DNA from: an uncultured Verrucomicrobiae bacterium
GTDB taxonomy: Bacteria > Verrucomicrobiota > Verrucomicrobiia > Limisphaerales > JAFGQR01
Assembly: GCA_963788655.1 (NCBI GenBank)
Contig: CAWBHS010000059.1
Span: 1 to 64,000, forward strand
Direction of reading: 5' to 3'
Length of the DNA: 64,000 nt
In this document: positions 1-64,000 of the stretch, piece by piece
How positions within the stretch are numbered: position 1 is the first letter of the stretch
Layout: each line of letters starts with the position of its first letter
Notes under the pieces: generated by a model
Database searches by the model: none
Told to the model about the DNA's origin: nothing
What the model saw: the letters and a program-made list of their open reading frames with translations, nothing else
Program-made: the position numbers and the translations under genes

Positions 1-438
1 CGCGAATTTCGCCGCCGGGGTAAGTGCTTGATGTCGCACTTACATACCACAAGCCCGCCAGCAGGTCACTCACTTCAGGCCCGCTCAGGTTGAGTGAACC
101 GGAGACCTACAAGAGAAAGCCCGGTGGAGGGTTTATGTGTCGGGCCCTGGTGCTCCCAAGTCAAAGAGAACAGGGGCAGTGGAACCAGCAAGCGCTGGTC
201 CGTTAATGGTGACATCGGTCAGTTCGGCGGCGGGGACGGAGAAGGCCACGCCATAATAGAACATGTCGCCGGGATTCAATGAGAACGACCCGGTGCCAAG
301 GACACTGCTGTCGTTTGGCGGCACTTGGCTGGCCCCATTCAGCGTGACTGTGAATTGAAGTGTCCCTTGGGCGTGAGCCGTGGCTAGACCGCTCGTGACC
401 AGCACGAGCAGCAGCGCGGTCCTTATTGCTGTTTTCAT
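1..438 (-). CDS. Secreted CHRD-domain protein; disrupted by a frameshift and an in-frame TAG; runs off the window
   Basis: Signal peptide MKTAIRTALLLVLV followed by LNGASQVPPNDS. After a frame change near 135 it reads DLLAGLWYVSATSSTYPGGEIR, matching the CHRD C-terminal motif. Confidence 0.7.
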
Positions 439-463
439 ACGTTCTTTCTGGTTGAGGTTTGGG

Positions 464-2855
464 TTACGGTTTGTACAGAGCGCGATAGAATCGGCTTGGG
501 TAGTTGGAAGCGGAAGAATCGGTGAACGTAAAGGGCGCAACGTTTGTGACCAATGCAATCCAGTTGGTCGTATTCAGTTCGTGTTTGCTTGGATGATCCG
601 TACGTGAATTCAGAACCTGGCCAACTGTCAGGCGGAACTGGCTGTTGCTGTAGGTTGCGGAACTGAGCGTGGCTTGGCTGGTCAGCACCGTCAAGACCGC
701 GACCGCGCTGCTGACTGAGCCGGACGAATTCGTGGCGACGACGGCGTAGTTTCCGGCGTTGTTGGTCTGAACGCCCGTGATGGTGTAACTGGAACTTGTG
801 GCCCCGCTGATGTTCGCAGCGTTAAACTCCCACTGGTAAGTCGGCGTTGGCGTGCCGATGGCGCTGGCCGCGAACGTGACGTTCTGGCCTTGGTAAACCG
901 TCTGGCTCTGCGGCTGGGTCGTAAAGACCGGCGCCGCGGGGAGAACCAGGTCGAGAAGCACGTTGCCCATAGCGCCGTTGTTGCCGTCCCCGCGATGCGG
1001 TAGGTCGTCCGCCTGTGGCCGTGAAAATTACTCGGCTGGCCCCGTTGCCCAGGGAACCGTTGTCGCTGCCAACGGTCGTCAGGCTCCCAACGCTGGAGCC
1101 CGTATAGACGGCCAGCAGCGTATTGAAGCTGCTTCCCAATGTGTCAATCGTCACACTCCCGCTGGCAGGGGCCGTCCAATTGGTACCAGACGGATGCGCC
1201 ACCGGCATTTCCGGCGTGATTCGCTTCGCCGGACCCTTTGAGGCGCGCAGGTCGGTGCCGTTGGTCGTGCCTTGTGAACCGCTGACGACGATGGCATTGG
1301 CAAAAAGGTCGTTCGTGGTAATCGGCGCCGGTCCGCGGTCGCACCAGACGCCCCACCGTCCTGAACCATTCGTCAGGATTCCCGAATACTGCGCCGCATA
1401 TTCCTGAATGGTCAAAAATCCGCGCCGTTCACCGGGTCCACCCACGTCATGCTGTAATCGCCCACGGTTTGTCCCGAGGGAATCTAAGAGAGATTTCCAA
1501 TACGACGACTGTCCCGCCCTGTAGAGATAATCCGGTTCGAGCGTTCCCATCGGCTCGTTGAGCGCATGTAAGGAATAGTTGGCACTGGCATATTGATTCG
1601 TCCCAAAACGGGAGTAACCGATGAGCGCGTCCCCGAATCGGTTCACCGCAATGCTTGGGAATGCATACATCGTCGCGCCGCTCGAATCGTCCAGCCGCCC
1701 ATTCTGAAGAACATTGCCATTCGTGCCATTGCCGCCGCTGCACAGCGCAGCGCGTTGGGTTGTTTGCGGGGAGAAAAATAGTGTGCGCACACCAGAGCGA
1801 GCCGTTTCGATAGACGACCTGGCTCAAGCGCGAGTCCACCGTGTTGATGGCCGGTACATCCGGCTGGCCGAGTTGGGGCGCGATGTTGCCGTTGTTCGGT
1901 CCGGCGCTGGCCCAAGCGGGTGCGCTGGGGAAATTGGTGGAGCGTGCAAGCGTGGCCGAGCCGGCGCTGCCGGTGATGGTGTAGAGGGCCAGTAAGCTTG
2001 AGTTGGTGGGATTGTCCTGGAAATCCTGGAGCAGATACAACGTGGCGTCGTTCGTGTCGTACGTGACCGCCGGTCTGAGGTTATAGCCGTTGGTCGTGGT
2101 TCCCGACCGATACGGTTGGTAGAACGACTGCGGGGTCACTGAGCCACCGGCATAGACGTTCGTCTTGTTCAAGACGAACAGCCCGACCCCGTCGGCTCCT
2201 CCGACGTAAATCGGGAAATAGTTCCAGGAAATGGCAATTTTGTCCCGGTTGAAGCCGGGCGTCGGGAAGTCAGCCCAAGAGTAACCGCTCGTGTCCACGT
2301 CCCACCCGTAGGCGTAACAGCCTCCGGAGGGGTTGCTGTTTGTGGAAACGGCAATGAGAATCGCAGAACCAGTATACCGGTTTGCGGTCGCCGTTGCGAC
2401 CCATCGTTGGCTGTAAGGGTCGTTCAGAATGCGCGGGTCAAAGACAACGCTGAGGCCGGAAATCCGGCTTTGCCACCAGCTTAACAAGGAAGTGGTGCTG
2501 ATAGTGTTCCCGCTGCGGTCTTGAATGCGCACCTGGGTATTGAGCATGGTGACCACGTTGCTGGGGCCAACGCACCCGTCGGTGTCAGGAGGCCAAGTGA
2601 AGTTGTTGTCATCCAGCCCTGGGAAGTTGGTCGTCGGCGCAGGGGAGTTCGGCAGCACCGGTGGAAACGGGGATGGCGCTGGTGTCGGGGCCGGCATCTC
2701 CACGGCGTTGGTCGGTAACGTGCCGGTGTTCGTGACAATGATCAAAGGAGGGATGTCTTGACCGAGCGTGGAGTGAGGCAAGAGCAGACCCAGGGACAAA
2801 AGTCCGCTGAGGACTGTTCCGATTCGGATTTGCTGTTCTTGTTGTTTGTTTTCAT
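464..2855 (-). CDS. Large secreted multidomain protein (beta-rich N-terminal domain, NDxFANA module, Ig-like domain, C-terminal RFYRA); several frameshifts
   Basis: ORF pieces 1447-2919, 822-1790 and 464-970 join into one gene. Motifs: PPDTDGCVGP..FDPRI, NDLFANA, PVFTTQPQSQTV..YQW..GNYAVVATN, and terminal PSRFYRALYKP. Confidence 0.7.
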
Positions 2856-2920
2856 GTATTGACCTTTCATTATGGTTGCGCTTTGGACTCGCCCGCGACG
2901 TTCGCACGGGCGTTCGCACG

Positions 2921-3050
2921 GGCTAACGAATCAAGCTCAGGCACGGCTGCCCCGGCAGATCGGCCTGTGCGCAAAGGAGACAAACAATGAAGAACAAAAT
3001 AATGAACGCAGTGGAGTGGGGCAGACGTTGCCTGGAGCGCCTGGTTAGGC
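2921..3050 (-). mobile_element. attC site, array 1
   Basis: Minus strand reads GCCTAAC-CAGGC-GCTCCAGG...CCTGAGC-TTGATTC-GTTAGCC. The inverse core complements the preceding core GTTAGGC. Confidence 0.85.
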
Positions 3051-3311
3051 CATTGGCTCGCAGTCGAAGTGAAGATGTGGGCCAGCAGTCGGGCGACACA
3101 CGACAACCCGTGTCAGTCGGAAAACTCCAGCCAAGGAGTGCTCTAGCAGTGCTGCGCGAGACGGCAGACTGTCCAGAATGCTTTCGTCAGAGGCTTGGAA
3201 CGTCCCCGAACGCAGAGCGTCATCGAACGATGCTCTGCCGGTGGCGAGAAGCTGGCTATCCCGATCCAGCAACTTTGCTGGAGCCTCAACTGCTGCGGTG
3301 GGTCTTGTCAT
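3045..3311 (-). CDS. Cassette hypothetical protein, 88 aa
   Basis: ORF fills the cassette and its stop codon overlaps the attC inverse core. Confidence 0.6.
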   Translation of the reverse strand: MTRPTAAVEAPAKLLDRDSQLLATGRASFDDALRSGTFQASDESILDSLPSRAALLEHSLAGVFRLTRVVVCRPTAGPHLHFDCEPMA

Positions 3312-3345
3312 ATATTTATTCGTCGGATGTGAACTGTGGTCTATG

Positions 3346-3471
3346 GCCTAACGACAAGGATCACCGACCGCCGCCGGAAACGGGCGCTGGCTGCGAATCC
3401 AGCGTCCGAAAAATCCGGCGCAACGAAACTGAAGCGCGGGGCGGCGGTTCGTGTGAATCCGATTGTTAGAA
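3346..3471 (-). mobile_element. attC site, array 1
   Basis: Minus strand TTCTAAC...GTTAGGC with paired internal arms. The inverse core complements the preceding core GTTAGAA. Confidence 0.8.
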
Positions 3472-3478
3472 ACTTCCT

Positions 3479-3812
3479 TCACAGTTTAGCTTTAGGACGA
3501 ACTATCCCGGCGATGCTGACCACGACAAGCAAAAGTGTAGATACCGCTACAACGCGCCTTAGCTTTGCGTGATCTTGGGTCAGCACATGACCATCTATGA
3601 TGGAGGGCTCACATTCACGAGCAAGAGCATCAGGCAATGCGACGAAATCGCGGTGCGACGAAAGCAGCGTCCTGTCGGGCGTCAACCTTAGCCAGTCTGC
3701 ATACCGTTTCTCGCACGAAGCCCGCGTACAGATCAACCTCTGGATTGGAATACCACCCAAAATAGCCGATGCAGATCCCGGCGATGAGCATGATAATAAA
3801 GAAGAACCTCAT
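3479..3812 (-). CDS. Cassette membrane protein, frameshifted
   Basis: Hydrophobic N-terminus MRFFFIIMLIAGICIGYF (3630-3812) and hydrophobic C-terminus in the 3479-3760 frame. Confidence 0.5.
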
Positions 3813-3818
3813 GCCTCT

Positions 3819-3914
3819 TTCTAACGATAGAACTGAGCGACGCGGGCGGCCCAGCGCGTCCGCATTGGCAACCGACGTGGCCCGCCCGCGTTCGCTCCAG
3901 TGATCTTGTTGGCC
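3819..3914 (-). mobile_element. attC site, array 1
   Basis: Minus strand GGCCAAC..CTGGAGCGAACGCGGGCGG...CCGCCCGCGTCGCTCAG..GTTAGAA. Confidence 0.85.
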
Positions 3915-3921
3915 GTGGTCA

Positions 3922-4338
3922 CTATTTCGTCGCCTCCTTCAACATCTCCTGCATCTTCTTGTCGCGCTTCATGGTGAAACCCATGATCTCGCCTGCATCT
4001 TCCGGCTTTAGGCTATCGTCCGCAGCATCTGTGTCGATGATCTTCCCATCTCGAATCAAAACCAGAAAGTAGTAAGGACTCTGCTCGTCACCCTGCAAAA
4101 ACTCGTAGTCAGGACTGTTCACGGTAATCGGCTTGGCAATCTCCGGAGTCAGTTCGCGGACGTAGAGCTTGAGGCCACTCTTGGTGGTGTGCTCCAGCTT
4201 GTAGTCGGGGGACGCCATGACCTCGGGAGCCGTCGCAGGAACGAGCCGCTTGGTCTTGGTAGATGAACCGCCTTCCTTCGAGCAGCCGATAAGGCAAAGC
4301 GTGGCGACGAGTGAAACGATGATGGTGCGTATGTTCAT
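3922..4338 (-). CDS. Cassette lipoprotein
   Basis: MNIRTIIVSLVATLCLIG-C lipobox; starts just after the intron 3' end. Confidence 0.75.
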   Translation of the reverse strand: MNIRTIIVSLVATLCLIGCSKEGGSSTKTKRLVPATAPEVMASPDYKLEHTTKSGLKLYVRELTPEIAKPITVNSPDYEFLQGDEQSPYYFLVLIRDGKIIDTDAADDSLKPEDAGEIMGFTMKRDKKMQEMLKEATK

Positions 4339-4353
4339 AAAGCGTGTAGTCGG

Positions 4354-5170
4354 ACCGGGTAGGCGTAGGCGGTCACCCGCCCACGCCCCCCTAAGAACCG
4401 GACTTGAAAGTTTCCCTTCATCACGGCTCAAGCCTCTCCAAGGCCACCCCGGATGCGGGGGACCCGCGTAACCAGGAGGCCGGTGACACCCAAAGGCGTC
4501 ATGGACCTTCCCAATCCCACTTGGCAATACCGGTCGGCGGCCATATCGCGCTCGGCTCCTTTGGGCCGCAGCACCGAGAGGCACCAAGCGACGGGCGTCG
4601 CTCGTCCTATGCTTCTCTCGCTTGAAGGGGTTCCGCTGATTTTCTTGCCAGGAGACACCAGATCGACGTGGGCATATCCGGTCCATTACCGACCGGCCTT
4701 GGCTTGTTCGATCCTCTTCATGCTGCCTCCCCTGGGCCTGCCTTGCGGTCGGCTTGCCTGGATACTCTCCAGGCGGGAACTGGCAGCTTTTCCATGTTCC
4801 GCATTCTCCACAGGATGGGTTAGGTCCACTCTCTACACCGGCGGTGCAACATTCGCGTCGGGCTACGTTAGACAGCCCGAACCTGACCGCTGGCCTTGTT
4901 TTGGCCGGAGCCTTAAAACAGCCTCGTTTGGCTCGTTCCTCTGACGATGCTTGCAAGTGTTCACATGGGTTGACCCTACCATCCGATTCTAGCGCCGCAC
5001 CCGGATTGAGGCTCCCAGGCTGGCTACATTGTCGGGAAGGCTTCACACCCTGGACAGTAGCCTTGCGGCCGCCCGTCCAACGCATGCTTCCCTGGAATAC
5101 CTGCCGCGAAAGGCAGGACTGAGTCAGGTTGCCCATGCTCAGCAGTGATGAATGCGACTTCATGTCACAA
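4354..5170 (-). mobile_element. ORF-less group II intron, copy 1 (817 bp), inserted in an attC core
   Basis: Domain V GAGCCGTGATGAAGGGAAACTTTCAAGTCCGGTTC at 4395-4429. Domain VI has a bulged A 7 nt from the end. An EBS1-like loop contains CTAACG. Near-identical to 60959-61775. No RT ORF. Confidence 0.9.
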
Positions 5171-5276
5171 CTAACGCCCAAGTGAGCGACCGGCGGCGTG
5201 AAGCGTTGGCCCACCCGGAACGCCTCGCGAGAAGCCCAGGGCGTGATCGCCGGTTCGCTCCACTGACTGGTTGTGC
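5171..5276 (-). mobile_element. attC site, core interrupted by intron copy 1
   Basis: Minus strand GCACAAC-CAGTC-AGTGGAGCGAACCGGCG...CGCCGGTCGCTCACT-TGGGC-GTTAG, then the intron, then CC. Confidence 0.85.
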
Positions 5277-5520
5277 CATTTCATGTCTGTTGGTGGACGG
5301 GGCCACGAATCGACAACGGCTCTCTGCCCGTCCGAACTGAATGCCGGTATCGAATCACTTCTGATCGCCAAACTCCAAATCCAATCTCCGTTTCGAACCG
5401 CTCCGCAAACCTCTCGTGATCGTCTCTGTCAGAAACCCATCCGAAGGCCCGGAACCAATTCATTCTTCGGCTTGCTCGTGACCGCGTGCCCGAACCGCAA
5501 CGGCACGACGCATTCAATCT

Positions 5521-5645
5521 GCACAACGTCAAAGGACACCGGACCCCTGACTGGGGGCGAGGCTTCGACTGTGGGTTGAGGGTTGAATCATCATAACGGC
5601 AAAACTCGAAGCGAGTCAGGGGTTCGGTGCTCCGCCTTGTTCTGC
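5521..5645 (-). mobile_element. attC site, array 1
   Basis: Minus strand GCAGAAC..CACCGAACCCCTGACT...AGTCAGGGGTCCGGTG..GTTGTGC. Confidence 0.8.
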
Positions 5646-5650
5646 AATCT

Positions 5651-6031
5651 TCATTTCCAGTTCACGCACGAACTCCTGAACATGGGAGTCCGGGTGCAGA
5701 GCTGTGATCCAGACCAGAATCCCTTCATTCCAAGAATCAGTGTACCACGCTGGTTCCGAACGGACCGGATAGCGTCGTAGCGGATAAATTTGCGAGTGTG
5801 TCCGAATCGGATAAGACGAACCCCATCATCTTCAATCCGGTATTCCACGCCATTCTGATCCAAAAAAGACGGAACCAGGACTGAAGCGAAGAGCACAAAC
5901 ATCGGTAAAACGAGGAACAGAGCGTATATCGGCTGCCGAAAGAGAACGACACCAAACAGGTAGCTGCTCAGCAGGATCAGCGAAAGGATCCCACCAAGGA
6001 CTCTGTATCGTGGCAGCGCGTTTACTGTCAT
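5651..6031 (-). CDS. Cassette membrane protein with two TM helices
   Basis: MTVNALPRYRVLGGILSLILL...; the ORF is bounded by two attC sites. Confidence 0.65.
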   Translation of the reverse strand: MTVNALPRYRVLGGILSLILLSSYLFGVVLFRQPIYALFLVLPMFVLFASVLVPSFLDQNGVEYRIEDDGVRLIRFGHTRKFIRYDAIRSVRNQRGTLILGMKGFWSGSQLCTRTPMFRSSCVNWK

Positions 6032-6042
6032 GGTTTTCTCTG

Positions 6043-6167
6043 GCAGAACGATGAGCTCAGCGACGTGCGCCGGGCGAAACGGTTGAGCGCACAATCCGCG
6101 CCCGAAGTCTCCCAGCACTCGGAACGGACTGGCGGGGCGCACGTTCGCTGAAGCGCTCTGGTTGGGC
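6043..6167 (-). mobile_element. attC site of the first cassette of array 1
   Basis: Minus strand GCCCAAC..GCTTCAGCGAACG...CGTCGCTGAGC-TCATC-GTTCTGC. The inverse core complements GTTGGGC at 6927-6933. Confidence 0.85.
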
Positions 6168-6881
6168 CGTTGTATGTCTTGGCGGCCTGTCTTGACGGTC
6201 TGGATGGTCGTAACTAACCGACTCGAGCAGAAGAACGGAGAGCTTCAGCAACGCATGAGTCCTGGCAGGGTCAATCCCAGCGCTGTTGTGGAGAAGACGA
6301 CGCGCAAACAACTCCACGAAATGCAGTCCCTGGCGCGTTTGCCCATTCTCAAAATGCTCGATTGCCCTATCAAGATGACCAAGCAGCAAGCGATACGCAG
6401 GACTTGGCGTGCCCTCGTCCTCGACCTCATCGCGCATGCCTTTCAAAAGGAAGGTCGGTGACTCCACGTTCAAGTAGACGGTTTGGTATCCCCACTCCGT
6501 GCCGTCAAACACGCCCAACCGCAAGACAGCGTAGCCGTGTCCAAATGAGCCCACTCCAAAGGTGTTGGTGGTCCTGATTCCTTCTGCAAACAAACTGTAA
6601 ATATACTGACTGTGCTCACCAACGTCACGCGTGAACCAGAAATATTGGAGGTCATCGTTGTCGGGATCGTAGGACAATGAGGCGTCAAGAACAACCTGGG
6701 CCGTTAGCCCGTTTGGTGCCAATACGTCAGCCTTAAGACTGCCGCCTGACAACGTGTAGCTCGCTACGATAGGCGGTGCTTCAATTGCATTCAAAACGAG
6801 AGGAATGGCTACTGGTGGGCTCTCTGCCAACAATGTGAATGCAGTTATTGTAAGAGCGCCAATGACTAACGCTGTCTTCAT
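6057..6881 (-). CDS. Cassette secreted protein with a PKD-like domain and helical C-terminal domain
   Basis: Signal peptide and VVLDASLSYDPDNDDLQYFW PKD-type motif. The ORF reads through attC, so the true stop may be earlier. Confidence 0.65.
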   Translation of the reverse strand: MKTALVIGALTITAFTLLAESPPVAIPLVLNAIEAPPIVASYTLSGGSLKADVLAPNGLTAQVVLDASLSYDPDNDDLQYFWFTRDVGEHSQYIYSLFAEGIRTTNTFGVGSFGHGYAVLRLGVFDGTEWGYQTVYLNVESPTFLLKGMRDEVEDEGTPSPAYRLLLGHLDRAIEHFENGQTRQGLHFVELFARRLLHNSAGIDPARTHALLKLSVLLLESVSYDHPDRQDRPPRHTTAQPERFSERAPRQSVPSAGRLRARIVRSTVSPGARR

Positions 6882-6926
6882 ATGTTTTCGCCTTTCTTAA
6901 TTTTCCACTGCGTGTGGATTTTTGCT

Positions 6927-6970
6927 GCCCAACAGTATTAATAAACGAAAATTTTTCGGTTTATCCGATT
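6927..6970 (-). mobile_element. Putative attI site
   Basis: GTTGGGC core with no attC-like upstream arm, lying between the first cassette and the divergent intI remnant. Confidence 0.6.
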
Positions 6971-7169
6971 TGCTGCGTTAACGTTCCCGCGCCCTTCATG
7001 CGACGTCAAGCCCAAAGTAAATTTTTCTTGCCTCCCCGCCAGCTTAGTTGTTGACTCCCAACGGTGGGTGTCTTGGGGCCCCAAGCTGGACCTTCCTGGG
7101 CGCCTTCCGGATAAACCGAAAAATTTTCGGTTTATCCGACGACGATTGGACCATCAATTGCGAAAACCA

Positions 7170-7666
7170 ATGGCAACAGTCCATTTCCCCGATTGGCCCG
7201 AGTGGCTGGCCAACGCCGACCTCCCCGAACGGCATAAAAGCAGTTTCGCCATCACCCTCCACTGGTACCTCAACTTCTGCCGCCGGGGCCGGGGCGAGGT
7301 CACTCATGACTCGGCCCGCGACTTCATCGCCTGTGTTTAGGTTCACAAACACCCGCAGCCGCCGGATAGGGCGAGACTCCGTCGAGCCCTGACTTTTCCG
7401 CATCATTTCCGCAATGCCGGCAACGTTGACGCGGGAAGCCTGAGCCGTTCGAAGACCAAACGTTTCCCTTGGCCCGGCAGGGGGTTGATGGGCGCGCTCC
7501 GGGGAAGTCAGGGCTCGACGGAGTCTCGCCCTACCAGGTGGTTGGGGGGTGGCGGCATTGCTTTGCGTCCCAACTGCTGGATCAGGGCACGGATATTGAT
7601 TCACTCACGCCCGCTCGCTCACCCCTGGCGGGGCTTGCGGCGGCGGCGCCATTTCTTTCGCGCTGA
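7170..7666 (+). pseudogene. intI: Integron integrase remnant with large internal deletions
   Basis: N-terminal piece MATVHFPDWPEWL..WYLNFC (7170-7340), then RHCFASQLLDQGTDI (tyrosine recombinase box II-like) and the IntI-type C-terminal RSPL. Divergent from the cassette array. Confidence 0.7.
7367..7533. repeat. REP-like inverted doublet with perfect 29-bp arms, inside intI
   Basis: tagggcgagactccgtcgagccctgactt at 7367-7395 and its reverse complement at 7505-7533. A related half-copy lies near 14900. Confidence 0.85.
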
Positions 7667-7811
7667 TCCGTTGAGCGGTTCAATCGCTTCCTCACGGTCG
7701 CGGCTCAGTTCCAACCGCGGCGCGACGTTTGCAGGACAAAGGTATCTCGCTCACGTCAAAATTCTTCCTTCCTTCGTTGCCGCGGCAATTCGATTTGCTA
7801 AACTTGGGTTC

Positions 7812-10800
7812 ATGACTACACGCAGATTTTATTCTGAAAAATCGTTTTATTGGCAGACCGCCCTCGCTGCTGTGCTGGCGTGCCTGGTTTTTGGGACCGT
7901 TTCCCATCTCCATGCCTGGCAAGCCGCCAAAGGACCGCTGACCACGCGTTGGACCCAGGAAGTTTCGCCGAACCATGCCTTGCCGGAATATCCCCGACCG
8001 ATGTTGGTCCGCGAGGCCTGGCAGAATCTCAACGGGCTTTGGGACTACGCCATCGTGGCCAAGGACGCCGCCCAACCCACCCAGTGGAACGGCCAAATCC
8101 TGGTGCCGTATCCCGTCGAATCGGCGCTGTCGGGCGTGATGAAAACCGCCGGACCAGACCACCGGCTTTGGTATCGGCGCACGTTTGCGGTGCCAACCGA
8201 TTGGAACGGCAAGCAAGTGCGGCTGCACTTCGGCGGCGTGGATTGGGAAACCACCGTCTGGGTCAACGGCCAGGAACTGGGCACGCATCGCGGTGGTTAT
8301 GATGGCTTCAGTTTCGACATCACCAAGGCGCTCAAAGCGTCCGGCCAGCAGGAAATCATCGTGAGCGTTTGGGACCCCACCGATGCCGGCTATCAACCAC
8401 GCGGCAAACAGGTGCAGCGCCCCGGCGGCATCATGTACACCTCCACCACCGGTATCTGGCAGACGCCGTGGTTGGAGCCGGTGGATGCGGCGCACATTGA
8501 ATCGCTGCGAATCACTCCGGACTTGGACAAGTCCGCCGTGGCGATCCAGTCGGCTTGTGTCGCGGGTGCGGCCAAAACGACGCTCAAGTTTGAAGTGTTG
8601 GCGGAACACCGATTGGTCCAATCCGGCGAAATCTCAGTCGCCGGCGCCCAAGGGGGGCCGATCATGCCGAAGATTCTGCTCAAAGTGCCCAACGTCCGTC
8701 CATGGTCGCCGGATGCGCCGTTTCTCTACGACCTGCAGATCACGATGCTGAGTGACGGCCAGGTGGTGGATCACGTGACCAGTTACTTTGGCATGCGCAA
8801 GATTTCGCTGGGCAAGGACACAAACGGATTCACCCGACTGCTGTTGAACAACGAACCGCTCTTCCAATTCGGTCCGCTGGATCAGGGCTTCTGGCCCGAT
8901 GGCTTGTACACGGCGCCGACCGATGAAGCGTTGCGTTATGACATCTTGATGACCAAGGCGCTGGGCATGAACATGGCCCGCAAACACGTGAAGGTCGAAC
9001 CGGAGCGCTGGTACTACTGGTGCGACAAGCTCGGTCTGCTGGTCTGGCAGGACATGCCCAGTGGCAACTTCGGCGGGCGCGACGACCAGCGGCGTTCGGA
9101 CGAAGCGTCGGCCCAATACCAACTTGAACTCCACCGCCTGATCGAAGGACGGTACAACCATCCGTCGATTGTGATCTGGGTGCCGTTCAACGAAGGTTGG
9201 GGCCAACACGAAACGCCGCGTTATGTCGGCTTGATCAAACAGTGGGATGCAAGCCGCCTGGTGAATGAAGCCAGTGGATGGACCGACCGTGGCAGCGGCG
9301 ACGTGAAGGACATTCATGCGTATCCCGGACCGGCCGCGCCGAAGCCCGAAGCAAACCGCGCGACGGTGTTGGGCGAATTCGGCGGCCTGGGATTGCCCGT
9401 CAGCGGCCACACCTGGCAGGCCGAAAAGAATTGGGGCTACCGCAGCTTCAAAGATTCCGCCGACCTTACCGCGGCTTATCGTGCAACTCATCAAGAAATT
9501 GCACCCGCTCATCGGCAGCCAGGGTTTGTCCGCCGCGGTCTATACGCAAACCAGCGACGTAGAAGTCGAAGTCAACGGTCTGATGACCTACGACCGCGCT
9601 TTGGTCAAGCCCGACCAGGAAGCCATCACGCGGGCAGACAAGCAGCTTTACCTGCCACCGCCGCCGCCCCCAATGATCGAGGCGCTGGTGCCGACCTCGC
9701 AGGATCGCGGCATCGATTGGCGTTACACCACAACCCAGCCAGCGGAGAATTGGTACCAACCCGGCTTGGAGACGGCCAATTGGAAAACCGGCCCCGGTGG
9801 CTTTGGAACCCGCGGCACGCCCGGCGTGGTGGTCCGCACCGAATGGAACACCAGCGACATCTGGTTGCGCCGGGAATTTGAGTTGCCGACCGATTTCAAG
9901 ACCGACCATCTGCAATTCATCATTCACCACGACGAAGATGCGGAGGTTTACGTCAACGGTGTGGAAGTGGCTTCGTTCACGGGCTACACGACCAGCTACG
10001 AACCGGCCCCGGCTTCCGCCAAACTCAAGCAAGCGTTAAAGCCGGGCAAGAACCTCATTGCCGTTCACTGCCACCAAACCGGCGGCGGCCAATACATCGA
10101 CGTCGGCCTGGCGAACGTAATCGAACGCGCATACGCCGCGCCCACGCCACCGGCCGGCGACTCGGCGGACGTTGAAACGGTGCGCCTCGTGGAACCGACC
10201 GTCCGGAACGGCCTCTACGTTCACAATCTCGCGCCGCTGGCGCCCAGTCCCTTCATGAAATTGCCCATCGGCATGCATCACGCCGCAGGGTTGGCTGCGT
10301 CATCAATTGGAAGTCGAAAAGGAAGGGATGATCGGCCACCTCGAAGAAATTTCTCCGTGGCTGGACTTCGCCAAGAGTTCCTGGACGGACAAGGAAGGCA
10401 AAGGCCGTTATGGGTGGGAGGAAATGCCGTATTGGCTCAAGGGCTACGGCGACCTGGGTTACGTGCTCAAGGACCAGGCCATCATTGCTGACACCCGCAA
10501 ATGGATCGAGGCCGCCATGGCGTCGCAGCGCGAAGACGGCTGCTTCGGCCCGCGCGAATTGCTCGCCTCGCTCAACGGCAAGCCCGACCTCTGGCCGCAC
10601 ATGGTCATGTTGAACATTCTCCAGTCCTATTACGAATTCACCGGCGAACCGCGCGTCCTGGACGTCATGAACGCGCTATTTCAAATGGGAGAACACGCTG
10701 CCGGCCACCGCCTTCGGCGAAGGGTACTGGCCGAAGATTCGCGCCGGCGACAAATCGAAAGCATTTACTGGCTATACAATCGCCTCGGTCCGGACAACGC

Positions 10801-12599
10801 CGGCGGGCTGCTTGATCTGGCCCGAAAAATCCACGAACACATGGCCGCGCTGGGACGAGGACGTCATCAACTGGCACAACGTCAACATCGCCCAGGGCTT
10901 CCGCGCCGGCACGGTCTATGGGATGCAGGATCCGAACCCGGATCTCCGCTACTCGGCCGAGCGCAATTACGACGAAGGTGATGCGCCTGTACGGCCAGTT
11001 CCCGGGCGGTGGCTTCGTGGGCGACGAGAACTGCCGGCCCGGTTACATCGATCCGCGCGGCGGCATCGAGACCTGCGGCATCGTCGAGTTCATGCACAGC
11101 TTCGAGATGCTCACCAAGATCACCGGCAACCCGGTCTGGGCGGACCGTTGCGAAGAGATCGCCTTCAACACCTTCCCGGCCGCGCTGACGCCCGACCAGA
11201 AAGGGCTGCACTACATCACCTGCGCCAACCAAGTCCAGCTGGATCGCGACAACAAGTCGCCCGGCATCCAGAACGGCGGGACGATGTTTGCCTACAGTCC
11301 GTTCGAACGGTATCGCTGCTGCCAGCACAACGTCTCCCACGGCTGGCCTTATTACGCCGAGGAACTCTGGCTCGCCACCCCGACAACGGCCTGTGCGCTT
11401 CGCTTTACGCTGCCAGCGAAGTCAGCGCCAAGGTCGGCGAGCGGCACCACGGTGCAAGATCACCGAAGACACGGACTATCCGTTCAGCGACACCGTGACG
11501 CTCAAGATATCGCCGCCGTCAAGGCCATCGACATTCCCGCTCTATCTTCCGCGTGCCCGCGATTGGTGCGACAACGCGCCGGATCAAGATCAACGGCAAG
11601 GACGGTGACAGTGAACTGCCGCGCCACTTTCCTATCTGGTCCTGAAGCGCGACTGGAAGGACGGTGACACCGTCGCGTTGAAACTGCCGATGAAGGTCTC
11701 CGTTCGCGAATGGCCAAGAACAGGATTCGGTTTCCGTGAGATTACGGTCCGCTGAGCTTCTCGCTGGACATCAAGGAACGTTGGGAACGATACGGCGACG
11801 CGATCCGAAGTGGCCGGAACGAATGGGAAGTCTTTCCCGCATCGCGACTGGAACTACGGCCTGGTGCTCGACGAAAGCAATCCGGCGAAATCATTTCAAG
11901 TCGTGAACGAAATCCGGACCCGTGGCGGCGCAGCCGTTCACCCCCGAGACGGCGCCCATCCGATCAAGGCCAAAGCGCGCAAGATTCCGGGCTGGCAGGT
12001 GGATCGGTTGAACTTGGTAGGCCGGCTGCAACCCAGCCCGGCCAAGATCCGACGAGCCGGTGGAGACAATCACGCTCATTCCCATGGGCGCGGCGCGCTT
12101 GCGCATTGCTTCGTTCCCCACGGTGACCACCGGCCCGGAAGGCCACGAATGGGTGGCCCCGCCCAAACCCAAACCTTCGTTGTACCGCGCCACGGCGTCC
12201 CATTGTAATCCCAATGACACGGTCGAGGCCCTGGGCGATGGTCTGGTGCCGGCCAATTCCAATGATCAAAGCATTCCCCGCTTCACGTGGTGGGCACACA
12301 AGGGCACCGAGGAATGGGTGCAATATAACTTTAAGGAACCCATGAAAGTCTCCGGCGTCTCGGTCTATTGGTTCGACGATACCGGAATGGGAGAATGCCG
12401 CGTGCCGGCGTCTTGGAATGTTCTTTATCAGCAAGGCGACCAGTGGAAGCCGGTCGAAGGTGCGTCGGCCGCTGGCACCAAACGCAACACGTGGAACCCG
12501 GTGAAGTTCCAACCGGTCGAAACCACGGCGCTCCGGCTCACAGTGCAACTCCAACCGGGCGTCTCCGGCGGCATCCTGGAGTGGAAGGTCGAGAAGTAG
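7812..12599 (+). CDS. Secreted GH2 plus GH127-like (beta-L-arabinofuranosidase family) fusion with a C-terminal discoidin-like domain; multiple frameshifts
   Basis: GH2 motifs LHFGGVDW, GPLDQGFWPDG, RKHVK, WVPFNEGWG and LGEFGG. GH127-type motifs WEEMPYWLKG, WHNVN, ETCGIVE, CCQHN and LIPMGAARLRI. The linker between them (about 10110-10270) is stop-free. Confidence 0.8.
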
Positions 12600-13017
12600 G
12601 CACGAAGCAAGCGGCACAAGCTCTGCCCCCTGCTCTAAGAATGCCCGCTCCCCCATCTCTCTCCCATGCTGAGCGAGACTAGGAGTCTGAACCATGGGCT
12701 AAAGAATCGCCGTTCGCTTCGCAGCCTATCTCCCGGAGGGAGACTCGAGAGTAGCCCGGCAGTTGACTGCCGGGTTGAAAACGCGATTGCCCAAGTTCCG
12801 AAGGAACGGCTGAAGCTCGTTAGAATGACTCAACCGTCCCGTTGGGACTTGGCGCTTGGGCAATGCCAACCCACCTTCGAAAAGGTGGGCTATTCTCAAT
12901 CCTCCCTTCGGGAGATGAGAACTTGCCCTCCAGCCAGACCTGGCTAAAGAATGCCCAGTCTCCCCGGTGGGAAGAGGTTGTCCGCAGGGCGGATGAAGTG
13001 CTCTTGAACTGTAAACA

Positions 13018-14772
13018 ATGAAAATGCTGACGATTCATATTGGTCTCGCTCTGTGTCTGGGATGGTTGGGTATCGCTTCAACGGTGGCGGCGGAACGTCC
13101 GACGCTGTATCTCATCGGAGATTCCACGGTGAAGAATGGCCGGGGTGATGGCGCCGGGGGGCTCTGGGGCTGGGGCGATTTGCTGGGCGCACAATTCGAT
13201 CCCGCCCAAGTCCAAGTCAAGAACCGTGCGCTGGGCGGCCGCAGCAGTCGCACGTTTCTGACCGAAGGGCTTTGGGCCCGTGTGCGCCAGGACTTGCAGC
13301 CCGGCGATTTCGTCATGATGCAATTTGGCCATAACGACGGCGGCCAACTGTTCACCGGCAACCGCCCGCGCGCTTCACTCAAAGGCAATGGCGAGGAAAC
13401 CCGCGCCGGCACCGTCGAGCAAACCGGCAAATCGGAGACCGTCCATTCCTACGGCTGGTATCTGCGCCAATACATCGCGGAGACCAAAGCAAAAGGAGCC
13501 ACCCCCATCGTGCTCGCTCCCATTCCGCGAAATATTTGGCGCGACGGCAAAGTCGCTCGCGCCACCGCCGATTACGGTCGGTGGGCTCGGGAAGCAGCGC
13601 AACAAGGCGGTGCCCTGTTCATTGATTTGAATGAACTTGTCGCCCAACGCTACGAAGCCGCTGGCGAACAGAGGATTCGCACGGAGTATTTCACCACCCA
13701 GGACCATACCCACACCACGCGGGTGGGTGCCGCGGTCAATGCTGAGTGCGTGGCAGAAGGACTGTGGCAATTGCCGGGTGATTCCGTGGCCGTGCTCCAG
13801 GCCGCGCTGGCCGGACCCGTCGCTCCGAAACCGCTGTATCGCGATCCCGTCTATGACGGCGCTGCCGATCCGGTAGTGATTTGGAATCGCACCGAGAAAA
13901 AGTGGTTCATGCTCTACACAAATCGCCGCGCCAATCAGCCCGGTTTGCGCGGCGTGTCCTGGGTCCACGGCACCCGGGTTGGCATCGCCGAATCTGGCGA
14001 CGGTGGCGTCACCTGGAAATATCGTGGCACAGCCCAAATTCCGCTCGGCACTCCGGACGACTCACACTGGGCACCCGACGTGGTTTATCACGACGGCGTG
14101 TATCATAGCTTTCTCAGTTTTGTGCCCGGCATGCACGAGGACTGGGGCGGCACGCGACACATCCATCACTTGACCAGCACCAATCTCGTCAACTGGCAAG
14201 ATCATGGGCGGTTGGACCTGGCTTCGGATCGCGTAATCGATGCCTGCGTTTTGCAAATGCCCGACGGTAATTGGCGGCTCTGGTATAACAATGAACCCGA
14301 CCATAAAGCCATTAACCTGGCTACCAGTCCGGACCTGAACCAATGGACTGATCGCGGCAAGGTGATTGGCGACCGGGCCGGCGAAGGTCCGAAGGTATTT
14401 CGCTGGCATGGCAAGTATTGGATGATCGTGGACCAGTGGGAAGGTTTGGGCGTGTATCGTTCCGACGACGCCAATGATTGGCAACGTCAGCCGGAGAACA
14501 TTCTGGCCGCCCCCGGTCACGGTCAGGACGACCAGGTCAAGGGTGGTCACGCCGACGTGGTGGTGAGCGCGAATCGGGCTTACCTGTTTTACTTCACCCA
14601 CCCTGGCCGTCGCGGCCCGGATGCGCGCAAGGATGGCTACGAGCAACGCCGCAGTTCCATTCAAGTCGTCGAGTTGCAATTCAAGAACGGCTGGCTGACT
14701 TGTGACCGGGACGAACCCACCCACATTCACCTGGTACCGCCTCCGGTAGGGCAAGACTCCGTCGCGCCCTGA
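13018..14772 (+). CDS. SGNH rhamnogalacturonan-acetylesterase-like domain fused to a GH43-like five-bladed propeller
   Basis: IGDSTV, GGRSSRT, QFGHND and DHTH esterase blocks, then DGAADP, WAPDV, IDA and EGPKVF. Confidence 0.85.
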   Translation: MKMLTIHIGLALCLGWLGIASTVAAERPTLYLIGDSTVKNGRGDGAGGLWGWGDLLGAQFDPAQVQVKNRALGGRSSRTFLTEGLWARVRQDLQPGDFVMMQFGHNDGGQLFTGNRPRASLKGNGEETRAGTVEQTGKSETVHSYGWYLRQYIAETKAKGATPIVLAPIPRNIWRDGKVARATADYGRWAREAAQQGGALFIDLNELVAQRYEAAGEQRIRTEYFTTQDHTHTTRVGAAVNAECVAEGLWQLPGDSVAVLQAALAGPVAPKPLYRDPVYDGAADPVVIWNRTEKKWFMLYTNRRANQPGLRGVSWVHGTRVGIAESGDGGVTWKYRGTAQIPLGTPDDSHWAPDVVYHDGVYHSFLSFVPGMHEDWGGTRHIHHLTSTNLVNWQDHGRLDLASDRVIDACVLQMPDGNWRLWYNNEPDHKAINLATSPDLNQWTDRGKVIGDRAGEGPKVFRWHGKYWMIVDQWEGLGVYRSDDANDWQRQPENILAAPGHGQDDQVKGGHADVVVSANRAYLFYFTHPGRRGPDARKDGYEQRRSSIQVVELQFKNGWLTCDRDEPTHIHLVPPPVGQDSVAP

Positions 14773-15290
14773 CGTGCCGGCCTCGCTCCCGCCCACCAAA
14801 AGCCGGAACCGCGAGAAGCCTTCGAACTTTTGAACGTTCGAATGCCGGCCTTTTTCCATTTATTGTCACGCAATTACCAACGGTGCTGCGGAGAAGTCAG
14901 CGTTCGACGGAGTCTTGCCCTACGTTCTTGGGGCGACTCTATTCGGTACCCCACGATCCAAATCTGCTCGGACCCCAAAGATTTTGGACGGCTTGATTCA
15001 CCGCAAAGACACGAAGAACGCAAAGAATTGCAGTGCCTTGGCGCGCTTCGTGTCTTGGCGGTGAATCAAGCCATTCGTTCGCAGTTGCGCCATTCGAAGC
15101 CGAGAATTGCAGAGATTTGAATTGGAAAATGGTATAACGCCTCAAAAGCCCATCCTTCCTCATCCCAAGACCATTTAAAATATCTAGCGACCTCACCTTG
15201 CGATAATTGGCATTCGTAATAGCATAAATAAAGAATGCCGCATCTGGCAAAACACGAAAGGACAGTCGCGCAAGTAAAGCAGACGGATCT

Positions 15291-16658
15291 ATGGCCATTG
15301 AATCCATCAATCCGGTAACCGGCACAACGAACTGGTCTTACCCGGAAACGCCACCAGCGGATCGGAAACGCCTGGTGCAGCAAGCGGATGCGGCGTTCCG
15401 TGAATGGCGTCGCATCGACTTCAGTCATCGCGCGGCACGAATGCAGGCGGTCGCGCGGTTGCTGCGCATCCGTCGGGACGATTACGCCAAACTCATGGCC
15501 CTGGAGATGGGCAAGCCGTTCGCTCAAGGCCAGTCCGAAGCCGAGAAGTGCGCCTGGGTTTGCGAGTATTTCGCCGAGCACACCAAAGAATTTCTGTCCC
15601 CCGAAACGATTTCCACCGAGGCGTTCAAGAGCCTGGTGGCCTTCCAACCACTCGGGGTGATTCTGGCCGTAATGCCCTGGAACTTCCCGTTTTGGCAGGT
15701 CTTTCGCTGCGCCGCACCCGGCTTGATGGCCGGCAATGCCATCATCCTGAAGCATGCCTCCAACGTCCCCGGCTGCGCTTTGGCCATCGAGAAGATCTTT
15801 CACGAAGCCGGTTTCCCGGAAGGATTGCTGAGCACTGTGCTGATGCCCGCCGCCGATACCGAAACCCTGATTGCCAATCCGCTGGTGACCGCCGTCACGT
15901 TGACCGGCAGCGTCCCGGCCGGCCGGGCGATTGCCGCCCAGGCGGGCGCACACTTGAAGAAGACCGTCCTGGAATTGGGCGGCAGCGATCCGTATGTCGT
16001 GCTGGCGGACTGCGACCTGGAACCAACCGTCGCCACCTGCGTCAAGTCACGCCTCCTCAACAGCGGTCAGAGTTGCATCGCCGCCAAACGGTTCATCGTC
16101 GTGGAGGCCATTCGTCCGCAATTTGAAAAGCTGTTCGTGGCCCAAATGGAGGCGGCGAAAACCGGCGACCCCATGGACCTGGACACAACGGTTGGACCGC
16201 TCGCGCGGGAGGATCTACGCGACGAATTGCACCGCCAAGTCCAACGCAGCGTGGACCAGGGCGCCACCTTGCTGACCGGCGGCCAGGTGCCTCCCCTGCC
16301 CGGATGGTTCTATCCCCCGACGGTCTTAAGTGGCGTCCGCCCAGGCATGGCGGTGGAAGCCGAGGAAACGTTCGGCCCCGTCGCCGCGATCCTCAGTGCG
16401 CGTGATGAAGCCGAGGCGATCCAACTGGCCAACCATTCGAACTTCGGACTCGGCGCGGCCGTGTTCACCCGCGACCGCGAACACGGCGAACGCCTCGCGA
16501 CGGAGCAATTGGAGGCGGGCAATTGCTTCGTCAACGACTTGGTCAAAAGCGATCCGCGCCTGCCCTTTGGCGGCATCAAGCAATCGGGTTACGGCCGCGA
16601 ACTGTCCCTGTTTGGGATTCGGGAATTTGTGAACATCAAAACCGTTTACGTAAAATAA
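15291..16658 (+). CDS. NAD(P)-dependent succinate-semialdehyde dehydrogenase (Sad/GabD-like)
   Basis: MPWNFP, LELGGSDP, NSGQSCIAAKR, EETFGP and PFGGIKQSGYGRELS. Confidence 0.9.
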   Translation: MAIESINPVTGTTNWSYPETPPADRKRLVQQADAAFREWRRIDFSHRAARMQAVARLLRIRRDDYAKLMALEMGKPFAQGQSEAEKCAWVCEYFAEHTKEFLSPETISTEAFKSLVAFQPLGVILAVMPWNFPFWQVFRCAAPGLMAGNAIILKHASNVPGCALAIEKIFHEAGFPEGLLSTVLMPAADTETLIANPLVTAVTLTGSVPAGRAIAAQAGAHLKKTVLELGGSDPYVVLADCDLEPTVATCVKSRLLNSGQSCIAAKRFIVVEAIRPQFEKLFVAQMEAAKTGDPMDLDTTVGPLAREDLRDELHRQVQRSVDQGATLLTGGQVPPLPGWFYPPTVLSGVRPGMAVEAEETFGPVAAILSARDEAEAIQLANHSNFGLGAAVFTRDREHGERLATEQLEAGNCFVNDLVKSDPRLPFGGIKQSGYGRELSLFGIREFVNIKTVYVK

Positions 16659-16761
16659 AGGATGAAATCAAAGACGACTCACGAAATGTCGCACAACTTG
16701 CCCTGCGGAATTGACGTGGTGGGGGTACGCCGCAAAGACAAATCCGAGGTGAACGCACTGA

Positions 16762-16925
16762 ATGCGTCAGTTGGCTGACGCAATGCTCGTTCGAGAGTGC
16801 AAGGTCTGGAAAACCATCCAACCGGGAGATCACGCCGTAGTCATGGGAGAAGTCGTCAACGCCGGCCAACACGGTCGGGGCAAACTGCTAATGTGCTCCG
16901 ATCTGCGCTGGAAATACCGCGGCCA
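16762..16925 (+). pseudogene. Flavin reductase-like C-terminal fragment
   Basis: LADAMLVRECKV...GDHAVVMGEV motif; the N-terminal part is missing. Confidence 0.5.
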
Positions 16926-17140
16926 ACCACCAGAAACTCGGCGAGCATCCGGGTTCACCGCGAACGCCCCGTAGGACAGCCGTCCCGGCTGTCTCGAAGC
17001 ACCAGTGTCGCCCATTAGCACGAAGTCGTGCCACAAGCTGATGGGTGCCCTTGAGCAATCCGGGACCGGCGGGACGCCTGTCCTTCCAGTTTGCATTCCT
17101 TCTGGCCATTAGGCGGGAGTCTCCTTAAAACATCCCGGAC

Positions 17141-18490
17141 ATGCTGAACTACATCTGGCTGGCGCTGATCGTGTTGGCCGTGCTGATCGGCGGGTTTACG
17201 GGCCGGGTCCAGTCGTTGGTGGACGGCGCTGTGAACGGCGCGGGCGCGGCCGTCACGCTGGCCATTGGCTTGATCGGCATCATGGCGCTCTGGCTGGGCG
17301 TGATGCGCCTGGCCGAGAAGGCCGGCCTGATCCAAACCATTGCCCGTTGGCTGCGTCCGCTGCTGCGCTGGCTGTTTCCCGACGTGCCGGCGGAGCATCC
17401 GGCCATGGGGTCGATGGTCATGAACATCGCCGCCAACATGCTGGGGCTCACCAACGCCGCGACGCCATTGGGTTTGCGCGCAATGAAAGATCTCGAGTCA
17501 CTCAACCGGGTTCGCGGCACCGCCACCAACGCTATGTGTACCTTTCTGGCGATCAATACCAGTTCGGTGCAACTGATTCCCATGTCGGCCGTGGCCATCC
17601 TTGCGGCGTCGCATGCGGTGCGTCCTACGGCCATCATTGGCACCGCCTTTGTCGCTACTTTGTTCTCCACCATTGCCGGCATTATTTCCGTCAAGTCCTT
17701 CGAGAAACTCAAATGGTTTCGCCTAAGGCCCGCGAAAGTGCCTCAAACGAGCAATGGCGAATCCACCGAATCGGATACCGCGCCGCTCGAATCCACAAGC
17801 GCCGCCGTGTCTTCGGAAGCCCAGCCGAAACTGCCCAAGTGGGCGTTGCTGGTTCTGACCGGATTTGCCGGCTGTTTCGTATGGTTCTTTCTGCGGTTGA
17901 GTTTTCCGGAATGGTTCGGCCGCGACGTTTCCAATGAAGTCGCGCAGCAGGGCCCCGCTGTCCGCTCCATCAACGCCATTTCTCTCCTGGCCATCCCGTT
18001 CTTGGTTTCGTTCTTTCCGCTGTATGCAGCGTTGCGGCGCGTTCCGGTCTATGAGGAATTTGTCGAAGGCGCCAAGGAAGGTTTTCAAGTCGGCGTCCGT
18101 ATCATTCCCTTTCTGGTGGCCATCCTGGTGGCGATCGGGATGTTCCGTGGCGCCGGCGGAATTGATTTGCTCACCCAGGCGCTAAGGCCGGTCCTTGATC
18201 TGGTCCATTTCCCGACGGAACTGCTGCCCATGGCCTTGATTCGTCCGCTCAGTGGCAGTGCGTCGATTGCGATGTTTTCCGACCTGGTGAAAAACTTTGG
18301 CCCCGACAGTCTCCTGGCCCGCATGGGCGGAACGCTCCTGGGCAGCACCGAAACCACCCTGTATGTGGTGGCGGTTTATTTCGGAGCCGTGGGCGTCAAA
18401 CGCACCCGACACGCCGTGCCCGCCGGCTTGATTGCGGACGCGGTTGGCGTCGTGGCGGCCGTTGCTATTTGTCGGTTGGTGTTTAGTTGA
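17141..18490 (+). CDS. Fused SpmA-SpmB (nucleoside recognition gate) membrane protein
   Basis: MLNYIW, ANMLGLTNAATPLG, YEEFVEGAKEG, RPLSGS and GSTETTLYV. Confidence 0.9.
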   Translation: MLNYIWLALIVLAVLIGGFTGRVQSLVDGAVNGAGAAVTLAIGLIGIMALWLGVMRLAEKAGLIQTIARWLRPLLRWLFPDVPAEHPAMGSMVMNIAANMLGLTNAATPLGLRAMKDLESLNRVRGTATNAMCTFLAINTSSVQLIPMSAVAILAASHAVRPTAIIGTAFVATLFSTIAGIISVKSFEKLKWFRLRPAKVPQTSNGESTESDTAPLESTSAAVSSEAQPKLPKWALLVLTGFAGCFVWFFLRLSFPEWFGRDVSNEVAQQGPAVRSINAISLLAIPFLVSFFPLYAALRRVPVYEEFVEGAKEGFQVGVRIIPFLVAILVAIGMFRGAGGIDLLTQALRPVLDLVHFPTELLPMALIRPLSGSASIAMFSDLVKNFGPDSLLARMGGTLLGSTETTLYVVAVYFGAVGVKRTRHAVPAGLIADAVGVVAAVAICRLVFS

Positions 18491-18532
18491 AAAGAGATGT
18501 TTACTTGAAGACCATGAAACGCAGTTTGCTAT

Positions 18533-19514
18533 CGATACCATTTCGCGCGAAGGCTGCTTCAGCGGTGAATGCCCTGGGAATGCCCGAACTAAGCGGCGGC
18601 GCCTCCGGCTGTTCCCTCTCCCCGCGGGAGAGGGTTAGGGTGAGGGGGAACGCGATGTCCGGACCAGGCATCCGCCCGGAAATGGCGGGCGGCACGGCAG
18701 GAACGCTTTTAGACGGTACGCATCGCAGAGCGGTTCCTTCCCCCTCACCCCGGCCCTCTCCCCAGGGGAGAGGGAGCCCGTTCGGCCGCGAGGCACAGGA
18801 ATGGATGGCAGTCCAACCTCCGATACCGTTTCGCGCGAAGGCTGATTGGGCGGGGAATGCTCTGGGAACGCTCAAACCAATTGGCGGCGCCTCCGGCTGT
18901 TCCCTCTCCCCGCGGGAGAGGGTTAGGGTGAGGGGGAACGCGATGTCCGGACCAGGCATCCGCCCGGAAATGACGGGCGGCACGGCAGGAACGCTTTTAG
19001 ACGGTACGCATCGCAGAGCGGTTCCTTCCCCCTCACCCCGGCCCTCTCCCCAGGGGAGAGGGAGCCCGTTCGGCCGCGAGGCACAGGAATGGATGGCAGT
19101 CCAACCTCCGATGCCGTTTCGAGCGAAGGCTGATTGGGCGGGGAATGCTCTGGGAAGCTCGAACCAATTGGCGGCGCCTCCGGCTGTTCCCTCTCCCCGC
19201 GGGAGAGGGTTAGGGTGAGGGGGAACGCGATGTCCGGACCAGGCATCCGCCCGGAAATGGCGGGCGGCACGGAAGGAACGCTTTTAGACGGTACGCATCG
19301 CAGAGCGGTTCCTTCCCCCTCACCCCGGCCCTCTCCCCAGGGGAGAGGGAGCCCGTTCGGCCGCGAGGCACAGGAATGGATGGCAGTCCAACCTCCGATG
19401 CCGTTTCGAGCGAAGGCTGATTGGGCGGGGAATGCTCTGGGAACGCTCAAACCAATTGGCGGCGCCTCCGGCTGTTCCCTCTCCCCGCGGGAGAGGGTTA
19501 GGGTGAGGGGGAAC
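18533..19514. repeat. Tandem array of about 3.4 x 288-bp units, each with two opposed REP-like palindromes
   Basis: Unit starts at 18533, 18821, 19109 and 19396. Palindromes: ccctctccccgcgggagaggg and ccctcaccccggccctctccccaggggagaggg. Confidence 0.95.
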
Positions 19515-19577
19515 AAACCGCTGCACCGATTCATCGGGTTCGGAAGCCCCAAAAACGGTCAGCCTTCTCAAGTTTCC

Positions 19578-22500
19578 ATGCAAGTTTGGAGATTGATCCA
19601 GAACGTGCTCGTGCTCCTCGCACTATTGCTTGCCTTGCCAGCCATTGCCGCCATTCCAGATCTGGAAACCGGCTTCCACAATCCGCCTGAATCGACGAAG
19701 CCTTGGGTGTATTGGTATTGGATCAGCGACAACATTTCCAAGGAAGGCATCACCCGCGACCTCGAAGCCATGGCCCGCGTGGGCATTGGCGAAGCGCTGA
19801 TTGGCAACGTGGATGTCGTGCCGGGATCCCGCGGCCCCGTCAAGGTCTTGAGCCAAGAATGGTGGGGCATGGTCGAACACGCCATCCGCGAAGGCAAGCG
19901 GCTCGGCGTGAACATCGGCATGTTCAACTGCCCCGGCTGGAGCCAGTCCGGCGGGCCGTGGGTGAAACCCGAACAGGCCATGCGCTACCTCGCCATCTCG
20001 GAAACGCACGTGCATGGTCCGCAGCAATTCAACGCCAAACTTCCCGCGCCCCACGATTCGTTCCAGGACGTGGCCGTGCTGGCCTTTCCCGCCCCGCAAC
20101 ACGATACCGACACGCTGGCCCAACATGCACCACAAGTGACCTGCACGCCCGCGCTCAAAGACTCGTCCAAACTCTTTGACGGCCGCCTCGACACGGTCTG
20201 CGACTTTTCCGGAAACGCGGCAGCTCAGTCCCCCTTGACCGTGGACGTGCAACTCGCCGAACCGTTCACCGCGCGCAGTTTGGTGTTGCACCCGGCCCAC
20301 ACGGCGTTTGTCGTGCAATGCGAACTCCAGGCTAAGGACGCGGATGGCCAGTTTAAATCCGTCCGCAAGTTCACCCTCGACCGCCACAACGTCGGCGCGG
20401 CCGTCGGTTTCCTGCCGTACGGTCCAGTGGCGGTGGCGTTCCCCCCGGTCACTGCGCGCGAGTTCCGGTTCGTGTTCACCGGCCGGCGCAACGCGGGTGG
20501 CTTGGCCGAAATCGAATTGTCCGGTGCGGCGCGGCTGGAGAAATATGTCGAAAAGCAATTGGGCAAGATGTTTCAAGATCCGCAGCCACTATGGGACGCC
20601 TATTTGTGGCCGTCGCAACCGGAGATCGATTCGCCGCAATTGGCCGTGTCCGCCACACGCGTCCTCAATCTCAGCCGGCAACTCGCCGCCGACGGCACGC
20701 TGCGTTGGGACGCACCGGCCGGTGACTGGGTGGTGTTGCGCCTGGGCATGACGCCCACCGGCACGCAGAACGGTCCCGCCTCACCCGAAGCGACCGGCTT
20801 GGAAATTGACAAGATGAACCGCCAGGCCATCGAGTATCACTTCAACGCCTACATTGGCCAGTTGCTCGAGCGAATGCCCGCCGCGGATCGAAGGGCCTTC
20901 CGGCACGTCGTCGCGGACAGTTACGAAATGGGATCGCAAAACTGGACTGATGGTTTCGGCGAATTGTTCCGGAAGACTTATGGCTACGATCCCCTGCCCT
21001 GGCTGCCGGTCCTGACGGGCCGCATCGTGGGCAGTGCCGAACAATCCGACCGCTTCCTCTGGGACCTGCGCCGGCTGGTAGCTGATCGCATTTCGTATGA
21101 CTACGTGGGCGGTTTGCGCGAACTGAGCGAGCAACACGGCTTACAGTTGTGGCTGGAGAATTACGGTCATTGGGGCTTCCCCGGTGAGTTCCTTCAATAC
21201 GGCGGCCAGTCGGATCGCGTGAGCGGCGAGTTCTGGGCTACGGGCGATCTTGGCAGTATCGAACTGCGCGCCGCCTCGTCCGCCGCGCACATTTACGGCA
21301 TGCCCACGGTGTCCGCTGAAGCCTTCACCTCCGGTGGGCCGCATTGGGTCATGACACCGTGGTGGCAAAAGCAACGCGGCGACTGGTCCCTCACGGAAGG
21401 CATCAACCATTATGTCCTGCACGTTTTTATTCACCAACCGGACGAACGCCGGCCCGGCGTGAACGCCTGGTTCGGCACTGAGTTCAACCGTCACAACACC
21501 TGGTTCCACCAGATGGGCGCCTGGATTGATTACGTGCGGCGCGCCGACTTCCTGCTCCAACAGGGCAAACACGTCGCCGACGTGGCCTACTTCATTGGGG
21601 AAGACACGCCCAAAATGACCGGCACCCGCCAGCCTCCCTTACCCGCTGGTCGCGACTTCGATTACATCAACGCGGAAGTCATTGAAAACCGCCTGGCCGT
21701 CAAAGACGGTCAATTCGTGCTGCCCGATGGAATGGCTTATCGCGTCCTGGTCCTGCCCAAACTCGATACCATGCGACCGGAGTTGTTGAAGAAAATCCGC
21801 GACCTCGTGGCTGCCGGCGGAACCATCCTCGGCCCGCGCCCCACGCGCTCGCCCAGCCTGCAAAACTATCCCGCGTGCGATGACGCGGTGAAGCGACTCG
21901 CCGCCGAGGTCTGGGGCCAATGTGACGGATCGAACGTCCAGCAAGTTCGTTTCGGTCAGGGCCGCGTGTTCTGCGGGGTGGACCTCAGCACCGTGTTCAA
22001 CGAACTGAAGCTCCCGCCGGATGTACAAGGGATTGATCCGAAGAAAGTTCTTTGGACGCACCGGGCCACGGCCGACGCCGACATTTATTTCCTCTCCAGC
22101 CAAAGTGAACAACCGGTAACCATCGCCCCCGTGTTTCGCGTGAAGGGAAAAGCGCCGGAACTGTGGGAGCCGGACAGCGGGCGCGTTCGTCAGTTGGTGG
22201 CATTCGAGCCTGTGAATGGCGGAGTGCGCGTGCCGCTCGCCATGGACGCGCGCGGCTCGGTGTTCGTGGCCTTCCGCGAAGCCGTCAGCCAAGCGCCCGT
22301 CGTGACGCAAGTAACGCGCAACGGCAAAGTGATCCTGACCACCGCCGCGCCAGCCGTCGAAGCCTCGGCGACTGGATCCCAAATGGCCGCCGGCACGTTC
22401 ACGATGGCCGGGTGGCTGGAGCCGGCCATCGACATCGCATTCCCCAAGGAAGCGGACAGCGGGGTGTTTCTTCACCTGGCGCGCAATGACGCCATTTTTC

Positions 22501-23535
22501 CGCCGCACGGCGACTCGCTGTTTCCAGAAGGCGGACACGCCGGAGCCGGGATTTCCGCCGGGCGGAATGGCGATCGTCGTTTACGAACACTCCGGCAACT
22601 ACTTCGCCCCGCTGCTGGTGTTCGCCGCGTCGTTGACCAACTGGACCCACGTCGCCGTGGTGTACCAAAACGGGCAACCGAGCCTTTATCTCAACGGCAA
22701 AATGGCGCACCAGGGATTGCCGAGCCAATACCAGGTCCATTCCGGCGTGGCGGCGGCGCAAGCCAGTCCCAGTGGCCCCTTCCAAGGGGAGAAAGGCGAG
22801 TTCCAGGAGTTCGACCGCGCGCTTACGGCGGACGCCATCGCCAAACTGGCCAAGACACCGCCAGCGTCTGCGACAGATTCGCCGCTGCCGATCATCGAAT
22901 TAACCCGCCGCGACAGTGGCGAGCTTGAGGCGATGGTATCAGCCACCGGATCCTATCGGCTGCGCACGGCGGACGGGCAAACGCATTCGTTCGAAGTGCC
23001 GGAACTGCCGGCACCGTTGGAAATCACCGGTCCGTGGCAGGTCCATTTCCCGGCGGATATGGACGTGCCGGAGCAGACGACCATTGCGCAACTGATGTCG
23101 TGGACCGACCACCCCAACGAAACCATCAAGTATTTCTCCGGCACCGCCACCTACATGCGCACCTTCGACTTGCCCGCCGACCGTTTGGGCGCAGGCCAAA
23201 TTGTTCTCCTGGACCTCGGCAGAGTCGAAGCGATGGCGGAAGTGCGCTTGAACGGCAAGCACCTTGGCACCTTCTGGAAGCCGCCGTTTGTGGTGGACAT
23301 CGCCGGTGCCGTGCGACCGGGAGCCAATGCACTGGAGGTCAAGGTATCCAACGTCTGGCTGAATCGCCTCATCGGCGACCAGAAATACCCGAACGGATTC
23401 CCCGGTGAAGACCACCTCCAATTCAAGCCCCACCTCGCCGCCGACGTTGGCATCCGCGCGGACAACCGGCCAGTTCCCTCCGGCCTCATCGGCCCGGTCA
23501 GAATCCTGACCACGCTGGAAATCCAAGTGCCTTGA
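19578..23535 (+). CDS. GH106 alpha-L-rhamnosidase-like protein with an inserted LamG-like domain; one frameshift near 22560
   Basis: KPWVYWYW..NISKEGITRDLE, GWSQSGGPW, DSYE, GEFW, SAEAFT, LDLGRV and PSGLIGPV. Confidence 0.9.
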
Positions 23536-23863
23536 ACTGGCAGCGAAACTGAATTCGGCAGTTGGCGTGGCTGCGGTCGTGAGAACGCGGCCGACTGCCG
23601 CCGTGAAACGCCGGTTCCGAGCGAAGGCAACTCGGTCGCTTTCCGGTGAGCACGGTTTTCCGAAATAGAATGAGCCTCCTCACGTCGGCTGCTACAGATC
23701 GGATGGCGTTTTAAAACAGGCTCTAAGAGCGATGCAATAGCCGTTAAGGATCGGCATTATTAGTTGGTGAAGGTTCGAGAATGTTTCGCATAGGGCCGAT
23801 CGGGAGAACGTTGCCAAGCCCCCATCGGCCTCAGCGGAGGTAGGCCCGCAAGAGCGGCCTGAG

Positions 23864-23892
23864 CTGATGAACGCCACGCGGGTGGGGACGAC
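23864..23892 (-). CRISPR. Solitary degenerate type I-E repeat
   Basis: GTCGTCCCCACCCGCGTGGCGTTCATCAG matches the array repeat at 23 of 29 positions, in the same orientation, 2.8 kb beyond the array end. Confidence 0.75.
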
Positions 23893-23944
23893 CGATGTAA
23901 AACGAGATATATGGATCAGGATTTTAGCACGGGGACGAAACCGT

Positions 23945-24200
23945 TCACTTGAAAATGGTGATCCGTAGGGTGAAGTCCTCCCCGTTACGCGACTTCCACA
24001 CAACGACAAAACTGACACCATCGGCAAAGGACCATTCCTCGCCGGCATGACGATAAAACAAGCCGGCGGCAGCGTGGAAGCGCTCCGGGCCGATCCATTC
24101 CAAGCGCAGGCTCTCGCTGCGCTCGATGGTATCGAGGAAATCGGTGGCGGCCGCGTGACTGTGTCGCACCAGCAATAATCCGTTGACGGGTGGTTCCTGA
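23945..24200 (-). pseudogene. VapC/PIN toxin C-terminal remnant
   Basis: FLDTIERSESLRLEWIGPERFHAAAGLFYRHAGEEWSFADGVSFVV resembles the PIN ..WSFTDCxSF segment. The N-terminus is degraded. Confidence 0.6.
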
Positions 24201-24585
24201 AGCGACCCGCTGGCTCAGGCAGGCGGCGATCACTTTGACACGACGCTGGGACGCATCGTGCCGGCACAAAACGTGCAAATTCTTCTTGCGGCTTTCCACC
24301 GAACACGCCCGCTGAGCGGCCACAAAGCCCAAGGGAAAAAAGGAAGTGACAATTACTCATACGGTCGCTATCCATTCGAAACCATGAGATGCATTTGCCA
24401 AAGCAGGGTGACTGTCGGGGAATTCGCCGAGCGCAAGGACGAGCAAGGCAATCCCAACGGAAAGGAGGACGATGACTGGCGATCCGACCCCGCCCGTGCT
24501 CCCCTCATCAGCCATCGGCCATTCACCGAAGGCGCGCCTCCACGAACTGTTTTGGAACGTGGCGAGTTGATCCCCTGTTGAAATC

Positions 24586-26404
24586 ATGTCCGCGGCCCAA
24601 CGCAAGCGAATCAAAAACCGCCGTGGCGAACGCTGGACGCCGGCCGAACTGAAACAACTCGGCAAAGTGCCCGACTCCGTCCTCGCCCGCCGCACGGGGC
24701 GCACCATCAAGGAAGTCGTGGCGGAGCGCGCACGCAAGCGCATCGCTTTGCCCACGCCGTCGCGCCGCTGGACGGCGCGCGAAATCCGGCTTCTGGGCCG
24801 CTTCAACGACGCCGAGGTTTCCCGGCGTCTGCGTCGGAGTTATGATGGAGTGCGCCGTCAGCGCCTCAATCTCCACATCCCATCCCTCCGCCCCTTGCGC
24901 TCAAAGCGGTGGACGCGACGGGAAGAGAAACTGCTCGGGTACCGCTCCCGATCGGGAACTGGCCGGGCGCCTCCAGCGCAGCGCCTCCTCAGTGCAGGCC
25001 CACCGCATCGCCCTCGGCCTCGGGAAATATCATCTGGAATCGCATCCTTGGACCGATGATGAAGAGAAGTTACTCGGAACGGCGCCTGATGCGGTAATCG
25101 CGGCTCGTCTCAGCCGCAAGCCGCCGGCGGTTTCTGCTCACCGTCGCCTGCTCGGAATTCCGGCCCTGCCGTTCCGGCCACCCAACGCCTGGACCCCTCA
25201 GGAAGAACGCTTGCTGGGGACGCGCAAAGACATCGAAGTCGCTCGTCAGTTGGGACGTCCCTTGGGCGGCGTCCGAGCCCGACGGCGCGCCCTCGGCCTC
25301 CCAAGCCCGGTTTTCCATGTCCCCATTCGCCGCTGGACCCCGGAGGAAGACGCGCTCCTCGGCCAAATGCGCGATGAACAAGTCGCGGCCCGCACCGGGC
25401 ATCCGTTGTCCGGCGTGAAGCAACGGCGCCTCGCCAAGCAGATTCCACTGGCCGTGCGCCAAAAACGCCCGTGGACCCCGGCCGAAGACAAGCTGTTGGG
25501 CACTGCGCCCGACCGCGAGATCGCGGCGCGCCTGAACCGGCCTGTCAAAAGCGTGCAAACCCGCCGCCAGCAAAAACGCCTCGCGCCCTTTGGCGCTCCC
25601 CGCCCATGGACTGACGAGGAAGAAGCTATGCTCGGCACGATGGACGACCGGCGCTTCGCCCGGAAATTCGGCCGCGCGCTCTCGGCGGTAAAAAAGCGGC
25701 GGATCAAACTGGGCAAGCCTGTTTTCCAATCCTCGCATCACTCGTGGACGGCGGAAGACGACAAACTCCTCGGCGTCCGGCCCGATGAAGAAGTTGCCAC
25801 GCTGCTCCACACCACCGTCAAGGGCGTGGTGCATCGCCGCCGGAAATTCAACGTGCCTCCCTGCGCCAAACAACTCCGTCAGGCACGGCTCGGACAAAGC
25901 CGATCCGGGCGCCATCGCCCCGCCGGCGGCCACGGCGGCCTCTACACCGCGGACGAGGAAAACCTGCTCGGCACCCTGCCGGACGAAGAACTGGCCCGCC
26001 GATGGGGGCGCACCACCGCTGCGGTCCAGTCCCGCCGCATCCAACTGGGCATTCCCAAGTGCGATCCCCAACTCCACCAATGGACCGCCGCCGAAGACGC
26101 CCTGCTCGGCACCCTGCCCGATCCGCAACTGGCCGCCCGCCTGGGCTTGACCATTAGTGCTGTGGCTCACCGCCGTCGCCGGCTGGGCATTCCGGTGCAA
26201 TTCGCCCACCGGCGGCCGTGGACGCCGGAAGAGGACGCGCTGTTGGGCACAGCCAGCGACACGGCCATTGCCGCGCGGTTGGGCCGTAAAGTCGAAGTCG
26301 TTTGCGTTCGCCGCCAAAAGCTGGGCATTCCCAACCATTATTGGCTGCACCGCACCGGCGGCCGGCAGCGCAACCTGCGTTCGGAGACCAAGCCAACTGT
26401 TTGA
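24586..26404 (+). CDS. Protein of 12 tandem Myb/HTH-like repeats of about 46 aa (about 600 aa); one frameshift near 24940
   Basis: Repeat consensus WTxEEDxLLGTxPDxxxAxRLGRxxxxVxxRRxxLGIP across ORFs 24586-25059 and 24842-26404. Confidence 0.85.
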
Positions 26405-26451
26405 CGGACCTGCGTGTTTACTTCAATCCTCAACCTCAACATTTAGAAACC

Positions 26452-26532
26452 ATGAATCGCATCTATCAAGGCCGGATAACGAACGTTCAACAACTTGAAC
26501 CTGGGACTTCTGGTAAGAGCCAGGCGACTTGA
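26452..26532 (+). pseudogene. Possible N-terminal remnant of a Cas12b (type V-B) effector
   Basis: MNRIYQGRITNV resembles the N-terminus I recall for the Opitutaceae-type Cas12b (..NRIYQGRV..). Only 26 codons remain. Confidence 0.5.
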
Positions 26533-26706
26533 ACACCATCTGCGTTGACCGCCTTCTTGGCTAACGCCTGCCGCACCTGGAAGAAAGCTGGATAAAGCCA
26601 GCAAAACGGCATCCTCCACTCAAGAAGCCAAGCGGCAACAAACGTCAGGCAGTTCCATCAATGGCCGGAATCGGAAGCTTTGCATCACGGCGGCCTCGCT
26701 TGACCT

Positions 26707-28941
26707 CGCGGGTGGGGACAACACGTTTGATGTCTTCGGCCTGCCGGCCAAGGGCGGACCATCCCCACGCGGGTGGGGACAACGCTGCTGTTGCCACGTT
26801 CTGCTGCGCAATTGCATGCGGACCATCCCCACGCGGGTGGGGACAACGATCACGGCTCAGGAGCGGACAATTGCCGCAGCGGACCATCCCCACGCGGGTG
26901 GGGACAACGTCGTCGTGATGTCGTCGGCGATGCCGTATCCGGACCATCCCCACGCGGGTGGGGACAACAATTCGAGGCTCGTCGCGATCAGCGCGATCAC
27001 CGGACCATCCCCACGCGGGTGGGGACAACGCACGCGTCGCGCCAGAGCCGTCGCCAGTATCCCGGACCATCCCCACGCGGGTGGGGACAACCCAGCATGT
27101 GCACGCCTTGATGGCGCAGAGTTCGGACCATCCCCACGCGGGTGGGGACAACTCGGTGACCTGGCAGAGCAGACTCATCGGCCGCGGACCATCCCCACGC
27201 GGGTGGGGACAACCGAATTATTCGCCGTGCAAGTAACGCGCCCAGACGGACCATCCCCACGCGGGTGGGGACAACGACACGCCTGAGCTTCCACGAGCCG
27301 TAGTCACCGGACCATCCCCACGCGGGTGGGGACAACTCGCCGATGGCCAACGCAGGTACACAGCCATCGGCATGACTCGGACCATCCCCACGCGGGTGGG
27401 GACAACGAGCTCAGATCGCGAATCCATGGTCACGATGGCGCGGACCATCCCCACGCGGGTGGGGACAACCGCAGCTCAGGCTAGAAGCTCATGTCGTGCA
27501 CGGACCATCCCCACGCGGGTGGGGACAACCCAGCGATTCGCCACGAATCCCGTCACGCGTGACGGACCATCCCCACGCGGGTGGGGACAACGCCACCAGC
27601 GCCGGCCACGGTGTTGCCCTGTAGCGGACCATCCCCACGCGGGTGGGGACAACGCCACGATGCCAAAGGGCATTACGATGTTCCACGGACCATCCCCACG
27701 CGGGTGGGGACAACGCAGCCTGGACGCGCGGGCAGCCGTCATGCCGACGGACCATCCCCACGCGGGTGGGGACAACATCCCAGTGCCGGCTCAGTCTGGC
27801 CAGGGAAGTGCGGACCATCCCCACGCGGGTGGGGACAACTCTGATCGACGTATCGCAGGAAGTTGGCGTACGCGGACCATCCCCACGCGGGTGGGGACAA
27901 CGCGGCGAATCTGTCAGCACCAACTGGATTCGGACCATCCCCACGCGGGTGGGGACAACATCAGCATGGTTGTCGCAGGGCATTCGAAGCCGGACCATCC
28001 CCACGCGGGTGGGGACAACTATCGTTGATTGAAGCTTTACAAACGATTGCTGCGGACCATCCCCACGCGGGTGGGGACAACTTAGCCACTCGACGCAGCA
28101 ACGCCTGCGCAACGACGGACCATCCCCACGCGGGTGGGGACAACCGTCCGCAGTCTGGCGCACGCTGATTGCCAGCGCGGACCATCCCCACGCGGGTGGG
28201 GACAACTGATGCGCATGCGTCTTGAACTGCCAGACAACGGACCATCCCCACGCGGGTGGGGACAACCGAGCTGGACGTTCGCATGACTCAGCATGTCGTC
28301 GGACCATCCCCACGCGGGTGGGGACAACGCGCCAGTAGGTTCCCGTTGACGCTCTGATACGCGGACCATCCCCACGCGGGTGGGGACAACCGATCCTGCA
28401 TCCGTGGTTCGCCAGTACCGTGCAACGCGGACCATCCCCACGCGGGTGGGGACAACTGATGCACATGATTCACATGCGCAGGCAACAACGGACCATCCCC
28501 ACGCGGGTGGGGACAACGCCGACTGCATCGTCAGCAACATGATGCAGGGCGGACCATCCCCACGCGGGTGGGGACAACCAGCTCGATCTCGTCAGCGTTC
28601 AGACGCATCTACGGACCATCCCCACGCGGGTGGGGACAACGATGGCATCGCTGACGCTAGAGCCATGCCAGCGGACCATCCCCACGCGGGTGGGGACAAC
28701 TGCCATCGAATCGCTCAGTGACGTCGCGCAATCGCGGACCATCCCCACGCGGGTGGGGACAACGTCAGACAGCTGCGCACTCGGCACAGATCACGGACCA
28801 TCCCCACGCGGGTGGGGACAACCGATCGAGCGCGCGCTCATGCTCAGCTAAGCGGACCATCCCCACGCGGGTGGGGACAACGCCGACGCCAGCGCCTCAG
28901 GTCGTACAAGCTCGGACCATCCCCACGCGGGTGGGGACAAC
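26707..28941 (-). CRISPR. Type I-E CRISPR array: 37 repeats (leader-distal one truncated) and 36 spacers
   Basis: 29-bp repeat GTTGTCCCCACCCGCGTGGGGATGGTCCG. Spacers are 29-41 nt, mostly 31-34. Confidence 0.99.
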
Positions 28942-28991
28942 AGTGGATTATCAACCAGTTAGAGATGGGATTTCGCGGTTCATGGGGTAAA
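28942..28991 (-). promoter_or_regulatory. CRISPR leader (short)
   Basis: Relatively AT-rich 50 bp between the cas2 stop and the first repeat. Confidence 0.6.
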
Positions 28992-29291
28992 TCAGAAGGG
29001 GCAGTTTTCGGGTTCGATCCATTTTTCGGCCACCAACCACAGACCGGAAAGCTCGGTGTCCCGTCGATGGGTTTCGCCGTAGGTTTCGATTTTGAAGCCC
29101 TGGCAATTGTTGTCACTGGAGACGATGAGCATGCCCAAACCTTCGGCATTGCGCTTGATGTAGGCGAGCGTTTTGTCCCGCGTACGCCGGTTCAGGGTAC
29201 CGACAAACACATTGGGACGTGGCTCAATAAACCAACGCTTGAGCATGCCGCGAATGGCATCCGGGGTATCATTGGCAACGATGACGGTCAC
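28992..29291 (-). CDS. cas2: Type I-E Cas2
   Basis: MTVIVAN..P..IRGMLKRWFIEPRPNVFVG..N.QGF. Confidence 0.95.
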   Translation of the reverse strand: MTVIVANDTPDAIRGMLKRWFIEPRPNVFVGTLNRRTRDKTLAYIKRNAEGLGMLIVSSDNNCQGFKIETYGETHRRDTELSGLWLVAEKWIEPENCPF

Positions 29292-29334
29292 GGGTTGGTT
29301 GGGGGTTGAGCGCTGAGCATTGCGGGTTCACGGT

Positions 29335-30183
29335 TCACGGTTTGGCCTCGGGGGCGAACAGGGCCTCGAGGTCTTTGGGCAGGCGGGCCAGGAGTTTTTC
29401 CTCTTCCACCCGCTGCTTGAGCAGTTTGCGGGTCAATTCACCGTCGTCATCCGGTTTTTGCCGAATGGCCTGGAACGCGGCGGGGATGCTGGTCAGGTGC
29501 TTGTAGAGGTCGGCCACGTCGTAAATGAACGGCAGCGTGCCCGCGTCGTGAACAAACCCGAGACTGGGCAGGTAGCCCAACGAACAGACCACCGCCGCGC
29601 AGAGCGCATAGAGACTGGCATTGGCGGCCGACAGGGCTTTGTTGATGCCGTCGGCAATGTCCCAATTGCTCTTGTTGTAATTGCGGCCTTTCCAGGTGAC
29701 GCCGTGCTTGAGGCCCATTTCGGCGTAAAGCGTCCGCACGCGCAAGCCTTCCATGCCGCGCAATTCCTTGATCGACCGGCTGGCCACGTCCACGTCCGGA
29801 AAACGCATCCGGAACATGCGCCGGGCCACCTCCGTGCGCCGCTTCTTGTCGGCCCACACACTGGCGTGATATCGGGGCATGTCGTTGTCGTGATTGGGCG
29901 CCAGCCCGAAGGCGTAGAACCGCATCACTTCCTCGCCGGTCCAGCAGACGGGCGTGTTGGAGTCGGCGCACGCTTTCATGGCGGCGTGGGTGACGGTAGT
30001 GCCGGGTCCCAGCAGGAGCGCGGACACCGTAGCCACCGGCAACCGGCAGAGCAACCCGTCGGCGCCAATCCATTTCACGCTGGAATCGTCCACCTCGATC
30101 CGGCCATGTTCGAGGTAAATCGGGGTCCAACGGTCGCGGGCCATGGCGAGCGTTTCGAGGGGTGGGCGTTCGAAGATGGGCAT
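29335..30183 (-). CDS. cas1: Type I-E Cas1
   Basis: YLEHGRI, LLLGPGTTVTHAA, LRGMEG, LGFVH and FIYDVADLYK. Confidence 0.97.
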   Translation of the reverse strand: MPIFERPPLETLAMARDRWTPIYLEHGRIEVDDSSVKWIGADGLLCRLPVATVSALLLGPGTTVTHAAMKACADSNTPVCWTGEEVMRFYAFGLAPNHDNDMPRYHASVWADKKRRTEVARRMFRMRFPDVDVASRSIKELRGMEGLRVRTLYAEMGLKHGVTWKGRNYNKSNWDIADGINKALSAANASLYALCAAVVCSLGYLPSLGFVHDAGTLPFIYDVADLYKHLTSIPAAFQAIRQKPDDDGELTRKLLKQRVEEEKLLARLPKDLEALFAPEAKP

Positions 30184-30236
30184 GGGAGGAAGAAAGGATG
30201 AATTATGAATTATGAGGGATGAAGTGCATGAGAACG

Positions 30237-30485
30237 TCAATGGCCGCCATACAGGATTGAATCGATGTCTCGAGGGCGAGTTTTACTTTTGGGGCTGGGG
30301 GTGGCGCGTTGGGCAATGGTGAAGAATGGATCGGCGGCGAGATCGCCCGAAGCGTTGCTGACCAGAGGTCCCAACTGCGCCGCCGGGTGCCCGCGGTACG
30401 AAAGGACAAAACACTCTCCGTCCGCAACGTGCCGAAGGATGCCTTTGGTGTTCTTCCGAATCTCGAGCAGGTTGATGGTCTTCAT
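30237..30485 (-). CDS. Phd/YefM-family antitoxin
   Basis: MKTINLLEIRKNTKGILRHVADGECFVLSYRGHPAAQL has the Phd-type pattern. Confidence 0.8.
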   Translation of the reverse strand: MKTINLLEIRKNTKGILRHVADGECFVLSYRGHPAAQLGPLVSNASGDLAADPFFTIAQRATPSPKSKTRPRDIDSILYGGH

Positions 30486-30752
30486 ACGGAGGAATCGTCA
30501 TCATAGACTACCGATTGCCGCCAGATTCCGTAGCGCAGGGTTGAAATTTGCCAGGTGCTACTCCATTCCAGGCAGGCTTGGGAGTTACGGACGGCTTGCC
30601 GAATGCAATTGGGCGATAAAGCAGATTGAAAATCTGCGCTACAGAAAAGTGTAGCGCCCGCCGCGTTTACGTCGCGCGAACTCACCGGCGAGGATACCTG
30701 CGCTGCGAACTCGCTGACGAAGTCCACCCTGTAGAATTGGATCATTTCGAGT

Positions 30753-31523
30753 TCAGCCTGATTGGGGGCGTTTGAGTTGAATGCGGCGCGGAGCGAACTC
30801 TCGTCCTACGGTGCCGCTGGAACGGCCATTGCCGAAACTCACTGGTTGGTCGTTGAACGTGGCTTGGACATCATCCAGTTGCTCGACTTCCACTTCCCGT
30901 TCGAATTGCGTCAAGGGGAGGACTGGCAGGCCCGCCTGCTTCAAGAGTTGCTCAAACACTGCGTTCATGCTGTCGCCCAGCACCGGGGCAATGGGGGAGG
31001 CCGGCAGGCAGCATTTACGTCCCAGCCAAATTCCCCAAATGGGATTGTGTAAGCCGGCGGCGATGGTTTCCAATGCGGGCTGGTTACCCTCCAGCAAAAC
31101 ACCGAAGCGAGCGTCCATCAGATATTCCCGCTCGGTCACCACGGCGTTTTCCTTCGGACCACCACTGGCCTTGCGGGGAATGAACTGGGCATGGGTCGTC
31201 TTGTCGTAACCGCCGCCAACAGTGTGGTAGTCCCTCAAACGTCGGCTGAGTCGCGGAACGTAAGCGGCTTCCGAACGCCGCGCACGGCTTCGCGGCAGCG
31301 AAACGCTGGTCAGCCGCAACGCCGCGATGGCGGCCAAGGTTTCCCGTTCGCGGGCCGAGCCTTTGGGCACTCCCAATGCCGCCGCCAGCAGACCGGCAAT
31401 GCCGCTTTTGCTGGGATGATGATTGGTGCCACGCCGTTGGAAGCGTGAGGCGGTGCCCCACGATTGCAATGGGCCATCAAGCAGGAAGCCGAGGCAGCCG
31501 TTAGCAGGATGTTCAGAGGACAT
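30753..31523 (-). CDS. cas5e: Type I-E Cas5 (CasD)
   Basis: LDGPLQSWG..PSKSGIAGLLAAALG, DYHTV and LGRKCC. Confidence 0.97.
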   Translation of the reverse strand: MSSEHPANGCLGFLLDGPLQSWGTASRFQRRGTNHHPSKSGIAGLLAAALGVPKGSARERETLAAIAALRLTSVSLPRSRARRSEAAYVPRLSRRLRDYHTVGGGYDKTTHAQFIPRKASGGPKENAVVTEREYLMDARFGVLLEGNQPALETIAAGLHNPIWGIWLGRKCCLPASPIAPVLGDSMNAVFEQLLKQAGLPVLPLTQFEREVEVEQLDDVQATFNDQPVSFGNGRSSGTVGREFAPRRIQLKRPQSG

Positions 31524-32541
31524 GGTTCACCAGTTCCTGGGTAAAGGTGTTGAGGTCGCTTTCGGGGATTTCCAGTTCCTTGACGGGCGCGAGGCTCCAG
31601 GTCTGCTTGAGCTGCGCATGGTGTTTCTTGACTCGGTCGATAGCTGCTTTTTCCCAGCCGCTGCGCGACCAGACCGGTTCTTCGAAGGCATTGATCAATT
31701 GCACCGGTTGGCCCTGATCTTTGTACAAGCCCAACACGTAACTGGGGAAGGTGTGGGCGTTCATCGAGTTCTTGCGAGCACCCGGCACGGCCATCAGCGT
31801 GGCCCGGATGAAGGCGTCCACGACTTTTTGCCGCTGTTCCTGAGTCAAACCGCCCAGGTGCTCGTCGTCGGCCAGCAAGCCGAGATTGAGCGCGGTATAA
31901 CGATAGTAAAGGGCAGACGTGAATTCCAGGGTGCCAATCATGCCGGCGCCGGCGTCTTCCGCGTCGCCCTTGCGATCATCCACGGCCGAAAAGAAATCGA
32001 TGTCGTTCTCAGCTTGGTGAACGGACAGGGCGTGACTGAACATGGCGGCGCCTTCGACGTTCAGCGTGGCGTCATTGGCGACCATGCGACCGAACAGGGC
32101 GATGTCAGCGGCATCCAATCGCGAGGCTTTGCGGCAAGCCTTTTTGGGGTCTTCGCCGCCGGCGACTGCGGTCGCGATTTGATCGATTTCGCCCGGTGAC
32201 AAATAGACGGCGGTCGTGACTTGCTCGGGATTTTTGCTATCGGGCTTGGAAAACTTCTCCAAGATTTCCGTGGCCTTGGCGGTTGCGACTTTTTCGTCCA
32301 AGCCTTTAGCTTTGAGTGCGGTGGTGAACGGCTCGAGCAGAATACGGCTGCGAATGCCGGCAAACAAAGGATCGGGCTCCAGTTCGCGGGCCAGCAGCCG
32401 CACGGCGCGCTTCAAACACTGGCTGGACAGACGGGCCCGATTGACGCCGCCGAACACGGCGCTTTTGGGCGCGCCAACGTCGTCACGGTTCAAGCAGGAG
32501 ACGGGGAAGGATTGGAGAATATGGAGTTCGATGAGTTTCAT
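31513..32541 (-). CDS. cas7e: Type I-E Cas7 (CasC/Cse4)
   Basis: IELHILQSFPVSCLNRDDVGAPK, SSQCLKR, DIALFGRM and DFFSAVDD. Confidence 0.97.
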   Translation of the reverse strand: MKLIELHILQSFPVSCLNRDDVGAPKSAVFGGVNRARLSSQCLKRAVRLLARELEPDPLFAGIRSRILLEPFTTALKAKGLDEKVATAKATEILEKFSKPDSKNPEQVTTAVYLSPGEIDQIATAVAGGEDPKKACRKASRLDAADIALFGRMVANDATLNVEGAAMFSHALSVHQAENDIDFFSAVDDRKGDAEDAGAGMIGTLEFTSALYYRYTALNLGLLADDEHLGGLTQEQRQKVVDAFIRATLMAVPGARKNSMNAHTFPSYVLGLYKDQGQPVQLINAFEEPVWSRSGWEKAAIDRVKKHHAQLKQTWSLAPVKELEIPESDLNTFTQELVNHVL

Positions 32542-32612
32542 GCGATTGGTTGGTGGTTATTAGTTAGGTGTTGAGAGTTGAAACATGCGAGGGGGAGCGA
32601 TAGCTTTTGCCC

Positions 32613-32819
32613 ATGAGCACGGTAAAAGAAATCGAAGCTGCCATTGAAAAACTGCCCCGCCAAGAATTGTGGCAGTTGAAGGCGCATTTGGACTGCCGCT
32701 GCGAAGCGGAATGGGACGCGCAAATTGAAGAGGATGCACGGCCGGACGGTCCGTTGGACAATCTAGCACAGGAAGCCATCGCTGAATTCAAGGCGGGCCG
32801 CTGCACTCCGTTGCCGTGA
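32613..32819 (+). CDS. Putative antitoxin
   Basis: MSTVKEIEAAIEKL...WDAQIEEDA...G.LD.LA..A; overlaps the toxin start (GTGA). Confidence 0.75.
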   Translation: MSTVKEIEAAIEKLPRQELWQLKAHLDCRCEAEWDAQIEEDARPDGPLDNLAQEAIAEFKAGRCTPLP

Positions 32820-33077
32820 GGCACGCCACCACACCGGATTTCTGGAGGCACTATCGGTTGCTGCCGTCTAACATTCGGCGGTTGGCGCGCAAGAACTACC
32901 GGCTGCTGCGGGAGAATCCCCAGCATCCGAGCCTGCACTTCAAGCCGGTAGGGCCGCATACCTGGTCGGCTCGTGTCGGAATTAAATATCGGGCGTTGGC
33001 GGCCCAGTCCGGGGCGAACTTCATCTGGTTTTGGATTGGGTACTCATGACGAATACGAGCGCTTAATCGGCGGCTGA
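32816..33077 (+). CDS. RelE/ParE-superfamily toxin; frameshift near the C-terminus
   Basis: FW..Y..LP, HPSLHFK, WSARVG..YRAL and WFWIG, with THDEYERL restored by removing one base. Confidence 0.8.
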
Positions 33078-33719
33078 AAGCGGCGCCAACGCCAGCAGGC
33101 CGAAGCCGAACGACTTGGCGGAACCGATGCCGTGGGAAAACGCTTCGAGGAACTTGGCGCGGTCGGACACGGTCAACACGCCTTTGAATTCCATGCCCTG
33201 CAACACGCCGTGCATGGCTTTGGCCGCCGAACCGTTTCCCGGCTTGAAGAAGCGTTCCTTACGCGCCGGATGAATGCGCAGCTTGGCGGTGTCCACTTGG
33301 AAGCCCCCAGCGTCAGCTTTCCGCGCCAGCCAGGCTTCGAGGGCTTCACGCTGCGTCAGCGGCACGCGGACGCCATTCTTTTTGCGCGTGCCATCCGGAA
33401 GATCCACACGCAATTTGCGGGTCGGGTTCGCCCGCAACTGGAAGGCGTATTGGCGGTGATCAAAGAAATCCTCCGGGATCGACTTGGTTTCCCAGGTATC
33501 GGTCGGACACCAATCCGGTCGGGCCGGTGCGTCAGAGGACAACAGCAACAGTTGAAAGCCCCGGTCTTGCACATCCAGGCGCGTGAGAAAATCGCGAGGC
33601 GCATCGTCACGTCCAGGAAATGCTTCCCACACGGCTTGGTGCCAGCGGTAGGCGTCGCGCAGACCGCGTTTGAAGGCCAGTTCGTAATCGACAAAAGCGC
33701 GGGAGAGAAACTGCGTCAT
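33063..33719 (-). CDS. cas6e: Type I-E Cas6 (CasE/Cse3)
   Basis: DAYRWHQAVW, FQLRANPT and the GIGSAKSFGFGLL glycine-rich loop. Confidence 0.95.
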   Translation of the reverse strand: MTQFLSRAFVDYELAFKRGLRDAYRWHQAVWEAFPGRDDAPRDFLTRLDVQDRGFQLLLLSSDAPARPDWCPTDTWETKSIPEDFFDHRQYAFQLRANPTRKLRVDLPDGTRKKNGVRVPLTQREALEAWLARKADAGGFQVDTAKLRIHPARKERFFKPGNGSAAKAMHGVLQGMEFKGVLTVSDRAKFLEAFSHGIGSAKSFGFGLLALAPLSAAD

Positions 33720-34264
33720 GGCGCGACCTCCATTTCCGCAGTGGGCGTTGGCTCGCTCTCGGGCAGTGCGGGCGCGCTCCAATACTCTCTCGCCCATTCC
33801 ACCAGAACCCGTTTTGGATTCGACGCAAACGCGCTCAGGTCATCGAACAACCGGGCATAGTCAATGGCTTTGCCCGAAGCCTTGGCCATTTTGGCGAGGT
33901 GCATGATTTGGTTGCACAAGTCGGGCTGCGTTTCACAGGCGAGCAGACGCCGGAACCGGCGTTCAAACGCCTCTTCACGTCCTTGCGCCAGATGCCGGCA
34001 GGTAACGCCGAAGTTGCCGATTGGCTGATGCTCGGGATGCAGCGCGTATAGCGCGCCGACCGTTTGGTACACCAACCGAAGCTTGGGCTCGAAGGCAAGC
34101 GAGCCGGCCAACGCGCCCAAAGCCGGCCAGGCTTGTGATTCGGTGGTGGGACTCAGCGCCCGGCGCAGTTCCGCCAGGCGGCCGCGATCTTTTTTCTCGG
34201 TCAGCTTAAGCAGCCGTTCGACGAACGACTGGGCCAATGGTGATGGTTCGGATGTTTTTTTCAT
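33716..34264 (-). CDS. cse2: Type I-E small subunit Cas11 (Cse2/CasB)
   Basis: RGRLAELRR, FERRFRRLL, IDYARLFDDL and WAREYW. Confidence 0.9.
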   Translation of the reverse strand: MKKTSEPSPLAQSFVERLLKLTEKKDRGRLAELRRALSPTTESQAWPALGALAGSLAFEPKLRLVYQTVGALYALHPEHQPIGNFGVTCRHLAQGREEAFERRFRRLLACETQPDLCNQIMHLAKMAKASGKAIDYARLFDDLSAFASNPKRVLVEWAREYWSAPALPESEPTPTAEMEVAP

Positions 34265-35689
34265 GTAGATTCCTTGGGGGGTTTTGGCGGACGAAGTTTG
34301 CGCAGTCCGACGGCAAAAGCTTGAATCTGGCGGGGTGTTTCCCGGGCACACGCATATTGATAGGCTTCATGAGCAGCCCGGCGAACCGAACGTGTCCAAT
34401 CGACATCGGCTTGCCAAAAGTCTTTACCCTCCAGCAGTGCGACATTCTGGATCACTGCCATGAGCTCGGGCCAGTGCTGGTCCAACGCGTTCCAGTAATG
34501 GCGTTCGGCCCGAGCTCGATCCGGCGGAGCTTTCAACACGGCGGCACAGTCGCTGACCGCTTTGCCCAAGCGGTCACGCCAGGCATTGGCCAATTCGACG
34601 CCCCGTTCGTAAATGGGCTGCCGGTCTTCTAAAAGCAGTTCGCGCGGCACGTCGTAAACCGCTTCCACCGTGTCTTCGTATTTACCTTTGCCGTCGGTCA
34701 CGAGCGCGCCGAGCCAGATCCGTTGGAAGGGCGCGGGGTCAGGTCGCTGGAGAGGCAGCGGCCGGTTGCCTTTCAAATGCTGCCGCGCTTCCACGACATG
34801 CTGCAAGTCCCGCCAGGGTTGCTTGTTCAAGTCCGCGCGCAGGAGGTAGCGTTCCTCTTTGTCCTTTTTGGAAATGGTGAGCACCGTTGCTGCCGCTTCG
34901 CGGTATTCCTCGAACATTGGATGCGAAATGCCAGGCTTGGCCATTTCAAAGAAGAGCCCGTTCTCGTTCAGCCAAATCTGTCGGGTGACCGGGACCAATC
35001 GTCCAAGGAAACTCAACGTGACATTGTGGACGAAGTCTTTGTCATCGAAATCGATGGGAGCTTCCCACACGGGACGGCCAAATCCCTGCGGAAAAACTCG
35101 GCCAGCGGTTTCACGGTCCACCCCGTTGGCGAGGATGCTGTGCAGCAGGCTGTCACCCACGAGCCACGTTTGGAGAAAATGGCGGTCAAGGCACGGTGAC
35201 TTGCCAGTGTAACCTGCGCCAATGCTGGCGGACATGTTTTGAAAACTCAGCAACGCCAGCGCAAACTCGGCAGGTTCCAAATGCCGCGCCCCGCCGCCTT
35301 CGTGGTCAAACAGGGTAGGATTGTTCCCGCTGGCGCGATGGAACAGCATTTTGCTGGCTTCGAACTCGGACATGGCAGTGGCGCGGCACTGCAAGAACCG
35401 CGGCCCCGAGCCGAACAGTTCGAAAGCCGAGCGCCATTTCTCAAGATATGCCGCCGCCGCTTGCGGCAATTTATCCGCAGCTTCGTCCCAGCCCCATTCA
35501 TCGGCGGGGCCGTCCAAGGCTCGCTTGTGCCACGCAGACGAGCAGACGCATCAAGGCTATGCGTTCGTGCGGACGCACGGCCAGGTCGGCAATCCGGTCG
35601 CCCTCGCGAAACACGTCAGCGAGACTGATCAGACGGTTGGTTCCGTCGCGATAGGTGACTGGGATCCAAAGATCAAAACCAAGATTCAT
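34261..35689 (-). CDS. cas8e: Type I-E large subunit Cas8e (Cse1/CasA); frameshift near 35520
   Basis: MNL..D.WIPV, RLL, FELF..GPRFLQ and SGNNPTLFDH; located directly after cas3. Confidence 0.9.
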
Positions 35690-38282
35690 CGTCTTCTTCT
35701 TTCCATGCAGGTTCAGTTGGTTTGGCCACCCGAGCGATTTTCACTCCGGTGCTGGTTTGGTATTCGAGCGCAAAAGCCGGATCGCTGGCGGGAATGGAGA
35801 TGGCGCCGTCGTCAGGGTCGAGCACCCCAAAGACTGCCGTGCCTTTGAAATGCAGGCGAAGCCAGTCAGGTTGCGCCTCGGTCCCTAAAGCCGAACGGAT
35901 GGCGTAGAGCGGTAGCCGCACCGAATTACGGTGAATGGCCGCTGCCACCGGGAATCGCCATTCAAATGAACTGGCGGCAAGCGATTCACCATTAAGGAAA
36001 CGAAGGGCAACGTCGCCGTGGTTGGTGGGTTCCGGCGCCGCCGTCAGCAGCAGCAGGTTGCCGCTGGGAAAATCGTCCCACCGCGTTTGCACGCCTTCCT
36101 CGTCGCGAAGTTGAATGTTTTCGAAGATGTTGGTTCGGCTTACCGCCTTGTTTCGCATGGCAGCAATTTGTTTGGCCAATTCGCGGCGAAATGAAATCCA
36201 GCCGGGTGGTTCATCGTTTTCATTTTGCTCCGCATACGTCGCCTCCAATAGCGCGCGTATGTCATTCGGCAGCTTTACCGCTTGCCGGTGCTGCCACACC
36301 TCGAGCGAACGCAGCAGCACATAAGGCGCATAAACGCGCGCCGACTTGCCCAAGGCTGCTTTGATGGTTTTGGCTTCAGCCGTGACCGGAAACTCTGGGC
36401 GCAGAATCCACACTTCCGGATGGCTGCGAGGACGTTGTTCCCGCGGATGCCGCCACAGTCTGCCCAGGCGTTGCAGCAGCATGTCCGTCGGCGCGAGGTC
36501 GGTAATCAACAAGTCGGCATCAATGTCCACGCTTTGTTCCACGACCTGCGTGGCCACGAGAACGCAGCCGCGCGGGCGAGCGGCATTACCCTTTCTCAGC
36601 GCTGCCATCCATTTCGTTTCCTGCTGCTCGCGTTGGAACTGAGGGAAACGGCTGTGCAACAATCCGATTTCCGGGCCACCTTCGCGCCGGGTTCCGTTCA
36701 ATTGCTCGTAAAGCGTCTGCGCTTCGGCGACAGTATTCTTGATTAACAGCACACAAGCCCCGGCCTCGGCGGCGGCGCAGATGGGTTCCAGCAGTTCCGC
36801 ATTCTCTTGCGGACGGCAAGAAACCTGAACGGTGCGATGTGAGTCTCTGGAGGTTTCCGCAGAATGTGATTCAACTTCTCCTCGTTCGTTCACCAGGCTG
36901 ACCAACGGGTAGGCATCCGTTGGCGACACGGATTTGGCACCGGCGAGCGCCAGCAGTTCCGTTCGTCGTTGAGCCGTGAGCGTGGCGGATAATATGATGA
37001 CTGTGCATCGCAAGGCCAGCAGCCGCTCAATCAGCCTATCCATGACCGAACCGGTGTAAGCATCGTAGGAATGAACCTCGTCGAGAATGACGACCTTGCC
37101 CGCCAAGCCAAACAATCGAACGGCCAGATATTTGGCTGCCACGGCTCCCAGCAGCGCCTGGTCAATGGTCCCGACTCCGTAGCGGGCCAGCAGTGCCTGT
37201 CGCGAAGACGCAAACCAGGAACGGCCTTGCTCAGCATGCTCATTGGCCTCGGCATCCGCTGCGGCCGGCAACAGCCGAATTTGCAAGTCTTGCTGGAGCC
37301 AGGAATTGGCGTGCGCCAGGGGATGGTCGGTTTCCTCGGCCAGCGCGTTGCGAAGGAAAGCCTCCACGCGCTCGTGGATGCGATTGCTCGTCAATTGCGT
37401 CGGCAGCGCGAAATACACGCCATGGTTTTGGCCGTTCGCAATCAACCGATAGGCAGCGGCCAAGGCGGCTTCCGTTTTTCCGCAACCCATCGGCGCTTCG
37501 ATTATGTAAAGGCCGGGTTGTCGGATGGTCTCCAGGCACACCTGCTGGAGCGAATTGGCCTCAAACCGCGGAGAATCGCCATCCGCAAAGAGTTCTCCGA
37601 ACTCCACTCCCAAACGCAATGCACCTTTGCCCCAGCGAATGGTCCGCAGCGCCGACTCGGCGAGCTTGGCGGATTTCTCCGGTGTGTAAGTCGTCCCGAG
37701 CGGGAAGAAGAATTCGTTGGATCCCAACCAATCGCTCACGGTGATCCACCCGGCTACCAGCAGCAATTGCTCGTCAGATTCGGGAGGCAACTCGGGCAAC
37801 GATCCGAATAGGCCCGTCAACCAAGTGAACAACTTTTCTCGCTCTGGTTGGAGCCCGGTTGCTTCGATTTCCTTCCGGCCAACAGGGCCTTGCCCCAGAA
37901 ACCGTCCGTGGTGACCGCCCACCGCCACGGCCCAATTTTGAATTTTGCCGCGAGGAAGCTTCCTGACGAAGAAGTTCTGGCTGACGGCGGCATGGTTGCT
38001 TTCCGAAAACTGCCAACCCGACGCAATCGCTTCCTCCGCCAGCCCATTTTCCACCAGCCAGTCCGGGCATTTGCGCAAGAACCCAACCGTGATTTTTCCT
38101 ATGTCGTGGCCGGCGGCAAGAATGGAGCATCCCGGCGGCAGTATCCGCCTTACAGATTCTGGCAAGCAGGAGCGTATCGCCTCCCCCACGCACCCCACAT
38201 TGAGACAGTGATCCTGCACGCTGAGGCCGGGCTTGCCGTCTGGCGTGGTTTTCGCCCAAAAATGAATTCCTTCCCAGTTCAT
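35673..38282 (-). CDS. cas3: Cas3 HD nuclease-helicase
   Basis: WAKT, H..V, HDIGK, HHG, SDWLGS, APMGCGKTE, DEVH, SAT, HSRF, ATQVVEQS and QRLGRLWRH. Confidence 0.98.
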   Translation of the reverse strand: MNWEGIHFWAKTTPDGKPGLSVQDHCLNVGCVGEAIRSCLPESVRRILPPGCSILAAGHDIGKITVGFLRKCPDWLVENGLAEEAIASGWQFSESNHAAVSQNFFVRKLPRGKIQNWAVAVGGHHGRFLGQGPVGRKEIEATGLQPEREKLFTWLTGLFGSLPELPPESDEQLLLVAGWITVSDWLGSNEFFFPLGTTYTPEKSAKLAESALRTIRWGKGALRLGVEFGELFADGDSPRFEANSLQQVCLETIRQPGLYIIEAPMGCGKTEAALAAAYRLIANGQNHGVYFALPTQLTSNRIHERVEAFLRNALAEETDHPLAHANSWLQQDLQIRLLPAAADAEANEHAEQGRSWFASSRQALLARYGVGTIDQALLGAVAAKYLAVRLFGLAGKVVILDEVHSYDAYTGSVMDRLIERLLALRCTVIILSATLTAQRRTELLALAGAKSVSPTDAYPLVSLVNERGEVESHSAETSRDSHRTVQVSCRPQENAELLEPICAAAEAGACVLLIKNTVAEAQTLYEQLNGTRREGGPEIGLLHSRFPQFQREQQETKWMAALRKGNAARPRGCVLVATQVVEQSVDIDADLLITDLAPTDMLLQRLGRLWRHPREQRPRSHPEVWILRPEFPVTAEAKTIKAALGKSARVYAPYVLLRSLEVWQHRQAVKLPNDIRALLEATYAEQNENDEPPGWISFRRELAKQIAAMRNKAVSRTNIFENIQLRDEEGVQTRWDDFPSGNLLLLTAAPEPTNHGDVALRFLNGESLAASSFEWRFPVAAAIHRNSVRLPLYAIRSALGTEAQPDWLRLHFKGTAVFGVLDPDDGAISIPASDPAFALEYQTSTGVKIARVAKPTEPAWKEEDDESWF

Positions 38283-38429
38283 TGCTCCTGGATGAAGGGA
38301 AGGTTATGCCGGAGACCGCTTCCGGTTCAATATAAAAACCGGCAACGGGATTAGCGCCAGTTGGCGTCGCGTTAACAAGCCAACAACCGGCCCTGGTTTC
38401 CAACCGGTGCTCAAGCCATTCGAATGCTC

Positions 38430-38795
38430 CAGACTGGTTGGCGAGGCGTCAACCACTGCGCCCGGGGCGGGCGCGCTCCCTACTGGATTGTTGCTTTGTC
38501 CTCGACGAAATCGGGAGCAAGCTCCGGCACCGTTCACGCATTCGTCTCTGCGATTGGCGGCGGCTGACAGCGGCGCTTGCGGATGCCGCCAGCATGGAGT
38601 GCGTGCGGGGCTCCGCCGCTTTCGAACCTCACGTGCGAGCCGAGACCAACCGCCGCGTCCGATAACCTTGTCCCGTCGCTCTGGATGCGAAAGCGCCGGC
38701 AAGCCGGACGCACTCCAAACGCTGGCGCGATCTTGGCAAGGCCCCGAACTTCGCGAAGCGCTTGGAGTGCGTGGGGCTTGCTCCCGCTTTCGTTG
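38430..38795. repeat. Mosaic of REP-like palindromes
   Basis: ggttggcgaggcg..gcgcccggggcgggcgcgctccc recurs in 43790-44560 and near 47790. gcgccggcaagccgg.cgcactccaaacgctggcgcga and ggagtgcgtgg.gcttgctcccgctttcg recur in 41630-41775. Confidence 0.75.
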
Positions 38796-39098
38796 TTGGC
38801 GAGGCGTCCTAAGTTCTGGACGGATCCGGAGTCGGCCAACGCCCAGCGGGCTAAAAGTCCGCGCTACCCCAAACCGCGACGCATCCGAGCACGAAGCCTG
38901 GCGCAACGGAGCAGTGTTTCCGCCACCGATCTTCATCCACCCTTTCACTTCGTCATCCAGCATCCGGTATCGGGCATCCTTCGCCCCGTAACCTTATGCT
39001 TGAATTCGGACACCACCCGCGGATTAATCTCAATTCATGACCGCCGTGCATTGCCACCAATCGGAACTCATTCCGAATGCCTCAACCCAAGTGCAACC

Positions 39099-41585
39099 AT
39101 GAAACATCTCGTTCTCTGCTTCGCCGGACTGTTCAGCCTGGGCTTGCTCGCGTTTCCTTTGTTGGCTGCGGACGAAATCCCGGCCCATCGCGCCAAGCAG
39201 ATTTATGACGCCGCGCCGGCGAAAGCGCGCGTCGCTCCCCAACAAGCACGCCGGGTGCTCATCTGGATCACGCCGGTCCACCTGATGCCCAAAGACCCGC
39301 ACAAGGGCTATTGCATTCCTTACGGCACCTGCGCGATGGAGACGTTGGGCAAGAAGACCGGCGCCTTCGAACCGGTGGTCAGCGACGACCTCGCCATGTT
39401 CCTGCCGGAAACCATCCGCCAGTTCGACGCGATGGTGATGAACAACAGCTCCGGCTCCTGGATCACGCCCACTGATGACGACCTGGCCAAAGAGAGCTTT
39501 CGCCAACAGGGCGCCGACCAGGCCGCAGTGGAACAAGTGCTGCGGAAGAGCCTGTTGGATTATGTGCGGAACGGCGGCGGCATTGTGGCCTACCACTATG
39601 CCATCGGGGCCAACCGGCAATGGCCTGAGTTTCACGAACTGCTGGGCGGCACGTTCATCGGGCATCCGTGGAATGAGGAAGTGGGCGTCACCGTCGAAGA
39701 ACCGGACCATCCGCTGGTGGCCGCATTCGGGGGAAAAGATTTTCGGCTGGCCGACGAAATTTTCCATTTTGGCGATCCGTACAATCGCGCAAGGCAACGC
39801 GTGCTCCTGTCGCTTGATCCGGAGCGCACCAACATGGGCGTGAAATGGATCGATCGCACGGACAACGATTTCGCGTTGGCCTGGGTAAAGTCGTACGGCA
39901 AAGGCCGCGTTTTCTACACGTCGTTTGGCCATCGGACGGAACTCTATTGGAACCCGATGATTCTCCAGTTCTATCTCGACGCCATTCAATTTGCGACCGG
40001 CGACCTGCCCGCGCCCACGGCGCCGCGCCCGGGCCGTCCGATCAAGCGCGCACCGGGGCCGACGCCGCCGGAAATTCGGGCCGCGAAAATGAAGGCGAAA
40101 AACATCACCGAACCAACCACCGAGCAGCGGCAACTAATCGAAGCCGCCGCGCCCGCCACTGCGCCAGCGCGCCCGGCCAAGCCGCGAAGGGTTTTGGTGT
40201 GGGGCCACCGTTGGACGCACGAGCCCAATCCATTTGCCGAAGCCGCCTTGACCATCCTGGGCCAGAAAACCGGCGCCTTCGAAACCACGATCAGCGACGA
40301 TCCCCGGCTGTTGCTGGGCGACCGGTTGCCGCGATTTGATGCGCTGGTGATGAACAACCTGCACGAACGCGATCCGTGGTTGCCGGAGAATTTCACCACG
40401 CTTCCGACCGAACAACAAACGGCGGCGACGCAGTTCGATGCAGCGGTAAAGCAGAGCATTCTGGACTACGCGCGCAGCGGCAAAGGCATTGTGGGCCTGC
40501 ACGCCGCCATCGCCGCCTTGCCGGACTGGCCCGAATACGGCGAGATGATGGGTGCCTATTATGGTGGGCATCTGTTCGCGGAGGTGCCGATCAAACTCGA
40601 TGATCCGGCGCATCCGGTGAATGCCGGTTTCCGCGGTCAACCGTGGCGCATCAAGGACGAGATTTACATTCCCCGCGCGCCGTATTCGCGCCAGAACCTG
40701 CGCGTCTTGCAGAGTCTGGATTTAAGTCGAATGGCTGATCCGGGCAAGCGCGCGGACCAAGATTATCCGGTATCTTGGGTTCGGCAATTCGGCCAGGGGC
40801 GGGTCTTTTACACCACGCTTGGGCACGCCACCGAAACCTACGCGAATCCGCTGTTCCTCGAGCACCTGTTGGCCGGAATCCAATTCGCCATCGGTGACTT
40901 GCCGGGCGAAACGGCACCGTTGTCCGCCGGCAACCCGGACGCCGAACCCGGCTTCGTCCGCATCTTCAATGGTAAAGATTTAGGCGGATGGGACGGCGAC
41001 CGGGCGATATGGTCAGTTCGTAACGGAGCGATTACCGGTCAAACCACCGCCGAAGCGCGCGTCCGGGAAAACAACTTCCTCATTTGGCAGGGCGGGCAAC
41101 CGGCGGACTTTGAGTTGCGTCTCAAATTCAAGCTGGTTGGCGGCAATTCCGGCATTTACTTCCACTCGGAGAAACGCGCGCCGGGCGCCCAAGGCGAAGC
41201 GCTGGTGGGGCCGCAGGCTGACTTCTCCGCCGACCACCGTTGGACCGGCGTGCTCATGGAATACACCAAGCGCGATATCCTCGCCGAACGCGGCCAGCGG
41301 GTGGAGATTGACGCGCATGGCAAGAAACACATCATCGGCTCGGTGGGCGATCCGGCGGAATTGCTGAAGGCGGTCAAGGATGAAGCTTGGAATGATTACA
41401 CCGTTATCGTCCGCCAGGGATTGGTGAAGCTGCAAATCAACGGCGTCACCATGTGCGAAGTGACGGACAACGATCCACGCCGCACGCCCGCCGGTTACCT
41501 GGCGTTGCAAGTTCACGTCGGTCCGCCAATGACCGTTCAGTTCAAGGACATTCGGATCAAGCTGTTCTCAGAAAGTCGGCGCTGA
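39099..41585 (+). CDS. Secreted protein with two ThuA-like domains and a DUF1080 (3-keto-disaccharide hydrolase-like) domain
   Basis: Two copies of GGGIVxxH...DEI..WV..YGKGRVFY..GH, then IFNGKDLGGW..NSGI..WNDY..GYLALQVH. Confidence 0.88.
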   Translation: MKHLVLCFAGLFSLGLLAFPLLAADEIPAHRAKQIYDAAPAKARVAPQQARRVLIWITPVHLMPKDPHKGYCIPYGTCAMETLGKKTGAFEPVVSDDLAMFLPETIRQFDAMVMNNSSGSWITPTDDDLAKESFRQQGADQAAVEQVLRKSLLDYVRNGGGIVAYHYAIGANRQWPEFHELLGGTFIGHPWNEEVGVTVEEPDHPLVAAFGGKDFRLADEIFHFGDPYNRARQRVLLSLDPERTNMGVKWIDRTDNDFALAWVKSYGKGRVFYTSFGHRTELYWNPMILQFYLDAIQFATGDLPAPTAPRPGRPIKRAPGPTPPEIRAAKMKAKNITEPTTEQRQLIEAAAPATAPARPAKPRRVLVWGHRWTHEPNPFAEAALTILGQKTGAFETTISDDPRLLLGDRLPRFDALVMNNLHERDPWLPENFTTLPTEQQTAATQFDAAVKQSILDYARSGKGIVGLHAAIAALPDWPEYGEMMGAYYGGHLFAEVPIKLDDPAHPVNAGFRGQPWRIKDEIYIPRAPYSRQNLRVLQSLDLSRMADPGKRADQDYPVSWVRQFGQGRVFYTTLGHATETYANPLFLEHLLAGIQFAIGDLPGETAPLSAGNPDAEPGFVRIFNGKDLGGWDGDRAIWSVRNGAITGQTTAEARVRENNFLIWQGGQPADFELRLKFKLVGGNSGIYFHSEKRAPGAQGEALVGPQADFSADHRWTGVLMEYTKRDILAERGQRVEIDAHGKKHIIGSVGDPAELLKAVKDEAWNDYTVIVRQGLVKLQINGVTMCEVTDNDPRRTPAGYLALQVHVGPPMTVQFKDIRIKLFSESRR

Positions 41586-41909
41586 TACTGGATGCCGGAT
41601 TCCGGATACCAAGATCCACCGCATGTCGCGCCAGCATTGGGAGTGCGTGGAGCTTGCTCCCGCTTTCGCATGGGGTGGGACGTGCAAAGACCGGAGCAGC
41701 GCACTCAAGAGTCTGATCGTTGTTTCCTTTCGAAAGCGCCGGCAAGCCGGTCGCACTCCAAACGCTGGCGCGACTGGCGGCAGGTTTGTCTTAACGTTAG
41801 GCGCTTGGCTTTGTTCAAACCCTCCGTTCCAAACTCCCGGCAAGATGCCGGCAGCACGCTGGCGCGACTGACTGCCAGCCGTTCCCAAACCAGGCCAATC
41901 CCCGGCTGA

Positions 41910-42396
41910 TCATCCCCGGTTCAAGGTCCAGATCGCCGCGTTGAGGGCAGCGGCGAAGGTCACCCAACCGAGGTACGGCGCCATCAGCCAAGCGGCCAGA
42001 CCATCGATGCGTTCGAAGGCCCTGGTGGTGGCAACGATTGCCAACCATAGACACACCAATTCCGCAAACGCCCAGCCCGGCTGATGAAGCCCGAAGAACA
42101 GGAATGTCCACCCGGCATTCAACAACAATTGCAGGAGGAAGAGCCCGAGCGGACGCCACGCCGGCAGAAAGCCTTTGCGTCTCCAAACCCGCCAGGCGGC
42201 GATGGCCATCATCACGTAGAGGGCGGTCCACACGGGCGCAAAAATCCAGTTCGGTGGATTCCACGCCGGCTTGCGCAGTTGCGCGTACCCACTCCCCCGG
42301 CGGGAACAACGCGCCTCCCAGCGAGGCGGCGAAACAAAGCGCCAACCAGACCATCAGGCCAACGACATTCCGGGTGCGCCGCTTCGATTTACTCAC
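41910..42396 (-). CDS. tspO: TspO/MBR tryptophan-rich sensory protein; frameshift near 42290
   Basis: PGEW, LRKPAWNPPNWIFAPVWTALY, LNAGWTFLFFG and PYLGWVTFAAALN. Confidence 0.9.
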
Positions 42397-42578
42397 AATA
42401 GAACTTGGGAGGTCACGAGTTCACCATCGAACGCAGCCCGTCTGCTGCCGGCATCTGGGAGCGAGATTCAAAAGTCCTGAAGTTGGTAGCCACCGACGTA
42501 AGGAGGTGGATCTTTCAGGTGTTTGACGCGGGCATCTCCGCCTCTTCACGGCGGCGGCGACACTCACTCAACGAGCCC

Positions 42579-43463
42579 TCAGACATCACATATCCGCATC
42601 ATCTTATCCAAAGTCTCCAGCGGTTCGCGCGTGGGTGTGTATTCGTGCGCGAGGTAGCCTTGATAGCCCAGGTCCACGATGGCCGTGCAAATCCCCACGT
42701 AGTTCAGTTCCTGGGTGTCATCGAACTCATGGCGTCCGGGATTGCCCGCCGTGTGGAAGTGGCCAATGTATTGGATGTGGTTGCGGATGGTCCGGATGAC
42801 GTCGCCTTCCATGATCTGCATGTGATAAATGTCATACAACAGTTTCACCCGCGGCGAATTGACCCGCTTGCAGACTTCGACGCCCCAGGCCGTGGAATCG
42901 CACATGTAACCCGGATGATTGACTTTGCTGTTCAACAATTCCATGCAGATCGTCACCCCCAGGTCTTCCGCCTGCTGCTTGATGTTGTTTAAAAAGAGCA
43001 CGCTATTGTCCAGGCCCGCTTCGTCGGTAAGTCCCTTCCGGTCACCCGCCAACACAATCACATTGGGCGCGCCGGCATCCGCGGCGGCTTTCAGGAAATC
43101 CCGCATCTTGCGGTCAATGGACGCGTGGTTGTTCTGGTCGTTGATGCCCTGTTTGATGCCGCTGCCGCCGGGAACCATCGTCGGCACCAGGCCATACTTT
43201 TTGAGCACCGGAAACGTGTCCGGCCCTACCAGGTCAATTCCCTGGGCGCCCCATCGCGCCGCCTCGCGACACGTTCCCTCCAGATCCAGTTTGACCCCCC
43301 GAAAGACACCGCGACAGACGGCCTGCTTGAGCCGGCCTTTGCGGGTGACTTTTTCGGAAGCGGCCAGTCCGGTTGCAGGGCGGAGGGCGGCCAGGGCGCT
43401 GACGCCCGCAACGGTGGTTAAGAAATCCCGGCGATGAATTCGTGAAATTGTACTTGTTGCCAT
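42579..43463 (-). CDS. Tat-exported hydroxypyruvate isomerase-like TIM-barrel protein
   Basis: RRDFL Tat motif; ELLNSKVNH, LLYDIYHMQIMEGD and HTAGNPGRHE. Confidence 0.9.
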   Translation of the reverse strand: MATSTISRIHRRDFLTTVAGVSALAALRPATGLAASEKVTRKGRLKQAVCRGVFRGVKLDLEGTCREAARWGAQGIDLVGPDTFPVLKKYGLVPTMVPGGSGIKQGINDQNNHASIDRKMRDFLKAAADAGAPNVIVLAGDRKGLTDEAGLDNSVLFLNNIKQQAEDLGVTICMELLNSKVNHPGYMCDSTAWGVEVCKRVNSPRVKLLYDIYHMQIMEGDVIRTIRNHIQYIGHFHTAGNPGRHEFDDTQELNYVGICTAIVDLGYQGYLAHEYTPTREPLETLDKMMRICDV

Positions 43464-43647
43464 GTCTGGAGAATAGTGAGGCGAATTCCCCGGCGGCAAG
43501 TCTGCAAAATGGGTATTTGTCGAGGCATTGACAATGCGTCAGGATGCTTTGGCACGAAAGCCAACAATCTTCGTTGATGCGAGCGATTACCGACGACCGA
43601 AAATCGAAATATGGCCGCGTCCTCTCGTTCAAGACCCACGTTCCAAA

Positions 43648-44638
43648 CTGCCGGCAAGATGCCGGCAGCACATTGCGCAACGTGCTGCTGGCGTCCCGCC
43701 GGCAGAACCGAACACGAACTGTGGGTTAAAATTCCCGCCGCACCAGCAAGGCGTTGCAAAAAATGGAACCCCCCTCCCTATTCGATGAGTGGTTGGCGAG
43801 GCGCCAACCACAGCGCCCGGGGCGGGCGCGCTCCCCGAGGGGAATTGAAATGCGCTGGTTTGGTTCGGCAGCCCTTCCTGCAATCGATCTGCCGGCAAGA
43901 TGCCGGCAACACGCTGCGCAACGTGCTGCTGGCGTCCCGCCGGCAGAACCGAACACGAACTGTGGGTTAAATTTCCCGCAGCACCAGCAACGCGTTGCAA
44001 AAAATGGAACCCCCCTCCCTATTCGATGAGTGGTTGGCGAGGCGCCAACCACGGCGCCCGGGGCGGGCGCGCTCCCCGAGGGGAATTGAAATGCGCTGGT
44101 TTGGTTCGGCAGCCCTTCCTGCAATCGATCTGCCGGCAAGATGCCGGCAACACGCTGGCGCAACGTGCTGCTGGCGTCCCGCCGGCAGAACCGAACACGA
44201 ACTGTGGGTTAAAATTCCCGCAGCACCAGCAACGCGTTGCAAAAATGGAACCTCTCTCTCCTTTCCGATGAGTGGTTGGCGAGGCGCCAGCCACGGCGCC
44301 CGGGGCGGGCGCGCTCCCCGAGGGGAATTGAAATGCGCTGGTTTGGTTCGGTAGCCCTTCCTGCAATCGATCTGCCGGCAAGATGCCGGCAGCACGCTGC
44401 GCAACGTGCTGCTGGCGTCCCGCCGGCAGAACCGAACACGAACTGTGGGTTAAAATTCCCACAGCACCAGCAACGTGTTGCAAAAAATGGAATCCCCTCC
44501 TTATTCGTTGAGTGGTTGGCGAGGCGCCAGCCACAGCGCCCGGGGCGGGCGCGCTCCCCGAGGGGAATTGAAATGCGCTGGTTTGGTTCGGTAGCCCTTC
44601 CTGCATTCGATCTGCCGGCAAGATGCCGGCAGCACGCT
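43648..44638. repeat. Tandem array of about 4.1 x 241-bp units built from REP-like palindromes
   Basis: ctgccggcaagatgccggca starts at 43648, 43889, 44130, 44372 and 44612. Confidence 0.95.
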
Positions 44639-44644
44639 AACATG

Positions 44645-45211
44645 TTAACGCGGAAAACCTTGTTTGATCACCGCGTCCATACCCACTTCCACGGGGGTTT
44701 GTCGTCCCAGGAATTCGAGCAGGACCATGACGCGCTGGCGACCAGGCATGACTTTGGTGATGACAGCTTCCAAACCTTGAAACGGATCGACCAGAACCTT
44801 CACCGTATCGCCGGGAACCATTTCGTCCGGGATCACGTGGAGTTCATTTTCTCCGAGCATCGCGCGCAGTTCTTCGAGAACCTGATCCGGAATGATGGGC
44901 CACTTGGTGCCGAAATGGACCACGGTTTTCACCCCCGGCGCATAGTTCACCCGCGCCAGCGACGTGTTGAAGTCAAACCGGGCGAACAGGTAGCCGGGAA
45001 ACATGGCTTCGGTGACCCACACCTTGCCCTGCCGCGTGGCGCGGCGAAAGCGGAGTCGCGGCACCAGCACTTCCACCGCTTCCATCTGCCGCAAGTGTTC
45101 GGCGGCAATGTGTTCGTGCTTCGGCTGCGACCGAAGGCAGAACCAGGCGATCAACGGCTTTGGATTCGCGGACTCAATTGAATTGTTGCCCGTATTGGGG
45201 GTCCATTCCAT
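44645..45211 (-). CDS. RfaH-like NusG-paralog antiterminator
   Basis: WFCLRSQPKHE..A..HL, MFPGYLF, and a KOW-like GDTVKV..FQGLEAV..RVMVLLEFLG. Confidence 0.9.
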   Translation of the reverse strand: MEWTPNTGNNSIESANPKPLIAWFCLRSQPKHEHIAAEHLRQMEAVEVLVPRLRFRRATRQGKVWVTEAMFPGYLFARFDFNTSLARVNYAPGVKTVVHFGTKWPIIPDQVLEELRAMLGENELHVIPDEMVPGDTVKVLVDPFQGLEAVITKVMPGRQRVMVLLEFLGRQTPVEVGMDAVIKQGFPR

Positions 45212-45414
45212 GTCCGGACTTTACGTAACCGGCTCCGCTCGTCCAATCTCAAACTGAAAATCTGTGCGTTCGAGTGGAGATCAATGATGAATTGTTTCGC
45301 CGGTTACGAGCGAGGAAGGACAATCCGGCTGAGGTCGCCGCGCCGGACCCAGTTCCGCCGCCGCGCGAGCCCTGCCTTGTCTTTCCGCGCAATTCGGGCA
45401 AGCTGCGGGCGTTG

Positions 45415-47109
45415 ATGACTTCCAAACACAAACGGCGGGCGCGCGGTCGTTACGCAGCGGTGCTCCTGGCCGGAGTGCTCTGGGCATTGTCGTTTCCCAA
45501 GCCCAGCATTGCCGGCTTTGCGTGGGTGGCGCCGGGCCTGATGTTGGCGGCGGCGTTGGGGACTGATGGCCGCTCCGCCTTTCGGCTGGGTTACTTGACG
45601 GGTTTGATTTATCACCTGATTTCCCTGTATTGGCTGCTGCTGATTCCCATTCAACTGGAACCCGGCACCAGTTGGCTGACGGGCCACCTTTACAAAATCG
45701 GTCCGGTCGTAGGCTGGCTGGCGTTGAGTGGATTCCTGGCACTATATCCAGGCAGTTGGGTCTGGCTGTGCTGGCGCCTTTATCCGGCCCATTTTGACAG
45801 CACAGGAACGGATACGACTCCATTGGTGGACCAATTTCTGCGCGCCGGACGGGTGCAACGCATGAGCTGGACAGTGGCTTGCGCGGCCCTGTGGGTGGCG
45901 TGGGAAATGATCCAGGCGCGCTTCCTGAGCGGATTTCCCTGGAACCTGCTCGGCGCCTCCCAATACCAAATGCTGCCCATCATCCAAATCGCTTCGATCA
46001 CGGGCGTGTATGGCGTGGCGTTCCTGATGGTCTGGTTTTCAGTGTCGCTGATCGGCGCCGGCGCGCTCATGTTGCGTCAACCGGTTCGCCGGGAAAGCTG
46101 GATGCTTGAACTGATGCTGCCCCTGCTGGGCGTGGCGGGCGTGGTGACCTTCGGCATGCACAAGCTGCGTGAGCCCCAACCGGCCGAAGGCAAGCTCACC
46201 GTGGCGCTCATTCAACCGAGCATCCCGCAGACGTTGATCTGGGAACCCGCGGCGGCTCAGGAACGGTTTCGCAAGGTGATCCAATTGTCGGAACAAGCCC
46301 TCACGAAGGGACATCCCGAACTGCTGGTGTGGCCGGAAGCCGCCGTGCCCGGCTTTGCGCGCTGGAGCACGAACGCCTATGACGCCATCACCAATCTCGT
46401 CCGCCAGCACGAGGTGTGGATGATCCTGGGCTCGGACGATGTGGCCCGCGCCGAACATCCGGAATCCAGCGAGGACTACGTGTATTTCAACAGCGCGTTC
46501 CTGGTTCGGCCGGACGGTGAGTTCGTGGCCGATTACCGGAAACGCAAGTTGGTGATCTTCGGCGAGTATGTGCCGCTGGGCCGCGTGCTGCCGTTCTTGA
46601 AGTATTTCACGCCGATCAGCGGCGGCTTCACGCCGGGCCAACGTCCGATTCCGTTTGTGCTGCCCGATCTCGGCGTCAGGACTTCGGTGTTGATTTGTTT
46701 TGAGGACGTGTTTCCGCAGCTCGTGCGGGAGTATGTGGATGACCAAACCGATTTCCTGATGAACCTGACCAACGACGGCTGGTTCGACGAGAGCGCCGCG
46801 CAATGGCAACACGCGGGCAGTGCCGCGCTCCGGGCCATCGAGAACGGTCTGCCGCTGGTGCGCTGCGCCAACAATGGACTGAGTTGTTGGGTCGATGCGT
46901 GCGGCCGCCTGCACGACGTCGATTTTCCAGGGACCAAAGACATTTACGGCGCCGGTTACAAACTGGTCACCGTGCCCACTCTGGCCGGCGCCAAACACGA
47001 CCTGACGATCTACACACGTTACGGCGATTGGTTCGGCTGGAGTTGCGTGGGACTGACGGGCGTCCTGTTGGCGAGCCATTGGGTCTCGCGCCGCCGCCAA
47101 CCGGCCTGA
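45415..47109 (+). CDS. lnt: Apolipoprotein N-acyltransferase
   Basis: GFPWNLLG, VWPEAA, YRKRKLVIFGEYVP, ICFED, NLTNDGWF and RAIENG..LVRCANNG. The start is uncertain (ORF open from 45274). Confidence 0.95.
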   Translation: MTSKHKRRARGRYAAVLLAGVLWALSFPKPSIAGFAWVAPGLMLAAALGTDGRSAFRLGYLTGLIYHLISLYWLLLIPIQLEPGTSWLTGHLYKIGPVVGWLALSGFLALYPGSWVWLCWRLYPAHFDSTGTDTTPLVDQFLRAGRVQRMSWTVACAALWVAWEMIQARFLSGFPWNLLGASQYQMLPIIQIASITGVYGVAFLMVWFSVSLIGAGALMLRQPVRRESWMLELMLPLLGVAGVVTFGMHKLREPQPAEGKLTVALIQPSIPQTLIWEPAAAQERFRKVIQLSEQALTKGHPELLVWPEAAVPGFARWSTNAYDAITNLVRQHEVWMILGSDDVARAEHPESSEDYVYFNSAFLVRPDGEFVADYRKRKLVIFGEYVPLGRVLPFLKYFTPISGGFTPGQRPIPFVLPDLGVRTSVLICFEDVFPQLVREYVDDQTDFLMNLTNDGWFDESAAQWQHAGSAALRAIENGLPLVRCANNGLSCWVDACGRLHDVDFPGTKDIYGAGYKLVTVPTLAGAKHDLTIYTRYGDWFGWSCVGLTGVLLASHWVSRRRQPA

Positions 47110-47849
47110 GCCGTATGTAGGCAGCTACTCCAACTGAATGGGTAGAGCTTAACCCGTATCCATGCAGTAGCCGGAGTAGTCACAAGACGATTCAGTAACG
47201 TAGGACCGGCTTAAACCGCAGCTCCGAGAACGCGCCCGAACCGAAAGGCAAGGCGGTGGCGATCACCTTCGACGGGCCGGTCCAGAGCTTTTACTCGACG
47301 CTGGCGGGACATTCACTCATTCCTTTCGACGTGGCAGCCGAGGTAACGAGGCTCAAATCCCATGAGGAACGAATCAATTCCAGAGCCTCCTCACGTCGGC
47401 TGCTACTCTTCCGAGGGCGGGCGGCAAGTGCGGGCTGTTCCGGCACGAGTCCACGGAGGGGCGGGGCCGCTTGATCCTCTTCTTCCCCGATGAACATTCC
47501 AGCGCGGAGACGCGATACCACTTCGAAGAGTTGGTCTTGGCCCACGCCTGGCTGAGTCCTGGCAGGGACTTGCGAGAATGGCCCAGCGTTTCAACGCTGG
47601 GAATGAGGCGCAGTATGGAGCAGAGTCCCGAACGGGACGACAGAGAAGAGTGACTGGAAAACCCCGCCATTCTACTTCCCTCCCTGCCGGGACTCGCTTT
47701 GTGTTCAACGGCGGCCCCACCGTCGATCTGAAGCTGTTCCTGCCGAGGGCGCGAGCTGCGGGCATCTGAGATCTTCGGATTACTCGTATGTGGTTGGCGA
47801 GGCGCCTACCGCGGCGCCCGGGGCGGGCGCGCTCCCCTTCTCGTCCGGG

Positions 47850-49938
47850 TTACGCCGATTGTGGCGCCGGTTGGAGAGCGGTGGGCGCTTCGCGTTTTTC
47901 GCCATCAGTGGGCGGGCCAGCGGACGCGCCACCTTGATACGGCTCCAGTTCTTCGCCCTGGCGCACCAAGCGGGCACTGTTGAAGATGACCATCAGCGAG
48001 CCGGTGTTTTGCAGCACAGCGGCCACGATGGGATTGATTTTGCCGAAGGCCGCCAAAGCCAAACCGCCAATAATGAAGGCCACGCCCAACAGGAAGTTCT
48101 GGTTGATCACCGAGCGGGTGCTGCGCGACAGCCGCACCAGGAACGGCAGGCGGCGCAGATCATTGTTCATCAGCGCGATGGTGGCGCTGTGAATGGCCAC
48201 TTCGCTGCCGGCGGCGCCCATCGCGATGCCGATGTCGCCGGCGGCCAACATGGGCGCGTCGTTCACGCCGTCGCCGACCACGGCCACCCGGTAGCCTTTC
48301 GACTTAGTGCGGTTGACAAAATCGACCTTGTTCTGCGGCAGGCATTCGCCCACGACTTCCTCGCAGCCGATCTCTTTCGCCACGCGGGTCGCCACCGGTT
48401 GACGGTCGCCGGACACCATGGCCACACGGCGGACACCGGCTTCTTTGAGCGCGGCCAGCGACTCACGCGCTTCGGAGCGCGTCTGATCCTGCAGGCCAAC
48501 CCAGCCGAGGCATTTGCCCTCACGCGCCACGAAGATCAGGCTGAAGCCTTCGGTTTCGTTCAGGTCCACCGACTTCAGGAAATCTTCGGTCACGTGATTG
48601 TCCTGCAGCCATTGCGCCCGGCCTACCAGGACCGGCGTGTCTTCCACGCTCGCCTGGATGCCGCGTCCGGCCGTTTCGGCAAAATCCTTCGGTTCAGCCA
48701 GCGGCACGCCCGCCTCGCCGGCCAGTTGAGCCAGCGCTTTGGCCGTGGGATGGTTGCTGTATTTTTCCGCGGAGGCGGCCACCCGCAGCAATTCGGCCGG
48801 CGCGACCCCTTCGGCGGGAGCCAGCCGGCTGACCGCCAATCGGCCAGTGGTGATCGTGCCGGTTTTATCGAACACAAACGCAGTTGATGCGCGCGGCAAA
48901 TTCAATGTCGCTGACGTTTTTGATCAAAATCCCCAAACGCGCCGCCGCGGAAAGCGCCGCCACCATGGCCGTGGGCGTCGCCAGAATGAACGCTCACGGA
49001 CAGGCGACAATGAGCACGGAGATCACGCGGTTGAGATCCTTGGTGAACGCCCACACCAACGCGCCCATCACCAGCACCATGGGCGTGTAATAGACCATGT
49101 ATTGGTCGATGATGCGCATGATCGGCAGCTTGGTTTTCTCGGCGGCGAGAATGAGTTCGCGCACGCGGCCCAACGTGGTTTCCTGGCCGGCGCGGCTGAC
49201 TTTGATTTCGAGCACGCCGGTAAGGTTCTGCGTGCCGGCAAAGACTTCGTCGCCGGGCTTCTTGTCCACCGGCAACGATTCGCCGGTGATGTTGGCCTGG
49301 TTGAACGAGCCTTGTCCGGTGACGATGACGCCGTCGGCGGCCACGTTGTCACCGGGGCGAATGCGGATCGTGTCGCCGACTGCCAGGTCTTTGGCGGCCA
49401 CTTCCTCTTCGCCGCTGGCGGTCAGGCGCCGGGCTTTGGTAGGCGTCAGTTTGATGAGCGATTCGATGGAGGCGCGCGCGCCTTCGGCGGTGCGGTTCTC
49501 GATGATCTCGCCGATCAACATGAGGAACGCCACCACGCCGGCGGTCTTGTAATCGCCGGAGGCAAACGCGGCGAGCACGGCGAGCCCCACCAGTTCGTTG
49601 ATGCTGACGATGCCGCGCTGGAGATCTTTGAGCGCCTTCAATACCACCGGGTAACCGAGGAGAATGGCGCCAATCATGGCGCTGGCGCCGGCGACCATGC
49701 TGCCTCCGTGAAACAGGCCTTTGAGATTGCTGGCTTGCTCGCCAAAACTCGGACCTTGCGGCAGCAGCCAGTCCGCAATGTAGGCGTTGATCACGAACAG
49801 CACGCCGATCAGCGTTTGTTTCAGGCGGATGGGCGCGTGTTTTTCGCCGCGGCCGCAAACCGAACAGGAGCCGTCCGGCCCGAGGTGATCATGAACATGC
49901 TCGGCGGCCGAGTGGGAGAGTGAGGTCGTGGTGGGCAT
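47850..49938 (-). CDS. Heavy-metal P1B-type ATPase with in-frame UGA in the CPC motif (CPU); one frameshift near 48883
   Basis: TGES, ACP*AFILATP, FDKTGT, SNHP and GDGVNDAP motifs; His/Cys-rich N-terminus HVHDH..CSVC. Confidence 0.9.
48954..48981 (-). promoter_or_regulatory. Candidate bacterial SECIS hairpin
   Basis: GCGACGCCCAC-GGCCATG-GTGGCGGCGC begins 12 nt after the UGA at 48994-48996; the apical loop starts with G. Confidence 0.5.
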
Positions 49939-50355
49939 ACGGATCAAAGGTTTTGGTGGGCGGAAGCGGTTCTTTCAACTCTGGATGACGACGTGCAGAG
50001 TTTGGCAGATACAGAAGTATTCGTGGCTCGCGAATTGGCGGACGGTTCCATTCCCCTCTCCCTGGCCCTCTCCCTGGGGGAGAGGGGAACGCCGGCGGCA
50101 CGCTCAGGAAAATGGACCGCCCATTGGCCGGAGGCTGGTTGTCGTTTTTCGATCAGCTTCGAGACACCACCAATGCGCCGAATGATTCTCCCGCTCCCCC
50201 AGGGAGAGGGCTGGGGGGAGGGGGAAGGAGATGTGCGCAAACCCGGAAGAAAGGATTCACCCAAGCGGCTGAAAAGTTCGAGCGACTTTAGACCGTTCAT
50301 CGGTTCAAGGCCCCGGCTTTCCCGAAAGCAATCGACCGGGTTGATTCGACAATCC

Positions 50356-51480
50356 CTAGTGTTCATGACCAGTCTCCACTTCGGCGGATTTGGGCTTGGG
50401 CGGTTCGCGATTGAGCAACAGCCGCAACTCGCGCGGCTTGCCGTCCAGCCGTTCCTGGATCATCATTTTCTCGGTCACGTTGGTGAACACCGCTTCCAGC
50501 CCCTGGGCATACAGCAAGTCCATGAAGAGCTGCGGATTCTTTCGGTATTCGGGTAACAGGTCGGTAAAGCGTTTGGCTTCGGCGGCGACTTGTTCGACCA
50601 TGCCTTTACGTTCGGCCTCCGCCGTGTTCACGCGGGCCTGGGAATCGGCTTTGGCTTGGCTCATCGTTTTCGTTTCGTACGAGCGGGCATCGCTCAGGGC
50701 GCTGCTCTTTTTGACTTCCGCGTCCAACACCCGCTCGAAATCCGCGGTCAATTGCCGCGGCGCAATGACCTCGGCGGACAACTGGTCCACGGCAATGTCG
50801 AGTTTCTGTTCGGCGATCAATTGGTCCAGCCGCTGAGTCACCTTTTCCCGGAACGGCGTGATGTCCCGCGTGACCTCGACCGTGCTCTGCACCGCGGCGA
50901 AATTCAGGGCGTTGTTCAGGGCGTTTTGCACCAGGTTCGAGGCGTTCGCCAATTCGAACACGTAACGCAAGCCCGGTTCGGCGATGCGATAACGCAATGT
51001 GGCCCGCGCATGAACGATGCTGCCATCGCCGGTCAGCACGTAGCCTTCGGTAATCGGGTTTAGCGTTCTGCCGGGAGGCGGTTCATTTTTCGCGGCTTCC
51101 ATGGCGGGGGTCGTGTCGTACCAGCCCACGGTCGAACTGAGGGTTTGCACTTCGCCCACTGGGATATGCACGACTTCATCTATCGGATAAGGAAACGCCC
51201 AATGCGGACCGGGTCCCAGCAAGGCGCTTTCGTCCGTGCCCACCGGTTTGCCAAAGCGGAGGATGATGGCCTTCTCCTGCGGCTGGACGGTGAAAAATCC
51301 GGAGCCCAGAAACACCACCACCAGCACCACCATCAGAATCTTGATGATGAAAAAACTGCTGCGCAACGCGTCCGACAGCGCCTGGGCCGACGAATCGTCC
51401 CGGCTCGCCGGGGGCAGCGATTCCGGCGCGGGCGCGGGCGACGCGGGCCGAGGTGACAATGGATCTTTGGGGTCGCTCAT
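50356..51480 (-). CDS. HflK-like SPFH protein
   Basis: One TM helix, GFFTVQPQEKAIILRFGK, GPHWAFPYPIDEV, LTGDG and a coiled-coil tail. Confidence 0.88.
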   Translation of the reverse strand: MSDPKDPLSPRPASPAPAPESLPPASRDDSSAQALSDALRSSFFIIKILMVVLVVVFLGSGFFTVQPQEKAIILRFGKPVGTDESALLGPGPHWAFPYPIDEVVHIPVGEVQTLSSTVGWYDTTPAMEAAKNEPPPGRTLNPITEGYVLTGDGSIVHARATLRYRIAEPGLRYVFELANASNLVQNALNNALNFAAVQSTVEVTRDITPFREKVTQRLDQLIAEQKLDIAVDQLSAEVIAPRQLTADFERVLDAEVKKSSALSDARSYETKTMSQAKADSQARVNTAEAERKGMVEQVAAEAKRFTDLLPEYRKNPQLFMDLLYAQGLEAVFTNVTEKMMIQERLDGKPRELRLLLNREPPKPKSAEVETGHEH

Positions 51481-51482
51481 GG

Positions 51483-52433
51483 CTATTGGGCAATCGGTTT
51501 CACCGGCGTCGAGGCGGGTGGTGAATTGGACAGCGCGTTGGCGGTTGCCGGTGCGAGCGGACCTTTGAGCAGGTTCAACGGCGACGTCTGGGAGTCGAGG
51601 ATCAGCACCGCCTTGTCCTTGACGAACGATTCCAACGCGCGCAGTCGCAGGATGAAATTCGCCAGTTCGGGATCCTGTTTGTAAATTTCAAACGACTTGG
51701 CGGCCTCGCTTTCGCCTTGGGCACGAATGCGCGTGGCCTGGGCATCGGCATTGGCGAGCATCTTGGCGCTTTCGGCATCGGCGGCGGAGCGGATGTCGCT
51801 CGCCTGGCGTTCGCCTTCCGACTGGATTTTGCTGACCTGGAGTTGCCGTTCCTTGCGCATTTGCTCGAAGACCGATTCGGTGACGCTTTCGGGCAAGCCC
51901 AGCTTGCGAATGCCGAGGAAGTTCACCACGATACCGTAATTGTTGGTGCGCACGCCGCCCTGCACGCGGGCCAGCATTTCCTGTTCGATCTGGGTGAATT
52001 TGAGTGTTTTGACATCGGCGGAAACCAGGTCCGAAAACGGATGCTGCCCCACCACGCTGCTGAACGTGTTCCGCACCAAGTCGCCCAGGCTTTCTTCAGC
52101 GCGGGAAATCGAATCGCCAAACCGCGGGAAGAACAGTTTTGGCTCGCTGATTTGCCAGCCCACATACACGGAAACCAGCAGACTGTATTGGTCGGCGGTC
52201 AGTACTTGCTCGAACTTGCTCTCGAGGCTGTGCGTTCGTTGGTCGAATTTGTAAACCTTTTGGATCGGCCACGGCCATTTCAAATGGGGACCGGGACCGG
52301 CATCCCGCGTGGCTTTGCCAAAGGTCGTCACAATGGCCACCTGGCTCTTGCGCACTTGGAAGACGAAGAGCAGCAGCAGAAACACAATCATCAGCAGCAC
52401 GCCGACAACGATGGTTAAAGGATTTCGTTTCAT
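51483..52433 (-). CDS. HflC-like SPFH protein
   Basis: AIVTTFGK..GPHLKWPWPIQ, LPESV..VFEQMRKER, RAQGE and DPE. Confidence 0.88.
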   Translation of the reverse strand: MKRNPLTIVVGVLLMIVFLLLLFVFQVRKSQVAIVTTFGKATRDAGPGPHLKWPWPIQKVYKFDQRTHSLESKFEQVLTADQYSLLVSVYVGWQISEPKLFFPRFGDSISRAEESLGDLVRNTFSSVVGQHPFSDLVSADVKTLKFTQIEQEMLARVQGGVRTNNYGIVVNFLGIRKLGLPESVTESVFEQMRKERQLQVSKIQSEGERQASDIRSAADAESAKMLANADAQATRIRAQGESEAAKSFEIYKQDPELANFILRLRALESFVKDKAVLILDSQTSPLNLLKGPLAPATANALSNSPPASTPVKPIAQ

Positions 52434-52444
52434 AGCCTTGAAAT

Positions 52445-54328
52445 TCATTTCGATTTGATCGTCGGCAGCCCGACGCCCAGCAAGTCTTGCCGGATTTTTT
52501 CCTCGAGATCGAACTGGATGACGTCCGCGGTGTTGGTGGTGGCCAGGATGTATTTGCGGGCGTTACGGCTGCCCTCGACCAGGGTGTTGAGGTAGGACCG
52601 TTGGGAATAGACTTCCGGCGCGGCGCGATAGGCGGCGATCTGGTTGGTGTATAACACCACCCGCGCTTGCGCCGTCAACTCGGCGCGCACCTGGTCTGCC
52701 TGGGCGTCGTTGAGGCGACGCGTAACCTCCGCGCTGGCCTGGGCGTTGGTTTCGACCGCATGCGCCTGGGCCGCCAGGATGTTGCCGGTCCGTTTATGTT
52801 TCGCGCTTACCACTTCCTCGTAGGCCGAGGCGACCTTGACCGGAGGGTGGATGTCCTGGAGGCCGACGAAGATGATTTCGACGCCCAATTTCAGCGCGTT
52901 GGCCCGGGCCTGAATCCGCCGCCGCAATTCCTGCGAGGCGGCGAAGCGTTCGCGCGAGATGACTTCGTTGTAGTCGGCGTTGACCATGTAGTTCAACAAT
53001 TCCCGGACGCCCATGTCCTCGAGCAGTTGGTCCGGATTCGAGTAGCCGTAAGCCCACTCCACCAGGTTGGTGATCTGGTATTGCACCGGGATGCTGGCGG
53101 CCAGCAGTTTGACGGGCGGACTTTCCTTGCCGGTGGCGGAATTGGTGGTGGTGATTGGGGGTTCCCGGCTGGCGACCAGCAAGCGAAATTCTTCCTTCGT
53201 ATGGCTGACCGTCCAGAGCGTGACATCCGCGTGCTCGCCGCCTTCGTGTCCTTCAATGTGCTTATGTCCCACGGTGAACGTATGAATTTCGTCAGTGCGA
53301 TACCGATGGATCTGGTCGATGGGCCAGGGCAGTTTCAAATGGAATCCCGCTCTCAACAAGCCGGTGCCTACCGGCTGGCCAAAGCGTTCCCACAGGGCCT
53401 GTTCCCCGACTTCGATGAAGACGAAACAGGTCGAGGCAAACAACAGGGCAATCTGCGCCACCAGGAGCAAGGCCAGCCGTTGCTCGAGGAACTTGTAGAA
53501 CCACGTTTCCGAGACCTTGAACCCGAACTGGTAATCCAAGGCATGGGCCGCCGTGGTAAAAATTCCTTCCGGCCGGCTCAGCAAGCCCACCAGGCGGCTT
53601 TCGTAAATCAGGCGCTCGACCTTGCCTTTGACGCGCGGCCGGTAAATCTCGAGCACCAGCGTGACGGCCGTTTCCACGGCCAGCAACCCCAGCAGAATGC
53701 ACAAGGCGCGGGCGATCACGGCATCGACTCGCGGGAAACCGGTTTCGAAGAAGATGATCGTTACGACCACCAGCGCGATCAAATACGCGCTGAGCAACAA
53801 ATAGCTGGCACCGGGATTAAGCAGCCGATGGCTTTCGAAACGCGTCAGATTGGCGGCGTATTTCCCCAGAATGAACAGCACCAGGAACAGCAGGCCCAGA
53901 ATGGCCATGCCCACCAGCGGTTTCTCAATGCGAACCGCGACCGTTTTATCCAGCCAGTTCCAGTACCAAATCGCGCCGCCGATCTCGATCAGAAACAACA
54001 GCACGCTGAAGCCCGGAACAAAGAACTTTTCAAACTGTTCCCGCGAGCGCCGGGCGGGAAAAGCCTCCGCGGCCTGGGTGTTGAACAAGCCGGCGCTACC
54101 TCCGCTTCGGGTCACCTCGTCGAACTCCAATTTCTCGAGGCGTTCCTGTTCCTCCAACCGCATCTGGAACCAACTGACTGCCGCCACCAGCACCGCGAGC
54201 AGCAGGAAGACCGTGGCCACTTCGCCCGCCAGCACGTGACTGTACCGCGCCACGGCAAACTCCACCACACCGACGACCAGCAGCACCAGCAGATTGACCA
54301 GCCCGCTCTTTTGTATGTTCCGTTCCAT
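52445..54328 (-). CDS. HflK-like SPFH protein with a large N-terminal multi-TM domain
   Basis: Several TM helices, then LDYQFGFKVS, ERFG, LPWPID and LQDIHPP. Confidence 0.85.
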   Translation of the reverse strand: MERNIQKSGLVNLLVLLVVGVVEFAVARYSHVLAGEVATVFLLLAVLVAAVSWFQMRLEEQERLEKLEFDEVTRSGGSAGLFNTQAAEAFPARRSREQFEKFFVPGFSVLLFLIEIGGAIWYWNWLDKTVAVRIEKPLVGMAILGLLFLVLFILGKYAANLTRFESHRLLNPGASYLLLSAYLIALVVVTIIFFETGFPRVDAVIARALCILLGLLAVETAVTLVLEIYRPRVKGKVERLIYESRLVGLLSRPEGIFTTAAHALDYQFGFKVSETWFYKFLEQRLALLLVAQIALLFASTCFVFIEVGEQALWERFGQPVGTGLLRAGFHLKLPWPIDQIHRYRTDEIHTFTVGHKHIEGHEGGEHADVTLWTVSHTKEEFRLLVASREPPITTTNSATGKESPPVKLLAASIPVQYQITNLVEWAYGYSNPDQLLEDMGVRELLNYMVNADYNEVISRERFAASQELRRRIQARANALKLGVEIIFVGLQDIHPPVKVASAYEEVVSAKHKRTGNILAAQAHAVETNAQASAEVTRRLNDAQADQVRAELTAQARVVLYTNQIAAYRAAPEVYSQRSYLNTLVEGSRNARKYILATTNTADVIQFDLEEKIRQDLLGVGLPTIKSK

Positions 54329-54341
54329 CGTTCGGTTCGTT

Positions 54342-55301
54342 TTAACTCAATTCCCGGTCCTCGAACAAGTACAACGCCACCGCGAGTGCCGCGCCCACGT
54401 AAGCCAGCACATAACCCAGCGCCACGGCCAGGTAGCTCCACGGAATCTTTTTGCCTTCCTCCAGCGCGTCCGCCACCCACATCAATTGCCAGTTGGGCAG
54501 CACCGCATACAACACCGACGCCCACACTTCACCGCTGTGGGCCCGGGCTTCGAAGAGATAGTCCGACATCAGGCCCAACAAAAAGAAGCCCGAGCAAACC
54601 GCCAGGGTGGAGATCAATTCCAACCGGGTTGAACACATCAACGCCAACGCCGCCAGCACCCAAACGGCAAACAGCACCAACACGCCCGCCGGCACCATCC
54701 GCCAATCGACGCTGTGCGCGAACGACTGCAATTTGCCTTCCTTGCTGAGGAACCCAATGATCACAAAGGCCACGCTAATTGTGCCCACCAAGCTGAACAC
54801 GGCGTCCGATACGAAGGGGCGCCGCAGAAAGAAATTGCTGAATCCGCCCATGCAGTATGCCAGCACCACGGCGCCGCAAAAAATCCCCAGGCCCAGCCAA
54901 TCCGTGTCGCCGTAGGCATCGTAGCCCATCCGGCTCGCCAGCAACGCGGCCAGCAGGTTGACGTACGACAGCACGGTCAACGCAGCCGCCACGCCAGCGT
55001 ATTTGGCCAGCAAAAACTGGGCGCGACTAACGGGCTTCGCCAGCACGGCCAACGCGGTGCCGGTACGGATTTCGCGTGCCAGGGCATTCGAGGCGCAGAG
55101 CACCGCTCCCAGCAATCCGGCCAAGAGCATGACCGCCAGGGCGCTCTCCTTCACCAGCTTGGGATCATCGCCAAAGCCGAAATAGGGTATGCTGGCCAAA
55201 AAAACGGCAAATATCGCGGAGACGGTCATTAGCAGCAAAAAAACGGGCTGCCGGACCAATTCCATAAATGCATTGGCCGCAATGGTAATAGATTGTCTCA
55301 T
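54342..55301 (-). CDS. ABC-2-type permease
   Basis: IAANAFMELVRQP, REIRTGT..VLAKPVSRAQFLLAKY and C-terminal FEDREL. Confidence 0.85.
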   Translation of the reverse strand: MRQSITIAANAFMELVRQPVFLLLMTVSAIFAVFLASIPYFGFGDDPKLVKESALAVMLLAGLLGAVLCASNALAREIRTGTALAVLAKPVSRAQFLLAKYAGVAAALTVLSYVNLLAALLASRMGYDAYGDTDWLGLGIFCGAVVLAYCMGGFSNFFLRRPFVSDAVFSLVGTISVAFVIIGFLSKEGKLQSFAHSVDWRMVPAGVLVLFAVWVLAALALMCSTRLELISTLAVCSGFFLLGLMSDYLFEARAHSGEVWASVLYAVLPNWQLMWVADALEEGKKIPWSYLAVALGYVLAYVGAALAVALYLFEDRELS

Positions 55302-55409
55302 GCCGGACGCAATACGTCGAACTTACGCATAGGACTGGCCCTTGCCAATTTTATTCCCGAACGAAATGGATTAATCTTAGATAACCAACCGCAGCTTTTC
55401 GACCAACCT

Positions 55410-56138
55410 TCAGTAACCAAAGTGTAGTATGGGTATGGATCCAAAAATTTGGCAATGTCGGCATGAATCATCCAATTGGTCGCCCCGCTTCAGACACTGG
55501 TCCCGCAGCCGACTCAATGCCTCGTGCGCGCTATGCCCGCGCCGGAAGCCATGCGAGAGCCCGTAGAACTGGGGTTCGTAGATCGCTTCCAGCAGGCTCG
55601 CCACCGCCCGTTGCACGATTTTGTCTTCCAGCACCAGGATCGCCGGCGCGCGCTGGCTGCCGTCACTCTTGGGAATCATCACCGGCCGGGCCGGTTGCGC
55701 CCGGTACTTCCGGGTCTGCAACCGTTGCCCCAGGTCGGCGATGCTACAACTACCTTCGTCCGTCCCGGTCGGTTCGCTTGCGGCTCCCTGCCGGTACCTT
55801 GGGTTGAGGCGCTCTGTTTCGTGTCCCGCCCGGCTCGCGCCGGGTTCAGCTCGTTGACCGTCCGCATCCAGCGGCCCACGCCAAGGTGGTGATGCTGCCG
55901 GTCACCCTGCTTCCGGCGGTTCTCCCCAAGGAGACGGGAGGTTCTCCCGAGTTCCCGGATTACCCCTTTAAGCATACGCCCCGATCTCAGACCCCGGATG
56001 GGTCCCGCCCCGCTGGCCTTAACGCGGACAGGACGGCTGCCTTCCTCTCGCTGCACGAGTCGGCTTTCGTTCCGGTTGCCCGGACTTCTTCTCTGACCAC
56101 CACGATACATTTTTCGGGATTCAATTTCGCCGACGCAC
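55410..56138 (-). mobile_element. 5' fragment of an RT-encoding group II intron, truncated
   Basis: Canonical GTGCG start at 56138. RT fragment YRAQPAR..IPKSDG..LEDKIVQRAV..LEAIYE..SHGFRRGHSAHEAL. No YADD motif and no domains V/VI. Confidence 0.85.
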
Positions 56139-56236
56139 CCACTGGGTAATATTGGCGAATTTCAAGAGGTGTCACCCCTCTTCCAACGTTCCGAGCTTGT
56201 CTCGGCACGACCATCGACTGGTTGGGCGGTGTTGCC

Positions 56237-58315
56237 TCAACTGTGGGGAGGTGTCCACCGAAACATCATCACGTGGTTCAGACCGGCGTTTTCGAGGAAC
56301 AGGACATACTCACCGTTCTTGCGGAGGGTGACGTTCAGGGCGTTGTCCGAGTCAACGCAACCGCCGCTACCCTTGAAGCCGTTGATGTCCGGACGAATCG
56401 TGCCGACGTAGCCGCCGTCGTCCAACTGGTGGACGCGGATCAGTCCGTAGCCATAAGCGACGAAGAGGTATTCGCCGCGGGCCTGCATCGCCACCGGCGC
56501 GCCGCCGCCGTAGCCGGTGTCTGGAGTGTACGACTTATCATTGAGCGGCAGATTGATTTTCCAGTGCTTGATCCTCTTGGTCGGATCGGACCAATGATCG
56601 TAGCGGACCAGCACGTTGCACGCGTTCTCGTCCGTGCCGGGTGAACCGCCGACGATCATGAGGTCCTCACCCGGGACGTAGAATAGCCGCCGAAGCCGGT
56701 CGCCGGTGAACTCCGGCGGGTAATGGTAGGACACCTCGGAGGTCCGGCGATAGATGGGGTTGCCGCGCGGGTCAATCCCTTCGCAAGGGAGATGGAAGAT
56801 CGTCCCGTCTCCCGAGCATTGCCAGATGCCGGCCGCGGCATCCAGGTGCATGAAGCCCCAGCGGGGCTTGCGGTCCACTGCGGCGAACTCCACGGCGTCT
56901 GGCGCACCGTTGCCGTTCGCGTCGGTCCAGATGAAGGTTTCAGCGTCCTCGGGCCAGCGTTTGCCATTCCCAGGGCGCCAGGTGCTGGCACCCGCCACAT
57001 ACCCGCACGGCGCCGCCACACAGCCTTGCTCGCCGAACTTGTAGATCTCCAGGTTGCCGGTGCCCTGAGCGCCGCAGTAGAGGAAGAGATTGCCGCCGAT
57101 CCGCCGCACGCCATTGATCAGGCGATGGCTCGGACCGTGGAGGTCCGTCACCCGGCTATCACTGGGATACTTGAAGCGATCAACGCTCAGTCCAATCAGT
57201 GACTGCTCCTTACCAGGAGGCTTGTTCCAGTCCATGCTGAAGACGTTCTCCTTGGTGTAAACGAGGTTCTCATTGGCTGGGTCGGTACAGGCCGTATCCA
57301 ACCAGTTGCCCAGCCCGTAAACGTCCCAGAGGCGCTCTCCGGCTGGGGAATAGGCTTCGATCAGGGCGTTATACCAGGAGCCAAAGACACTGGCCACATA
57401 GAGATTGCCGGCCGCGTCGAAGCCGAGGCCGCGAATCCAATGGAACTTCTGGGGCTGGTATTTTCCCGGCTCGCCCGAAAAGATGCCGCCTTCCGTGCCA
57501 AAGGTGCCCACCTTCCTGGGCGTCCCCGCGACATCGTAAATCCAGATCTGGCTGTGCCGGTTCAACCCGCCCACCAGCAGTTGACCCTTCGGACCAAACG
57601 TCAGCGCACAGGGATTCTCGAAGTCGGTGATCTCCGGCCCGGGCTGACCCTGCTTGGAGAAGGAGATGATCTTCAGGCCGCCCCGATCGAACGGCTCCTT
57701 GCCGGGCTTGCCTTGAACGACCCAAATCTGACCGTTATCACCGACCGCGATCGGCCCTGGGCTCGGGGCGGCGAAGGAGCGAACCTCCTTCATCGTCGCC
57801 GTCTCCAGGACCCGGACTCTGCCTGCCTTGGAATCGCTGAGGTAAAGCTCGCCGCTGCGCAAGGCCAAGCCATGAATGCTGCCGCCGGTGCTCGGTGTGC
57901 GGTTGTAGGCTTCGTCCCCGAGGCGCGTGCGGAAGAGGCCGGCCCCGGTCCCGATGTAAACGTGGGCATCGTCCACCGCGACCGCGGATGCGCTGCTGCC
58001 AAAACCGCTGTCATAGTCGTACTTGGTGACGAACTTGCCGGCCTTATACGAGGCGACTCCGCCGTAGCCTTCAGCCACACCCGCGGAGAAAACCGTCCCC
58101 TCCGGCGTCACGGCAATAGCGATGGCGGTGACCGGCACCGATTGGTGCCCCTTCTGAGTGGCGAACGAGTTCATGAGCCAGGAATGGACGACGGTGCCAG
58201 GCAGGTCGCTCCCCGACAGGGTGTCTCCGGCTTGGACACGACTCAGGTCGAGCATGCACAGGCAGGCCAGCGCAAATTTATAGAAATGGTGTTTTCGCAC
58301 AAATATCCGGTTCAC
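56237..58315 (-). CDS. Secreted beta-propeller-like protein (692 aa) carried as a gene cassette
   Basis: Signal peptide and NHL/SMP-30-like repeats. Flanked by core GTTGGGC (58342-58348) and complementary inverse core GCCCAAC (56221-56227); its own attC is truncated. Confidence 0.75.
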   Translation of the reverse strand: MNRIFVRKHHFYKFALACLCMLDLSRVQAGDTLSGSDLPGTVVHSWLMNSFATQKGHQSVPVTAIAIAVTPEGTVFSAGVAEGYGGVASYKAGKFVTKYDYDSGFGSSASAVAVDDAHVYIGTGAGLFRTRLGDEAYNRTPSTGGSIHGLALRSGELYLSDSKAGRVRVLETATMKEVRSFAAPSPGPIAVGDNGQIWVVQGKPGKEPFDRGGLKIISFSKQGQPGPEITDFENPCALTFGPKGQLLVGGLNRHSQIWIYDVAGTPRKVGTFGTEGGIFSGEPGKYQPQKFHWIRGLGFDAAGNLYVASVFGSWYNALIEAYSPAGERLWDVYGLGNWLDTACTDPANENLVYTKENVFSMDWNKPPGKEQSLIGLSVDRFKYPSDSRVTDLHGPSHRLINGVRRIGGNLFLYCGAQGTGNLEIYKFGEQGCVAAPCGYVAGASTWRPGNGKRWPEDAETFIWTDANGNGAPDAVEFAAVDRKPRWGFMHLDAAAGIWQCSGDGTIFHLPCEGIDPRGNPIYRRTSEVSYHYPPEFTGDRLRRLFYVPGEDLMIVGGSPGTDENACNVLVRYDHWSDPTKRIKHWKINLPLNDKSYTPDTGYGGGAPVAMQARGEYLFVAYGYGLIRVHQLDDGGYVGTIRPDINGFKGSGGCVDSDNALNVTLRKNGEYVLFLENAGLNHVMMFRWTPPHS

Positions 58316-58350
58316 TTTCGGTCGGAGGCAGCGTTTCCGCCGCCCAACGA

Positions 58351-60060
58351 ATCAATATAGCCTATCCGCAGTTATTCACCGGAGGCCAGGCGCGCTCCGC
58401 GTTGCTCCGCCGCAGCCGCCGGTGAATAACTGCGCTGTCCGACATGATCACGATGATTCATACTTATTCGCATCCGTTGAATTGGTACCGTAGGGTATCC
58501 CGGTTTTCCCGCCTCCGTGGGCCAGGTCTGCGAACGACCAGTCGCCTGGACGACTTTGAGCTTTATCGACCGGCTCACGGGGCGGGCTTGCACCCTCTAA
58601 CGACTCCTCAGAGGGCGTTCACTGTTGCAGTGAGAACTCTCCTATATTGCCGTCGCTGGGTCAAGCCTGCGGGAAAACCACACCACCGAAAACCATGAAT
58701 GATTCGACGATGAAGCACGATTATCCGTATGACCTGGTCATCGGCCTGGACCGCTCCGACGCCACGGCCGACCTGCACACCATTGACGTGCATACCAACG
58801 GCCGCACCAACCAAACCATCGCGACCAGCCCCGAAGCGCTCCATGACTGGCTGGCCCAATTGCGCCAGCAACATCCCCAAGGCCGGGTGGCGATCTGCCT
58901 GGAACAACCTGCCGCCAATCTGCTGGCCTTCCTGGAAAGCTATGCCTGGATCACCCTCTACGCCATCAACCCGATGACGTTGAAAAACTTCCGGGAAGCC
59001 TTCGTCACCAGTCGCGCCAAGGACGACACTCAGGATGCCTATTATTTAGCTGAACTACTCCTGACTCATCCCGACAAGCTGACCGTGTGGACGCCCGAGG
59101 ACAGCGCCACCCGCCACCTGCAACAAGCGGTCACGCACCGCCGCGCGGTGGTGGACGAACGCACCGAGTTGACCAACCGGCTGCAAGCCCTCTTAAAGGC
59201 TTATTTTCCGCAGGCGTTGACCCTTTGTGGCCAGGAACTGTGGCGGCCCATGGCCACCGATTTGCTCCTAAAATGGCCCACCTTGGCGGCGATCAAAAAA
59301 GTCAAACCAGCGACCCTCAAACAATTCTACCGCCAGCACAATTCCCACAGCGCTTCCCTGCTGGAGCAGCGGCTCCAATGCATTAGCCAGGCGATTCCGC
59401 TCACGGAGGAAACCGCCCTGGTGGAAACCTACGCCCTGCGCGTGCAATTGATCGGTCGCCAACTCCAATTGGTGGTCGCGGCCATTGCCACGTACGACCA
59501 GCAGATCCAGGCGCGGTTTATCGCCCACCCCGATTACGCGATCTTCAAGAACTTGCCCGGGGCGGGACCGGTGCTGGCGCCGCGGTTGTTGGCCACGATG
59601 GGCAGCGTGCGCGAGCGCTTTCCCACCGCCGTCAGCTTGCAGTGCTACAGCGGGATTGCGCCGGTGACCAAACAGAGCGGCAACACGCGGCACGTGCATC
59701 GGCGCTACCTCTGTCCGAAGTTTTGCCGGCAGAGCTTTCATGAGTTTGCGGGCAGCTCGATCCTGTTCAGTCGTTGGGCGGCGGCGTATTATTTGCAGCA
59801 GCGGGAAGCGGGCGCGAACCATCACACGGCGGTGCGGGCGCTGGCCTACAAATGGCAGCGGATCATCTGGCGGTGCTGGCAGCGCCAGGAGGTCTATGAG
59901 GAGGCGCGTTATGCCGAAGCCCTGCGGCGCCACGGCAGCCCGATCGTGGGATTGTTCGATCAGATTGAGTTAGGCAAAAATCCCTATACCAGCCGCAAGA
60001 AAAAGGCCGCCCAGCGGGCGAAGAAAAAATGAAAAACCCGTTGACCGTTCACCTCAGAGA
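58351..60060 (+). mobile_element. IS110-family element inserted in an attC site (shared GA core; left end inferred)
   Basis: Removing it rejoins gcccaac-GA-tgagctcacc, restoring the attC right arm GGTGAGC-TCATC-GTTGGGC. TTGACC lies near the right end. Confidence 0.7.
58695..60032 (+). CDS. IS110-family DEDD recombinase/transposase
   Basis: IGLD, CLE, AKDDTQDA, LPGAG..LA and YSGIAPVTKQSG. Confidence 0.95.
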   Translation: MNDSTMKHDYPYDLVIGLDRSDATADLHTIDVHTNGRTNQTIATSPEALHDWLAQLRQQHPQGRVAICLEQPAANLLAFLESYAWITLYAINPMTLKNFREAFVTSRAKDDTQDAYYLAELLLTHPDKLTVWTPEDSATRHLQQAVTHRRAVVDERTELTNRLQALLKAYFPQALTLCGQELWRPMATDLLLKWPTLAAIKKVKPATLKQFYRQHNSHSASLLEQRLQCISQAIPLTEETALVETYALRVQLIGRQLQLVVAAIATYDQQIQARFIAHPDYAIFKNLPGAGPVLAPRLLATMGSVRERFPTAVSLQCYSGIAPVTKQSGNTRHVHRRYLCPKFCRQSFHEFAGSSILFSRWAAAYYLQQREAGANHHTAVRALAYKWQRIIWRCWQRQEVYEEARYAEALRRHGSPIVGLFDQIELGKNPYTSRKKKAAQRAKKK

Positions 60061-60149
60061 TGAGCTCACCTATGACTGCCCCTCTACGACTCTCGAACTC
60101 GCGGAAGCGGCATCGCGGGGCAGTCATTAGGTGCAGCGCCTTGTTCGGC
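60061..60149 (-). mobile_element. attC site, array 2, interrupted by IS110
   Basis: Minus strand GCCGAAC-AAGGC-GCTGCACCTAATGACTGCCCC...GGGGCAGTCATAGGTGAGC-TCA, then the IS. Confidence 0.85.
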
Positions 60150-60299
60150 GATCCCGCGTCGTCCGTGGCTGCTCTCAAAGCAATACTCGATGACGTTCGT
60201 GCTGTCCCAGGACAACGAGATAATCATGGGAGATACCGCCTGCAAATATCTCGGTGATGACGTGTTACGGCACATCGTCGCAGCGGTGAACGCCTATTC

Positions 60300-60408
60300 G
60301 CCGAACGTGGAGGTCACCGACCGGCAGAAAACCAGAAAGGAAACGGATGCCAAACAAACATGAAACTGACACGCAGGCAGCCGGTTCGCGTGAACCGATT
60401 GGTTCGGT
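60300..60408 (-). mobile_element. attC site, array 2
   Basis: Minus strand ACCGAAC..GGTTCACGCGAACCGGC...GCCGGTCGGTGACC..GTTCGGC. Confidence 0.8.
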
Positions 60409-60591
60409 GATCCCGGCCCCGTGGGGTGGCATGGAATGGAAACATGCCTTGATGGCTCGAAACCTAATGTCATCCCGAAAATGGATATGCCGGACCGAGT
60501 GGGGGCGTGAATTTGTTATTGCGTTCAAAGAACCGGGTCCAATTGCGCTACTCTGCATTGAGGATCGGCTGTGGCCAGTTAAGCCGTATTC

Positions 60592-60687
60592 ACCGAACGC
60601 CAAGAGGACCGATGAGCGGCACCCCGAAAACGTTCGAACTGTAAACTGACGCGCTTGCCGCTCATTCGGTCGCTCGATTGGTTAGCT
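60592..60687 (-). mobile_element. attC site, array 2
   Basis: Minus strand AGCTAAC..GACCGAATGAGCGG...CCGCTCATCGGTC..GTTCGGT. Confidence 0.8.
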
Positions 60688-60948
60688 GATCGCATTATAA
60701 AAGGCATAAATCATCCACAAGGTCAACATCCCAGCTATAGCACCTGCAATCTTGTCCGCACCAGACTTCCGGAATAAAGCCACCGCCGACATGGCCAAGC
60801 ATAGAAGCAAACTGATCGAACCCACCGCCCAGACGTAATGCGGAATCGGCCGACCATTTGCAGGAGTCAAAGCGGGAAGAAATACTCCAGCAAAAAGTGC
60901 CATAATGATCGCGCTGATTCCTCTCCAAGATGGGATGTAGGCCGCCAT
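60682..60948 (-). CDS. Cassette small membrane protein, three TM helices, 88 aa
   Basis: Hydrophobic ORF starting just after the intron 3' end; the stop codon overlaps the inverse core. Confidence 0.7.
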   Translation of the reverse strand: MAAYIPSWRGISAIIMALFAGVFLPALTPANGRPIPHYVWAVGSISLLLCLAMSAVALFRKSGADKIAGAIAGMLTLWMIYAFYNAIS

Positions 60949-60958
60949 AATTCTTTAG

Positions 60959-61775
60959 ACCGGGTAGGCGTAGGCGGTCACCCGCCCACGCCCCCCTAAG
61001 AACCGGACTTGAAAGTTTCCCTTCATCACGGCTCAAGCCTCTCCAAGGCCACCCCGGATGCGGGGGACCCGCGTAACCAGGAGGCCGGTGACACCCAAAG
61101 GCGTCATGGACCTTCCCAATCCCACTTGGCAATACCGGTCGGCGGCCATATCGCGCTCGGCTCCTTTGGGCCGCAGCACCGAGAGGCACCAAGCGACGGG
61201 CGTCGCTCGTCCTATGCTTCTCTCGCTTGAAGGGGTTCCGCTGATTTTCTTGCCAGGAGACACCAGATCGACGTGGGCATATCCGGTCCATTACCGACCG
61301 GCCTTGGCTTGTTCGATCCTCTTCATGCTGCCTCCCCTGGGCCTGCCTTGCGGTCGGCTTGCCTGGATACTCTCCAGGCGGGAACTGGCAGCTTTTCCAT
61401 GTTCCGCATTCTCCACAGGATGGGTTAGGTCCACTCTCTACACCGGCGGTGCGCCATTCGCGTCGGGCTACGTTAGACAGCCCGAACCTGACCGCTGGCC
61501 TTGTTTTGGCCGGAGCCTTAAAACAGCCTCGTTTGGCTCGTTCCTCTGACGATGCTTGCAAGTGTTCACATGGGTTGACCCTACCATCCGATTCTAGCGC
61601 CGCACCCGGATTGAGGCTCCCAGGCTGGCTACATTGTCGGGAAGGCTTCACACCCTGGACAGTAGCCTTGCGGCCGCCCGTCCAACGCATGCTTCCCTGG
61701 AATACCTGCCGCGAAAGGCAGGACTGAGTCAGGTTGCCCATGCTCAGCAGTGATGAATGCGACTTCATGTCACAA
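60959..61775 (-). mobile_element. ORF-less group II intron, copy 2 (817 bp), inserted in an attC core
   Basis: Same length and sequence as 4354-5170, apart from a 2-nt difference seen near 61452. Removal restores GTTAGCT, the exact complement of the cassette inverse core AGCTAAC. Confidence 0.9.
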
Positions 61776-61899
61776 CTAACGCCGAGATGACCGACAGCTT
61801 TGGGAGCGCCAGCCTCGACTGGAATTATCGGTTTCAAGTTTCATGGTCGATGTCCGCTGCGAGGCGGGTGGGCTGTTCGGTCAATCGACATGGTTGGAC
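61776..61899 (-). mobile_element. attC site, core interrupted by intron copy 2
   Basis: Minus strand GTCCAAC..TGACCGAACAGC...GCTGTCGGTCA..GGCGTTAG, then the intron. Confidence 0.85.
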
Positions 61900-61902
61900 A
61901 TT

Positions 61903-62402
61903 TCATTTGTCCAGTCACTCTACCAAGAATGTCCTCACGTGGTAAAGCGCCCCAGTAGCGGCTGTCCAGTGCGTTTGTCGTATTGTCGCCCAGCAGGAAA
62001 TATGAGCCTGCCGGCACCCGATACGGATACGTAATGGAAGGCGAATGACGGGGTGCGATGTAGTGAATGCCAGATAAACGCGCAGGCGGCTCTTGCCGTT
62101 GTCCATCTATGTAAATGGCGTCGTCACGAAATTCCAGTTGCTCGTTTGGCAGGGCGATGACCCGCATTACCCAGAAATCCTGAGCGACTTTTCCCGGCGC
62201 AGGTGTGGGATGAAACACGATGACATCCCAGCGGCTGGGCGCAGCCCTCTGGTAGGCTGCCATGTCAGCTACGACGACTTCATTTGGCTGGATCGTCGGT
62301 GACATGGAGGTACTGCTCTGCCGAAAGCTCGCGCTGCGAGTCCGAACATCAGACGAGAGCCGATAGCAACAGCAGAATCGATGGAAAATAGATGCGTGTC
62401 AT
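61903..62402 (-). CDS. Cassette signal peptidase I (S26 family), frameshifted
   Basis: STSMSPTI, RWDVIVF, VMRVIALP and YFLLGDNTTNALDSRYWG. Confidence 0.8.
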
Positions 62403-62404
62403 GT

Positions 62405-62497
62405 GTCCAACGCTCCGGCTCACCGACGCCGGGCCAATGATGTCCGATTGTCAACCGAGACGCGATCCCGGCGTTCGGTGCAGCCGGCTTGTTGGAC
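62405..62497 (-). mobile_element. attC site, array 2
   Basis: Minus strand GTCCAAC-AAGCC-GGCTGCACCGAACGCCGG...CCGGCGTCGGTGAGCC-GGAGC-GTTGGAC. Confidence 0.88.
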
Positions 62498-62501
62498 GCC
62501 T

Positions 62502-62913
62502 TCATTTCGTCTTCAAGTCCTTCGGTTCCACAACTTTGATGACAACGAAATACCGGTAAAACTTCCAGCCAGCCTGCGGCCGGGTCACTTCCCTACCTTC
62601 CTCTTTGGCGGCCTGCTCGACCGCTGGCGGCGTACCGATCATCCTTCCCATCTCGTACCCGCGAAAAATGCAGCGCGCGTTTTTGGGCAAGGAATCCACA
62701 TTGTCCACTGCAATATCGACCGGGCTATCCAGCTTCTTGCCATTGAGCATATCCACGCGCAAGGTGCGTCCTGCGTCACTTCGGTCCTTCTACCCGGACA
62801 CCTTGAATGGTCAGGTACGTGCCCAGCGGATGGCCGAGCCTGCCAGCGGGAATGTCTTGGGCATTCGCGAGGCTGACGCCGAAGACCAGTAAGAATAGAA
62901 GTGCGGTCTTCAT
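62502..62913 (-). CDS. Cassette secreted hypothetical protein, frameshifted
   Basis: Signal peptide MKTALLFLLVFGVSLANA joins ORF 62502-62762. Confidence 0.6.
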
Positions 62914-62922
62914 TGTTCTTTC

Positions 62923-63048
62923 GTCCAACGCTGCGCCTCACCTACTGCCGCCGGGGAGGCAGGTGGAGCGCAAACATAATAATGAAATTCTCCCAAGCTG
63001 CCGAGCGGAAAGCGCGGGCGGCGGTTAGGTGCAGGCGCCTGGTTCGGC
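62923..63048 (-). mobile_element. attC site, array 2
   Basis: Minus strand GCCGAAC-CAGGC-GCCTGCACCTAA...TAGGTGAGGC-GCAGC-GTTGGAC. Confidence 0.85.
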
Positions 63049-63051
63049 ATT

Positions 63052-63414
63052 CTATTGCAGCAGCGCCTCATCGAAATGGAATGGGCAGTAGGCTGACCCC
63101 ACGAGCGCCAGCTCTGAACAACCAGCGCGCTTACAGCTCTCGGGTCCTCGGTCGTTTGAGCGAGGTGGCACGGCGTTCGACCTGATCTTCTGTGCGACCA
63201 GCCACTTCCTTAACTCCGCCAATATTCGGTGCTGGGCGTCTCTGGGAATCTCTGCACCCGACGCCCACGAACGGAGATCCAACGGAGCTACCAGCACATC
63301 GTATTCTGGTGAACCAGACATTTCCCAGTTGATGTCGGTAACATTCTGGCCATCACTGCAACGGATGCTCCCGGCCCGACCACGGGCATTCATTGTAAAG
63401 CTGTAGCTATTCAT
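63052..63414 (-). CDS. Cassette hypothetical protein, 120 aa
   Basis: ORF fills the cassette; C-terminal CxxxxC..CxxH. Confidence 0.65.
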   Translation of the reverse strand: MNSYSFTMNARGRAGSIRCSDGQNVTDINWEMSGSPEYDVLVAPLDLRSWASGAEIPRDAQHRILAELRKWLVAQKIRSNAVPPRSNDRGPESCKRAGCSELALVGSAYCPFHFDEALLQ

Positions 63415-63435
63415 TGGGCAGGCCTGCCAACTTTT

Positions 63436-63561
63436 GCCGAACGCCAAGCGTGAGCGACCGCCGCTGAGGAGCACGGTGGTAAGCAAACGGCCCGTCCGAA
63501 TTCCCGCCCGGCATCGAGCGGACAGGCGGGGCGGCGGTTCGTCTCCACGCGCTGGTTGGGC
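63436..63561 (-). mobile_element. attC site, array 2
   Basis: Minus strand GCCCAAC..CGTGGAGACGAACCGCCG...CGGCGGTCGCTCACG..GTTCGGC. Confidence 0.85.
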
Positions 63562-63568
63562 GCTTTGC

Positions 63569-64000
63569 TCATTTAAATGCTTGGATGTTCTCAGCCACGA
63601 ATCGATGCAAAATCGGTTCCAAGTCGAGATTGCTACAGTTCGTCATCGAGCTTATCGAGGGCTCCTCTTTGCTCCGGCGTCAGGTTTCTCCGATCGCCAT
63701 GTATTCATCCAAATCCTCCGGTGGCTCGCCGTTAGGAAACACTCTCATTGCTTCCTTAAGAATTTCGGCATGGCGAGTCGCGCCGACGCCAACCAATCCT
63801 GCATAAGCATCTTGGAGCGGGACTGCTGCCGCATTGCCGAACCATCCCGCAAGCCCATTAATGCTCACGTTACGACGGAAATCGTAAGCGCACCAAAAAT
63901 GAAACTCCGCATCGCTTTCAACACAAGGCATTGCGTCGAGAGCGTTCATTAATACAAGCAAAGCGCTATCGCTGTCCGGTTCCTGCAATATCTTGTCGAT
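63569..64000 (-). CDS. Cassette DMP19/DUF4375-like protein, partial and frameshifted
   Basis: V..NGL.GWF.N...A..GL..VGA...AEIL..A...FP pattern; acidic sequence. Confidence 0.55.

Follow-up and report, generated by a model that had tools for sequence, protein, structure and literature searches.

Near-identical group II introns without a reverse transcriptase gene in two integron attC sites of an uncultured Verrucomicrobiae bacterium, and their likeness to the intron UHB.I2

What kind of element can split the last bases of an integron recombination site, and how does it come to do so twice in one stretch of DNA? The question is raised by 64,000 nucleotides from an uncultured Verrucomicrobiae bacterium (GCA_963788655.1, CAWBHS010000059.1:1-64000; host DNA G+C, 60%), referred to here as the window. 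A sequence-only reading of this DNA had drawn attention to an element at 4354 to 5170 and taken it for a ribozyme parasitic on attC sites, of a kind perhaps not described before.

That reading had called the element an 817-bp group II intron with domains V and VI and no reverse transcriptase (RT) open reading frame (ORF), and had reported a second copy. Both statements hold. Copy 1, a group II intron of 817 nt that carries no RT gene, runs on the minus strand from 5170 to 4354. Copy 2 runs from 61775 to 60959, also on the minus strand, and is identical to copy 1 at 815 of 817 nucleotides. The mismatch consists of two adjacent bases at element positions 322-323, which are TT (4849-4848) in copy 1 and GC (61454-61453) in copy 2. 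Rfam, run at its curated gathering thresholds, gave four matches in the whole 64-kb window, all on the minus strand. In copy 1, these are RF02012 (group-II-D1D4-7) at 5118-4993, with 63.2 bits against a gathering threshold of 34, and RF00029 (Intron_gpII, domains V/VI) at 4431-4354, with 49.6 bits against a threshold of 40. The same two families match copy 2 at 61723-61598 (RF02012) and 61036-60959 (RF00029), so that the comparison with Intron_gpII, which had been named as a check, is above the gathering threshold in both copies. Relaxed thresholds added nothing more of note in the intron region. The two copies are listed below.

4354..5170, minus strand: copy 1 of the ORF-less group II intron (both Rfam families above gathering; ends from the alignment with RT-encoding relatives).
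60959..61775, minus strand: intron copy 2 (Rfam matches and comparison with copy 1).

The block common to the two copies starts with TTGTGACATG (at 5170 and 61775), ends with CCTACCCGGT (at 4354 and 60959), and is 817 nt long. On its 5' side both copies carry GGCGTTAG, beyond which they diverge. On the 3' side, the terminal GGT is followed by a shared C and then by divergence, and the ORFs downstream of the two copies are mutually unrelated.

The anatomy is that of a complete group II ribozyme with an empty domain IV. The domains were read from domain-wise folds, as a whole-molecule minimum free energy (MFE) fold is uninformative for a group II intron. Within copy 1 they lie as follows.

4791..5170, minus strand: domain I (element 1-380), from domain-wise folding and the RF02012 match at 5118-4993.
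4722..4787, minus strand: domain II (element 384-449), stem GCUGCC/GGCAGC, from the domain-wise fold.
4660..4714, minus strand: domain III (element 457-511), from the domain-wise fold, preceded by J2/3 AUGAAGA.
4430..4659, minus strand: domain IV (element 512-741), about 230 nt, without an RT ORF or detectable remnant.
4395..4429, minus strand: domain V (element 742-776) with an AGC triad, from the RF00029 alignment and aligned with four relatives.
4354..4391, minus strand: domain VI (element 780-814) and the 3' terminus GGU, from RF00029, the alignment with relatives, and the fold.
5166..5170, minus strand: 5' terminus UUGUG (consensus GUGYG, with G1 changed to U), from the MAFFT alignment A1.

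The basal stem of domain I, read by eye, pairs element positions 7-19 with 367-379. The bulged A of domain VI is placed by fold and alignment at A811 (window 4360), 7 nt from the 3' end. The only ORF in domain IV, of 75 aa, has no Pfam match, a three-frame translation of this domain holds no recognisable RT remnant, and blastx of the element against three IIB-type RTs gave a best E value of 0.99.

The termini are unusual, as the sequence-only reading had noticed, and the alignment with relatives traces this to two substitutions (G1 to U, penultimate A to G). In alignment A1, TTGTGACATGAAGTCGC matches GTGCGACGTGAAGTCGC of an intron on the Klebsiella pneumoniae plasmid pENVA and GTGCGACACGAAGTCGC of an intron from Pseudomonas frederiksbergensis; the form that faces it in these relatives can be written GTGCGAC(G/A)(T/C)GAAGTCGC. 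Because the 5' ends align in this way, the first T is the start of the intron, with U rather than G at position 1. At the 3' end, CCTACCCGGT faces CCTACCCGAT or ...GAC, so that the relatives end in GAU or GAC and the 817-nt element ends in GGU. The conserved group II termini GUGYG...AY are thus absent, and UUGUG...GU occupy the homologous positions. Position 1 and the penultimate residue interact in group II catalysis. With U1 and the penultimate G in place of the conserved residues, competence for splicing is putative.

To which class does the ribozyme belong? When the whole element was compared by blastn (distant mode) with 72,556 plasmids, 252 records matched, all of them through domains V/VI only (element positions of about 723-816), and none covered 80% or more of the element. 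Two RT-encoding introns reached through these matches carry the RF02012 domain I family: the K. pneumoniae pENVA intron (L015; 125.5 bits) and the P. frederiksbergensis intron (L017; 67.8 bits). A three-sequence alignment of the element with two relatives has a mean column identity of 66%. The RT of the pENVA intron matches chain C of PDB 6ME0 with an E value of 3.4e-211, and the intron of that structure, Th.e.I3/T.el4h, is described as a IIB1 intron with a chloroplast-like 1 (CL1) RT (PMC8643678). A scan of genome contigs with a domain V pattern gave 14 loci (from cyanobacteria, Clostridium, and a Chitinophagaceae MAG), and there was no close relative of the element among them: by blastn, eight match only element positions 735-815 and six do not match, RF02012 is found in one of the 14 (L002), and all 14 have the canonical AC end. 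On the evidence of its homologues, the ribozyme is assigned to subgroup IIB1, of the chloroplast-like 1 type, and not to IIC. Since no CL1 RT is encoded, the element is a non-autonomous derivative, and this is compatible with membership in the ribozyme lineage.

The DNA into which the intron is inserted can be recognised as integron cassette arrays. The minus strand has eight attC-like sites, each 96-130 nt long, in two clusters at 2.9-5.3 kb and 60.3-63.6 kb; they were called by our own pattern and by eye. Each site starts with ....AAC and ends with GTT...., and between these ends the arms ...GAACCG(C/G)C... and ...G(C/G)CGGTCG... are imperfectly complementary, with the unpaired extra bases in the 5' arm of the minus strand. 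In MFE folds of the bottom-strand DNA, seven of the eight sites form one long arm-to-arm hairpin, the exception being site C. The fold energies do not stand out (z between -0.3 and -3.8): sites A and G are the only ones that fold better than every one of 200 shuffles. The sites, together with the ORFs that follow the two introns, are these.

5171..5276, minus strand: attC B, interrupted after GTTAG of the R' core (R'' GCACAAC, L''/L' arms; long imperfect hairpin in the bottom strand).
61776..61899, minus strand: attC D, interrupted after GTTAG (pattern and fold).
2921..3050, minus strand: empty attC F, R' GTTAGCC, CGTTAG/C (pattern, fold, and pairing check).
3346..3471, minus strand: empty attC A, R' GTTAGGC (pattern, fold, and pairing check).
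3819..3914, minus strand: empty attC G, R' GTTAGAA, belonging to the cassette with intron copy 1 (pattern, fold, and pairing check).
60300..60408, minus strand: empty attC C, R' GTTCGGC (pattern and pairing check; MFE fold not a single hairpin).
60592..60687, minus strand: empty attC H, R' GTTCGGT, belonging to the cassette with intron copy 2 (pattern, fold, and pairing check).
63436..63561, minus strand: empty attC E, R' GTTCGGC (pattern, fold, and pairing check).
3922..4338, minus strand: cassette ORF of 138 aa, lipoprotein-like at the N-terminus and without a Pfam match, whose ATG follows intron copy 1 at a distance of 15 nt.
60682..60948, minus strand: cassette ORF of 88 aa, with its stop inside R'' of attC H, whose ATG follows intron copy 2 at a distance of 10 nt.

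The attC sites alternate with short minus-strand ORFs, mostly without a Pfam family. Those with one include a signal peptidase S26 (E 8.4e-27) and a DMP19-like protein (E 5.1e-11), both on the minus strand. No integrase or other tyrosine recombinase was found in the 108 ORFs scanned out of 114 of at least 150 aa, the omitted six being in a CRISPR array. As seen in the window, the two arrays, some 55 kb apart, are clusters of attC sites lacking integrases (CALIN), and the right-hand one may continue past the window end.

Both introns follow the fifth base of the R' core (GTTAG^), within CGTTAG^C, and point in the same direction as the cassette ORFs, in agreement with the earlier description of a sense insertion in an attC R' core. 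The integrase crossover takes place between core bases 1 and 2 (PMC8876359). The insertion point is 5 nt downstream of this G^TT crossover, where it had been placed before, and for this reason the intron belongs to the 5' end of the downstream cassette. It would therefore lie in the cassette's 5' untranslated end and move with the cassette, and splicing, if it occurs, would restore a cassette transcript reading ...CGUUAG/C....

One could ask whether the host or the cassette keeps the intron as a cis-acting control of expression, with splicing as the switch, so that it would be more than a parasite. A structured RNA of 817 nt does end 10 or 15 nt before an ATG in both copies, and the introns known as IIC-attC are described as changing cassette expression (PMC3001079). 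However, the attC core lies directly before each cassette ORF, and this explains the distance from intron to ATG, while a promoter scan of 3800-5400 gave no promoter-like site. A role of this kind is thus very unlikely.

Why, then, this position in the core? The exon-binding sites (EBS) of copy 1 that would pair with the exon (IBS) are given here.

4858..4880, minus strand: EBS1 hairpin, with EBS1 CUAACG at 4871-4866 (from the pairing and the register with a relative's loop).
4938..4941, minus strand: EBS2 candidate GAGG (element 230-233), located just 5' of the conserved GAAC (from the IIB1 position rule, PMC8643678).
4856, minus strand: G315 as the EBS3 candidate, two bases past the EBS1 stem on its 3' side (from covariation with exon +1).

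The hairpin TCGGGCT-GTCTAACGT-AGCCCGA at 4880-4858 has a 9-nt loop, GUCUAACGU, and its CTAACG forms six of six pairs with the last six bases of the 5' exon, CGTTAG, in both copies. The EBS1-IBS1 match proposed by the sequence-only reading is therefore confirmed, and its position is that of EBS1 in the aligned relatives: in the same register, the loop of the pENVA intron has TAGCTG, which pairs 6/6 with that intron's own exon, CAGCTA. The alignment with relatives and this EBS1 register also led to the rejection of two other starts, one base earlier (at the G before UUGUG) and two bases later (GUGAC).

The IIB1 rule, as set out in PMC8643678, calls for a 5-bp EBS2 pairing at exon positions -13 to -9, from an internal loop before ID(iv). 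The homologous segment pairs 5/5 with exon -13..-9 in two relatives. The candidate in the element is one base shorter than theirs; it pairs 4/4 (one G-T) with the exon of copy 2 and, weakly, 3/4 (one G-T) with that of copy 1. In both copies, the C at the EBS2a position (4943) finds no partner at -13 or -14. For EBS3, the column reads G/A/T against C/T/A at exon +1, in agreement for all three aligned introns; nine columns of alignment A1 behave alike, so the pattern lends G315 itself little weight.

The pairings can be compared with the occupancy of the sites. CGTT is present in all eight attC sites and CGTTAG in five, the other three (C, H, and E) having CGTTCG. The combination of CGTTAG, a C at +1, and at least three of four EBS2 pairs is found only in the occupied sites B and D, a rule fitted after the fact to two positives among eight sites. 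Of the empty sites with CGTTAG, A misses at +1 (G), F at EBS2, and G at both. The sequence-only reading had pointed to an empty CGTTAG-C at 2928-2921 as a place where homing could be tried. The site is real and is the R' core of attC F, so that IBS1 and the +1 C are in place, but the EBS2 candidate has no Watson-Crick partner in the segment at its IBS2 position. For lack of this IBS2 pairing, homing into F would be a weaker test than had been assumed.

With target and anatomy in hand, membership in the group IIC-attC introns can be weighed. The association with attC sites is what would suggest it. These introns insert into the bottom strand, antisense to the cassettes, and encode an RT (PMC3001079); the present element is in sense orientation and ORF-less, a contrast that the earlier reading had drawn correctly. 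Its domain I belongs to the family common to CL1 introns, and it has a 6-nt EBS1, a segment at the EBS2 position, and an AGC triad in domain V, all of which argue against class C. At 817 nt without an ORF, the element is also larger than is usual for IIC ribozymes. There is hardly any chance, then, that the element is one of them.

A different question is whether it stands for a new class of ribozyme parasitic on attC sites, unrelated to the published attC-associated introns, as the sequence-only reading had supposed. In its favour, the element is clearly not IIC-attC, and a 2015 review, where it treats insertion into attC sites, lists class C only and describes ORF-less bacterial introns as rare (PMC4424553). 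A literature search for ORF-less attC introns or further reports found no paper on such an intron and nothing beyond one publication (PMC7923331). That publication provides the precedent. In its account of UHB.I2, Sonbol and Siam (2021, Mob DNA 12:8) describe a full-length IIB1/CL1 intron of 2201 nt with a 500-aa En-minus CL1 RT, from a cassette array on contig LFIK01005957 of a soda-lake metagenome (PMC7923331). UHB.I2 lies in the orientation of the cassettes, directly after an attC, and has the termini 5'-UUGCG..GU-3'; the coordinates given are c(7295..7364) for the attC and c(5096..7296) for the intron, an overlap of 2 nt (PMC7923331). It is thus like the element in its sense orientation, its place at the 3' (R') end of the attC, and its UUGYG..GU termini. 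Even the overlap has its counterpart, as the attC call for UHB.I2 reaches 2 nt into the intron and GTTAG+TT in the element has the same geometry.

The likeness extends into the ribozyme. Over the roughly 400 nt of UHB.I2 printed there, a comparison by eye finds it to agree with the element at the 5' end, in the GUGYGAAGCCUUCC block, in the surroundings of the EBS1 hairpin, and in CCUAACCC; the common 5' block can be written GUG(C/U)GAAGCCUUCC. Around the EBS1 hairpin, about three quarters of the bases match UHB.I2, by eye over these printed nucleotides, which is clearly above the match with the pENVA intron. The 9-nt EBS1 loop is GUAGAACGU in UHB.I2 and GUCUAACGU in the element, as read by eye from the printed sequence; both end in AACG, and their only differences are in the two bases that would lie opposite core positions 4-5. 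From its loop, an IBS1 of CGTTCT is predicted for UHB.I2. Because UHB.I2 shares subgroup, orientation, attC position, and termini with the element, the idea that attC-targeting introns of this kind were undescribed fails, and an unrelated new class is unlikely.

How the element came to occupy two sites remains to be explained. It has no RT, so a reverse transcriptase/maturase would have had to be supplied in trans. The 64-kb window encodes no RT of the appropriate class. The sole RT-like piece there, at about 55.5-56.2 kb, belongs to a IIC-like intron fragment with a sub-threshold RF02005 domain I; it was rejected as a helper since it is truncated after RT motif 2 and closest to IIC RTs. The absence of a helper from the window, as well as the statement in the 2015 review that ORF-less bacterial introns are rare and do not persist (PMC4424553), would fit an immobile relic, copied by DNA duplication, gene conversion, or integrase-mediated movement of cassettes rather than by retrohoming. 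Against this, the identity between the copies stops exactly at the intron ends and the shared core bases, each copy has attC arms of its own upstream and an ORF of its own downstream, and the identity of 815/817 points to recent spread. Since arms and ORFs differ, no cassette or larger segment was copied. The element itself was also considered as an integron cassette, or as copied along with one, and rejected: its 3' end has no attC of its own, and the flanks differ. The relic is therefore improbable, and the precise ends, differing flanks, and near-identity favour two recent retrohoming events over DNA duplication.

The explanation that we consider quite probable is that the element is a non-autonomous IIB1/CL1 intron of the UHB.I2 sub-lineage, which retrohomed into the two independent attC sites by EBS1-IBS1 pairing with the help of an RT acting in trans. 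This sub-lineage would be marked by 5'-UUGYG...GU-3' termini and sense insertion at the R' end of attC. At each site the RNA would have reverse-spliced into the DNA and then been copied by reverse transcription. Target choice would rest mainly on the 6-bp pairing CUAACG:CGTTAG, in which the exon side is the base before the core plus core positions 1-5, and the +1 C (facing G315) and the short, weaker EBS2 pairing at -12 to -9 probably help. The RT/maturase may come from a related intron elsewhere in the genome or may have been supplied in a former host.

What would this mean for integrons more widely? Before 2021, the introns associated with integrons were class C and antisense, and UHB.I2 was then a single example of a sense-oriented IIB1 intron. 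A second independent occurrence, in another host and with two copies without an RT, makes a lineage likelier than an accident. The kind itself was described once, in 2021; what is new here is an intron that has lost its ORF, has inserted twice in recent times, and occurs in a second host, and these features suggest a real IIB1 sub-lineage that homes to attC. One can go further, tentatively and at somewhat less than an even chance, and propose a dedicated IIB1/CL1 sub-lineage, marked by U1 and the penultimate G, that homes to the integron core through RNA-DNA pairing and whose ORF-less copies are miniatures mobilised in trans. If so, the invariant 3' half of EBS1, AACG, would read the CGTT of every attC R' end, and the two 5' bases would be tuned to the local core, which is AG here and is predicted to be CU for UHB.I2. 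A simple rule for reading the target is thereby indicated, namely EBS1 against CGTT plus two core bases. The intron would be a passenger in the cassette's 5' untranslated region, able to be spliced and carried wherever the integrase moves the cassette, and the 817-nt ORF-less copies would be miniature derivatives spreading within cassette arrays by trans mobilisation. An intron inside the integron's mobile unit that can be spliced from the transcript would join retrohoming and integrase recombination, and it could affect both the expression of the cassette and the function of the attC. The paired change of U1 and the penultimate G in two members is, moreover, a natural covariation.

Among known systems, the introns EcI5, Th.e.I3/T.el4h, and that of pENVA share the RF02012 domain I family with the element, and the relatives align with it at the 5' end, the EBS1 loop, the EBS2 position, and domains V and VI. 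They differ from it in having canonical GUGCG...AU/AC ends and an RT of about 560 aa, neither of which it has. The IIC-attC introns (S.ma.I2 and relatives) resemble it in their preference for attC as a target and their location between cassettes. They recognise a short IBS1 together with a stem-loop and lie near the inverse core; they are class C, antisense, and equipped with an RT, while the element is IIB1, in sense orientation, ORF-less, and inserted after R' core position 5. One further known intron lies in sense orientation in an attC, as the element does, but is class C with an RT.

The closest likeness is to UHB.I2, from which the element differs in its size (817 nt against 2201 nt with an RT), its lack of an RT or remnant, and its two copies. 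As to the target, the main determinant for the element looks to be the pairing of EBS1 with the core CGTT, whereas the authors of UHB.I2, in their account of that intron, report no conservation of exons and suggest a role for the attC hairpin (PMC7923331). The lack of an RT has its own parallel in ORF-less bacterial introns such as those of Thermosynechococcus, which are mobilised or spliced in trans and have RT-encoding relatives in the same genome (Simon et al. 2008, as cited in PMC4424553). Like the element, these are retroelement derivatives reduced to the ribozyme and present in several near-identical copies; unlike them, it has an attC as its target, which is new for an ORF-less intron.

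The cassette recombination sites of the integron type (attC-like sites) lie in two clusters of four, at window positions 2921-5276 and 60300-63561, which share one orientation and are separated by about 55 kb. An integrase for these clusters was not found in the window. The right-hand cluster is abutted by a mobile-element gene:

58647-60029, plus strand: IS110-family transposase gene

Between the two cassette arrays is a CRISPR-Cas locus, in which a CRISPR array (26704-29000; at least 37 repeats of 29 nt, with a period of about 61 nt) adjoins a type I-E cas operon (29335-38282). The operon is on the minus strand and encodes Cas1, Cas5, Cas7/CT1975, a Cas6e-like protein, Cse2, Cse1, and Cas3.

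The 5' fragment of another group II intron, unrelated to the 817-nt element, is present at 55470-56170 on the minus strand, directly past the stop of an NHL-repeat ORF (56237..58315). Its domain I matches RF02005 below threshold (30.9 bits, E 8e-7), and its 102-aa ORF, with RT motifs 0-2 only, is nearest to class C RTs (5HHL and 7UIM; E ~1e-12). A domain V was not found.

Long tandem repeats occur at 18533-19514 and 43675-44638. They comprise three to four units of about 288 bp, 88-97% identical and near the start of a GH106 rhamnosidase ORF, and four units of about 241 bp; a related 49-nt motif recurs at 38432 and 47788. The catalytic domain of a GH127 beta-L-arabinofuranosidase (10307-11664) is divided between two overlapping plus-strand ORFs covering profile positions 61-208 and 257-375; this points to either a frameshift or an error in the sequence.

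In the searches for relatives of the 817-nt intron, these stretches outside the window were also noted:

L007, 3636-6898: Calothrix sp. NIES-4101
L013, 179-3441: Calothrix sp. NIES-4101

The two intron copies differ solely in one dinucleotide, 10 nt 3' of the exon-binding (EBS1) hairpin, which is UU in copy 1 (4848-4849) and GC in copy 2 (61453-61454). The printed part of UHB.I2, an RT-encoding intron located after an attC site (PMC7923331), also has UU at this position, so copy 1 probably retains the older state.

Follow-up and report, generated by a model that had tools for sequence, protein, structure and literature searches.

Free-standing GIY-YIG enzymes of the I-TevI type carry modular DNA-binding arms that read long sites, and TALE repeats are near-identical and follow a two-residue code. 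The canonical Myb repeat has a core of three regularly spaced tryptophans, GcrA consists of one DNA-binding domain (DBD) plus a sigma-70-binding domain, and the archaeal proteins Cbp1 and Cbp2 have two to three repeats and are encoded away from cas operons. In phage T5, D5 (T5.118), the type member of PHROG 323 ('transcriptional regulator, D5-like'), is described as a DNA-binding protein (sequence record; passages of PMC12630848 and PMC13405049); it is required for the replication and late transcription of T5 (note in the record; McCorquodale 1979 as cited in PMC12630848), and its helix-turn-helix (HTH) binds retron msDNA, as stated in a passage of PMC13405049. The present analysis concerns a related gene in the window (the whole 64,000-nt stretch of DNA analysed). 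It is considered probable, at roughly 60%, that this gene is a frameshifted array of 12 D5-like HTH modules, a DNA-binding regulator or architectural factor left over from the decay of a type V-B locus, and that its family recurs as a sporadic accessory of cas and TrwC genes. The features of the locus are collected in Table 1.

Table 1. Features of the HTH-array locus and its surroundings (positions in the window).
Feature	Position	Strand	Description
Orphan 19-nt match to I-E CRISPR repeat	23874..23892	+	89% identical to terminal repeat at 26704-26722
Second degenerate cas12b-5'-like stretch, possible (weak)	24384..24485	+	HMM 9.7 bits, best of 1000 shuffles 5.1
HTH-array gene, N-terminal piece	24586..24939	+	Frame 1, 118 codons; units 1 and 2 plus helix 1 of unit 3
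Frameshift site	24937..24940	+	Extra base in GGGT, inside conserved LLG/T motif of unit 3
HTH-array gene, C-terminal piece	24941..26404	+	Frame 2, 487 codons plus stop; remainder of unit 3 to unit 12
cas12b stub	26452..26532	+	26 codons of typical Cas12b N-terminus, then stop
Type I-E CRISPR array	26694..28941	-	36 perfect 29-nt repeats at 26755-28941, degenerate trailer repeat at 26694-26722
Type I-E cas operon	28992..38282	-	cas3, cse1, (cse2), cas6e, cas7, cas5, Phd-like ORF, cas1, cas2

From its sequence, the window protein can be assigned to the D5-like HTH-array family, PHROG 323, whose profile matched the C-terminal piece at E 5.9e-58 (197.9 bits, six stretches), the N-terminal piece at E 2.3e-7, and the homologs at 1e-40 to 1e-117, including an intact 618-aa homolog (L049b) at E 1.3e-117. 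Like the window protein, T5 D5 has several W-T-x-E-type HTH units, but it comprises 255 residues with about four to five longer units, whereas the window protein has 12 compact units of 46 aa. Direct comparison of the two proteins was weak (BLASTP E 2e-4 for one comparison, covering 36 residues; 23% probability in hhalign), and T5 was not found at E 1e-3 in a tblastn search with the intact homolog. Unlike T5 D5, the window protein is chromosomal in Verrucomicrobiota and has relatives in cas operons and beside relaxases.

GIY-YIG homing endonucleases of Vibrio phages (eugene 12A10 and helene 12B3) have tandem units in common with the window protein, following the pattern W..E...LLGT..D..IA..LG.S...V..RR..LGIP. 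The 346-aa eugene enzyme, with GIY-YIG at residues 1-85 followed by about five family repeats, matched the window family at BLASTP E 3e-16 (29% identity over 249 columns). These endonucleases thus pair an N-terminal nuclease (Pfam E 3.5e-10) with about five repeats, whereas the window protein has 12 repeats and no nuclease. Because its repeats are shared with the DNA-binding arm of GIY-YIG endonucleases and it matches the D5-like family, a multi-module 'polydactyl' DNA reader, as the first-pass annotation had proposed, is plausible, although the TALE-like code attached to that proposal found no support.

The family is large, with 4161 cluster representatives at E 1e-3, 1708 at 1e-10 and 245 at 1e-30; the homolog search gave 383 matches among 8000 scored candidates. 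Its members have from five to about 19 tandem HTH modules, and a scan of the 20 longest yielded HTH matches only, with no nuclease domain. The family is strongly expanded in Limisphaerales, the window's order of Verrucomicrobiota, and is also present in several copies in Pseudomonas megaplasmids, for example at eight places in pQBR103. Genome contigs were scanned with an alignment of a 468-aa subfamily; viral contigs scanned with the same alignment gave no relative, nor did metagenome contigs scanned with the C-terminal piece. Full-text literature searches returned no paper on the HTH-array family or its CRISPR link, the nearest topics retrieved being Cbp1/Cbp2 and T5 D5, and the passages of the main text of the 2025 CRISPR classification (PMC12669027) mention no such gene. 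In the sources searched, the family has no name beyond a phage label.

The read-through protein has about 605 residues in 12 tandem units of ~46 aa, as had been claimed from the letters, and the 12 putative recognition-helix strings listed earlier are identical to those in the present unit table. The units start at residues 17, 62, 109, 155, 202, 250, 296, 341, 387, 453, 499 and 545, with a spacing of 45-48 residues except for 66 between units 9 and 10. A repeat HMM detected 10 + 3 units in the two pieces, the repeats are visible in the DNA as a 36-nt family with eight copies, and the period is common to hundreds of homologs; the repeat structure is far beyond chance. Nearly invariant unit positions are W3, L11, G12, D16, A20 and R34, and the scaffold of the unit is fixed at these and at V30. 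The protein is strongly basic (15.7% Arg, pI 11.6, net charge about +67). A Pfam search found no catalytic domain in it, in agreement with the earlier reading, an NCBIfam search gave no match above noise, and PADLOC gave only a weak 'mad1' HTH match.

Each unit is a predicted three-helix Myb/SANT-like HTH. The whole-protein AlphaFold model showed three helices per unit (pLDDT 83.7, pTM 0.50), and a single-repeat model (pLDDT 90.6) placed them at unit residues 5-10, 16-23 and 27-37. The best structural match of one unit was the GcrA DBD of Caulobacter (PDB 5yiu/5yiv), with Z 6.0 (rmsd 1.6 A, 43 aligned residues) for the first match and Z 5.6 (rmsd 1.3 A, 39 aligned, 36% identity) for the second, identities ranging from 19 to 36%; Reb1, R2R3-MYB and c-Myb repeats ranked next. 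In the VIA search, the first 20 rows were Myb/SANT, homeodomain or transposase HTH domains at Z 4.2-5.6; a structural Z of 4-6 is modest, and a size of 40 residues makes such values expected. Foldseek matched the GcrA DBD to the single repeat at TM 0.78/0.68 and placed SNAPc chain 7xur_A as the top row for the whole model, with nothing at E <= 1e-3 for either the whole model or one repeat. The HTH fold suggested at first pass was accordingly borne out at the level of prediction, the closest solved folds being DNA-binding domains of the Myb/SANT type.

In both the GcrA DBD and the window unit, the end of helix 3 is followed by an LG-type turn. The likeness is structural only, however, in that the Pfam GcrA model has no match in the window gene; a genome-wide search with this family (PF07750) at E <= 10 gave four weak places, all of them outside the gene. 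Eukaryotic Myb/SANT proteins (c-Myb R1-R3, R2R3-MYB, Reb1, SNAPC4) share with the window protein the W-T-x-E-E-D helix-1 signature and the three-helix fold, and place tandem repeats on DNA (structural Z to the window unit 4.2-5.0). The window unit differs from them in that it keeps just one of the three spaced tryptophans, the first, and has a shorter helix 1-2 segment, and the window protein has 12 modules compared with one to five. A canonical Myb repeat was rejected, as only W3 is nearly invariant where three spaced tryptophans are required. Pfam Myb_DNA-binding (PF00249) reached 32.6 bits summed, above the gathering cut-off of 24.4, but no stretch passed singly. A single-repeat profile searched against PDB sequences retrieved Myb proteins at E 0.1-1 only, nothing being significant.

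Two overlapping plus-strand ORFs, 24586..25059 in frame 1 and 24842..26404 in frame 2, carry a single repeat pattern that runs through both. The frame switches inside the motif LLG/TAPD at CTC GGG T ACC (24934-24943) because of a single extra base, and the frameshift previously noted at 24940 proved exact. In the alignment with the intact 618-aa homolog (L049:9995-11848), the N-terminal piece covers residues 6-124; this homolog is colinear with both pieces (45.8% identity over 578 columns) and shows no gap across the frameshift point.

It is possible, and deserves appreciable weight, that the gene is intact in the organism and that the frameshift reflects a mistake of sequencing or assembly in the GGG run, a programmed +1 shift being a much less likely cause; if it is an assembly error, the HTH-array gene is no pseudogene. 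Consistent with such an error, the extra base falls in GGGT, both pieces are open apart from the shift with the repeat consensus preserved, and the genome assembly consists of 115 contigs at 86% completeness. The GH106 neighbour also seems to switch frame near 22500-22620, its second ORF beginning in the middle of a Laminin_G_3 domain, but a search of the other frame did not recover the LamG half missing from that ORF. Moreover, the adjacent cas12b is truly truncated, which is consistent with decay of the whole locus. Public read contigs span only parts of 25039-26174, a range outside which the frameshift site lies, and one DNA read set, but no RNA read set, was found to share sequence words with the gene (0.18 of them). 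Within 23500-26800, no sigma-70-like promoter was found, and the one terminator-like site is on the minus strand, with shuffles giving more.

The Cas12b-like start reported less than 50 bp downstream is a genuine N-terminus, its ATG lying 48 nt past the stop of the HTH-array gene, but it ends after 26 codons. It scored 33.6 bits against an HMM of 112 Cas12b N-termini (best of 1000 shuffles, 7.3), and 112 of 120 Cas12b homologs open with M.RI[YF].G[RK]. Since cas12b is a stub, the HTH-array gene does not lie upstream of a working Cas12b. A search of the genome (86% complete) gave no further match to Cas12b, and a Cas4-Cas1 fusion query gave none either, so that a type V-B locus in the window was rejected. 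A duplicated cas12b start flanking the gene is retained as a weak possibility at most, the DNA match of the possible second stretch to 26443-26475 scoring 24 with a shuffle maximum of 29.

The neighbour of the gene is a complete type I-E system. Its operon matched Cas3_HD/Cas3-like_C_2, CRISPR_Cse1, CRISPR_assoc (Cas6e), Cas_CT1975, Cas_Cas5d, Cas_Cas1 and Cas_Cas2CT1978 in Pfam, with PhdYeFM at E 5.4e-4 for the Phd-like ORF, and cse2 was assigned by position only, to an 87-aa ORF without a Pfam match. The CRISPR proximity noted at first pass is real, the array beginning 290 nt past the HTH-array gene, but the array is of type I-E, convergent with the gene and turned to it with its trailer end, while its leader lies beside cas2. 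The orientation is based on the degenerate repeat at the 26694 end and on likeness to the E. coli I-E repeat, which we take the array repeat to resemble. The orphan I-E repeat match and the array flank the HTH-array gene on opposite sides.

Most likely, the window gene is a remnant of a type V-B locus that has decayed, because cas12b has been cut to 26 codons, the HTH gene carries a 1-nt insertion, and the array belongs to the I-E system. The same reading is supported by the order of an HTH gene and a cas12b start, which recurs in three other loci, namely L051 (with an intact Cas12b showing Pfam C2c1 domains), L098 and L056, the last with a 38-codon cas12b stub followed by cas9.

Across the family, cas genes adjoin the HTH gene in nine of 39 other unique loci (L021, L026, L034, L042, L045, L046, L048, L051 and L056), which fall in at least four sequence clusters and comprise I-G-like, I-B-like, V-B and type II neighbours. 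The HTH gene lies directly upstream of cas4-cas1 or cas12b, or beside cas9, the distance from its stop to the cas4-cas1 start ranging from overlap up to about 40 nt. Counted from the cas side, it is upstream of cas4-cas1 in 3/30 loci (3/26 with at least 1.38 kb upstream) and of cas12b in 1/11 loci with enough upstream sequence, and it is therefore not a core cas gene of a subtype. Its presence on the Cas4-Cas1 tree is scattered (five changes; 131 of 500 shuffles as low). The family is thus a recurrent but sporadic CRISPR-associated accessory gene with position-specific adjacency, and the neighbourhood survey called for by the first-pass annotation revealed CRISPR linkage, but only a sporadic one. 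TrwC relaxases of integrative or conjugative elements adjoin five of the 39 loci. The cas-embedded 468-aa type is represented by L021 and L042, the type V-B member at L051 has 337 aa, and L042 and L048 carry an I-G-like adaptation module (cas4-cas1, cas2, leader and array). The window gene's closest intact relatives with context (L049 and L050) have no cas neighbours.

It is unlikely, though not negligibly so, that the family has no functional tie to CRISPR and consists of general DNA-binding regulators, or of proteins coating the nucleoid, that belong to mobile elements and genomic islands and are found near CRISPR as both accumulate in variable regions. Such proteins would suit the 30 of 39 loci without a cas gene nearby, as well as the TrwC relaxase, integrase, IS element, PIN, HNH and NERD contexts, the multiple copies on Pseudomonas megaplasmids, the phage families, and the extreme positive charge, which suits unspecific DNA coating. 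They would not readily explain why members of at least four clusters repeatedly occupy one precise position, immediately ahead of cas4-cas1 or cas12b and in the same orientation, with overlap or a gap of tens of nucleotides, or the 468-aa subfamily, six of whose nine loci with usable flanks are inside cas operons. Moreover, 9/39 is far above the less than 1% of a genome that, by a rough estimate, lies within a few kb of cas genes.

A Cbp1-like or IHF-like CRISPR DNA factor, which would bind repeats or the leader and aid long-array transcription or Cas1-Cas2 integration, appears rather doubtful. Archaeal Cbp1 and Cbp2 are tandem HTH proteins that bind CRISPR repeats, according to the abstracts of PMC3597662, PMC3315313 and PMC10883916, and in I-G-like and I-B-like loci the HTH gene immediately precedes cas4-cas1-cas2. 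The Cbp2 structure 2lvs is among the structural matches (Z 4.0) and is also a Foldseek row, indicating a similar fold, but this match is no better than those of dozens of other HTH domains, and the profile search gave no sequence relationship (E 0.57). The family also accompanies I-G, I-B, V-B, II and I-E loci with unrelated repeats, and the gene is present in just three of the 30 cas4-cas1 loci. CRISPR leaders (~204 nt) and repeats show the same conservation whether or not the HTH gene is present, so the CRISPR systems do not need it; the leader comparison gave no distinguishing motif.

Improbable, in our assessment, is a broader possibility, namely an undescribed class of CRISPR-Cas accessories, in which long-site readers would be recruited by Cas4-Cas1-Cas2 and Cas12b loci (leader, promoter) and by relaxases (oriT), with the repeat order as an evolvable address. 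If they existed, such proteins would act on leader or promoter DNA by recognizing or bending it, in the manner of a dedicated IHF or Cbp1.

A TALE- or zinc-finger-like programmable reader, with a fixed number of bases per repeat, few hypervariable residues and the repeat order as a DNA address, is quite improbable. The long chain of small DNA-reading modules recalls TALE and poly-zinc-finger arrays, the scaffold is fixed, variable residues lie on one face of helix 3 (positions 28, 32, 35 and 36), and the 468-aa subfamily holds repeat identity in place (32 orthologs, 75% mean column identity). The fold differs from that of TALEs and zinc fingers, however, and the variable unit positions are spread over eight columns. 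The 132 repeats are only 29-64% identical to unit 11, with no evident code, and the most variable helix-3 positions are the least conserved among the 32 orthologs (0.48-0.75 compared with about 0.85-1.0 elsewhere), a variability that suits relaxed constraint as well as a code. The possible per-repeat code proposed at first pass finds no support in these values. In addition, no rigid superhelix is predicted, because linker confidence is lower and the pTM is 0.50.

Least probable is descent from a free-standing homing endonuclease gene with loss of the nuclease, the result being a (formerly) selfish cassette that homes into fixed sites at cas 5' ends, which would accommodate the repeats fused to GIY-YIG in Vibrio phages, the sporadic presence at a single fixed position between genes, with carriers dispersed over the Cas4-Cas1 tree, the cas12b-like start (MNRIHQGK) of the L051 HTH ORF and the possible duplicated cas12b 5' stretch, but is opposed by the absence of a nuclease domain from the window protein and the 20 longest members and by a flanking duplication that is insignificant at the DNA level.

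Under the reading of the gene as a relic D5-like array, the role of its product would most likely be that of a long-site double-stranded DNA binder, either regulating the DNA-processing modules beside it or shaping DNA for them. The HTH modules, linked by short Pro-rich linkers, would each lay their third helix in the major groove, and the chain may bind a long stretch of double-stranded DNA via many individually weak contacts, a mode modelled on phage T5 D5 and the arms of GIY-YIG homing endonucleases. The protein would thereby act as a regulator or architectural factor for adjacent DNA-processing genes, and the intact type I-E system next door is a separate neighbour. As this copy is probably a relic and its Cas12b a stub, the window is no place to seek a working system. 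If the arrays read long DNA sites, they would represent a natural modular DNA-binding scaffold distinct from zinc fingers and TALEs, and the placement of family members upstream of cas4-cas1 and cas12b and beside relaxases suggests that spacer acquisition, the expression of type V-B loci and conjugation are subject to a level of control or DNA architecture that is so far unstudied.

On the plus strand, the ORFs 24586..25059 and 24842..26404 overlap and together bear one unbroken repeat pattern, with the frame switch falling within a conserved LLG/TAPD motif at CTC GGG T ACC. A single additional base at 24937-24940, located in a short G run, accounts for this switch, in agreement with the frameshift claimed at 24940 in the first-pass annotation. 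The joined reading, to which the first piece contributes 118 residues and the second 487, is 605 residues long; arginine makes up 15.7% of it, the pI is 11.6, and the net charge is near +67. Its 12 units begin at residues 17, 62, 109, 155, 202, 250, 296, 341, 387, 453, 499, and 545, in steps of 45-48 residues except for 66 residues between units 9 and 10, and the twelve helix strings reported earlier recurred in the computed unit table, confirming the tandem array. An intact homolog in a Verrucomicrobiia MAG record (L049:9995-11848; 618 aa, 13 units) aligns with the N-terminal piece at residues 6-124 and with the C-terminal piece at residues 127-567, sharing 45.8% identity with the joined protein over 578 columns (global alignment). 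Because this homolog is colinear with both pieces and ungapped at the junction, the pieces appear to be one gene split by a 1-nt insertion, either a biological break or a sequence error; contigs built from public reads did not span the insertion site. The source assembly consists of 115 contigs and is 86% complete, and no paralog of the HTH-array gene was found in this genome. The L049 homolog itself is one of two tandem paralogs (L049:8586-11848; 10 and 13 units, 475 and 618 aa, 16-nt overlap), for which no cas genes were found within 6 kb.

The AlphaFold2 model of the whole protein (96 homologs; pLDDT 83.7, pTM 0.50) revealed three helices per unit with weaker linkers, and a single-unit model built with 132 other repeats (pLDDT 90.6) placed the helices at residues 5-10, 16-23, and 27-37. 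With Foldseek, neither model reached a match at E <= 1e-3, which is common for 40-residue domains. In both searches of an exhaustive structural comparison, the top hit was the DNA-binding domain of Caulobacter GcrA (one with Z 6.0, rmsd 1.6 Å, 43 aligned; the other with Z 5.6, rmsd 1.3 Å, 39 aligned, 36% identity; Foldseek TM 0.78/0.68). Repeats of Reb1, R2R3-MYB, Cdc5, WER, and c-Myb, homeodomains, and transposase HTH domains came next at Z 4-5. Such modest Z values serve only to assign the fold class, a predicted Myb/SANT/homeodomain-like HTH, as had been proposed from the sequence. The Pfam Myb_DNA-binding profile summed to 32.6 bits (cut-off 24.4) with no individual stretch passing, and of the tryptophans of canonical Myb only the first is conserved.

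The C-terminal piece as query identified 383 related proteins among 8000 scored candidates, all labelled 'hypothetical', and 4161 representatives of a 50%-clustered protein library at E 1e-3 (1708 at 1e-10 and 245 at 1e-30). Among 60 further whole genomes from the same order, 13 had matches, compared with only 1 of 400 genomes in an even sample of the phylum at E 1e-10. The 20 longest family members scanned (up to 934 aa) gave HTH matches only. Furthermore, the phage family PHROG 323 ('transcriptional regulator, D5-like') was matched by the C-terminal piece (E 5.9e-58), the N-terminal piece (2.3e-7), and homologs (1e-40 to 1e-117). Direct sequence similarity to phage T5 D5 (255 aa), annotated as a DNA-binding protein required for replication and late transcription, was weak; a 2026 preprint (PMC13405049) reports binding of retron msDNA by the D5 HTH fold. 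In tblastn searches, Vibrio phage GIY-YIG homing endonucleases proved to consist, over their C-terminal two thirds, of the same repeat unit (E 3e-16), behind a GIY-YIG domain at residues 1-85. The unit was also detected in several hypothetical proteins encoded on Pseudomonas megaplasmids: pQBR103 of Pseudomonas fluorescens (L116, NC_009444.1 306369-307286) harbored 8 matching places at about 30% identity, all annotated hypothetical, and other Pseudomonas megaplasmids 2-7 each. Given its occurrence in phage homing endonucleases and in a D5-like family, the module is likely a DNA-binding unit already used by nature in chains holding long sites; the HTH-array protein would likewise bind DNA across long sites and may play a regulatory or architectural role.

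In a 468-aa subfamily (32 sequences, mean column identity 75%), each unit kept its own identity from species to species, in favour of a binding surface that is defined and ordered. The first-pass annotation proposed a candidate modular DNA reader with a possible per-repeat code. The columns most divergent between units (14, 17, 21, 28, 32, 35, 36, and 38), four of which share one face of helix 3, were also the least conserved among orthologs, and the units were 29-64% identical to unit 11. This pattern fits a chain of diverged HTH domains better than a TALE-type cassette code, for which the sequences lend no support.

The genomic context of relatives was examined in 39 other unique loci, drawn from 20 stretches around matches in 14 related genomes and 20 loci found via the 468-aa subfamily alignment (1 duplicate), and annotated with a simple ORF caller, Pfam and PADLOC naming, tblastn with cas queries, and a k-mer array finder. 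Cas genes adjoined the HTH gene in nine of them, in at least four sequence clusters. Four loci (L021, L042, L048, and L034) shared the order cas3, cas8g, cas7g (GSU0053), cas5/6g, HTH array, cas4-cas1 fusion, cas2, and array, the HTH stop overlapping the cas4-cas1 start or lying up to about 40 nt from it. L026 retained the upstream half of this order, L045 carried the same adaptation module after type I-B-like genes (Cas8b, Cas7), and L046 was rearranged. In L051, a 337-aa member preceded an intact Cas12b (Pfam C2c1 domains, E 5.8e-21), cas4-cas1, cas2, and a 38-repeat array; in L056, which mirrors the window, a 38-codon cas12b stub starts 31 nt after a 284-aa member, and a Cas9-like gene (PADLOC E 1.9e-12) comes next. 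L098, from a later survey, carries a three-unit fragment that stops 58 nt ahead of an intact cas12b. The TrwC relaxase of integrative/conjugative elements was the second recurrent neighbour, present in 5 of 39 loci and frequently accompanied by integrases, a coupling protein, or PIN genes. In the remaining loci, among them L049 and L050 (the nearest relatives of the window's protein that have context), the neighbours were ordinary chromosomal genes. The association of the family with cas4-cas1, cas12b, and TrwC is sporadic yet position-specific.

Against a close CRISPR link, the gene proved rare from the cas side: an HTH-array gene lay within the 1.5 kb inspected upstream in 3 of the best 30 cas4-cas1 loci among 300 genomes of the order. 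Among the 11 cas12b loci that included an N-terminus and had 1.19 kb or more of upstream sequence, it was present in 1. In a quickly built Cas4-Cas1 tree, 5 changes were needed to explain the six positive rows, which did not cluster (131 of 500 shuffles as low). The leaders (about 204 nt) and repeats were equally conserved with and without the gene, and their comparison gave no pointer to a leader-specific target. This rarity, the scatter on the tree, and the equal conservation of leaders indicate that the HTH-array gene is a dispensable accessory, gained or lost repeatedly, rather than part of the cas core. Downstream of cas2, the order's I-G-like loci (L061-L090) share a leader roughly 204 nt long that contains a TCTTTGACA box and an inverted repeat GCGAGCGG...CCGCTCGC, followed by arrays of 36-37-nt repeats ending in CCCCGTTGAAGC.

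Features of the window around the HTH-array gene and of other observed elements
Feature	Position	Strand	Remark
ORF, possible group II intron reverse transcriptase	3922-5214	minus	
Group II intron copies	4354-5118 and 60959-61723	minus	about 56.6 kb apart
GH106 alpha-L-rhamnosidase gene	19134-23535	plus	Pfam E 2.4e-226
5' end of long GH106 ORF	19134-19560	plus	nearly the same peptide encoded twice
Segment between GH106 gene and I-E array	23536-26693		
Orphan I-E repeat-like match	23874-23892		19 nt; 3' two thirds of repeat
Second cas12b-5'-like stretch	24384-24485		weak
Broken HTH-array gene	24586-26404	plus	
cas12b stub	from 26452		26 codons
Degenerate terminal repeat	26694-26722		trailer end of array
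CRISPR array	26755-28941		36 perfect 29-nt repeats
Type I-E cas operon	28992-38282	minus	complete; owns the CRISPR array
82-aa ORF	30240-30485	minus	between cas5 and cas1

The Cas12b-like start noted at first pass less than 50 bp downstream of the HTH gene is a genuine N-terminus: the ORF opens 48 nt past the HTH stop, and its peptide scored 33.6 bits (best of 1000 shuffles, 7.3) against an HMM of the Cas12b N-termini that begin with M.RI[YF].G[RK] (112 of the 120 homologs collected with a Verrucomicrobiia Cas12b query). Because it stops so soon, with no Cas12b-like continuation in any frame and no Cas12b found elsewhere in the 86% complete assembly, this cas12b is a stub. The adjoining array, also remarked on at first pass, belongs to the type I-E system; its trailer end faces the HTH gene, so the two converge, and the I-E system is a neighbour whose partnership with the HTH gene nothing in this analysis supports. 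In the I-E operon, the presumed cse2 and cas7 flank cas6e, a gene order that differs from that of E. coli. The 82-aa ORF has a weak Phd/YefM antitoxin match (E 5.4e-4).

The orphan repeat match lies 2.8 kb past the end of the array, across the HTH gene, suggesting either a formerly longer array or insertion of the HTH/cas12b segment into the array's trailer. In L051, the HTH ORF starts with MNRIHQGK (L051:9215-9241), resembling the Cas12b downstream of it. Together with the cas12b-like stretch preceding the window HTH gene, this start hints, on weak statistics, that the 5' end of cas12b was where these HTH genes inserted or through which they recombined. The simplest account of the segment is that a type V-B locus of the L051 kind decayed beside a living I-E system, in which case cas12b, cas4-cas1, and cas2 would have been lost and the accessory HTH gene frameshifted, or left intact if the extra base is an error.

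An apparent frame change was also observed in the GH106 gene near 22500-22620, where the first ORF has an Arg/Gly/Pro-rich tail and the second starts mid Laminin_G_3 domain (profile position 74); a search of the other frame did not recover the first half of this domain. A second indel near the HTH gene could explain the change, which bears on assembly quality. From the doubled peptide (..GGASGCSLSPRERVRVRGN..) where the long GH106 ORF opens, a short DNA element seems to be repeated, in two copies, ahead of the real GH106 start. Both group II intron copies scored alike in Rfam (RF02012 63.2 bits, RF00029 49.6 bits).

Full-text literature searches found no paper on long HTH arrays in bacteria or on how they are placed within cas operons, and a further search returned papers on T5 D5 only. 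Both the module and the phage family already carry a label, D5-like. The window copy is of modest interest, and the family-level pattern is of real interest.

Follow-up and report, generated by a model that had tools for sequence, protein, structure and literature searches.

An IS110-group insertion sequence with a candidate bridge RNA in its long left end, apparently homing on integron attC sites

RESULTS

Extent of the element and its insertion point

The window analysed here, a stretch of 64,000 nt from an uncultured Verrucomicrobiae bacterium, contains at 58350-60059 (+) what is very probably an intact insertion sequence, belonging within the IS110 family to the IS110 group, with a guide RNA in its long left end (Table 1). 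The non-coding left end upstream of the recombinase gene measures 344 nt (from 58350; ATG at 58695), close to the 345 nt or so estimated by an initial sequence-only reading of the locus. That reading took the element to be 58342..60070; the start so placed takes in the R' box of the target and the end takes in target sequence, leaving 58350-60059 as the element proper. The boundaries are fixed because related copies agree on the left and right ends. The initial reading had allowed that other copies might place the left end elsewhere; they place it alike, 33 of the 35 having AACG 2-8 nt 5' of their conserved left-end motif, and the right flank opens with the 9-nt sequence [GA]T[GA]A[GA][CG]T[CGT]A in 31 of 32. 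Between the element ends the longest inverted repeat has 4 nt, where shuffled sequences most often give 5, and there are no sub-terminal inverted repeats.

Table 1. Coordinates of the element, its candidate RNA parts and the split target site
Feature	Position	Strand	Remarks
IS110-family element	58350..60059	+	1710 bp; shared GA at both junctions makes the ends ambiguous by 1-2 nt
Left tip AATCAA	58350..58355	+	equivalent in relatives 3-7 nt, hypervariable
Conserved left-end motif CAATATAGC	58353..58361	+	complementary to 58642-58649; contains -10-like TATAGC
5' hairpin, 16-bp perfect stem	58367..58434 (58367-58382 / 58419-58434)	+	9 of 19 consensus pairs with double changes
Bridge-RNA core, candidate	58502..58679	+	outer stem 58502-58512 / 58669-58679 enclosing two stem-loops
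Target loop, 5' strand	58529..58540	+	candidate left target guide AACG(A) 58533-58537; following ACCA resembles left tip in relatives
Target loop, 3' strand	58555..58568	+	candidate right target guide 58557-58568; basis covariation
Donor loop, 5' strand	58605..58617	+	candidate left donor guide CCUCAGAG 58606-58613, identical to right terminus 60052-60059
Donor loop, 3' strand	58638..58651	+	candidate right donor guide CUAUAUUG 58642-58649, complementary to 58353-58360
Recombinase gene	58695..60032	+	445 aa; DEDD_Tnp_IS110 and Transposase_20 domains
Short right end	60033..60059	+	27 nt; -35-like TTGACC 60041-46; terminus CACCTCAG 60050-57; candidate donor core AG 60058-59
Left half of split attC, bottom-strand reading	58342..58349	+	R' box GCCCAAC 58342-58348, then G
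Right part of split attC	60060..60149	+	ATGA, L' arm, variable loop, L'' arm, R'' box GTTCGGC 60143-60149

The crossover core was considered in two registers. A core formed by the shared GA, the bases after AAC, was rejected, as the junctions of one copy, L025 (..AAACC / ACCAA.. and ..CAGAG / GTGAG..), are not derivable from a GA/GG core. The preferred register puts the shared G at the second position of the core (CG in the target, AG in the donor) and fits all copies, the decision between the two depending on L025. In this register the target core would be C58348-G58349, and the candidate target and donor cores are unlike.

The recombinase

The gene product matches the Pfam models DEDD_Tnp_IS110 (PF01548, 3.5e-26) and Transposase_20 (PF02371, 5.4e-15) and the NCBIfam model NF033542, 'IS110 family RNA-guided transposase', with 163.3 bits against a cutoff of 140. 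It has the DEDD RuvC-like N-terminal domain and the C-terminal Tnp domain with a conserved Ser by which the IS110 family is recognized. As a single sequence it gave no match to solved structures at E <= 0.001; a profile of 24 relatives matched the ISCro4 transposase (2e-11) and the IS621 transposase (2.6e-10). Across 24 sequences D19, E70, D110, D114 and S328-G329 are invariant or almost so, and by analogy with the family D19, E70, D110, D114 and S328 would be the catalytic residues. The exact protein is reported on 2 contigs, and 4325 of the 8000 candidates examined are related to it at E <= 0.001.

Related copies

For comparison 37 related loci were fetched, 31 of them from Verrucomicrobiota MAGs; outside this set, relatives also lie on many short metagenomic contigs. 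The alignment holds 31 of the 38 sources, namely the window and 30 loci: L009 and L011 were left out as identical to L008 and L010, L014, L020, L024 and L037 as being without the anchor motif, and L022 for an insertion in its target loop. In L010 and L032 the 3' tail was misplaced by MAFFT. Because the copies share ancestry, the shuffle tests given below overstate their independence. Tyrosine-recombinase/IS91-like modules stand beside several copies.

The split target site and its integron context

Joined together, 58342-58349 and 60060-60149 rebuild a 98-nt attC-type hairpin, split beside the R' box, in which 14 of 14 tested arm pairs form; the insertion into an attC at a shared GA, as first read, is thereby borne out. 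The ATGA from 60060 is the remainder of the 5-nt unpaired spacer begun by G58349, and in the L'' arm T 60127 and C 60134 are unpaired with a 6-bp stem between them. With its GCCCAAC and GTTCGGC boxes, imperfect hairpin, unpaired spacer and extrahelical bases 6 bp apart, the site fits attC as described in the excerpts of PMC5027507, which give an RYYYAAC-type box, a bottom-strand rule and unpaired bases on one arm. On the + strand the unpaired bases lie in the arm opposite AAC, as the bottom-strand rule has it, and the ORFs credible as cassette genes occupy the - strand, in keeping with the earlier placement of the element antisense to the cassettes. Two ORFs on the + strand, 60190-60363 and 60347-60649, were considered as cassette genes and set aside, since both run into attC arms, neither matches a family, and the credible candidates lie on the other strand.

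The window holds 7 perfect uninterrupted attC-like sites, all on the + strand, and the related loci a further 16 on + and none on -, with 1 in a reversed-sequence control; arrays of such sites are present in the window and in 8 of the 37 loci. At one uninterrupted site (6043-6167), positions 6047-6059 exactly match 13 nt of the joined flanks. Group II introns also lie in the same arrays of the window, in sense orientation relative to the cassettes. The initial reading would have been contradicted by targets of other copies that were not attC-like; those targets are attC-like, and in a strict attC test, whose detector was built from these same sites, 14 of 28 pass, 12 score 6-11 and 2 are without a score. 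By eye, L001 among the failures is cut by a contig end, while L003, L006, L008, L009 and L011 keep the arms without a GTT box. Integron integrases above the curated cutoff of 265 were found in L008 (402.9 bits) and L035 (372.8 bits) only, 0.6-1.0 kb from the element and divergent from the cassettes.

Given that no integrase was found among the 53 window ORFs selected and tested, and that 12 of the 28 scored sites fail the strict test, several for a missing GTT box, it is possible that the palindromic targets are some other repeated hairpin (REP-like, or the ends of tyrosine-recombinase/IS91-like modules) and not attC, RNA-guided targeting still holding. The neighbouring recombinases of L004, L005, L006, L014 and L034 point the same way, scoring 78.7-180.8 bits against the cutoff of 265, and those of L005, L006, L014 and L034 adjoin Y2-type transposases (the L004 contig ends before that position). 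However, this is very unlikely for several reasons: first, the RYYYAAC-type box, the 5-nt unpaired spacer and the two unpaired bases 6 bp apart, the far one a T, match the attC features in the excerpts of PMC5027507. Second, the sites are arrayed with short ORFs, all on one strand, and group II introns occur in the same arrays. Third, in L008 and L035 the arrays have true integron integrases beside them, oriented divergently as is canonical.

The targets are thus read here as attC sites, with two exceptions: the copies in L013 and L025 lie in non-attC, non-hairpin DNA that resembles the target sequence, which favours recognition by sequence. Half-match events are described for IS621 in the excerpted literature and off-target copies of the L013/L025 type look similar.

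A two-loop fold in the left end

The minimum-energy fold of 58351-58700 has -141.1 kcal/mol (z = -5.27; 0 of 100 shuffles equally stable) and includes the perfect 16-bp stem that had been noted at the outset. This 5' hairpin starts at the expected first position of a junction-promoter transcript. In its final 180 nt the left end forms two stem-loops that contain internal loops, in the layout of a bridge RNA, and the core so defined ends 15 nt upstream of the start codon. Fold pairing (49 pairs, 30 distinct sequences) is kept in 92.1% of cells as against 31.6-50.6% with slid partners, and in the consensus fold of 31 sequences 13 pairs are changed on both sides against a shuffled mean of 6.7, a number reached by 0 of 500 shuffles. 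The outer stem is absent from the predicted consensus fold and was added by hand; it pairs in 74.6% of cells and 4 of its pairs are double-changed. No Rfam family was matched by the left end at gathering thresholds, and 58300-58750 gave two noise matches only at E <= 10. The initial proposal of a structured upstream bridge-RNA candidate gains, in this two-loop layout, the support of compensatory changes.

The target-binding loop

The right target guide of the first loop, 58557-58568, could form 10 Watson-Crick pairs and 1 G-U with C58348-G58349 and 60060-60068, leaving one bulged U. Between the 3' strand of this loop and the right flank the aligned sequences show covariation, with two independent compensatory switches: loop GAGCU accompanies flank GAGCTC in 17 copies, loop GACCU with flank GAGGTC in 3 of 3 and loop GAGUU with flank GAACTG in 3 of 4, the exception being L023, without a matching guide change. 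Over the 25 rows having both guide and flank (L029 was dropped, its right end being mis-located), pairing is possible at 117 of 125 positions; shuffling gives 109.4 on average, and 0 of 10000 shuffles attain the observed number.

The candidate left target guide comprises a mere 4-6 nt; its AACG is conserved and near-invariant, in the window AACG(A) is mismatched at -4, and at that position no covariation with the flank was found among the aligned copies. The sequence-only reading had listed AACGA at 58533-58537 and 58599-58603 as motifs matching the target arm. Both are present at those positions; on refined assignment the first would be the left target guide, whereas the second, itself invariant, lies in the basal stem of the donor loop and is not assigned a guide role. 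What that list lacked is the main target guide, the covarying 58557-58568.

It could be argued that the left end is a mere regulatory leader, for stability or translation control, and that the protein reads the shape of the attC hairpin: the RNA ends 15 nt before the start codon, so that the outer stem could influence translation, the targets are structured DNA, and the donor guides are candidates put forward from sequence match. This is highly improbable. Two independent compensatory switches tie the loop to the right flank, and the copies in L013 and L025 sit in non-hairpin DNA of similar sequence. Furthermore, the protein matches a model named RNA-guided and, in the excerpts of PMC11208158, relatives with solved structures use such RNAs.

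The target guide also bears on whether the copy in the window is alive. Given that only one copy is present in the window, that its left target guide is mismatched to its own flank at -4 and that the identical target at 6047-6059 stands empty, it is possible that this copy, although of the kind described, has lost its mobility and is a relic. However, this is unlikely: the ORF is full-length with all family-invariant residues present, the RNA fold is kept, the right target guide fits its own flank over 11 pairs, and the exact protein is reported on 2 contigs.

The candidate donor-binding loop

The second loop carries both sequences named in the initial reading, the copy of the right end at 58606-58613 and the complement of the left end at 58642-58649. 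In the 64 kb, CCTCAGAG has two sites only, 58606-58613 and the right end 60052-60059; the count itself is unremarkable (1.34 sites are expected by chance over the whole window, and 2 or more turn up in 41 of 100 shuffles), the notable point being that both sites are within the element. CAATATAG likewise has two sites only, the left end 58353-58360 and its complement 58642-58649, where chance expects 0.27 and 2 of 100 shuffles hold at least 2. From these matches, CCTCAGAG and CTATATTG are plausible donor guides. Neither the loop segments nor the element ends vary among the 31 copies. The candidate left donor guide has an extra base in 26 of 31 relatives and could also pair within the loop, and the candidate right donor guide pairs 3-7 nt from the crossover.

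DISCUSSION

A proposed working cycle

A cycle consistent with these features can be proposed. The element would be excised as a circle, in which the -35-like TTGACC of the right end is joined to the -10-like TATAGC of the left end to give a junction promoter. TTGAC(G/C)/TTGTCG stands 17-20 nt from TATAG(G/C) in the 16 copies scored, and a sigma-70 scan of the integrated copy (58250-60200) found 0 promoter-like sites. The transcript would open with the conserved hairpin and run on into the two-loop RNA. Its first loop would bind the target, the 5' strand copying the top strand of ..AACG and hence pairing with the bottom strand, and its second loop would bind the element's own abutted ends. Strand exchange by the recombinase would follow, at the dinucleotide whose second base is the shared G (CG in the target, AG in the donor). 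Recognition would cover the R' box, the unpaired spacer and the opening bases of the L' arm in one attC sub-type, so that the element would land 1-2 nt from the integrase crossover and always antisense to the cassettes. Insertion would part R' from the remainder of the attC hairpin.

It is conceivable, though unlikely, that the element family runs a mechanistic variant of bridge recombination. Beyond the core, both loops have 5' strands that fit the integrated junctions rather than the pre-insertion substrates, and the target loop runs on into the left tip, with identity at 71 of 112 positions (28 rows having both guide and flank) as against 22 of 96 for the right half of the target. Target and donor cores differ systematically (CG against AG), and of the two junction outcomes that could arise all copies show the same one, which is what a pathway through a single strand or a single lineage would give. 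L008 and L009 have 2 differences across about 1.7 kb, both within the left tip; because the tip differs between otherwise identical copies, the sequences suggest that it is written anew during transposition or serves to adjust the junction-promoter spacer.

Significance for attC homing

In summary, a branch of the IS110 group with an upstream RNA appears to home on integron attC sites. attC is already known as the homing site of IS1111-attC elements and group IIC-attC introns, and the element would add a third, architecturally separate lineage, of the IS110 group with an upstream bridge RNA. The case for an independent acquisition of attC specificity is one of architecture, the RNA being upstream and sub-terminal inverted repeats absent. 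The family is abundant in Verrucomicrobiota and lands at the other attC end from IS1111-attC elements, 1-2 nt from the integrase crossover. It constitutes a natural retargeting series, in which three guide variants track three attC sub-types, and as a long-recombinase relative with guide lengths distributed unlike those of IS621 it may interest those mining for bridge recombinases. As R' would be separated from the hairpin, insertion should freeze two cassettes together.

Comparison with known systems

A literature search found no description of an IS110-group (upstream-RNA) element targeting attC, and the bridge-RNA supplements, with thousands of IS110 targets, may already contain the family. 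The terms 'attC' and 'bridge RNA' were found together only in PMC11208160, there with attC within a reference title in the text available.

There is a close likeness to IS621 and the IS110 group as presented in the excerpts of PMC11208160 (Durrant et al. 2024) and PMC11208158 (Hiraizumi et al. 2024): a recombinase with DEDD and Tnp domains, a long left and a short right end, a target loop followed by a donor loop (here a candidate), 5' strands that copy the top strand with 3' strands complementary to it, and a -35 box in the right end with a -10 box in the left (here -35-like and -10-like). The IS621 bridge RNA, in the excerpts of PMC11208160, has a first loop for the target and a second for the donor; pairing with the bottom strand falls to the 5' strand of each loop, pairing with the top strand to the 3' strand. 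Nevertheless, the element departs from IS621, as excerpted, in several respects. The recombinase is longer, with 445 aa where the solved chain of IS621 has 328 residues, and the leader is about 150 nt longer, with a conserved 5' hairpin. The distribution of guide lengths is reversed, with 4-6 nt for the left target guide and 9-11 pairs for the right, as against 8-9 and 4-7 in IS621. Unlike in IS621, the left target guide is followed by bases that match the hypervariable left tip of the element itself, the candidate right donor guide pairs at a distance from the crossover, the target and donor cores apparently differ (CG vs AG), and the natural target is attC.

ISEc21 and its seekRNA, in the excerpts of PMC11187229 (Siddiquee et al. 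2024), share the upstream non-coding region, the order within the RNA of a bottom-strand match 5' of a top-strand match, and a junction promoter forming in the circle, which for the present element is a proposal. ISEc21 differs in its 358-aa transposase and in its linear target inside IS3-family transposase genes.

The IS1111-attC group (ISPa21, ISPst6, ISKpn4, ISPa25), in the excerpts of PMC11187229 and PMC3001079, is likewise of the DEDD family, homes to attC antisense to the cassettes and has an RNA matching both target strands. There, however, the RNA lies downstream of the gene and the sub-terminal inverted repeats are 7-17 bp, whereas here the RNA lies upstream, a mere 27 nt follow the gene, and no repeat exceeds 4 nt, so that the features defining that group are absent. 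IS1111-attC elements insert near the attC 5' end (excerpts of PMC3001079), unlike the present element, which lies at the 3' end beside R', and its hosts, Verrucomicrobiota, are unlike those excerpted for that group. Group IIC-attC introns, according to the excerpts of PMC3001079, are another class of mobile element homing to attC, being retroelements and not DNA recombinases; the published introns lie antisense to the cassettes, whereas the group II introns of the window lie in sense orientation.

Insertion site

The target of the element is an attC-type site, the recombination site of integron cassettes, and the element lies antisense to the cassettes. The right flanks of the relatives are imperfect hairpins that close with a GTT box; adding the left-hand AAC box completes the layout of an attC. 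In the window the site comprises 58342-58349 and 60060-60149, 98 nt in total. In the bottom strand of an attC, it is the arm facing the AAC triplet that carries the extrahelical bases; the far one is a conserved T, and the first and last stand 6 bp apart (Nivina et al., PMC5027507). By this rule the + strand is the attC bottom strand and the cassettes are on the - strand. The credible array genes, which are on the - strand, agree, and the antisense orientation proposed in the sequence-only reading holds on both counts. ORFs on the + strand at 60190-60649 were rejected as cassette genes, given that they overlap attC arms and are without a family match. Viewed on the attC top strand, the element occupies the L'-R' spacer at the attC 3' end, 1-2 nt before the G/TT crossover.

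A detector written for this analysis from the layout of the window site, and scored out of 14, identified 12 sites of at least 13/14 in the window, seven of them perfect and all on the + strand; at the same threshold the reversed window gave 4 sites and shuffled sequences 2, 0 and 0. The related loci hold 16 further perfect sites on the strand of the element and none on the opposite strand (reversed-sequence control, 1). Flanks were usable for 28 insertions, of which 14 reach 12/14 or more, 12 score 6-11 and 2 are unscored; by eye, several of the low-scoring insertions retain the arms without the GTT box, or the contig ends first. Two loci, L008 and L035, encode integron integrases (TIGR02249, 402.9 and 372.8 bits, cutoff 265), 0.6-1.0 kb off the element and divergent from the cassettes. 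A test of 53 selected ORFs of the window found none, and the window thus presents attC clusters without an integrase in view. There are two such clusters (3819-6167 and 58342-63048), with the bottom strand on + throughout, 52 kb apart and separated by ordinary chromosomal genes. The uninterrupted site at 6043-6167 (+) carries, at 6047-6059, an exact 13 nt of the joined flanks and is an empty copy of the element's target within the same window.

Features of the window and of related loci (L numbers), with target loop and flank sequences
Feature	Position or sequence	Strand	Remarks
Window attC, start	R' box GCCCAAC, then 5-nt unpaired spacer	+	
Window attC, arms	3 + 6 + 10 pairs	+	
Window attC, unpaired bases	T 60127, C 60134		right arm, 6 bp apart
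Window attC, end	second spacer, then R'' box GTTCGGC	+	
Perfect attC-like sites	3819-3914, 5169-5276, 6043-6167	+	attC detector
Perfect attC-like sites	60592-60687, 61774-61899, 62405-62497, 62923-63048	+	attC detector
Signal peptidase S26 (array gene)	61841-62305	-	9.5e-28; attC follows
DMP19-like protein (array gene)	63680-63988	-	5.3e-11
Recombinase	58695-60032	+	445 aa; sole long ORF of the region
Target loop GAGCU	flank GAGCTC		17 copies
Target loop GACCU	flank GAGGTC		3/3 copies (L018, L026, L035)
Target loop GAGUU	flank GAACTG		3/4 copies (L002, L012, L034; not L023)
Group II intron D1-D4	4993-5118, 61598-61723	-	Rfam
Group II intron domain V/VI	4354-4431, 60959-61036	-	Rfam
CRISPR array and cas region	26750-28914 and 29335-38282		
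Type I-E cas genes			Cas1, Cas5, Cas7/CT1975, Cas6e-like, Cse2, Cse1, Cas3
Sub-cutoff tyrosine recombinases	L004 4372-5184, L005 2479-4724, L006 565-2615, L014 3-1952 and 4421-6679, L034 2-1950		
Other IS110-family transposase ORFs	L019 251-1489, L024 2119-3654, L027 58-1599, L028 939-2027, L029 2163-3281, L032 1011-2168		

Element ends and crossover

The ends were placed by aligning the upstream and downstream regions of the relatives and locating where conservation begins and stops. The left flank terminates in AACG in 33 of 35 copies (exceptions L013 and L025) and is followed by 3-7 variable bases and then an invariant ..ATATAGG..ATCCG..; the right terminus is ..ACCTCAGAG, and the right flank starts [GA]T[GA]A[GA][CG]T[CGT]A in 31 of 32 copies. 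The left end chosen in the sequence-only reading is therefore correct, being borne out by the conserved boundary in the relatives, and the alternatives that were to refute it, at about 58452 and about 58604, are both internal to the element. The first 30-60 nt of the left end are tandemly duplicated in L014 and L016, and L014 has TATCGG in place of TATAGG.

The bases common to both junctions are GA in the window copy and G alone in most relatives. One copy, L025, sits in a non-attC site; it differs from its close relative L034 at 61 of 1750 columns, 37 of the 61 being within the flanks, and its junctions read ..AAACC/ACCAA.. on the left and ..CAGAG/GTGAG.. on the right. With moderate weight, this one copy suggests that the crossover core is a dinucleotide with the shared G at its end (CG or CC in the target, AG in the donor). 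A core formed by the two bases following AAC is incompatible with the L025 junctions. Under a G-ending core every copy would carry the target's core at its left junction and the donor's at its right, again with moderate weight, given that the register comes from a single copy. For IS621 the top strands are cut after the core, and this arrangement is the top-strand outcome (PMC11208158).

Recombinase and guide RNA

The recombinase matches Pfam DEDD_Tnp_IS110 (3.5e-26) and Transposase_20 (5.4e-15) and scores 163.3 bits against NF033542, 'IS110 family RNA-guided transposase', above its cutoff of 140. A search of solved structures with the sequence alone gave no match, and a profile of 24 relatives found the transposases of ISCro4 (2e-11) and IS621 (2.6e-10). 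The family is large: of the 8000 candidates examined, 4325 proteins reached E <= 0.001. The 120 best relatives, the window's own protein excepted, are 59-74% identical, and the majority are on contigs 1.4-4 kb long. The 37 loci came from scanning species-representative genomes, 31 of them from MAGs with labels beginning Verrucomicrobi or reading Akkermansia. Additional, distinct IS110-family transposase ORFs flank the element in six loci, and the arrays there gather several DEDD elements.

The ORF is preceded by 344 non-coding bases and followed by only 27. As RNA, the left end folds at -141.1 kcal/mol (z = -5.27), far more stable than shuffles. Every motif listed for this region in the sequence-only reading was recovered in place, and its 16-bp stem is perfect. 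The RNA core (58502-58679), which takes up the final 180 nt of the left end, is conserved in 31 aligned copies and folds into an outer stem, added by hand to the consensus, around a pair of stem-loops, both of which contain a large internal loop and a distal stem of 4 bp. Across 30 distinct sequences, paired cells make up 92.1%, compared with 31.6-50.6% for slid partners, and two-sided changes occur at 13 of 49 pairs against a shuffled mean of 6.7; none of 500 shuffles reached the observed values. In bridge RNAs target binding falls to the first loop and donor binding to the second, with 5' strands pairing to the bottom strand and 3' strands to the top strand (PMC11208160), and in the IS110 type the bottom-strand match lies 5' of the top-strand match (PMC11187229). 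The element's RNA has the layout of this published plan (PMC11208160).

The 5' hairpin (58367-58434) is also conserved, with 9 of 19 consensus pairs changing on both sides, and starts near the expected start of a junction-promoter transcript; it is suggested to be a 5'-terminal stabilising hairpin. L022 has a 33-nt insert in the target loop. A GC-rich, hairpin-like insert of about 50 nt (CCCCGTAAAGG...CCCACGGGG) lies just upstream of the start codon in L021 (about 2990-3040), and the same insert is found inside the attC loop of the L022 right flank; these inserts look like a miniature mobile hairpin.

Target and donor loops

The 5' strand of the target loop (58529-58540) reads ..C-N-AACG, identical to the R' box, plus G, on the top strand, and in the window copy the match is AACG(A). 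The 3' strand (58557-58568) could pair with C58348-G58349 and 60060-60068 through 10 Watson-Crick pairs, one G-U pair and one bulged U. This strand and the flank covary: among the copies, 117 of 125 positions pair (shuffled mean 109.4), a value reached by 0 of 10000 shuffles, and the switch that breaks the palindrome establishes that the strand is complementary to the top strand. In the target, variation falls on the bases that open the L' arm, and the attC arm that pairs with it changes in step, so that this family of elements follows attC sub-types. L013 (left end at about 438) and L025 (about 2653) lie in DNA that is without an attC hairpin but target-like, with TTACG or AAACC on the left and GTGAGCT.. 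on the right, and have the appearance of off-target events for which the right target guide was chiefly responsible.

For the donor loop, the candidate segments are CCUCAGAG (58606-58613), identical to the right-end terminus, and CUAUAUUG (58642-58649), complementary to the left-end motif. Each occurs exactly twice in the 64-kb window, always inside the element, and both the segments and the element ends are invariant among copies. The counterpart of 58606-58613 has an extra base in 26 of 31 relatives, cross-loop pairing also being possible, and the pairing of 58642-58649 is 3-7 nt off the crossover. Both AACGA motifs that had been read as matching the target are present; nothing marks the second (58599-58603) as a guide, and it is invariant within the basal stem of the donor loop.

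The left tip, the first 3-7 nt of the element, is hypervariable between near-identical copies. Within one MAG, L008 (700-2374) and L009 (2672-4346) have 2 differences in an element of about 1.7 kb, both in the tip, and have the right flank in common but not the left; L001 and L021 differ at 3 of 5 tip positions. Directly after AACG, the target loop has four bases that agree with the tip at 71 of 112 positions (shuffled mean 60.4; reached by 20 of 10000 shuffles) and with the right half of the target at only 22 of 96. The tip falls within the spacer of a putative junction promoter, in which TTGAC(G/C)/TTGTCG stands 17-20 nt from TATAG(G/C) in 16 copies. It could be a handshake-like extension of the 5' strand, a tuner of spacer length or plain drift.

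Other features of the window and loci

An 826-nt repeat is present in two - strand copies (4353-5178 and 60958-61783) with one 2-nt difference, at 4848-4849. Each contains a group II intron, which seems to begin directly after the attC R' box GTTAGTT, and no reverse-transcriptase ORF fits between the intron domains; in contrast to the published IIC-attC introns, these are oriented in the sense of the cassettes. A short ORF (55410-55721, -) just past the NHL-repeat gene (692 aa) that comes after the split attC has the start of a reverse-transcriptase domain (RVT_1, 1.6e-05, below cutoff) and is possibly what is left of a group II intron protein.

In five loci the target hairpin is adjoined by tyrosine recombinases that score 78.7-180.8 bits, short of the 265 required for an integron integrase. 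They are paired with IS91-type Y2 transposases in L005, L006, L014 (twice) and L034, and the L004 contig stops short of the position of such a partner; the pairs may be a mobile module using similar hairpins. The window also holds a CRISPR array of at least 37 repeat copies at about 61-nt spacing, beside type I-E cas genes, and long tandem repeats at 18533-19514 and 43675-44638, whose 288-nt and 241-nt units are each present in 3-4 copies at 85-99% identity.

Comparison with known systems

By its architecture (upstream RNA, no sub-terminal inverted repeats, recombinase size) the element is of the IS110 group. No sub-terminal inverted repeats were found, the longest between the ends being 4 nt, and the recombinase falls within the 395-455 aa given for the IS110 subgroup (PMC11187229). 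A literature search returned no account of an upstream-RNA IS110 aiming at attC, and the supplementary target tables of the bridge-RNA papers may include one. Some mechanistic variations of the element are possible, though unproven. Its defining architectural features set it apart from IS1111-attC elements. These elements and group IIC-attC introns insert near the attC 5' end in antisense orientation (PMC3001079), whereas the element described here is at the 3' end, the antisense orientation being common to all.

Follow-up and report, generated by a model that had tools for sequence, protein, structure and literature searches.

How two almost identical introns, neither of which encodes a reverse transcriptase (RT), came to occupy two unrelated gene cassettes of one bacterial contig is the question raised by this locus. 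The stretch that was analysed, here called the window, comprises the first 64,000 nucleotides of contig C59 from an uncultured Verrucomicrobiae bacterium. In the original prediction, made from the sequence letters, the second copy was taken as a sign of recent mobilisation in trans by an RT/maturase encoded elsewhere. The element is identified here as a group IIB1-type intron of 817 nt without an ORF. It is inserted on the cassette-sense strand, 3′ of base +5 of the attC R′ box, and likely reached each site by retrohoming, for which a sister intron would have supplied its endonuclease-less RT/maturase in trans. We assign this reading a probability of about 0.75. It builds on the structure, boundaries and copy number of the intron, a common insertion register, complementarity and covariation between EBS1 and IBS1, and the sister RT genes of the same genome.

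Structure and boundaries of the two copies

The starts of the two copies lie 56,605 nt apart on the minus strand (Table 1). As predicted, the copies have the same length and are nearly identical: upon alignment the only mismatch is found at intron nt 322-323 (AA at 4848-4849, GC at 61453-61454), immediately 3′ of α′ and ∼8 nt 3′ of the EBS1 stem. The flank common to both copies is just GGCGTTAG on the 5′ side and a single C on the 3′ side. The flanks differ right at both ends, which speaks against a duplication of flanking sequence together with the element.

Both copies match the Rfam models Intron_gpII (RF00029; 49.6 bits, cut-off 40) and group-II-D1D4-7 (63.2 bits, cut-off 34), which mark domains V-VI and a motif of domain I. 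Typical hallmarks of group II introns are present, including the AGC triad of domain V and a bulged A in domain VI, 7 nt from the 3′ end, and the intron strand folds better than 20 out of 20 shuffled sequences (z −5.8). Features of the IIB1 type are a 6-bp EBS1–IBS1 interaction, with EBS1 in a stem-loop, and the α–α′ pairing, for which covariation (a compensatory change in the C50-type subfamily) was read by eye. The names α, EBS2, DIVa and J2/3 are used in their conventional sense. EBS3 was not located, and the first base of the 3′ exon varies (G18, C9, A3, T2). Pairing of the candidate EBS2 is weak, with a mean of 3.6 out of 6 pairs against a background of 2.3-2.5.

The 5′ boundary is set independently by the EBS1 sequence CTAACG. 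Excision of copy 2 in silico restores an R′ box GTTAGCT, which, as had been claimed, is fully complementary (7/7) to the R″ box AGCTAAC of the next cassette (60687-60681); excision of copy 1 gives GTTAGCC, complementary at 6/7 positions to the R″ box GGCCAAC at 3914. The two introns are thus inserted after GTTAG of two different attC sites, in the orientation of the cassettes. Their ends, UUGUG...GU, deviate from the consensus GUGYG...AY, and are fixed by EBS1 together with the empty allele described below.

No RT gene is encoded within the 817-nt intron. A stop-free frame of 272 codons (60959-61774, minus strand) spans the whole intron in 7/7 genome copies and continues in frame into the gene after copy 1. 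As a coding sequence this frame was rejected: it has no Pfam match and is closed in 8/8 ORF-less relatives. Relatives of the intron are present in contigs from RNA libraries.

Table 1. Positions of the intron copies, their parts and the adjoining cassette features in the window.
Feature	Position	Strand	Remarks
ORF-less group IIB1-type intron, copy 2	60959..61775	-	817 nt, UUGUG...GU
attC of upstream cassette	61776..61899	-	R″ GTCCAAC; CGTTAG (IBS1) terminal at insertion point
α UUUCGC	61711..61716	-	pairs with α′ 61456-61461
Candidate EBS2 GUCAGG	61487..61492	-	weak pairing to exon −12..−7
EBS1 loop CUAACG	61471..61476	-	complementary to attC R′ CGTTAG
Two-nt difference to copy 1 (nt 322-323)	61453..61454	-	standing allele in family
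Domain IV hairpin AGCGAC-GCCN-GTCGCT	61192..61207	-	at former start-codon position; in all ORF-less relatives, absent from RT-bearing
Domain V	61000..61034	-	AGC triad, GAAA loop, one nt more than RT-bearing sisters
Domain VI	60959..60996	-	bulged A at 60965
Downstream cassette gene	60682..60948	-	88-aa hydrophobic protein, no Pfam match; stop inside R″
attC of downstream cassette	60592..60687	-	R″ AGCTAAC, complementary to rebuilt GTTAGCT
ORF-less intron, copy 1	4354..5170	-	817 nt; Rfam and alignment
attC carrying copy 1	5171..5276	-	
Cassette gene after copy 1	3922..4338	-	138 aa, N-terminus lipoprotein-like by eye, no Pfam match
Empty allele: intron-free attC (GTTAG^CCCGTGCG) and cassette start	2613..3050	-	95% identical to cassette after C49 copy

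Cassette arrays and surroundings

Each copy belongs to a cassette array on the minus strand, copy 1 to the one at ∼0.9-6.2 kb and copy 2 to the one at 60.3-65.5 kb. Just past the window, at C59:65.8-67.0 kb, an integron integrase gene (L034) is oriented divergently to the array at 60-65.5 kb, with an attI-like junction, recognised by eye, beside it. Copy 2 is therefore part of a full integron, and copy 1 of a separate, integrase-less array. Close to its start this integrase gene is broken by an in-frame stop, a defect also present in the C49 integrase gene; the C69 gene is uninterrupted. The final attC of the distal array is immediately followed by an IS110-family transposase (58647-60032). 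Between the intron copies a Type I-E CRISPR array with cas genes (Cas1e, Cas7, Cse1, Cas3) extends over 26704-38282, and tandem intergenic repeats with hairpin arms occur as 288-nt (18533-19514) and 241-nt (43675-44638) units. Loss of the 56.6 kb between the copies, also proposed originally, is no more than a geometric possibility, as for any direct repeat.

Copies and candidate helpers in the host genome

The host genome (G000) is a metagenome bin, 86% complete with 5.6% contamination, in which copies were located by BLAST and motif scans. It contains seven full ORF-less copies (two on C59 and one each on C9, C49, C80, C93 and C17), which share 98.8-100% identity and occupy unrelated cassettes. 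A full-length RT-bearing relative, sought as a check on the prediction, was found in four sisters of ∼2.2 kb, on C44, C46, C99 and, more distant, C50, all with the register and EBS1 of the ORF-less copies. The ORF-less form thus accounts for 7/11 complete copies. In addition, there are four intron fragments (at the end of C9, two on C27, and one on C56). At C27:23212-23883 fragments of 265 nt and roughly 30 nt from the intron 5′ part open two consecutive cassettes, and the C56 piece is 399 nt long, 5′-truncated and without an attC.

An intron-free version of one of the occupied cassettes was likewise sought, and was found within the window itself, where 2908-2613 is a twin of the cassette that follows the C49 copy. 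Its junction, GTTAG^CCCGTGCG, shows neither duplication nor loss, and insertion of the intron is therefore precise.

The helper that had been postulated to be encoded elsewhere thus has candidates in the sisters. The C44 protein is a group II RT/maturase of 505 residues with a YADD motif, which passes TIGR04416, contains the RVT_N, RVT_1 and GIIM domains, and has no domain of a nuclease family. In sequence, domain IVa of the ORF-less intron is only 57-68% identical to that of the proposed helper. Every assembled sister RT carries a lesion of its own, so that the assembly contains no flawless helper: the C44 RT has Thr198 where 96/97 relatives have Ile, the C99 RT has Trp79 where 96/97 relatives have Arg, the C46 RT has a premature stop after residue 401, and the C50 RT is frameshifted. 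An intact copy may be absent from the incomplete assembly, or the lesions may be consensus errors. Other RTs of the genome (five of 492 aa, two of 441 aa and two shorter ones) were set aside as helper candidates; the three tested form very long branches.

The genome also harbours other intron families, on C24, C38 and C62 and on C39, C60, C68 and C107. Three introns of other families stop just before R″-like words (AGCGAAC, ACCGAAT), and the five identical introns with the 492-aa RT have short IIC-like ends.

Of the two separate homing events originally proposed, independent insertion is borne out by the seven copies in unrelated cassettes and by the empty allele, whereas mobilisation in trans, with a lesion in each assembled RT, stands as the probable explanation. 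A recent date for the events is plausible in view of the 0-3 differences that separate the seven copies across nt 339-817, but the two-nucleotide difference dates nothing. The TT allele at nt 322-323 is also carried by the C9 copy, the metagenome loci L204 and L214, and contigs from runs X1, X3 and X15, and domain I is exchanged between copies, so that the difference represents a standing allele rather than a clock.

Targeting of attC

All 13 intron starts of the genome with upstream DNA, including one with an extra G and one degenerate start, follow an R′-like CGTT(A/G/C)G, in a genome with 974 CGTTAG and 11,438 CGTTGG words. A scan of metagenomes with an intron-internal pattern gave at least 80 loci, some of which are duplicates, and the attC identity of their exons was judged by R′ and L′ motifs rather than by a covariance model. 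Among the loci listed, 79/79 exons of at least 8 nt end in an R′-like hexamer, 76 of them with CGTT, and EBS1 pairs at 6/6 positions in 40/43 readable cases, four of which carry a compensatory change. Of 82 distinct target exons 89% contain an L′-like motif, against 14% of the 974 genomic CGTTAG words. A crude attC filter is passed by only 30 of these 974, and every insertion lies in an attC context. Six bases cannot account for such specificity, which suggests a second targeting determinant. The attC finder that was used recovers 8/13 occupied sites and gives false positives, and its output is not a census.

A quick RT tree was calculated for 79 RT relatives from named genomes, from which L082, L099 and L115 had been dropped because of stops or length. 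The relatives with an exon that ends inside a GTT word are found in one clade of 23 rows (SH-aLRT 88), which includes the RTs of the host genome and spans Verrucomicrobiota, Thermodesulfobacteriota, Bacteroidota, Chlorobiota and Tharpellota. By eye, GTT is present in the last 6 nt of 14 of the 19 visible exons in this clade; L120 is stacked behind such a site, and L062, L064, L086 and L137 lack GTT there. Outside the clade the count is 0/33 visible exons. Registers within the clade range from +4 to +6, and EBS1 changes accordingly.

The ORF-less form as a probable lineage

The metagenome loci listed comprise 24 complete copies of RT length, 7 complete ORF-less copies and 1 other, besides 13 that are truncated and 35 that run into a contig end. 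Among the complete ones the ORF-less share is 7/32, a figure to be read with the easier assembly of short forms in mind; their lengths bunch at 814-825 nt. The 13 shortened copies, some of them fused to an attC end, look like products of decay, and no signs were found that they make new cassettes.

In all ORF-less copies the position of the former start codon is taken by a hairpin, and their ORF remnants are related. The hairpin occurs in nine of the metagenome loci listed, none of which is RT-bearing. The tip of domain IV is 75-95% identical among ORF-less copies versus 53-69% to RT copies, and the remnant 52-81% versus 30-48%, while the architecture of domain IV is maintained relative to C44.

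Trees were calculated per segment for 10 ORF-less and 32 RT-bearing rows, with segment borders chosen after the alignment had been viewed. In domain IV the 10 ORF-less rows form one clade (SH-aLRT 98; 100 for the tip alone), with a long-branch warning. A single ORF-less clade is rejected by domain I (p-AU 9e-33, at least five changes forced) and by domains II-III (p-AU 5e-6), and is neither supported nor rejected by the 5′ part of domain IV (p 0.51) and the last 125 nt (p-AU 0.26), the latter grouping the window copy with subfamily A (95*). The nearest domain I of each ORF-less copy belongs to an RT-bearing intron, with identities of 94-98% overall (97% for the window copy and C44/C99, 98% for L149 and L169, 98% for L204 and L214). 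Along the intron, identity of the window copy to C44 is 97% in nt 1-345, and then falls to 85%, 68% and 61%. Variation among the ORF-less copies of the genome is concentrated in nt 1-338 (0-11 differences, versus 0-3 beyond), and at sites 95, 186 and 338 both alleles occur in both the ORF-less and the RT-bearing class of the host genome.

Because domain IV forms one clade and domain I groups with RT-bearing neighbours, these trees point to an old non-autonomous lineage that would renew its 5′ half by recombination with RT-bearing sisters. The ORF-less domain IV appears, from these comparisons, to predate the split of its helpers.

The ORF-less domain IV recurs at 97-99% identity in contigs of other runs (X1, X4), and an X15 contig joins it to domain V without an ORF. 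A search of 400 further genomes of the phylum, with two candidates scored per genome, did not recover this domain IV. In a search for the whole element in 60 related genomes five matched, none over the full length; G056 carries a shorter deleted form without EBS1 CTAACG and without the hairpin. Nothing above 60% identity was found in plasmids, and a sequencing-run word search with the window gave 22 rows with shares of 0.05-0.09, no run reaching half.

In a reading without homing in trans, each attC would first have been invaded by an RT-bearing intron, which acquired the ORF-less form later, when it recombined homologously with a resident ORF-less copy. In favour of this, the two classes have evidently recombined, identity of domain I to the RT copies is 96-97%, and the C9 copy has A797 in common with the RT-bearing domain VI. 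However, six of the seven copies are of the ORF-less type in domains II-VI to the last base, and C9 deviates only at 797 and 817. At the 3′ end itself some dozen nt are identical to RT copies, which leaves too little room for repeated crossovers, and the identical ORF-less introns L175 and L217 occupy different attC sites. We consider this conversion unlikely.

Still less probable is convergence, in which ORF-less copies arose by separate deletions of local RT-bearing introns and the kinship of their domain IV reflects long-branch attraction. The grouping of each ORF-less domain I with a different RT-bearing neighbour would fit separate deletions, as would the meeting long branches flagged by the tree tool and the placement of the window copy in subfamily A by the last 125 nt, although there one ORF-less clade is not rejected. 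Convergence does not readily explain the specific hairpin, confined to the ORF-less class, the higher identities of tip and remnant within that class, or the narrow range of complete lengths among the loci listed. Finally, an assembly artefact, or a cassette-level or segmental duplication carrying the intron, is very improbable: despite the contamination of the bin and two contigs that terminate at or inside an intron, the flanks differ at both ends, each junction rebuilds an R′ matching its own downstream R″, the copies differ by haplotypes present in other datasets, the ORF-less domain IV is found at 174/176 identity in DNA run X4, and the carrier contigs have host-like tetranucleotide profiles (r 0.98-0.999).

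Proposed mechanism

Under the preferred reading, homing with the RT of a sister, the intron would be transcribed within the cassette-array RNA and splice as a lariat, with the helper protein on the structurally kept domain IVa. The resulting RNP would reverse-splice into the top strand of attC via EBS1 and the second determinant, which may consist of the attC fold, the L′ box and perhaps the weak EBS2. Since an endonuclease domain is absent, the replication fork would presumably provide the primer for cDNA synthesis, a route that a review describes for En-minus introns (PMC4424553). The occupied attC still reads GTT(AGTT), and as a consequence the site is likely still recombinogenic and the intron is likely carried along with the downstream cassette. 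Since IBS1 is not destroyed by the insertion, a repeat hit is possible, and a stack in which another intron precedes the resident can likely form; tandem homing has been demonstrated for another IIB1 intron (PMC12584367). A single crossover in such a stack would join the 5′ half of the newcomer to the ORF-less 3′ half of the resident, leaving the ORF-less domain IV as one lineage and letting domain I follow the RT-bearing neighbours. The same pattern would also be expected from ectopic conversion or from template switching.

A stack of the order attC, RT, RT, ORF-less is present in G061, the 825-nt ORF-less member belonging to a different ORF-less family, and is a candidate intermediate of such renewal. 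No stack of the family of the window intron was seen in G000 or among L141-L220. At G061 C1:3,306,435-3,354,083 (L281-L283) seven attC-like sites in 50 kb carry introns of the same RT clade, some copies being interrupted by insertions.

A wider proposal, which we regard as evenly poised between right and wrong, is that bacterial group II introns have, in this element, a partner comparable to a SINE. A single old lineage of ORF-less domain IV would have persisted in two subfamilies and many hosts by homing to attC with borrowed RTs, and would take domains I-III from whichever RT-bearing sister is stacked ahead of it at that attC. With its helpers the lineage would represent a second, cross-phylum, attC-specialised clade that reads the sense-strand R′ and rides cassettes via integrase shuffling.

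Comparison with known systems

The comparisons draw on portions of the cited papers. The closest counterpart is UHB.I2, a group IIB1 intron with a CL1 En-minus protein from a soda-lake cassette array (Sonbol & Siam 2021, PMC7923331). Like the window intron, UHB.I2 is inserted in cassette orientation directly after or in attC, and has no clear EBS3 and no endonuclease. Both have non-canonical ends (UUGCG..GU in UHB.I2), and the window intron shows the same combination of sense orientation at attC and UUGYG..GU ends. In a comparison by eye, the first 400 nt and the protein start of UHB.I2 resemble the RT-bearing sisters of the genome; the sisters' protein has the RVT_N, RVT_1 and GIIM domains, and its assignment to CL1 is tentative, the likeness to the UHB.I2 protein again being one seen by eye. 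UHB.I2 is a single RT-bearing example, whereas the window intron is an ORF-less, multi-copy satellite. The portions of that paper report poor exon conservation and no EBS1-to-R′ rule, in contrast to the rule found here in dozens of loci with covariation. Among the papers listed from the literature outside subscription journals this one, with a single full-length example, was the only source for a group IIB intron located at an integron site of this kind.

Group IIC-attC introns such as S.ma.I2 are also En-minus specialists of integron attC sites, but insert into the bottom strand at R″, opposite to the cassettes, with TTGT/T and a 3-4 bp EBS1 (PMC3001079, PMC7923331). The window intron, inserted in the top strand inside R′ (+5) in cassette orientation, with a 6-bp EBS1 and an IIB-type RNA, falls outside that group.

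Trans-mobilisation of ORF-less IIB1 introns has been demonstrated for TeI3 of Thermosynechococcus elongatus (CL1/IIB1; PMC2882425). In TeI3, to which the window intron is likened, the ORF-less copies are more numerous than the RT-bearing ones, have a single deletion and a changed DIVa in common, and are moved in trans by driver proteins; here, too, several copies occupy sites with which EBS1 pairs well, and an RT-bearing relative is present in the same genome. The description of TeI3 covers one genome, in which its EBS sequences have diversified. The ORF-less domain IV of the present family, by contrast, is found in several datasets and in two subfamilies that are ∼75% alike in domain I, and the family has retained attC as its single target, while its 5′ half appears to be exchanged with that of helpers.

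Implications

The present analysis contributes the observations that the ORF-less domain IV forms one clade across several datasets and that its domain I groups with RT-bearing neighbours. In the relevant part of a 2015 review, ORF-less bacterial group II introns were considered rare and non-mobile derivatives were suggested to be short-lived (PMC4424553). With ORF-less shares of 7/11 in the genome and 7/32 among the metagenome loci listed, and a seemingly old domain IV, the family offers a testable example of a lasting non-autonomous retroelement, as well as a testable case of domain exchange between ribozymes. Its clade represents a second retroelement route of reading attC, on the strand opposite to that used by IIC-attC introns, and illustrates that a six-base guide is insufficient alone for attC specificity. 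Insertion in the sense strand may alter the read-through expression and the recombination of cassettes, including those of arrays with adaptive genes.
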